A program made the position numbers and the translations under genes. DNA of 17,765 nucleotides. It comes from Cyanobacteria bacterium P01_A01_bin.123. Lineage in GTDB: Bacteria; Cyanobacteriota; Cyanobacteriia; Phormidesmidales; Phormidesmidaceae. The notes beneath the pieces were generated by a model, which saw nothing but the letters and a program-made list of their open reading frames with translations, searched no databases and was not told the origin of the DNA. Positions 1-17,765 of the stretch are shown here, one piece after another (position 1 is the first letter of the stretch; each line of letters starts with the position of its first letter). Location: the NCBI GenBank assembly GCA_039815185.1, contig JBCBZT010000092.1, forward strand, positions 1-17,765. Reading direction: 5' to 3'.

Positions 1-131
1 GTACAACCCTAGTGTCTTTCTTTATCAACGGCCTTCGTCTCTGGTCAATGCTGAATACTCCTCTATGGGGAGCTTGGATATGACCGGACTACCTAATTGT
101 CATTAACCCTGATTAGCTGCCCATATAATTG

Positions 132-1145
132 TCACCCTATACTCAACGACAGCGCCGCGCTGTCGAGATCCTTTAACGTCCGCAGTCGTCCTTTTTTACC
201 TTGGTTGGTTGATTTCGAGAGTAAGTCTTTGATCAGCAGTTCCAAAACCGCCAGTGCATCATCCTGAGCACTGGCTTCTACGTCTTGAGCAAAGGCGAGG
301 AGTGTCGCGATGCGCCTGGGCTGAGACATTCGTTCAATGGTTTGGGCACGAGAGGTAAAGGCAGCGCGTGAAAGCATCTTGATTCGGCTGGGTGGCACCT
401 TTGGAAATATCAGATCACTCACGCCAATATCGCGTATGCGCCGTAGGCGATGAAGAGCCGCGACCAGAGCCGGGGCACTACGCCGCGTAGGCGAGCGTCT
501 CAACTGGTCAAGAACAGTTGTTCTCGCATCCGCATCTACCTTCAGCAGGGCCTCCAGTTGACGGCATTGCTCCGCATTCGGCAAACGTGACAGCCGTTGC
601 CAAACGCGCTGCGAGACTCGCTCGCGTACGGTAGCGACTAGGCGTTCCAACACACTGACTCCTGGTAGCAAGATCTTCTGTTCCAACAGCTGAGCTGTTG
701 CCAGATCAAAGAGGACGCTCGGTCCCTCTGTTCCAACCCAAGCTCGACCATACAGCCATCTCACAAACCGCCAATGCTCAGGCTGATGGCTGAAATCGCG
801 ATACCCGTAGTGTTGCTGAATCACACCTGCGTGTTCTCGATGGGTTTGAGGACGTTCTCGATAAGAAGAGAGAGTGCTAATATCGGCAATATCGAGCTGT
901 TGCGCCAGGTAGTTAACAACGGCAGGTGGCACGGCCAGTGGATTGCTCAAGAATGTACCCAAGAAACGCACAGTCCCCAACTGCAAAGCAAATCCCAAGC
1001 GATTGTGGTCACCTCGACGAACCGCTATCAATTGTCGGTCTAAGTCATCGAGATGAAAGTATCGGTCAAGTTGAAGCTCAGTGGGTTCTCCTGGATAGCG
1101 ACCATAGCGCTGTTGTTGTTCTTCAGTTAGAAAACGAACAGGCAT
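132..1145 (-). pseudogene. tnpA: Tn3-family transposase, N-terminal 337 aa only (DUF4158 region), no DDE catalytic domain
   Basis: MPVRFLTEEQQQRYGRY...RRGDHNRLGFALQLGTVRFLGTF...LLEQKILLPGVSVLERLV is the typical Tn3 TnpA N-terminus. Likely start is the ATG at 1145 (residue 71 of the ORF-track protein). It stops at 132 after RLRTLKDLDSAALSLS, whereas full TnpA is about 1000 aa. Confidence 0.9.
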
Positions 1146-1169
1146 GAGGCTAAGATAATCAGTCTTACC

Positions 1170-1197
1170 TTGACGTGTACCAAATAGAGTATAGTCT
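1170..1197 (+). promoter_or_regulatory. Putative sigma70 promoter of the resolvase, overlapping res
   Basis: TTGACG (1170-1175), 16 nt, TAGTCT (1192-1197). Overlap with res matches Tn3-type autoregulation. Confidence 0.4.
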
Positions 1198-1208
1198 AAT
1201 TGGCACAC
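1175..1208. promoter_or_regulatory. res site I-like palindrome (resolvase binding/crossover site)
   Basis: GTGTACCAAATAGAG-TATA-GTCTAATTGGCACAC is an imperfect inverted repeat around a central TATA, between divergent tnpA and resolvase. Related half-sites AATGGCACA (1217-1225) and TAATTGGTACA (1260-1270). Confidence 0.7.
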
Positions 1209-1262
1209 TAAAATGGAATGGCACAGCAGGGGTTTCAGCCCTCTATTCTCAGCAAGGTTTAA

Positions 1263-2501
1263 TTGGTACAAAAAACGGTTGCTATTTATTGTCGAGTTTC
1301 GACAACAGACCAATCTTGTGAACGTCAGGCGCAAGACTTGTTGTTCTATGCCCAAAAAGCTGATTTCAACGTTGTTGGTGTTTGGAAGGAGACCGCTTCA
1401 GGCACTAAGCAAAATCGGGTTGAGCGACAAAAGGTGATGGAGCTGGCGCAGGCTCGAAAGATTGACGCCATCCTGGTAACGGAAATGACCCGGTGGGGGC
1501 GCAGCACCTTAGATCTGATTCAAACGCTACAGGAATTGCAGAGCTGGGATGTTTCTTTGATTGCACAAACTGGGCTTCAGTTCGATTTGACCACGCCTCA
1601 AGGACGACTGATTGCCCAGTTGATGGCAGCACTAGCTGAGTTTGAGCGCGATTTAGTCAGTGAGCGGGTGCGCTCTGGACTAGCTGCTGCCAAGGCCAGG
1701 GGCAAGGTGCTGGGCAGGCAACCTGGCCAACGTCCGAAGTCTGACCGACTTGAGCCACAGGTGATACAGATGGTGGAAGATAAGGTTCCCTATCGCACGA
1801 TTGCCCATGACTTGAGACTTAGTAAAACGACCGTAACTGAAATCGTCAAACGCCACCGGCAAGCGCATCCTGATTTTCAATCCCCAAACTCTAAAATGGC
1901 TACTCGCAAGAAGACTCAGTCCATCTACCAGTTCAAGATTACGCTCAGAGATATCCGGCCACCCATTTGGCGGCGGGTGCAGGTGCGTAGTGATGCCACA
2001 CTAGGGCATTTGCATTGGGTCATTCAGTTTGCGATGGGGTGGACCAACTCCCACCTACACTCATTTTCAATTCAGGGGGTGGACTATTCTATGGCTATGC
2101 CCGACTTGGGCCTTGATGACTTGGACATGCTCAATGAGCAGCCAGTCAAGTTAAGCAAGGTCGTTACCGGGGAGAAGTTTAAGTTTTTCTATCTCTATGA
2201 CTTCGGCGATTCCTGGGAGCATGAAGTCATAGTCGAAAAGGTACTTACTGCTGAGAAAGATACTCACTATCCTGTCTGTATTAAGGCTAAAAGGGCCTGC
2301 CCACCTGAAGATTGTGGGGGAACTTGGGGGTATCAGGAGCTGCTAGAAGCGATTAAAGATCCTGAGCATCCTGAACATGCCTTGAGGCTCGAATGGTTAG
2401 GCACGTCCTTCGACCCAGAGGAGGCTGACCTCGATGAGATCAATGATCTGCTCAAGACAATTCCTCATGATACGGCTAAATTTAACGGCTACATCCCTTG
2501 A
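1263..2501 (+). CDS. tnpR: Serine recombinase (resolvase) fused in frame to a pRiA4b ORF-3-like domain
   Basis: TTG start. AIYCRVST (catalytic Ser), TRWGRS, AEFERDLVSERVRSGLAAAKARG..LGR and a C-terminal HTH. From Met at 1896: YQFKITLRDIRPPIWRRVQV, LHWVIQFAMGWTNSHLHSF, YLYDFGDSWEHEV, RACPPEDCGGTWGY, typical of the pRiA4b ORF-3 family. Confidence 0.9.
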   Translation: MVQKTVAIYCRVSTTDQSCERQAQDLLFYAQKADFNVVGVWKETASGTKQNRVERQKVMELAQARKIDAILVTEMTRWGRSTLDLIQTLQELQSWDVSLIAQTGLQFDLTTPQGRLIAQLMAALAEFERDLVSERVRSGLAAAKARGKVLGRQPGQRPKSDRLEPQVIQMVEDKVPYRTIAHDLRLSKTTVTEIVKRHRQAHPDFQSPNSKMATRKKTQSIYQFKITLRDIRPPIWRRVQVRSDATLGHLHWVIQFAMGWTNSHLHSFSIQGVDYSMAMPDLGLDDLDMLNEQPVKLSKVVTGEKFKFFYLYDFGDSWEHEVIVEKVLTAEKDTHYPVCIKAKRACPPEDCGGTWGYQELLEAIKDPEHPEHALRLEWLGTSFDPEEADLDEINDLLKTIPHDTAKFNGYIP

Positions 2502-2518
2502 CATGAAAGGGATACAGC

Positions 2519-2556
2519 CTTAGCGTAGTTTTCTGTTCCATTACTACTCAAACCCC
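2519..2556 (-). repeat. 38-bp Tn3-family terminal inverted repeat
   Basis: Reverse complement is GGGGTTTGAGTAGTAATGGAACAGAAAACTACGCTAAG: exactly 38 nt, terminal GGGG, internal GAAAA and ACGCTAAG. Confidence 0.92.
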
Positions 2557-3153
2557 ATCGCTCAAGACTCGCCGCTAGCCGCCCCTGAAATCAATGGGTT
2601 TCTTGACTGGCTTCGACATCCCGACGATGGCACCCCGCCCCGAGGGCCTCGTCCGGGTGAAGGCAGTTTTTGTGTCGTCAACTATGCTTCGGGAGCAGAG
2701 AATATGGTTTGGAGCGATCGCCCCACGTTCATCATCCAGGGTAGTCCCCGCAGTTTGGCACTGTATCAGGACATCGACCAGGAGCCCATTTGGGAACATC
2801 CGGTCAATGATGCTGAGGTGGTGGTCTACACTGGCCCACCGCTGGAGCCCGATACCGTATACACCTTCCGGGCACGACACCCGCGCTTTGAGTCCAGCAT
2901 TTTCGAGCAGCGGGAACTGCGGACGATGAGCTTTGACGAGGAGATACAGACCACAGCCAACCTAATATCGCTGGAAGGAGAAATGCGTAATGGTGAGTCC
3001 GTAACAGAATCTGACATCGCGATCGCCAAGGCTGACTATTTTTGGCGATTTGGGTTAGAGGCTGAGGCGTGGGCCGCCACTTGGCCGTTGCAAAAGGGGT
3101 CTCCAGAAGTGACTGAAGCGATCGCCACTAGCGTTGAACATTTGTGTAAATAG
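2557..3153 (+). pseudogene. 5'-truncated DUF928-like protein interrupted by the Tn3 element
   Basis: The frame of ORF 2704-3153 is open back to the IR (IAQDSPLAAPEINGFLDWLRHPDDGTPPRGPRPGEGSFCVVNYASGAENMVWSDRPTF...). Further upstream there is no ATG before a TAG at 2521 inside the IR. RG..C..SDRPTF, YTGPPLEP..Y and A..FW..GL..EA resemble DUF928 proteins, which often neighbour CHAT genes. Three HIP1 sites. Confidence 0.6.
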
Positions 3154-3228
3154 ACCTGATGTCGAAACGTGCCTTGATCGAATAAAAAAACCCAATCGAC
3201 CTTTATGAAGATGAATCCTTTGTGAAGG

Positions 3229-3256
3229 TGAATAAGCTGGCAACCTTCAGAGATAG
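3229..3256 (+). promoter_or_regulatory. Shared bipartite upstream motif, copy 1
   Basis: TGAATAAG-ctggcaacctt-CAGAGATAG, 30 nt before ATG 3287. Confidence 0.65.
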
Positions 3257-3286
3257 GCTGCTAAGTAGTGGACTGAGAGAAGAAAA

Positions 3287-6200
3287 ATGGTGCTGAACAA
3301 GAAACTGACCGGTAGCTTGATGTCATTAGTGTTGGCGATTAGCAGCCCCTCTGGAATTCCTAATGAAACAGCCTCAGCATCACCTCATCAGCTTGCCCAA
3401 GTGGCACCCACCTCTGTCACAGATCGCCTTGACAGCAATAGTCAGGTACTTCATGACGGCAGCTACTACAACATCCATACCTTTGAAGGGCAAGCTGGAG
3501 AAGTCATCAATATCGAGCTGGTTAGTGAAGAGTTTGACACTTATCTAATTCTCTTAGGACCGGATGAACAGCTTGTAGCGGAAGATGATGACGGCAATGG
3601 TGGTACGAATTCTCAGATTGTAGTGACGTTGCCCACTACAGGGATTTATCAGATTCTTGCTAACGCATATGGTGTTGGAGAAATCGGGCAGTACACCCTT
3701 ACCCAGAATTTTGCCTCTGATGATAATGGCACTAGTAATCTTGCAAGGCTCACTCAAATCACTCCAAACTCAATCACTGGGCAACTAGATGAAAATAGTG
3801 AAACCTCAGAAGGTGGACAATACTTTGATCTTCATTACTACGAGGGAACCGCAGGAGAAACTATCACCTTTGAACTAGACAGTGAGGATTTCGATGCTTA
3901 CTTACTTTTGCTAGGACCATCAGGCGAGGTTATTTCTGAAGACAATAACGGTGGAGAGACTACCAATGCAAGACTTACATTTGAACTGACAGCTACTGAT
4001 ACTTACACACTTGTTGCGAGTACTTACTCTTTTCACGAGAAAGGCGAATACACGTTAGCATGGCGTCAAGGCTCAGAAGTTGAACGTTCTTTAGGTAGAG
4101 CAGATTTTCTAAGAAATCAAGCCTTTGATTTGGGTAGCCAAGGCCAATTTATTGAAGCTGAGTTTCTATACCGAGAAGCCTTAAGTATTCGAGAGTTACA
4201 TTTGAGTGCACGACATCCCGATGTCGCACAAATTCTTGATGAATTGGCACTATTGAATAGATCTCAGAATAAGTATGAGGAAGCCGTAGATCTTTATTTG
4301 AGATCACTGTCGATATTGCAGGCATATCGGGAAAATATTAAAGCTTCTTTCCCAGGGTCTGAAGATAGCTATGCCCCCATATCATTTTCTGGGGATTATC
4401 TTAACAGTGAGCGCGATCTCTCTAGAAGCCTACTACGTAACATCGAGCTACGTATAGGATATATCCTTTCAGATTTATCAGATATACACTTGATCCGAGG
4501 AGACTTTGAAGAGTCAGAGAACTATCGTCTAGCGTGTATTGAAATGTTTCCTGTGGTTTGCGGATATTCTTTGTCTGTCATAGAACCACTCATTGAAGCA
4601 ATTGAATTAAGCATGAGGGCGGAGGAATACGATAAAGCTATGTCCTTTTTGGAGAACATTGTAACTATAGAGGATGACGAGATAATTACGTTAGATTTTT
4701 TCCTCGCCTCTGATCTCGAAAAGATGCTTCATGTGGAAATCCTTAAGGAAACTAGTGATATTGCTGTTTCTTTGAGTTTAGAATCAAACGGTTCTCAATA
4801 CCCAAGATCAGCTAATCTTGCCATCTACACCATACTTAAACGTAAAGGTTTACTGCTAGAGACACAAATGAATGTTCAGCAAGAAATAACCTCGTTTATC
4901 CGCCAGGGAAGTCAGCCTACATCAGAAGAGGAAGTCTTGTTAAATCAACTATTACAGAGCCAGCGCGAATTAGCGAATGCTTACCACAACTCTAGCCTTC
5001 AACAAGATCAAAATAGAATAGCTGAACTAGAAGCTGACATTGACCGGATAGAATCTGAGCTGAGAAATTCTGAAAATATATGCATTTCTTATTTTAATTG
5101 CATACCCGTTGCCTCTGAAGACTATCATTCAGCCCTTGGCCCTGGAGACCCTTCGCCATATCCACGCTATGCAGAAGAATGGAATTTGTTGTTTTACAAC
5201 AACCGTATTGACTCAGGCATTGGTCTCATAACGGAACGAATTCCTAACAAAGGTGCGGTGGTAGAGTACGTTCGATATCAACCCTTTAGTTACACTGAAA
5301 TCGAAAATCGCTTCGGTTCTCCCCGCTATGCTGCTTACATCCTCTTCTCTGATGGCCGCATCGAAGCCATCGACTTGGGTAGTGCCGCCGAGATTGATGC
5401 GACAGTACAGGACTTCCTAGAGCTATTACAAAACCGTAATGCTGACTTTCAGAGGGCGGGAGCAAGACCGACTGTGCGCCAAGCAGATATCGAGCAGATG
5501 ACAGGCGACCTTAAAGCCCTCGTGTTCGACCCGATCGCCCCTTATCTGCAAGACACCGAGCATCTCCTTATCTCCCCCGACGGTCAGCTCAACCTGCTGC
5601 CCTTCGAGGCGATGCAAACCGAGGCGGGGGGTGAGTATCTGGTGCAGCAATACCAAATCAGCTACCTCAACTCTGGGCGTGACTTACTGAAGTTTGATGT
5701 CATTGAGCCCAGTCAAAATCCGGCGGTCATCGTCGCCAACCCCGATTATGAAACGGCTGACGGCACGGTCGTAGCTCAGGGACGCAGCACGAGCGACAAT
5801 CGTCGCTCCACCGAACTCAGCCAGTTGCAAGTCGGCCCCCTCCCCGGCACTGCCGCCGAAGCCGAAGCCCTTCGTCCCCTCCTCCCCAATGCCGAAATCC
5901 ACACCGAGGACGAAGCCACCGAAAACCTGCTCAAATCCGTGCAAGCGCCACGCATTTTGCACATTGCCACCCACGGTTTCTTTCTGTCCAACGTGGAACG
6001 CCCCGATCGCAATGCCCAATTCGGGGCTGGCCTCATCGCTAGCGATAATCCTCTCGGCAGTGCAATTACTCCCGGCGTCGTAACCGAAAATCCCCTCTTG
6101 CGCTCTGGTCTTGCTTTAGCGGGTTTCAACACCCGTAGCAGCGGCAGCGAAGACGGCGTCTTCACCGCGCTCGAAGCGTCGCAGCTCAACCTGTTCGGCA

Positions 6201-6511
6201 CCCAGCTCGTCGTCCTCTCCGCTTGTGACACCGGCCTTGGCGATATCAGCAACGGCGAAGGTGTCTATGGGTTGCGGCGGGCGTTTGCCCTGGCCGGAGC
6301 TGAAACTCAACTGCTCAGCCTCTGGCAAGTCAGCGACTTCGGTACCCAAAGCCTGATGGCCCGCTACTACGAAAACCTCACTGCTGGCATTGGCCGCAGC
6401 GAAGCCCTGCGAGAAGTGCAGCTAGAGATGATCGAGCAGGGCGGGGAGTACAGCCACCCTTACTATTGGGCTGCTTTTGTCTTAACTGGCGACTGGCGGC
6501 CACTGGAGTAA
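3287..6511 (+). CDS. Exported PPC-PPC-TPR-CHAT protease (1074 aa)
   Basis: Sec-like signal MVLNKKLTGSLMSLVLAISS. Two PPC-like beta domains (FEGQAGE...FDTYLILLGP...DDDGNGGTNS and a paralogous repeat, about 3410-3703 and 3767-4060). Kinesin-light-chain-type TPRs (HPDVAQILDELALL). CHAT motifs SPDGQLNLLPFEA, HIATHG (H896), LSACDTG (C980), SLWQVSD, HPYYWAAF. Confidence 0.93.
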   Translation: MVLNKKLTGSLMSLVLAISSPSGIPNETASASPHQLAQVAPTSVTDRLDSNSQVLHDGSYYNIHTFEGQAGEVINIELVSEEFDTYLILLGPDEQLVAEDDDGNGGTNSQIVVTLPTTGIYQILANAYGVGEIGQYTLTQNFASDDNGTSNLARLTQITPNSITGQLDENSETSEGGQYFDLHYYEGTAGETITFELDSEDFDAYLLLLGPSGEVISEDNNGGETTNARLTFELTATDTYTLVASTYSFHEKGEYTLAWRQGSEVERSLGRADFLRNQAFDLGSQGQFIEAEFLYREALSIRELHLSARHPDVAQILDELALLNRSQNKYEEAVDLYLRSLSILQAYRENIKASFPGSEDSYAPISFSGDYLNSERDLSRSLLRNIELRIGYILSDLSDIHLIRGDFEESENYRLACIEMFPVVCGYSLSVIEPLIEAIELSMRAEEYDKAMSFLENIVTIEDDEIITLDFFLASDLEKMLHVEILKETSDIAVSLSLESNGSQYPRSANLAIYTILKRKGLLLETQMNVQQEITSFIRQGSQPTSEEEVLLNQLLQSQRELANAYHNSSLQQDQNRIAELEADIDRIESELRNSENICISYFNCIPVASEDYHSALGPGDPSPYPRYAEEWNLLFYNNRIDSGIGLITERIPNKGAVVEYVRYQPFSYTEIENRFGSPRYAAYILFSDGRIEAIDLGSAAEIDATVQDFLELLQNRNADFQRAGARPTVRQADIEQMTGDLKALVFDPIAPYLQDTEHLLISPDGQLNLLPFEAMQTEAGGEYLVQQYQISYLNSGRDLLKFDVIEPSQNPAVIVANPDYETADGTVVAQGRSTSDNRRSTELSQLQVGPLPGTAAEAEALRPLLPNAEIHTEDEATENLLKSVQAPRILHIATHGFFLSNVERPDRNAQFGAGLIASDNPLGSAITPGVVTENPLLRSGLALAGFNTRSSGSEDGVFTALEASQLNLFGTQLVVLSACDTGLGDISNGEGVYGLRRAFALAGAETQLLSLWQVSDFGTQSLMARYYENLTAGIGRSEALREVQLEMIEQGGEYSHPYYWAAFVLTGDWRPLE

Positions 6512-6772
6512 TACCAACTTAGATTCACGTCGTTATCCACCAATGCCGACTTTTCCCTCTAGGGCCCACAAACTCAAACTTGATACCAGAGCTTAGCCCA
6601 TGTCTGCTAACGGAAACCTGGCATCAAACTCCATTGACGTGTTGCAGCAGAGTTAGGAGTGAGGAATGCGGAGTTTTGAGGTGGCAGTCCCCTTGCATTG
6701 GGCTTTTGGAAACTTGAGCAGTTCAGACGAAACGGCTGCTTGCTGTAATCAGTCAACCCATTGCTTCAGAAG

Positions 6773-6800
6773 TGTATAAGTTGTTCGCCATCAGATAGAT
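6773..6800 (+). promoter_or_regulatory. Shared bipartite upstream motif, copy 2 (degenerate)
   Basis: TGTATAAG-ttgttcgccat-CAGATAGAT, preceded by GAAG, 28 nt before ATG 6829. Confidence 0.5.
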
Positions 6801-6828
6801 GTCTGTGTGAACCAAGATTTACGGTGCC

Positions 6829-7599
6829 ATGATGTCTATCCCCAACGGTTTCATTCCCTCGCTACCGCTGACGATTCCAACGACCCTGGTCAAAACCGAT
6901 CACCCCCCTAGCGATCTATTCGTAATCTTGGCGATCGCTCACAAAGATTTCATTTGGGCTAATCATCATTACCAGCAAGGGCAATTTCCTGAAGCGTTAG
7001 CCAAGTTTGAAGCAGCCCTCAATTACTATACGCAAGCTCAAGAGACCACCGGTATGGGCCAAAGCCTCAATGGTTTGAGTGCGGTGTATTTGTCTCTAGG
7101 ACAACCGGAGCGATCGCTGATTTGCAGCCAAGCCGCCGCCGCCATTTTGGAGGATACTGAAGCGAAGTACGACTATGCGATCGCCCTCTACCAGCTCGGC
7201 CTTAGCCATTTTGAGCTGCAGCATATCGCCCAGGCTGAGCGCAGTTTTGAAAACGCACTCAAGCAGTTTTACCACCTGTCAGCTATTGACTATGAAAACC
7301 GCATCCTGATCGACCTTGGACGCATATATGCTCAGCAGCACAAATTTCTCTTCGCCCTCGCCTGCTACGAGTCCGTTCTGGACAGCTTGATCGTTAACCC
7401 ATTTCTGGAAAATCGCCGCGAGACGCTAAGTGCTGTGGTGCAGGCAGTGGCACAACTTAGCCAGCACGAAAAACTAGGAAAGGGAGCGATCTCGGCGTTT
7501 CAATCCGTGCTCGAAGAGTACAGTCTGGCCGCTTATCATCTACAAGTTGCATCTCACCTGCAACCCTCCCAGCAGCCTTTGCCAATGAGAACGGAATAA
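6829..7599 (+). CDS. Stand-alone tetratricopeptide repeat protein (256 aa)
   Basis: About four 40-aa TPRs (YQQGQFPEALAKFEAAL, LNGLSAVYLSLGQPERSL, LYQLGLSHFELQHIAQAE, LIDLGRIYAQQHKFLFAL). No clear signal peptide or catalytic domain. Confidence 0.85.
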   Translation: MMSIPNGFIPSLPLTIPTTLVKTDHPPSDLFVILAIAHKDFIWANHHYQQGQFPEALAKFEAALNYYTQAQETTGMGQSLNGLSAVYLSLGQPERSLICSQAAAAILEDTEAKYDYAIALYQLGLSHFELQHIAQAERSFENALKQFYHLSAIDYENRILIDLGRIYAQQHKFLFALACYESVLDSLIVNPFLENRRETLSAVVQAVAQLSQHEKLGKGAISAFQSVLEEYSLAAYHLQVASHLQPSQQPLPMRTE

Positions 7600-7645
7600 G
7601 GCGATTGCTTGTCGAAAAGTCTTGAAGCAAAAGATTGCCTGAAAG

Positions 7646-7673
7646 TGAATAAGCTCTCACAGCCCAGAGCTAT
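7646..7673 (+). promoter_or_regulatory. Shared bipartite upstream motif, copy 3
   Basis: TGAATAAG-ctctcacagcc-CAGAGCTAT, 37 nt before ATG 7711. Confidence 0.65.
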
Positions 7674-7710
7674 ATGCTGGTGTCAGCTCCAGAGATGAAG
7701 TTAACCTGCC

Positions 7711-10212
7711 ATGCATCATTTTCATAAGTTGCTCAGCCTAGCCTTCCTTATCCCCTACCTCCCAGGTCTTGCCACCGAGAGCTTAAATTATTCTGTGCTG
7801 TTTGCGACGAATGCTGTAGGTGCTCAGATATCCGACAAAGCTAGTTCCTTAGATTTATCAATGCGAGTTACTCAAGCTCATAGTACTAAAAGTGAAGCAG
7901 ATAGACTATTTTGGCTAGGCTATGAGCATTACAATAACGGTCAATTGACCGATGCTCTGCAAAATTGGCAAAGGGCCAGCTCGTTATACCGTGACATTGG
8001 AGACTTGGCTTCACTCGCTAGCACAATCGGCAATTTGGGCATCCTTTACACCGATCTGCATGACTACGAGCAGGCGATCAAACTTCAGAATGAGCAACTT
8101 GCGATCGCCCGACAAATCAACTCACCAGAGGCCGAAGCAAGTGCGTTATTAAGTCTGGGCATCGTCCAACAGCTGTTAGGCAATTATCGACAGGCCATCA
8201 ATCATTTTCAAGATAGTTTGTCGATCGCTCAAGCGATCGATGACGTCAGCAAAGAATTCCATAGCCTGAATAATTTGGGCGTTGTCTATGTTGCCTTAGG
8301 GCAGTACGAACAGGCATTGACCCTGTATGAGCAAGCCCTAGCGATCTCTCAGAGAACAGGCGACCATAGAGGAATCGGCCAAATGTTCCGTAATTTGGGT
8401 GTTGCCTACAGCGGTTTAGGGCAGGAAGAGCAGTCGATTGAGCTTCATTTAGAGGCACTCGCGATCGCCCGCTCGCGTAACGACGCCAATGGCGAAGGAG
8501 TCAGTCTCGGTAACATGGCAGCAAGCCATGTCAGGCTGGGGCAGTATGATGAGGCGTTAACCCTTTACCAGCAACGACTAATCCTTGCCAGGAGTTCGGC
8601 CGATATTCGGGGTGAGGCGAATAGCTTAGGGGGGTTAGGCGATATTTACCGACAGCAGGGCGACTATCAGCAGGCGATCGCCTTTTATGAACAAGAGTTG
8701 GCCTTAAACCGTGAAGTGGGCGATCTCAATGTTGAAAGTTCGGCTCTGGAAAATTTGGGCATTGCCTACCTAGCTAGCGGGGAACCTGAGCTAGCCATTG
8801 AATCTTTGACAGCGGCGAGTACCGTTACAGAATCCCTGCGTGATTCTAACCTGTCGGACATCGACAAAATTGCCCTCTTTGAAACCCTGATAAGTGGTTA
8901 CGAGTTTTTGCAACGGGCTTACATAGCGCAGCCTAACTATGAGTTAGCCTTCGAAGTAGCTGAACTCAGTAAGGCTCGTGCCCTGGCTGAGTTAGTTATC
9001 CAGAGTGAGAATGCCTCGACGATTGCCATAACCAGCGCCCAATCTCCCGATTTAAGCGCGATTCAAAGCTTGAGTCAGACTGAACGTAAAACGTTAGTCA
9101 CCTATTCGTTAGTGCCTGCAGATGAAGGCTTTGGGGCAGTACTCTATATCTGGTTGGTGTCACCCCAGGGAGAAATCATCTTCCGGCAGCAACCTCTCAC
9201 CGACATCAACCTCAGTGATCTAGTCATTGACACGCGCAATGCGATAGGGGTGCGAGGTACAGATCGCAACGCGCCTGTCCCCACCTACTCACCAGAACAG
9301 CTGGCACAACTCCAAGCCGAGCAAGACGAAAAACTCAGCCAGCTCCATGATTTGCTGATTGACCCGATCGCTGATCTCCTGCCTGACGATCCCAACCAGC
9401 CCGTAGTCTTTATTCCCCAAGACGAACTCTTCCTCGTCCCCTTCCCGGCATTGAAAGACGACAACGGCGACTACCTGATCGAAAACCACACGATTCTGAC
9501 CGCTCCCTCCATTCAGGTGTTGCAGCTCACTCACGACATCGCTGATTCTCGCAATGGCGCAACCACTGACCAGCCCGTTATTGTCGGCAATCCCACCATG
9601 CCCACCGTCACCTTCCTTACCGACGATGGTGAATTCGTCGATACACAACTCACGCCGTTATATGGCGCACTGCAAGAAGCCAATGCCGTCTCCGAGTTCC
9701 TGGGCACCTCAGCCTTAACGGGCGATCAAGCGACTGAATCTACTGTGAAACAACAGCTTGCCAGTGCCGACCTGATCCACCTTGCCACCCACGGCCTGCT
9801 GGAATACGGTGACCCGCGCGAAACCGGAACGCGGGATGTCCCCGGTGCCATTGCTTTGACTCCCGGCAATGGCGAAGACGGCTTGCTCACCGCCGCTGAA
9901 ATTTTGCAAATGGACTTGCAGGCTGATCTCGTGGTGCTCAGTGCCTGCGACACCGGACGCGGACGCATTACCGGAGATGGCGTGATTGGGCTCTCCCGCT
10001 CCTTTATTGCGGCGGGCGTGCCCAGCGTTGTCGTGTCCCTATGGGCCGTACCGGATGCGCCGACGGCTGACTTAATGACTGAGTTCTACCGCCAGCTTGA
10101 TGAGGGGCAGACCAAAGCCCAGGCCTTGCGACAGGCCATGCTTATTACGATGCAAGACCATCCTGATCCTAAAGATTGGGCCGCGTTTACGTTAATTGGT
10201 GAAAGTGAATAA
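7711..10212 (+). CDS. TPR-CHAT protease (833 aa), probable signal peptide
   Basis: Hydrophobic N-terminus, eight 40-aa TPRs, E.SKARAL linker, IPQDELFLVPFPAL, HLATHG (H694), LSACDTG (C746), SLWAVPD, PKDWAAF. Confidence 0.93.
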   Translation: MHHFHKLLSLAFLIPYLPGLATESLNYSVLFATNAVGAQISDKASSLDLSMRVTQAHSTKSEADRLFWLGYEHYNNGQLTDALQNWQRASSLYRDIGDLASLASTIGNLGILYTDLHDYEQAIKLQNEQLAIARQINSPEAEASALLSLGIVQQLLGNYRQAINHFQDSLSIAQAIDDVSKEFHSLNNLGVVYVALGQYEQALTLYEQALAISQRTGDHRGIGQMFRNLGVAYSGLGQEEQSIELHLEALAIARSRNDANGEGVSLGNMAASHVRLGQYDEALTLYQQRLILARSSADIRGEANSLGGLGDIYRQQGDYQQAIAFYEQELALNREVGDLNVESSALENLGIAYLASGEPELAIESLTAASTVTESLRDSNLSDIDKIALFETLISGYEFLQRAYIAQPNYELAFEVAELSKARALAELVIQSENASTIAITSAQSPDLSAIQSLSQTERKTLVTYSLVPADEGFGAVLYIWLVSPQGEIIFRQQPLTDINLSDLVIDTRNAIGVRGTDRNAPVPTYSPEQLAQLQAEQDEKLSQLHDLLIDPIADLLPDDPNQPVVFIPQDELFLVPFPALKDDNGDYLIENHTILTAPSIQVLQLTHDIADSRNGATTDQPVIVGNPTMPTVTFLTDDGEFVDTQLTPLYGALQEANAVSEFLGTSALTGDQATESTVKQQLASADLIHLATHGLLEYGDPRETGTRDVPGAIALTPGNGEDGLLTAAEILQMDLQADLVVLSACDTGRGRITGDGVIGLSRSFIAAGVPSVVVSLWAVPDAPTADLMTEFYRQLDEGQTKAQALRQAMLITMQDHPDPKDWAAFTLIGESE
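7888..8847 (+). repeat. Eight tandem 120-bp (40-aa) TPR-coding repeats
   Basis: Ungapped 40-aa periodicity of L.NLG..Y..LG.Y.QA. Confidence 0.85.
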
Positions 10213-10233
10213 GCTTTGCCCATCAAGAAATAG
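10206..10233 (+). promoter_or_regulatory. Shared bipartite upstream motif, copy 4 (overlaps the stop codon of the preceding gene)
   Basis: TGAATAAG-ctttgcccatc-AAGAAATAG, 58 nt before ATG 10292. TGAAAGTGAATAAGCT at 10200-10215 is identical to 7640-7655. Confidence 0.6.
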
Positions 10234-10291
10234 GTGTTCTTAGAACTGCAATATTCATTTGCTCACGTGGGAAAAAGGAGTCTGATTTACC

Positions 10292-12598
10292 ATGTCTCGT
10301 TTACGTCGTCGTCACTTTTTGCAACTCGCTGGAGCTAGCCTGGGAGCGATCGGTCTCAACCAGTTGGACTTTATGCAGCGGGGCGATCGCATGCATCGTG
10401 CCCTAGCTCAAAACACATCTCGTAAATTAGCCCTCTTGATTGGCATCAACGGCTATATCGAACGCCCTCTGGCGGGGTGTGCCAATGACGTGCGCTTGCA
10501 ATACGAGCTACTCGTGCATCGCTACGGATTTAATCCCCAAGACATTTTGATTGTGACCGACGAGTTATCTGCTAGCGGCTTAGACCTGCCTGCGCGTGAA
10601 ATTATCACGACCCCCACTCGACAGACTATAGTGGATGCATTCCGTGATCATCTTATCGACCAAGCTAAATCCGACGACGTAGCCATTTTTCACTATTCAG
10701 GGCATGGTTCTTACGTTGAAGATCCGCAGCCGCTCGATTATGAAGAATCCGAATACTTACAAATCTCTGGTTACAGCAACTTCCAGGGTTTGGTTGGCAC
10801 CCTCGTGCCGGTTGATACCAAAGAAACCGATAGTGCAGACACCGTCAACGATATTTTAGGCAGCACTATATTTTTGCTCAGCAAATTGGTGCCAACCGAG
10901 AACTTCACCACGATTTTAGATAGCTGTCATGCCGGTGGTGGTGTCCGTGGCAACTTGGTCTACCGCGCGATTGATCGCGAAGCTGGACAAGCTCGCAATC
11001 CTAGTCAGGTCGAGCTTAATTTGCAAGCAGACCTGATGGAAGAACTGCTGTTGAAAGATAGCACTGAATTGAAGGAGCTCCGTGAAGCTGGTATTGCCAG
11101 AGGTGTTGCCATGGGCTCGGCTCGTGCCAATCAGCTGGCTGCTGAAAAGCAACATGCAGGTTTTAAGGCAGGGATTTTCACCTATCTGCTCACGCGCTAT
11201 CTCTGGCAAGTTGGCCAGACAGAGTCGCTGGAAAGCATGTTTGTAGATTTAGCCCGCATCACTCGTGCTGTCGATGAAGGCGATCCTCAAGACCCCGTTT
11301 ATTTCATACAACCCGGAACTACCCTTGACCAGCAGCCCCCTTATCTCATGACTCCTGATCACCCCTTTGCCGATGCGGTGGTGCGAGAAGTCGTTGACGG
11401 GCAAACGGTAGAGCTATGGCTGGGTGGCATGACGCCGAATGCATTGAAGGCCAAAGATTCGATTTATGAAGCGTTGAATGCCAACAGAGACGTTATTGCT
11501 CGTTTGCAGCAACAAGGTCAGCTTAATGGCCTCAAAGTCAAAGCTCAGTGTATTGACGATCAGGGAAATACGATTGATTTGCCACCTGATGTAACAGCAG
11601 GAACTTTATTGCAAGAAGAAATTCGCGGTATTCCGACTGATTTCTCGTTGCAGGTGGGTTTGCATGAGTCGCTGGGAGATGATTTAGAGACGGTTCGCCA
11701 ACAGCTAGACCGAATTGACCGCGTGACTCCGGTGACAATTCCTGACAACCCTGCCGACGTGCTGATTGGCCGCTTTAGTAACAGCATCCAGCCACAGTTA
11801 GAAAATCTCGGCATTCGAAATCGCGCCGATATTGTTGAGTTGGAATCAGGCAGCTTTGGCCTGTTTAAAGAAAATCTCACGCCCCTGACCGATACGTTTG
11901 GCGCTGGATTTGAAAGTGGTGGGGAAGCGATCTTGCGACTATTTCCCCGTTTCAAGCTCTTACTCGCTCAGCAAGCATTGCAAAGCATGGTGAATACTAA
12001 CTCCACCGAGTTGGCCATTGATATGGCAATTGGCACCGTCGAGCGAGGTGGTATAGAAGTAGTGTCCAGTGATCCCTCCCGAAGGGATGCGGCTCCGGTG
12101 ATTCCACAGCTTACCGCTGGCGAAAACTTGTCGCTCAAGGTGACGAATAAGGAATCAACTTCTCTTTACGTCGCAGTGATTGCGACTGAAGATGATGGCG
12201 ATATGTACGTCTACCATCCCAGCGACTGGAATGCGCCGGAGATTCAAGCGGAGCTTGGTCCGGGTGAAAGTGTTGAGATTCCCAAATCAACCGATATCTT
12301 CGATCTACCTTTGAGGGGGCCTTCTGGCTTTTTCAATGTGTTGGTGATTGCCAGCCGCACGCAATTGCGTGATACCTTACGGGTGCTGAAGCGCATTAGC
12401 GAGCGTTCAGCTGATGTTTTTCCAATCTTTGATAGCTCTCGAGAAGCCTCACGCAGTACCGAAGATAGTGTGGGTAATATTTTAGACAGCCTGCTAGGTG
12501 ATGTCAGCCGCAATGCCCCCATTCAGACTCGCCGAGACGCAGCAGTAGACAACAATTCTGTCGTCACGTTCTCTGCCACGATTGAGGTAGTGGAATGA
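10292..12598 (+). CDS. Caspase-like (peptidase C14, orthocaspase/metacaspase) protein with Tat signal and C-terminal DUF4384-like domain (768 aa)
   Basis: MSRLRRRHFLQLAGASLGAIGL twin-arginine signal with ALA-Q cleavage site. RKLALLIGINGY..PLAGCANDV, HYSGHG (H138), DSCHAGG (C212). C-terminal GENLSLKVTN..LYVAVI...G.....P beta domain. RBS AAGGAG at 10275-10280. Confidence 0.92.
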   Translation: MSRLRRRHFLQLAGASLGAIGLNQLDFMQRGDRMHRALAQNTSRKLALLIGINGYIERPLAGCANDVRLQYELLVHRYGFNPQDILIVTDELSASGLDLPAREIITTPTRQTIVDAFRDHLIDQAKSDDVAIFHYSGHGSYVEDPQPLDYEESEYLQISGYSNFQGLVGTLVPVDTKETDSADTVNDILGSTIFLLSKLVPTENFTTILDSCHAGGGVRGNLVYRAIDREAGQARNPSQVELNLQADLMEELLLKDSTELKELREAGIARGVAMGSARANQLAAEKQHAGFKAGIFTYLLTRYLWQVGQTESLESMFVDLARITRAVDEGDPQDPVYFIQPGTTLDQQPPYLMTPDHPFADAVVREVVDGQTVELWLGGMTPNALKAKDSIYEALNANRDVIARLQQQGQLNGLKVKAQCIDDQGNTIDLPPDVTAGTLLQEEIRGIPTDFSLQVGLHESLGDDLETVRQQLDRIDRVTPVTIPDNPADVLIGRFSNSIQPQLENLGIRNRADIVELESGSFGLFKENLTPLTDTFGAGFESGGEAILRLFPRFKLLLAQQALQSMVNTNSTELAIDMAIGTVERGGIEVVSSDPSRRDAAPVIPQLTAGENLSLKVTNKESTSLYVAVIATEDDGDMYVYHPSDWNAPEIQAELGPGESVEIPKSTDIFDLPLRGPSGFFNVLVIASRTQLRDTLRVLKRISERSADVFPIFDSSREASRSTEDSVGNILDSLLGDVSRNAPIQTRRDAAVDNNSVVTFSATIEVVE

Positions 12599-12630
12599 AT
12601 TATTGAACCAATACTGATCTAGCCTCAAAC

Positions 12631-12672
12631 GAGCCCCGCACCAAAATTCTCTCTCAGTGAAAAGCGGGGCTC
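12631..12672. other. GC-rich inverted repeat (9-bp stem, 24-nt loop)
   Basis: GAGCCCCGC (12631-12639) / GCGGGGCTC (12664-12672). No U-tract follows. Confidence 0.55.
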
Positions 12673-12685
12673 AGCTCATAGAAAT
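12658..12685 (+). promoter_or_regulatory. Shared bipartite upstream motif, copy 5 (most degenerate)
   Basis: AG-TGAAAAGC-ggggctcagct-CATAGAAAT: 5/8 and 6/9 matches with the same 11-nt spacer, 33 nt before ATG 12719. Confidence 0.4.
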
Positions 12686-12718
12686 CTACCATTAACTCTT
12701 ATTAAACACTATTAACCC

Positions 12719-15700
12719 ATGCGCCACCCTGCTCGGCTGCTCGGCCTCGCCACCATCACCGCCTTACTCATCACGACCCTACCTACTACACTTTCCGCCT
12801 TACCCATTACCTCTGTACTGGCGCAAGAGGCCAGTCAAATAGGAGATCGGCAAGTCGAAGCTGATCGTCTGATGGGGCAGGGAGCAGAGCAATATAATAT
12901 GAATCAGTTTCAAACGGCCTTGCAATCTTGGGAACAGGCATTGGCAATCTATCAAGAGATTGAAGACCGAGGTGGAGAAGGCGCTGCCTTTGGAAATTTG
13001 GCGCTTGCTTATTATGGTTTGGGTCAGTATGAGAAAGCTATAGGCTTCTTCGAAAAACATCTCGAAATCGCTCGTGAGATCAGTGATCTCCAAGGCGAAG
13101 CCAGCGCATTAAACGGATTAAGTAGAATCCATAAGAACCTCGGTAACTATCAGCAAGCAATAGATTTCTACCAACAACAAATCACCCTTGCTCGAAATAC
13201 GGAAGATCGGCAGGAAGAAGTTAATGCTTTGGGCAACTTAGGTATCGCTTACAACGAGGTTGGGAATTATGAGCGAGCAATCGAATCTTTCGAGCAGTCT
13301 TTAACGATTGCTCGCGATATTGATGATTTTCAAGCTCAAGCTACCGTCTTAGGTGGTCTAGGTGTTGCTCATCGTAAGTTAGAAAACTACCAACAAGCCA
13401 TTGAATTTCATGAGCAAGCTCTTGTTATTGCGCGAGGCAGCAACAATCAAGACGAGGAATTCAGAAATCTAGCAAATTTAGCTCTTGCCTATAATCTTGC
13501 TGGAGAGTATCAGCAAGCCATCACTTTCAACGAACAAGCTCTTTATCTCGCTCGAGAGCTAGGCGACGCTAGCAGCGAGGTAATTGTCCTAGGAAATCTA
13601 GGCATCGTTTACCGCAACTTAGGGCAGTATGAGCAAGCCATTGAACTCTACGAGCAGCAGTTAACCATTGCCCGTGCCAACAACAATCGTCAGGGAGAAA
13701 GAAATGCTTTAGGCAACTTAGGCTTTGTATATTCTCAACTAGAGCAATATCAGCAGGCGATTGATGTCTATCTACAGCAAATTCCAATTTTGCAAGCATT
13801 AGAAGATATCCAAGGAGAAAGCCAAGCTCTGACACGTTTAGGGAATATGCACATTATCTTAGGGCAATATTCTGAAGCTATCGATACTTATAAGAAACTG
13901 CTTGCTAACGCCTATGATAACAGCGACTCTCGTCAGGAAATTACTACTCTAAACAGCCTTGGCGAGGTTTATTCTGAGTTGGGAGACTATCAGCAGTCTT
14001 TAGAAAACTATGAGCAATCTTTAGCCATTGCCGATGATCTCGATAATTCCCTGAGAAGTACGTTTATTAGAGCAGTACCTCTATTCGGTATTGTTCAAGC
14101 TAACCTTGGACTCCAGAACTATCAAGAAGCCATTCTTTTAGCTGAGAGAGCGCTGCCAGTTTTTGATGAAATCTTGTTGTTAGTAGAGAATGACCAAGAT
14201 TTAGTAGGAACGATAATGTCCGAGCAAGACGTTGAGTTCGTTAAACAAGCTAGAGACATTTTGGAAGAATACATCACAATTGCTCAGGAAATTTTTGCTC
14301 AAGCAGACGAAGGAGCTAGCTTGGATGATTGGAATAGTCTTTTCCCTCAATATCAGCAAGCTGCTGAAACCCAATATCAACAAACGATAGACTTTTATCA
14401 ACAGAGATTAGTGACGATTCGTCAGGCAGGAGACCGGGCTCAAGAGGCATCGTTATTAGGCAATTTAGGAAGTACTTATCGCCGACTAGGTCGACTTCAG
14501 CAAGCCATTGATGCCTACGAGCAGCAGTTGGCCATCACTAGCGATATCGAAGATGTTGCTGGACAGGGAGATGCCTTTAGCGGTTTGGGGCGCGTCTTCA
14601 ACGCTCAAGATCAACCGGAGTTAGCGATAGTCTTTCTCAAGTCGTCAGTGCAAGTGCGCGAATCCATCCGCGAAAATATCCAAGGACTCGAAACTAGAAT
14701 TCAGGAAGCTTACACTAACACCATTGCTAATGATTACCGCCTCCTAGCCGATCTACTGCTCGAACAAGGCCGCATTCCCGAAGCGCAGCAGGTGCTTGAC
14801 CTCTTGAAGCTCGAAGAACTGCGTGAGTTTACCAACACCCGTGCGACCTGGACGGGTAGTGAACTTGCTTACACCGCCGCCGAGCAATCCGTCATCGATG
14901 CCCACGGCAGTCTGATCGCTCTCGGTAGCGCCATCCTCACCTGCGAAGATACTAACTGCGCAGAGCTGAACAGCCTTTACGATCAACGCGAAGCCCTCAC
15001 CGCTCAATACAACGATCAGGTCAACCAGTTTGCCAACACCATTCGCGCCAACCGTCGAGATGATGAAGACTTTCAAAATCCACAGGAGCTAAGTGACGAC
15101 GCTAAATCGTTGCTCAGCGCCTACGCTGTCGAGGGGCAAACCCCAGTACTGATTTATCCCTTTGTGCTCGAAGACAAGCTGTGGCTGGTATGGGCGATTG
15201 AGGGTCGGGTGATTGGTAGTGCCGAAGTATCGGTAACCCAGAGCGAACTAGCGACCACCGTGCAGCGCTTTGGCGAATTGCTCACCGCACCCACCCGGTT
15301 AGACGAGCTGCAGGCCCAGGGCCAACAGCTTTACAACTGGATCATTCAGCCTTTAGAAGCTGAGCTGGCCGCTAACAATATTGACCATCTGATTTTCGTC
15401 AACGATCGCGTCACCCGCTACATCCCCATGGCGGCGCTCTACGATGGCGAGCAGTTTCTGGCCGAGCGCTATCAAATTTCCACCGTGCTCACCCCCGGCA
15501 CCACCGATACACGCAGTCGCTTGGCCGATGTCGAGTCCTCCCAGGTACTTGGATTGGGGCTCACCCAAGCCGTCGCCAACTTTAACCCACTGCCTGCGGT
15601 CGCCACCGAACTCGATCGCATCGTCCAGAGTGGCGACGACGACGCGATCGGCATTTATCCAGGCCAGGTTCTACTCAACGAAGCCTTTACGCTAGAGGCT

Positions 15701-16258
15701 TTAAAAGCTAACTTGCGACCTGATTATCAGGTACTGCACCTAGCGACTCATGCCGCCTTTGTGCCTGGTCGAGCGGATGAGTCATTTATTGTGATGGGCA
15801 ACGGCGATCGCCTCACCACCGCCGATATTGAAGACATGAATGCCCGGCTAGATAATTTACACCTAGTGATTCTCTCCGCTTGTCAAACGGCGGTGGGTGG
15901 CCCGGCAGGCGACGGGGCTGAAATTACGGGCATCAGTTCCTACTTTTTAGGCACAGACGATAGTCGCGCCGAAACAGTCATCGCCTCCCTGTGGGCAGTG
16001 AATGACAACAGTACTAGCGTCTTAATGCAGCGTTTTTATACCCTGCTCGCCACTGGCGAACTCACCAAGGCTGAAGCCCTGCGTCAAGCGCAACTCAGCC
16101 TGCTCTATGAAGAAGATGCCGAAACTCGCTTGGCGGCTGCCCGTCGGGGTGCACCCATCCCCACTGCCCGCGAAGGGTTCGATGTGGCTGTGGTCGAGCC
16201 GGGCTATCGACATCCCTACTACTGGGCACCGTTCATTCTGATTGGCAACGGGCTGTAG
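12719..16258 (+). CDS. Exported TPR-CHAT protease (1179 aa)
   Basis: Signal peptide ending VLA-Q. Ten tandem 40-aa TPRs, an insert, two more TPRs, then YRLLADLLLEQGRIPEAQQVLDLLKLEEL, DRVTRYIPMAALYDG, HLATHA (H1011), LSACQT (C1055), SLWAVND, HPYYWAPF. Confidence 0.93.
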   Translation: MRHPARLLGLATITALLITTLPTTLSALPITSVLAQEASQIGDRQVEADRLMGQGAEQYNMNQFQTALQSWEQALAIYQEIEDRGGEGAAFGNLALAYYGLGQYEKAIGFFEKHLEIAREISDLQGEASALNGLSRIHKNLGNYQQAIDFYQQQITLARNTEDRQEEVNALGNLGIAYNEVGNYERAIESFEQSLTIARDIDDFQAQATVLGGLGVAHRKLENYQQAIEFHEQALVIARGSNNQDEEFRNLANLALAYNLAGEYQQAITFNEQALYLARELGDASSEVIVLGNLGIVYRNLGQYEQAIELYEQQLTIARANNNRQGERNALGNLGFVYSQLEQYQQAIDVYLQQIPILQALEDIQGESQALTRLGNMHIILGQYSEAIDTYKKLLANAYDNSDSRQEITTLNSLGEVYSELGDYQQSLENYEQSLAIADDLDNSLRSTFIRAVPLFGIVQANLGLQNYQEAILLAERALPVFDEILLLVENDQDLVGTIMSEQDVEFVKQARDILEEYITIAQEIFAQADEGASLDDWNSLFPQYQQAAETQYQQTIDFYQQRLVTIRQAGDRAQEASLLGNLGSTYRRLGRLQQAIDAYEQQLAITSDIEDVAGQGDAFSGLGRVFNAQDQPELAIVFLKSSVQVRESIRENIQGLETRIQEAYTNTIANDYRLLADLLLEQGRIPEAQQVLDLLKLEELREFTNTRATWTGSELAYTAAEQSVIDAHGSLIALGSAILTCEDTNCAELNSLYDQREALTAQYNDQVNQFANTIRANRRDDEDFQNPQELSDDAKSLLSAYAVEGQTPVLIYPFVLEDKLWLVWAIEGRVIGSAEVSVTQSELATTVQRFGELLTAPTRLDELQAQGQQLYNWIIQPLEAELAANNIDHLIFVNDRVTRYIPMAALYDGEQFLAERYQISTVLTPGTTDTRSRLADVESSQVLGLGLTQAVANFNPLPAVATELDRIVQSGDDDAIGIYPGQVLLNEAFTLEALKANLRPDYQVLHLATHAAFVPGRADESFIVMGNGDRLTTADIEDMNARLDNLHLVILSACQTAVGGPAGDGAEITGISSYFLGTDDSRAETVIASLWAVNDNSTSVLMQRFYTLLATGELTKAEALRQAQLSLLYEEDAETRLAAARRGAPIPTAREGFDVAVVEPGYRHPYYWAPFILIGNGL
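12851..14050 (+). repeat. Ten tandem 120-bp (40-aa) TPR-coding repeats
   Basis: Exact 40-aa periodicity from QVEADRL to DDLDNS. Confidence 0.85.
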
Positions 16259-16267
16259 TGCCAAAAC

Positions 16268-16295
16268 TGAATAAGTCCTCCAGCGGCAGAGATAG
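16268..16295 (+). promoter_or_regulatory. Shared bipartite upstream motif, copy 6
   Basis: TGAATAAG-tcctccagcgg-CAGAGATAG, 41 nt before ATG 16337. Both boxes are identical to copy 1 while the spacer differs. Confidence 0.65.
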
Positions 16296-16335
16296 CTCTT
16301 GACAGAAGCGAATCACTCCCCTGGAGGACTTTTTT
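16273..16335 (+). terminator. 11-bp inverted repeat with T-tract that pairs with the Shine-Dalgarno sequence (terminator or anti-SD structure)
   Basis: AAGTCCTCCAG (16273-16283) / CTGGAGGACTT (16321-16331), running into a T6 tract. The 37-nt loop is long for a classical terminator. Confidence 0.45.
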
Positions 16336-16336
16336 G

Positions 16337-17128
16337 ATGAAATCTACTTCTTTTCTCAGTAATACGCTCACCAGCGTTGGCATTGCCTTGATTTTGCCGT
16401 TGGTTGCGCCTCCCGTTGAGGCCGCTGTAGAAGTCCCTGTTGCCAGCGATCGCCGCTTCCAAGCATTAGAAACTGACATCCTGGTGCAAGCGGGTGACTA
16501 CGATCAACTTGTTCAGGCAGGCTATGATGCCTTTCGGGCGGGCAACTACGAAGAGGCCTTGCAAGCGTTTGAGCAGGCCATTCGCCTTGATGCCAATCAA
16601 GAAGCAGCATGGACGGGTAAAGGCTTGAGCCTTTATTTCACAGAGCGTTATCGCGATTCGATCGCGGCTTTCACCACCGCACTGGAACTCAATGGGGATT
16701 CTTTTCTCGCTTGGCTGTGGATGGCCAATGCTCTGGATGTCACCAATCAGCTGGACTTGGCGCTGCAGGCATATGAGCAAGACACCCAACAAGCCCGCCT
16801 TCGACAACAAGCCCGAGACGATGAGAGCATTCGCGTCGCTGTCGAAGGTAAATTTGGTCAGGCCAAACGACGGTTTGGGCTCGGACGTGTCATGGCTAAA
16901 CTCGCCCAAACCGCTGAAGCCATGATTGCCATTACCTGTTTGGTGATGAACTTGGAGAAACGGCTACGCCGTTTTGTTGTCTGGCTTTGGAGGGTGTTGA
17001 TGTGCTTACTACGTGGTTATCAGGCAGATGTGTGCTCCTTTGCAACTCAGTTAAGCGATGATTGGCGAAAACCTTCGACCATCAGCAAGGCAATACTGAC
17101 CACCTCTGGACTCCCCGATAACCCCTGA
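16337..17128 (+). pseudogene. Chimeric ORF: signal peptide + 34-aa TPRs (to about 16780) fused in frame to an IS5-family transposase C-terminus
   Basis: RBS GGAGG at 16323-16327 favours ATG 16337. TPRs GNYEEALQAFEQAIRLDANQEAAWTGKG. After YEQ the sequence switches to QQARDDESIRVAVEGKFGQAKRRFGLGRVMAKL...IAITCLVMNL. Confidence 0.8.
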
Positions 17129-17156
17129 GATTTTTATTGAGTTTTTCAGCACACCC
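16781..17156 (+). mobile_element. IS5-family insertion sequence remnant (3' end with terminal IR)
   Basis: R..VEGKFG.AKRR..L.RVMAKL DDE tail. Ends in TTTTTCAGCACACCC (reverse complement GGGTGTGCTGAAAAA) followed by TAAG. Confidence 0.8.
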
Positions 17157-17166
17157 TAAGTAGTAC

Positions 17167-17765
17167 GAGAATTTCATACTAAATCAATGTATATTTCTCT
17201 TCACCATAGTCTTTAAGGATCGAGGATTAAATAATTTATACAACTTCTGGTTGTTGAGCCATAGCCGTATAATTCCATTGAGGCAGTACTTTATCAAAAA
17301 CGATTTGAATCGTTGACTTCATTTCCTCTGTTGCCTTCTTACCCGTCTGGTACACGGTGTTAATGACCGTAGTGAAAACTTTTAATCCCGTCTTTGTGGT
17401 TGCTGTTGCCATCAGGTCTTTGACCGTTTCAACCTGGTCAAAAATAACGCCCTTACAGACCCGAGTGAGATGGGGAAACAACCGATGTTCAATGGGATTG
17501 TATTTGGACGTATAGGGCGGATAATGAGCAATGCGAATGTCGATTCCTAACTCCTGGGCTAACGCCTGGAGCGCATGTTTGAAGAGATACGACCGTGAGC
17601 TATTGCTGCCACCCCCATCACATAAGAGCAACAGCGAGGTGGCGGTGGCATAGCATTGACGCCCATAGGTTTGCCACCAGTAGCGCATCGAATCGATGGA
17701 AAACTCATGAGTATCGTGGGAGGTGCCAATTTGGATATACCCGACATTCTGGCTCAGGTCATATA
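17167..17765 (-). mobile_element. ISAzo13-family insertion sequence (right part; continues beyond the window)
   Basis: Transposase on the - strand. Probable terminal IR starting GAGAATTTCATACTAAAT at 17167 (boundary less certain than the family call). Confidence 0.75.
17236..17765 (-). CDS. ISAzo13-family transposase, C-terminal part (5'-partial)
   Basis: Frame open to the window edge: YDLSQNVGYIQIGTSHDTHEFSIDSMRYWW...LLLLCDGGGSN...HYPPYTSKYNPIEHRLF...TTKTGLKV...LPQWNY. Confidence 0.9.
   Translation of the reverse strand, partial: YDLSQNVGYIQIGTSHDTHEFSIDSMRYWWQTYGRQCYATATSLLLLCDGGGSNSSRSYLFKHALQALAQELGIDIRIAHYPPYTSKYNPIEHRLFPHLTRVCKGVIFDQVETVKDLMATATTKTGLKVFTTVINTVYQTGKKATEEMKSTIQIVFDKVLPQWNYTAMAQQPEVV

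Follow-up and report, generated by a model that had tools for sequence, protein, structure and literature searches.

The window, as we call the whole 17,765-nt stretch analysed here (contig JBCBZT010000092.1 of Cyanobacteria bacterium P01_A01_bin.123), carries four intact caspase-fold proteases with export-like signals (Table 1). Three are TPR proteins ending in a CHAT domain (PF12770, clan CD), which matched its profile at 286, 252 and 211 bits against a cut-off of 24. The fourth, C14, combines Peptidase_C14 (69 bits, cut-off 21.4) with DUF4384 (36.8 bits, cut-off 27) and has the features of an orthocaspase, an architecture tabulated for 23 orthocaspases (PMC8283722). The active-site motifs reported by the first-pass annotation (HIATHG/SACD, HLATHG/SACD, HLATHA/SACQ and HYSGHG/DSCH) were all found as quoted, with the His-Cys dyads intact, and the four genes are co-oriented, as it had stated, in open frames on the plus strand. 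Both dyad residues are kept in 78 of 79 exported-type CHAT homologues. The three CHATs had been described as clearly different subtypes; indeed, in a quick maximum-likelihood tree of 79 exported-type and 6 receptor CHATs they fell into three separate deep clades. The sole CHAT match of the CHAT2 protease domain among PDB chains was 8rot (991 amino acids, DdvA-sized; E 0.002). At E<=0.001, 57 of 61 genomes contain proteins related to C14. Such clusters are not rare: the host genome itself has 42 CHAT and 21 C14 matches, and five CHAT/C14 clusters.

Table 1. Features of the window, with positions counted from its first nucleotide.
Feature	Position	Strand	Evidence or remark
Tn3-family transposase, 5' part; flank, outside the system	132..1355	-	matches NCBIfam NF033527 over profile positions 2-309 (of 954) at E 1.1e-73; Pfam DUF4158
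Resolvase + pRiA4b ORF-3-like domain fusion, transposon cargo	1263..2501	+	Pfam Resolvase E 1.9e-38, PRiA4_ORF3 E 6.9e-70
Tn3-type terminal repeat, 38 bp; insertion point severing cluster from head	2519..2556	.	read from sequence
DUF928-like / MtxA-like putative receptor partner, 5'-truncated, signal peptide lost	2557..3153	+	77% identical to intact G014 gene
Box TGAATAAG-N12-AGAGATA, 58 nt before CHAT1	3229..3255	+	
CHAT1: Sec-like signal, PPC domain(s), variable TPR region, CHAT (H896, C980)	3287..6511	+	Pfam CHAT E 3.6e-85
Variant box TGTATAAG-N12-AGATAGA before TPR1	6773..6799	+	matrix score 18.4
TPR1, stand-alone TPR protein, clear export signal absent	6829..7599	+	Pfam TPR_12 E 3e-17; 74% to G014 orthologue
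Promoter-like box, 65 nt before CHAT2	7646..7672	+	
CHAT2: Sec-like signal, variable TPR region, CHAT (H694, C746)	7711..10212	+	Pfam CHAT E 9.3e-75
Promoter-like box overlapping CHAT2 stop codon, 86 nt before C14	10206..10232	+	
C14: Tat-signal orthocaspase, Peptidase_C14 + DUF4384 (H138, C212)	10292..12598	+	Pfam
CHAT3: Sec-like signal, variable TPR region, CHAT (H1011, C1055)	12719..16258	+	Pfam CHAT E 3e-62
Promoter-like box, 66 nt before TPR2	16268..16294	+	
TPR2, TPR protein of exported type; first 149 of 357 codons left	16334..16781	+	97% to intact G014 gene over 149 aa
IS5-family transposase 3' fragment, in-frame fusion to TPR2	16782..16960	+	Pfam DDE_Tnp_1_2 E 1.4e-17, NF033578
ISAzo13 transposase fragment, contig end	17236..17763	-	NF033519 E 6.2e-69

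Export was called from the 12-residue Kyte-Doolittle maximum at the N-terminus, a heuristic other than SignalP. By this measure the export-like N-termini claimed for the cluster hold for the proteases, with maxima of 2.07, 1.90 and 2.48 in CHAT1, CHAT2 and CHAT3 and a twin-arginine motif (RRRHFL) in C14, but are unclear for TPR1 (maximum 1.68) and lacking in the DUF928-like remnant. The Sec and Tat routes of cyanobacteria serve the thylakoid lumen as well as the envelope. The accompanying statement that the characterised bacterial CHAT enzymes are cytoplasmic overlooks DdvA, whose TPR-CHAT part is periplasmic (PMC11506125).

Transposons have broken both ends of the cluster, at the DUF928-like gene on the 5' side and at the last TPR gene on the 3' side. 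The 38-bp repeat on the 5' side, presumably a Tn3 end from its resemblance to such ends, is present in a single copy in the assembly, and the DUF928-like remnant begins immediately after it. The two TPR genes annotated earlier thus come down to TPR1 and the first part of another. In another genus (genome G014) we found an orthologous cluster in the same order at 79-95% DNA identity, with C14 being 96% identical. There it is preceded by a head of three genes, encoding a sigma-like protein, a DUF1822 protein (Pfam E 3.6e-28) and a CHAT+CHASE2 protein, that is, a caspase-CHASE2 membrane receptor. The receptor and DUF1822 genes are absent from the window and the cognate head from the whole assembly; a search of the host genome for this head and for the 5' half of the DUF928-like gene returned only paralogues at 29-60%. 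The Tn3 end separates the window cluster from the receptor genes seen upstream in G014. Given the broken ends, the missing head and the 42 CHAT matches elsewhere in the genome, the cluster might be cargo in decay, a mobile piece of a gene family that is redundant, without current function in this host. However, the four long frames, the dyads and five promoter-like boxes (below) are intact, and the argument applies to the host-genome copy and not to the conserved system; we regard this explanation as very improbable.

The arrangement in G014 recurs at 60 further loci carrying the DUF928-like gene, hereafter the partner gene. Where a gene precedes the partner (59 loci), the nearest one encodes the receptor in 56 cases; DUF1822 is present in 47 of the 60, and sigma-like, DUF1822 and receptor genes occur together in 45. 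Exported-type CHATs or Tat-C14 proteases were found at 38 of these loci, compared with 5.7% of random 20-kb windows of the host genome; the fetched stretches of the other 22, some of them cut by contig ends, have neither. This context agrees with the envelope location and signalling role proposed in the first-pass annotation. The receptor's catalytic His and Cys are invariant (63/63). Hydrophobic N-termini split the families cleanly, being the rule in exported-type CHATs (74/79) and partners (63/67) and rare in receptors (3/62), sigma-like proteins (2/52) and DUF1822 proteins (4/53).

A system of this kind, EACC2, was predicted by Kaur, Iyer, Burroughs and Aravind in 2021, with an ECF-like sigma factor and a DUF1822/TRADD-N protein, and their supplement already lists an operon of receptor, partner and TPR-caspase (PMC8195603). 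The G014 head is alike in its DUF1822 gene, tentatively in its sigma-like gene, and in a receptor with a caspase domain (Pfam CHAT, dyad present), CHASE2 (Pfam), a transmembrane segment and an EACC2-type N-terminal domain, the last assigned by position rather than by a profile. The published system, as far as the accessible text goes, is computational and invokes self-cleavage of the receptor; the window differs in having lost the head. In the accessible passages of that paper TPR-caspase export, Tat-exported C14, multi-protease arrays, TPR swapping, the promoter box and the DUF1822 cut site are not discussed. Our searches of the open-access literature found no experiments on EACC2 systems or on the exported TPR-CHAT arrays of cyanobacteria. 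The earlier view that the cluster's function is undescribed is thus right for experiment, but its core operon had been catalogued computationally; what is added here is the TPR-half variability, the box, the DUF1822 motif and the MtxA-like fold of the partner.

The window partner gene gave no match to Pfam DUF928 (PF06051), the family to which it had been likened. Two of ten members of its own family matched weakly (best E 1.8e-4), and an Atlas cluster with 12% DUF928 scored 0.88, which makes the partner at most a distant relative. The protein is predicted to consist of an Ig-like domain and TPR-like helices, with a conserved Arg-x(n)-Cys start and a C-terminal Cys. The best fold match of its AlphaFold2 model (pLDDT 91.8) was the C-terminal domain of Magnetospirillum MtxA (PDB 4z29; Foldseek E 9.9e-6, VIA Z 8.4, rmsd 3.9 over 145 aligned residues), suggesting that the partner folds like MtxA, another neighbour of CHASE2: the mtxA gene lies before a CHASE2 receptor gene (PMC4439547). 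The two are alike in the two-domain Ig-like and TPR-like fold, the signal peptide and the adjacent receptor, but are only 11-13% identical; MtxA carries an additional N-terminal domain, and the MtxA receptor signals through an adenylate cyclase. A complex predicted for the partner and the CHASE2 domain from G014 scored 0.22 (mark 0.32) and was used neither for nor against binding. CHASE2 and partner identities covary over 61 loci (partial r 0.52 versus 0.34), and in one pair of loci the caspase is 92%, CHASE2 51% and the partner 40% identical. Since linkage and kinship explain such covariation equally well, we do not take it as a sign of binding.

On the cytoplasmic side, one comparison is with HetF of Anabaena PCC 7120, a cytoplasmic CHAT protease anchored in the membrane, with a periplasmic sensor part, which cuts the inhibitor PatU3 after Arg, at Y116-R117|S118-P119; PatU3 binds the transcription regulator HetZ (Xing et al. 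2022; PMC9457339). The linker of DUF1822 proteins carries a hydrophobic-Arg-Ser/Thr motif in 38 of 53 cases by an alignment-based count, against 7% of random 24-mers, and resembles the HetF site in PatU3; the other 15 lack the motif as defined. DUF1822 is compared with PatU3, and the sigma-like protein with HetZ, as possible counterparts. HetF has periplasmic TPRs in place of CHASE2, and its pathway has no known exported CHAT. The sigma-like protein matched TIGR02937 weakly in one of five long copies (E 0.001), and its model ranked sigma-70 factors first, also weakly (Foldseek E 0.065, VIA Z 7.8); a search of PDB sequences with the alignment of sigma-like proteins gave no match. Neither the profile nor the fold score for the sigma assignment is significant.

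Comparison of the window CHATs with their G014 orthologues revealed that constant protease ends are joined to strongly divergent N-terminal parts: the two halves are 90% and 26% identical in CHAT1, 92% and 24% in CHAT2, and 98% and 50% in CHAT3. The TPR parts show gaps in the DNA alignment and a reduced GC content, 41-49% against 55-59%. In one close pair of loci (L067 and L068) the TPR divergence is absent (0.89 versus 0.90). A search of the host genome and fetched loci for a donor of the window TPR halves found none close (best 27-47%). TPR repeats are also able to diverge fast without selection. The earlier suggestion that the TPRs are ligand-binding modules is compatible with this variability, binding being a candidate function.

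TPR halves that are swapped independently are more readily explained by parallel sensors than by a linear cascade, which is what the first-pass annotation had envisaged. In such a cascade one CHAT would cleave another and then C14 within the envelope, in the manner of the CHAT-to-caspase route in Haliangium outlined in the accessible part of a preprint (bioRxiv 2023.06.23.546230). Three deep CHAT clades and a C14 do stand in a single array whose order is kept in G014, and most of the C14 homologues listed keep a Gly-Gly-Gly-x-Arg-Gly segment after the catalytic Cys. However, only 6 of the 60 receptor-type loci have both CHAT and C14, and subtype make-up varies. Arrays of a single subtype are common (four genes in L007, two each in L046 and L067), C14 genes often stand alone, and all window proteases but CHAT3 have a box of their own. 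We therefore consider the cascade improbable. A constant enzyme with a variable binding region could also be an outward effector against competitors, grazers or phage proteins, or a mark of kin, the TPR variation setting the target; transfer between genera, as the near-identity of C14 indicates, and transposon flanks would suit this. But no immunity-like small gene follows each protease in the window, an outer-membrane export gene is missing from it, and PADLOC recognized only generic TPR and caspase models there, leaving this explanation quite improbable.

Five window genes are preceded by a box of the type TGAATAAG-N12-AGA(A/G)ATA, which also precedes sigma genes. At the position of the TPR1 variant, G014 has TGAATAAG-N12-AGATAGA, and CHAT3 has no box of its own in the matrix scan. 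A matrix for the second half, trained on 20 sites in other genomes, ranks the window's four sites 1, 2, 4 and 8 among the 181 TGAATAAG sites of the host genome. Five genomes gave 25 matches against none in reversed controls; 5 precede sigma genes and 4 unrelated genes. A control with a spacing of 14 gave 4 matches, two overlapping spacing-12 sites and two being G014 CHAT promoters. With the training sites counted in, the box stands before 18 of 79 exported-type CHAT, 10 of 26 C14 and 18 of 52 sigma genes. Scans for sigma-70 promoters (19 versus 16.8) and terminators (10 versus 16.6) were at chance level.

The shared box places the proteases among the sigma factor's outputs, and says nothing of a further role upstream of it. 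They might be output only, members of the regulon that process or turn over proteins of the envelope and exoproteins at the surface (matrix and the substrates of two-partner secretion) and feed nothing to the receptor. This would account for boxes before genes for exported trypsin-like, subtilase and TpsB proteins, for C14 and CHAT genes often adjoining TpsA/TpsB genes (L049-L051, L057), and for the many receptor loci without exported proteases, and the variable TPRs could track variable TpsA substrates. On the other hand, the receptor needs an extracytoplasmic input, and an exported partner follows it in 56 of 59 loci; a TPR-CHAT comes directly after the partner at many loci and in published Fischerella operons. 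We treat the output-only reading as a serious possibility, if an unlikely one.

The most likely reading, to which we give a probability of about 0.4, is that the four proteases are the outward-facing arm of an EACC2 caspase-CHASE2/sigma-factor signalling system, working side by side in the periplasm as variable sensor-proteases, within a feedback loop through the sigma factor. Each exported TPR-CHAT would act in parallel with the others; its variable TPR region would recognise one particular ligand in the envelope, either a foreign protein or an exoprotein of the host, and switch on the constant CHAT. Cleavage after Arg, possibly in the MtxA-like partner, would be relayed to the CHASE2 receptor, whose cytoplasmic caspase domain may then cut DUF1822 at the hydrophobic-Arg|Ser/Thr linker, in the way that PatU3 is cut by HetF. 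Once freed, the sigma-like factor would transcribe from the box promoters of its own gene, of the exported proteases and of secretion genes, and so feed back positively; Tat-exported C14 would be another Arg-specific effector, or an amplifier, within the regulon. For the host-genome copy to work, a paralogous head, on contig C78 or C113, would have to serve the cluster; the remaining sigma genes of the host lie there, with a weak box (10.7) on C78 and none on C113.

DdvA of Myxococcus xanthus sets a precedent: its TPR-CHAT is periplasmic, has a His-Cys dyad and is linked to the release of a sigma factor, DdvS (PMC11506125, PMC6061681). DdvA, however, is a single membrane anti-sigma polypeptide that uses RseP, whereas the window TPR-CHATs are separate, signal-peptide-bearing and arrayed, with a second, cytoplasmic caspase in the system; they lack the DdvA-type chain of cytoplasmic zinc anti-sigma, transmembrane segment and TPR-CHAT, having short signal-like N-termini followed by PPC or TPR. 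SAVED-CHAT and PCaspase of Haliangium ochraceum likewise pair adjacent CHAT and caspase-type proteases, with a sigma factor among the substrates, but the accessible part of the same preprint describes them as cytoplasmic, cA3-triggered and tied to type III CRISPR. Pfam, NCBIfam and PADLOC found no SAVED or Cas genes, nucleotide-sensing domain or CRISPR/CBASS context in the window. A 'perricaspase' has reportedly been found in Lysobacter; our literature searches turned up no such paper.

Many filamentous cyanobacteria carry dozens of exported-type CHATs and several Tat orthocaspases. Possibly, though we hold this to be doubtful, TPR halves swapped by recombination onto constant protease ends make up a diversifying repertoire of exported receptors. 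With these the organisms would sense foreign envelope proteins in an immune-like way, through a two-sided trans-membrane caspase relay that runs by the MtxA-like partner and the CHASE2 receptor to a second, cytoplasmic caspase, which would free a dedicated sigma factor. The analysis supplies handles for tests: the box as a reporter, the DUF1822 Arg, a protein that may be the receptor's partner, and alleles in which TPR halves are naturally swapped. The relay, if real, would carry caspase signalling across a bacterial membrane and be possibly a non-self recognition system of multicellular cyanobacteria.

The window is contig C33 in its entirety, in a host genome of 8.09 Mb and 133 contigs, and its + strand carries three TPR-CHAT genes and one C14+DUF4384 gene, all with open frames. 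The protease motifs listed in the first-pass annotation are present in these frames exactly as quoted. A quick ML tree, built from 79 CHAT domains of the exported type and 6 receptor domains, places the three window CHATs in three separate deep clades. The window's cluster is typical for its host, whose genome has 42 matches to CHAT, 21 to C14, and five CHAT/C14 clusters. Elsewhere in this genome, a paralogous array (C115:54000-74000) consists of four TPR-CHATs, a twin-arginine C14 (Tat-C14), a TPR protein and a longer MtxA-like exported protein, and has neither CHASE2 head nor box (see below). In four tandem TPR-CHATs of one clade (C35:75940-87468), likeness is ~80% over the protease end and 54-62% over the N-part. 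A CHAT1-clade gene directly follows CRISPR-associated genes (Csx3 ring nuclease, TIGR03985 protein) on C82 (L003:6200-14712).

Features of the window and their comparison with the intact cluster in G014, a genome of another genus of the same family
Feature	Positions	Identity, last 300 residues (%)	Identity, N-terminal part (%)	DNA alignment breaks down	GC, variable part / elsewhere (%)
Serine resolvase + pRiA4b ORF-3-like domain, single frame	1263-2501
Partner (DUF928-like/MtxA-like)	2557-3153
CHAT1	3287-6511	90	26	3595-5320	41 / 59
TPR1	6829-7599
CHAT2	7711-10212	92	24	7686-9141	49 / 56
C14	10292-12598
Inverted repeat	12631-12672
CHAT3	12719-16258	98	50	12954-14597	43 / 55
TPR2 (cut short)	16334-16781

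The window cluster is real and partly damaged. A Tn3-family element, which includes the resolvase frame, ends at 2556, and the partner gene resumes at the next position without start codon or signal peptide. The match of TPR2 to its intact orthologue stops at 16781, followed by an IS5 fragment; ISAzo13 is the last element at the contig end. G014, whose C14 is 96% identical, keeps the complete array with unchanged gene order, and DNA identity is 79-95% over the alignable parts. Upstream of it lies the head: a sigma-like gene (445 aa), DUF1822, and a membrane protein of 819 aa with CHAT+CHASE2; downstream are a trypsin-like gene and further TPR-CHATs. Its CHAT1 orthologue is interrupted by an insertion sequence after ~codon 145-168 (L042:9396-11010). 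Cognate head genes of the G014 type were not found in the window's assembly, which has paralogous heads on C78 and C113 and a partial receptor on C43. The latter (L005:10841-11977) ends after the caspase domain at 378 aa and lacks CHASE2; a box precedes it and a split TPR-CHAT follows.

Heads of this type correspond to the EACC2-caspase receptors with CHASE2, neighboured by ECF sigma and DUF1822 genes, defined by Kaur et al. 2021 (PMC8195603, available text); as far as its supplement was available, three Fischerella operons end in TM+beta_rich+TPRs and TPRs+CASPASE. Among 301 genomes of the class, 77 had matches to the partner-gene profile and 102 to the sigma-like profile. We fetched 60 of 112 partner matches (strong ones, excluding profile seeds) with ~7 kb upstream and ~13 kb downstream, several loci ending at contig ends. 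The receptor was the immediate upstream neighbour of the partner gene in 56/59 loci, and sigma, DUF1822 and receptor were all present in 45/60. Exported-type CHATs occurred in 31 loci, Tat-C14 in 13, either in 38 and both in 6, counts that are not independent because the genomes are kin; of 20-kb windows drawn at random from the host genome, 5.7% contain either type. One G014 region (C11:725000-785000; L041-L043) has two divergent sigma/DUF1822/receptor/partner heads inside 30 kb; it also contains some eight TPR-CHATs and a pentapeptide-CHAT gene, which a third, short sigma + DUF1822 pair faces. Loci L063 and L082 share 89-97% identity in sigma, DUF1822 and caspase domain, yet 51% in CHASE2 and 40% in the partner; this extracytoplasmic pair looks to have been replaced as one unit. 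Tat-C14 genes also lie within TpsA/TpsB/CHAT operons lacking the CHASE2 head (L049-L051, L057).

The window C14 begins with a twin-arginine motif, as do 26/26 full-length homologues in the fetched loci, a count that is partly circular since the collecting profile was built from RR-bearing sequences. By a heuristic that is not a SignalP prediction (12-residue hydrophobicity window >=1.7 within the first 70 residues), 74/79 exported-type CHATs passed, compared with 3/62 receptors, 2/52 sigma-like proteins, 4/53 DUF1822 proteins and 41% of all long ORFs of the host. In a separate count, 26 of the host's 27 full-length CHATs of this type passed.

The CHATs combine conserved protease ends with divergent, lower-GC TPR halves (table); C14 and TPR2 (97%) show no such split. 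Five of seven further CHAT1-clade genes have 64-83% identity at the protease end and 22-26% in the TPR part, the other two giving only brief alignments. The close pair L067/L068 is a counterexample, uniform at 0.89/0.90.

A promoter-like box, TGAATAAG-N12-AG(A/C)(A/G)(A/C)TA, lies 58-86 nt upstream of CHAT1, CHAT2, C14 and TPR2 (4 matches in the window, 0.20 expected, with the pattern derived from these same sites). An independent matrix, from 20 other-genome sites picked by the first half alone, gave AGAAATA as second half and ranked the four window sites 1, 2, 4 and 8 of 181. TPR1 has a variant box and CHAT3 none; CHAT3 may be transcribed from the C14 promoter. Between these two genes lies a 9-bp inverted repeat with a 24-nt loop, partly kept in G014. 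A related pattern gave 25 matches in five genomes and none in reversed controls; eight were loci known beforehand. The 25 matches precede five sigma-like genes, two Tat-C14, five TPR-CHAT-like starts, one TPR2, one trypsin, one subtilase, one TpsB, three unknown exported-type proteins, two very short frames and four unrelated genes. The box is limited to a subset of the family. The exported proteases and head would behave as one regulon.

With regard to possible cut sites, receptor His and Cys are invariant (63/63), and an Arg of its N-terminal loop is kept in 62/63; in the partner, an Arg precedes the first Cys in 65/68. The DUF1822 linker contains hydrophobic-Arg-Ser/Thr in 38/53, compared with 7% of random segments, resembling the site R117|S118 at which HetF cuts PatU3 (Xing et al. 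2022, PMC9457339, available text). The partner model (pLDDT 91.8) best matches the fold of MtxA, whose gene likewise adjoins a CHASE2 receptor (PMC4439547, available text); a longer relative, with an hhalign probability of 85%, is the 394-aa exported protein encoded in the C115 cluster. For the sigma-like model, sigma-70 factors rank first, with scores below significance.

What goes beyond gene content, motifs and conservation we infer. A fixed protease cascade fits less well than parallel sensor-proteases, because array make-up varies, boxes are separate and TPR halves are replaced independently. That the exported proteases signal into the receptor is our leading, tentative reading (probability roughly 0.4); that they are only an output of the receptor system is the main rival and somewhat less likely. 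Available portions of earlier reports describe a periplasmic TPR-CHAT, DdvA (PMC11506125; PMC6061681), activation of PCaspase by SAVED-CHAT (bioRxiv 2023.06.23.546230) and, in passing, secreted CHAT proteins of picocyanobacterial islands (PMC7522525). Orthocaspase surveys (PMC2853523, PMC8283722) list CHASE2 and DUF4384 fusions, and 'signal peptide' is absent from their available text. No experimental study of EACC2 or an exported TPR-CHAT array system was found in the open-access literature. The underlying system was already known, by computation only; what is new is an exported arm made up of several proteases whose putative sensor halves have been swapped.

Follow-up and report, generated by a model that had tools for sequence, protein, structure and literature searches.

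A two-part motif ahead of exported caspase-like protease genes, very likely the promoter of an unannotated family of sigma factors in cyanobacteria

The two-part motif TG(A/C)ATA(A/G)G-N11-(C/T/G)AG(A/C)NNTA very likely serves as promoter for a cyanobacterial sigma factor that is unannotated and turns on exported caspase-like proteases. It was studied in a DNA stretch of 17,765 nt, the whole of which is called the window here; G000 is the genome to which the window belongs, and G014, G215, G216 and G009 are relatives. The features of the window are the following.

1..2518, Tn3-family element, comprising the next two features
132-1355, minus strand, DUF4158 transposase piece
1263-2501, plus strand, resolvase-pRiA4b ORF3 gene
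2519..2556, 38-bp terminal inverted repeat, which we take to be of Tn3 type; its reverse complement starts GGGG, and it abuts the DUF928-like remnant
2557..3153, plus strand, headless remnant of the DUF928-like gene that ends the sigma module; it has lost its start codon and signal peptide
3229..3256, plus strand, consensus copy of the motif, TGAATAAG-N11-CAGAGATAG (score 25.1), boxes and spacer identical in G014; ends 30 nt before the next start codon
3287..6511, plus strand, PPC-TPR-CHAT protein, 1074 aa; His/Cys motifs intact, signal peptide probable (by eye)
6773..6800, plus strand, variant copy (score 13.8), 28 nt before the start codon
6829..7599, plus strand, small TPR protein, 256 aa; signal peptide not evident
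7646..7673, plus strand, consensus copy (score 24.1), 37 nt before the start codon
7711..10212, plus strand, TPR-CHAT protein, 833 aa; His/Cys motifs intact, signal peptide probable
10206..10233, plus strand, promoter copy (score 19.8), 58 nt before the start codon
10292..12598, plus strand, caspase (Peptidase_C14) with DUF4384, 768 aa; N-terminus twin-arginine-like (RRRHFL), His/Cys motifs intact
12658..12685, plus strand, decayed relic (score 2.2), 33 nt before the start codon
12719..16258, plus strand, TPR-CHAT protein, 1179 aa; N-terminus hydrophobic, His/Cys motifs intact
16268..16295, plus strand, consensus copy (score 25.1), 38 nt before the start codon
16334..16781, plus strand, 5' portion of a gene for an exported TPR protein, broken after about 16781 by transposase (DDE) sequence

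All six bipartite strings are present on the plus strand with a spacer of 11 nt each, and the coordinates and distances given in a preliminary description of this DNA (ends 28-58 nt before a start codon) were all verified. Four matches to the consensus with up to three mismatches were found in the window against 0.04 expected, a count reached in 0 of 200 shuffles. The listed scores are from a matrix made solely from 99 self-promoters in other genomes, taken from the upstream regions of sigma homologues. The two-part motif is real: four copies match the consensus from other genomes, the copy at 6773 is a conserved variant and that at 12658 is a decayed relic. The variant lacks in box 2 the TA that is otherwise invariant, and this type also occurs ahead of the corresponding gene in G014, G215 and G216. 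The copy at 10206, whose box 1 takes in the stop codon that ends the preceding gene, retains its boxes in G014, G009, G215 and G216 while the spacer is altered. The copy at 12658 aligns to an intact TGAATAAG-N11-CAGAGCTAT ahead of the matching gene in G215, and decay has gone further in its counterpart in G014. Since this copy is a relic, five of the six genes at best have a promoter of their own, and the motif does not, as had been claimed, stand in working form ahead of every gene of the cluster.

The ten window proteins scanned contained no Cas family and, as previously described, no sigma factor. PADLOC gave only generic TPR and caspase matches in the window, terminators were at or below shuffle level there, and no RNA element was matched in Rfam. 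The TPR gene at 16334 is uninterrupted (357 aa) in G014 and G215. The G000 genome has 30 CHAT-domain matches.

A four-gene module adjoins the counterpart gene array, just upstream, in the syntenic genomes G014 and G215, with a perfect motif copy ahead of its first gene. It consists, in order, of a ~450-aa 'hypothetical' protein (the sigma), DUF1822, a membrane EACC2-CHAT-CHASE2 protease (EACC2 being a label that rests on architecture, with no EACC2 model behind it) and a DUF928-like protein. The protease is present in 60 of 80 loci of the sigma, and its catalytic His251 and Cys295 are invariant (30/30). The full module with motif copies is also carried by plasmid pNPUN01 of Nostoc punctiforme PCC 73102 (NPUN_RS34160 onward). 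In the window the module is cut at 2556 by the Tn3-family element, and only its last gene survives; a near-identical copy of this DUF928-like gene, intact and with a signal peptide, is present in L176. Misassembly of the junction was rejected because a contig from sequencing run X2, which belongs to another study than X1, the possible source run, bridges it with zero differences. No orthologue of the sigma was found in the G000 assembly (133 contigs) by tblastn, blastn or profile search; the closest copy was not found in it because the Tn3-family element truncates the module.

Upstream of the regulator's own gene, the motif at spacer 11 was found in sense in 83 of 143 homologues and in antisense in 4, and each other spacer from 7 to 15 in 0-4 of the 143 regions. 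Gapped 4-mer counting recovered the motif de novo from these regions. A matrix made from just the six sites of the window matched 14 of 30 sigma-homologue upstream regions (antisense 0, coding 0) and 68 of 143 in the larger set (antisense 9). With a refined matrix a self-promoter was located in 100 of the 143 regions; in the other 43 none lay within 600 nt. A valine in the sigma4 helix goes with a TGA box 1 (31/34), and Tyr or Phe with TGC (47/47). Protein-DNA co-evolution was rejected as the source of this covariation: the residue changes once on the tree, a single clade split, and is therefore counted as a clade signature only.

The sigma family is present in 57 of the 201 genomes of the class that were sampled. 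The strict motif occurs in 33 of these 57 genomes vs 5 of the 144 without the sigma, a comparison to be read with the fact that the pattern was loosened after the self-promoters of some counted genomes were known and that kin are not independent; the strict pattern is absent from the remaining 24 sigma-positive genomes. Pattern matches are clustered in one ~58-kb island around the module in G014 (13 of 17 genome-wide) and likewise in G215 (12 of 14), with 0 for the reversed-pattern control in both, and the candidate sigma gene is followed by DUF1822 in 89 of 93 loci. Among 70 fetched strict sites, 32 precede TPR-CHAT, TPR, caspase, EACC2 or sigma genes, 21 precede other genes and 17 have no called ORF.

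The regulator is modelled as sigma2 plus sigma4 with insertions, in a sigma-70-like fold (structure model m374dbe4a04a7, pLDDT 85.9). Residues 1-155 resemble sigma2 domains (Z 7.4 with rmsd 3.7 over 98 aligned positions, and Z 7.3 with rmsd 3.0 over 94); for residues 285-373 the resemblance is to sigma4 domains (Z 5.1 with rmsd 2.3 over 68, sigmaE region 4); the order is correct, and the scores are moderate only, as Z below 8 can reflect common folds. The regulator profile aligns with a TIGR02937 sigma over 298 columns (probability 91%, E 1e-6), and the sigma matched likewise sits before DUF1822. Atlas neighbours at 0.92-0.95 carry Sigma70_r4, and Sigma70_r4_2 was matched weakly in 2 of 32 family members. 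No Pfam or NCBIfam sigma model matched the G014 regulator above cut-off, and a sequence search of solved structures gave nothing meaningful. Foldseek returned no match at E<=0.001, yet its top ten were sigma factors (best E 0.066). The earlier proposal of an alternative, ECF-like sigma promoter is supported as to the alternative sigma by the fixed spacing, the single orientation (83/143), the copy ahead of the candidate sigma gene, the co-occurrence in 201 genomes and the modelled fold; the second half of the proposal needs amending, the protein being not a classical small ECF factor but a ~450-aa, insertion-bearing one missed by Pfam and NCBIfam.

From a model of the complex we infer that DUF1822 is a putative anti-sigma. 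The sigma-DUF1822 model scored 0.78 and the best control 0.18; the mark for a complex was reached by 116 of 157 solved pairs vs 2 of 215 mismatched ones, a calibration that is rough since own alignments were used. At least 56% of contacts were shared between runs, with a partner pLDDT of at least 75, and the modelled interface takes in sigma residues 352-369, covering the sigma4 recognition helix. The N-domain of DUF1822 is modelled as restriction-nuclease-like (Z 9.0, rmsd 3.6, 122 aligned) and the C-domain as Ig-like. An active nuclease was rejected, as column counts show no Asp or Lys conserved in the way of a PD-(D/E)xK site. The Arg-Ser linker is a low-confidence loop between the two modelled domains, in which [LMFVAY]R[SG] occurs in 75 of 89 sequences vs a background of 16.6%.

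The explanation that we hold to be probable is that the consensus is a -35/-10-type promoter of this sigma-70-type family, which heads the module, drives itself and the exported protease genes, and is switched by cleavage of DUF1822. A periplasmic signal at CHASE2 would activate the cytoplasmic CHAT domain, which would cut DUF1822 between Arg and Ser of the conserved (L/M)RS linker (R227 in the G014 protein); once released, the sigma would transcribe its own gene and each exported protease gene from separate promoters, with transcription predicted to start about 6-9 nt past the box-2 TA. Because the adjacent module was removed by the Tn3-family element, the promoters of the window would either be recognised in trans, with the paralogue encoded on contig C78 of G000 as the likeliest reader, or be orphaned. 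The system is best read as a sigma regulon that is autoregulated and gated by a protease, and whose members are exported TPR-CHAT proteases with variable N-termini.

It is quite unlikely that the motif is instead a regulatory site at which the same protein acts as an activator with a housekeeping sigma, or one for an unrelated island-borne regulator. The lack of a Pfam or NCBIfam sigma match for the G014 regulator and its Z below 8 would suit such a role, and the distance between the two ATA cores, 21 bp or two turns, is possible for tandem regulator sites. However, the boxes do not form a palindrome, nor do they make good direct repeats (column counts, sigma-homologue upstream regions); none of the 17 sigma-70 consensus sites in the window, a number at the shuffle level (14.6), coincides with a motif copy; and the sigma2 and sigma4 folds stand in order in a family that aligns to a curated sigma. 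Very improbable is a motif with no sigma role, left over from duplicated promoter-leader segments or marking a cassette recombination junction. The boxes are conserved and the spacers changed, as had been noted earlier for the window, across genomes with sigma proteins ~40% identical; the motif stands ahead of lone genes and of the sigma gene, and invariably points towards the gene that follows it; the window yielded no integrase, and other breakpoints lie inside genes. These observations weigh against a relic or junction. In its favour are the start or stop of some G215 homology blocks at motif copies (6770, 7678, 16261), the GCTG-TGTCA leader downstream of several copies that is common by descent, and the shuffling of the genes between strains.

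If the promoter reading of the family is right, it is still possible, though on the unlikely side, that the window promoters of G000 are orphaned and silent, the matching sigma being lost and the C78 paralogue not reading the TGAATAAG subtype. The C78 self-promoter is TGCATAGG-N11-GAGAAATAG, no sigma nearer than 42% to the G014 copy turned up in G000, the assembly lacks the other end of the Tn3 element, and the array appears to be decaying, with an IS in the 16334 gene and the relic at 12658. Against orphaned promoters, C78 holds the set of sigma, DUF1822, EACC2-CHAT-CHASE2 and DUF928-like genes, with a sigma of the valine clade (self-promoters TGA in 31/34), and TGAATAAG copies persist elsewhere in G000 before a caspase (C49), an EACC2 gene (C43) and a TPR-CHAT gene (C125); the module may also simply be unassembled (133 contigs, break inside the transposase). 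A wider proposal, tentative and rather doubtful, is a two-compartment caspase-like cascade of multicellular cyanobacteria that would form a self-amplifying immune or kin-recognition circuit. In it the exported TPR-CHATs, with rapidly swapped N-terminal TPR regions, would be a variable receptor repertoire; ligand-bound TPR-CHATs or the exported caspase would cut the secreted DUF928-like protein at an invariant Arg; the product would fire the CHASE2 receptor; and its cytoplasmic CHAT would cut the dead-nuclease-fold DUF1822, releasing the sigma for renewed transcription of the whole receptor array.

Filamentous cyanobacteria have many TPR-CHAT and caspase genes, and the motif links a defined subset of them to one unannotated sigma family. 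Concrete predictions are obtained for the promoter boxes, start position, anti-sigma partner, cleavage bond and catalytic residues. The module of N. punctiforme PCC 73102 offers a genetically tractable setting, and reconstitution in E. coli in the manner of sigmaHetZ is applicable to the promoter. If the proposal is true, cyanobacteria have a second insertion-type sigma family, caspase-fold proteases provide a general route by which sensing in the periplasm reaches transcription, and the family is a source of orthogonal sigma/promoter pairs. No description of the promoter or regulon was found in the open literature searched, and a search with the motif words gave apparently incidental matches only, among the matches listed. 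Motif words, CHAT and DUF1822 are absent from four of the five supplementary files of PMC5580265 and three of the five of PMC3610870, and DUF1822, CHAT and HetZ are unmentioned in PMC11119718.

The gene set itself is already known as a prediction. Kaur et al. (2021, PMC8195603) described, in the passages available, EACC2-caspase neighbourhoods with an ECF sigma and DUF1822 and predicted a transcriptional response; as in the relatives here, a constant EACC2-caspase fused to a TM/CHASE2 sensor lies beside sigma and DUF1822. A promoter and a regulon are absent from those passages, as are a DUF928 partner and a cleavage site, and DUF1822 is there called a TPR protein, in contrast to the nuclease-like N-domain and Ig-like C-domain modelled here. 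Relief of an anti-sigma by a CHAT protease, as proposed here, and sigma motifs inside the own locus are shared with type III-E Csx29-Csx30-CASP-sigma as far as that source was covered (PMC10028731); unlike that system, the window is without CRISPR parts and the trigger would be periplasmic rather than RNA. The type III-E sigma model gave no match for the G014 sigma, the related C109 sigma alone matching below cut-off. In DdvS/DdvA of Myxococcus xanthus (PMC11506125, in part) an ECF sigma is likewise controlled via a membrane CHAT-domain protein, whose CHAT sits in the periplasm, lacks a complete active site and is joined to a zinc-binding anti-sigma, whereas here the CHAT domain lies in the cytoplasm with both His and Cys invariant, and the putative anti-sigma forms a soluble protein of its own. 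The SAVED-CHAT/PCaspase/PCc-sigma cascade (bioRxiv 10.1101/2023.06.23.546230, in part) also encodes a CHAT protease and a C14 caspase with a sigma; SAVED or cyclic-oligonucleotide input was not seen here, and the caspase and TPR-CHATs appear exported and as targets of the sigma. A parallel in mechanism is HetF-PatU3-sigmaHetZ. HetF of Anabaena PCC 7120 cuts PatU3 between R117 and S118 (PMC9457339, in part), a site that the Arg-Ser linker of DUF1822 resembles, and both systems have a membrane CHAT protease with a periplasmic domain and a cytoplasmic inhibitor cut after Arg (here predicted). SigmaHetZ resembles the proposed factor in being a ~400-aa, insertion-bearing ECF-type sigma co-transcribed with its inhibitor and in using a bipartite promoter of fixed spacing; that promoter, TCCGGA-N16-17-TGNA in the parts of the source covered (PMC13342950), differs from the one here, with its box 1 TG(A/C)ATA(A/G)G. 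Here CHASE2 takes the place of TPR as the sensor, and the targets would be exported proteases instead of heterocyst genes. No homology was detected between the regulator and HetZ (no HetZ model match at E<=1; profile-profile probability 1.4-1.6%) or between DUF1822 and PatU (0.1-0.2%), and G000 has a separate HetZ on C99. Without detectable homology to HetZ or PatU, the switch would, on the best reading by analogy, work like HetF-PatU3-HetZ.

All six box pairs of the preliminary description were located at their places in the window, 28-58 nt ahead of start codons. They were scored with an independent matrix built from 99 sites, all in other genomes, and on these scores four copies count as consensus.

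Features of the window, with independent matrix scores for the motif copies
2519-2556: Tn3-type inverted repeat, abutting the headless DUF928-like frame 2557-3153
3229, + strand: motif copy, score 25.1, consensus
6773, + strand: motif copy, score 13.8, variant
7646, + strand: motif copy, score 24.1, consensus
10206, + strand: motif copy, score 19.8, consensus
12658, + strand: motif copy, score 2.2, decayed
16268, + strand: motif copy, score 25.1, consensus

A motif ahead of every cluster gene had been claimed; this stands at best for the four consensus copies and for the variant at 6773, which is retained ahead of the matching gene in three related genomes (G014, G215 and G216), but not for 12658, a relic whose homologue is still intact in G215. 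Transcription of the gene after 12658 probably comes by read-through from the promoter of the caspase gene. The window consensus, with up to three mismatches, gave 4 matches versus 0.04 by chance. When a matrix trained on the window's six sites was run over 8.09 Mb, five of these sites took the top ranks and the other came 23rd, which is a circular result. The window makes up all of contig C33 in the genome under study (G000), which is judged from its relatives to be of filamentous type. In this genome the independent matrix found 7 sites at score ≥ 22, where the column-shuffled control averaged 0.4, and 24 sites at score ≥ 18 (control 6.1). Six further high-scoring sites (C49:113614, C95:68433, C8:34689, C125:21193, C124:109897 and C119:56958) stand ahead of genes for TPR-CHATs, a paralogous caspase and proteins that look secreted; they may make up a small, dispersed regulon in which both TGA and TGC subtypes occur. 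The motif also precedes a truncated EACC2-CHAT gene without CHASE2 (378 aa, C43 110840-112033, - strand), followed by two long exported-looking genes.

Of 201 genomes of the class, 57 contain homologues of the regulator, the protein heading the associated module. The window-only matrix at score ≥ 14 matched 14 of 30 regulator upstream regions, versus none antisense and none in coding sequence. A larger set (198 hits, 193 full-length) was reduced to 143 by removing homologues ≥ 90% identical or with < 200 nt upstream; here the window matrix gave 68 sense versus 9 antisense matches. In de novo gapped 4-mer counting over these regions the motif came out strongest among the long-gap signals, the spacer being 11 nt in 83 of 143 and each other length occurring 0-4 times. 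A strict pattern, partly shaped on the same genomes, was present in 33 of 57 regulator-positive versus 5 of 144 regulator-negative genomes (77 versus 5 sites; reversed control, 7 sites), counts that include related and hence not independent genomes. Among the 70 strict sites fetched (of 82), 8 lie ahead of the regulator and 24 ahead of genes for TPR-CHAT, TPR, caspase or EACC2 proteins; another 21 are followed by other ORFs, and for 17 no ORF was called.

In the regulator model (pLDDT 85.9), residues 1-155 match sigma2 domains and residues 285-373 match sigma4; an insertion separates the two parts, and the protein is extended at its C-terminus. The structural matches are moderate (Z 5-7.4); the top ten Foldseek hits are all sigma factors, none of them reaching E 0.001. 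The regulator profile aligns at 91% probability to a protein on C109 of G000, which is above the TIGR02937 cut-off and also precedes DUF1822. The consensus FDPxxxSLxTW resembles sigma region 2.3. By its model the regulator is sigma-like. Together with the fixed 11-nt spacer, the single orientation and the co-occurrence with the regulator, this supports the first reading of the motif, which is very likely the promoter of an alternative sigma factor. The sigma4-helix residue after Gln351 tracks box 1, yet as one clade split, which marks TGAATAAG/CAGAGATAG of the window as the signature of the G014-type clade and nothing more. Identity of the regulator with HetZ was rejected by homology comparison. 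Other DUF1822-linked sigma-like genes exist (G014 L054:10286-11942, 225 aa; G000:C109 91381-93855, 403 aa), and DUF1822 thus pairs with several sigma subfamilies.

The window caspase is 96% identical to its G014 copy. In G014 the array runs on upstream into four genes, encoding a 445-aa protein (no sigma match in Pfam or NCBIfam), a DUF1822-like protein, an 819-aa CHAT-CHASE2 membrane protein and a DUF928-like protein, with a perfect TGAATAAG-N11-CAGAGATAG ahead of the 445-aa gene. The same module, 92% identical, sits in G215 in an island with 15 scored motif copies, 13 directly ahead of a same-strand ORF. The window junction between inverted repeat and DUF928-like frame is bridged by a contig from a second study. 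In G000 no closer regulator copy was found; two paralogues lie on C78 (42%; own site TGCATAGG-N11-GAGAAATAG) and C113 (29%; no site found). The G014 island holds a second, oppositely oriented module (G014:C11 775959-781714, L056-L057); its self-promoter and nearby genes carry box 2 variants CAGC(A/C/T)(A/C)TA, which may point to -10 boxes specific to each paralogue. A full module with motif copies lies on N. punctiforme plasmid pNPUN01 (L355, NC_010631.1 107928-121707), adjoining a lanthipeptide/NHLP export cluster with two motif-like sites upstream (93257, 93472).

Gene order was surveyed at 108 loci, the denominators being those with enough flank. DUF1822 follows the regulator in 89 of 93; the CHAT-CHASE2 gene does so in 60 of 80, and the figure for the DUF928-like gene is 46 of 74 (DUF928 model matched in 13 of 32 members). 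His251 and Cys295 of the CHAT-CHASE2 protein are invariant (30/30), lie ahead of the first membrane helix and are therefore cytoplasmic. The modelled sigma-DUF1822 complex scored 0.78 versus 0.18 for the best control, with at least 56% of contacts in common between runs and partner pLDDT of at least 75; the mark was reached by 116 of 157 solved versus 2 of 215 mismatched pairs. In the model an invariant DWAILND stretch and the sigma4 helix touch the DUF1822 N-domain via Trp42 and Glu124/125, which supports predicted binding of sigma by DUF1822. The G014 DUF1822 (L173:356-1441, - strand) models as a restriction-nuclease-like PD-(D/E)xK-like N-domain (best Z 9.0), with no evident catalytic set, and an Ig-like C-domain, and so differs from the TPR protein described in PMC8195603. 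In 75 of 89 DUF1822 linkers [LMFVAY]R[SG] occurs (background 16.6%), as RSP in 39; about a dozen, mostly one sub-clade, are without it. The EACC2-CHAT protease would cut DUF1822 at this Arg. In alignments A4 and A5, N-terminal stretches rich in Gly contain an invariant Arg, R65 in the DUF928-like protein and R56 (mostly LRG) in the EACC2 part; both are candidate Arg-specific cleavage sites.

The array comprises three TPR-CHAT proteins, a small TPR protein, a Peptidase_C14-DUF4384 caspase and an IS-broken TPR gene. Each of the four proteases has intact catalytic His/Cys motifs. Five of six array proteins have export-signal-like N-termini judged by eye, one twin-arginine-like; two of the five pass a hydropathy threshold. 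Against the same slots of G014:C11, the TPR-CHATs (3287-6511, 7711-10212, 12719-16258) are 79-99% identical per 100 residues in their CHAT-bearing halves, while most N-terminal TPR parts are only 15-46% identical, i.e. replaced, and the promoters are retained. This suggests sensing modules swapped under a constant switch, a polymorphic-receptor pattern. Immunity or kin recognition is our preferred guess for the role of the array, with envelope stress as the rival. Mobile elements bound the array on both sides; at 16782-17763, DDE transposase sequence breaks into the TPR gene (after about 16781), with an ISAzo13-family transposase piece behind it.

The gene set was predicted by Kaur et al. 2021 (PMC8195603). 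No paper describing the motif as a promoter was found in a search of the openly accessible literature. Elsewhere in G000 (C99 15102-17307, L103) a PatU-like gene comes after a HetZ that passes the NCBIfam cut-off, and in many PatU-like homologues a conserved LAGLVL stretch is followed by an Arg-Ser motif. The present system belongs neither to HetZ/PatU nor to type III-E CRISPR. HetZ was shown to be an ECF sigma that bears insertions and has PatU3 as its inhibitor (PMC13342950), and PatU3 is cut by HetF at Y-R117↓S-P-E (PMC9457339), a site that the DUF1822 linker motif resembles. A common logic is likewise seen with Csx29-Csx30-CASP-sigma (PMC10028731), DdvA/DdvS (PMC11506125) and SAVED-CHAT/PCaspase (bioRxiv 10.1101/2023.06.23.546230). 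By analogy, the present system would work like HetZ/PatU and the CHAT-protease systems.
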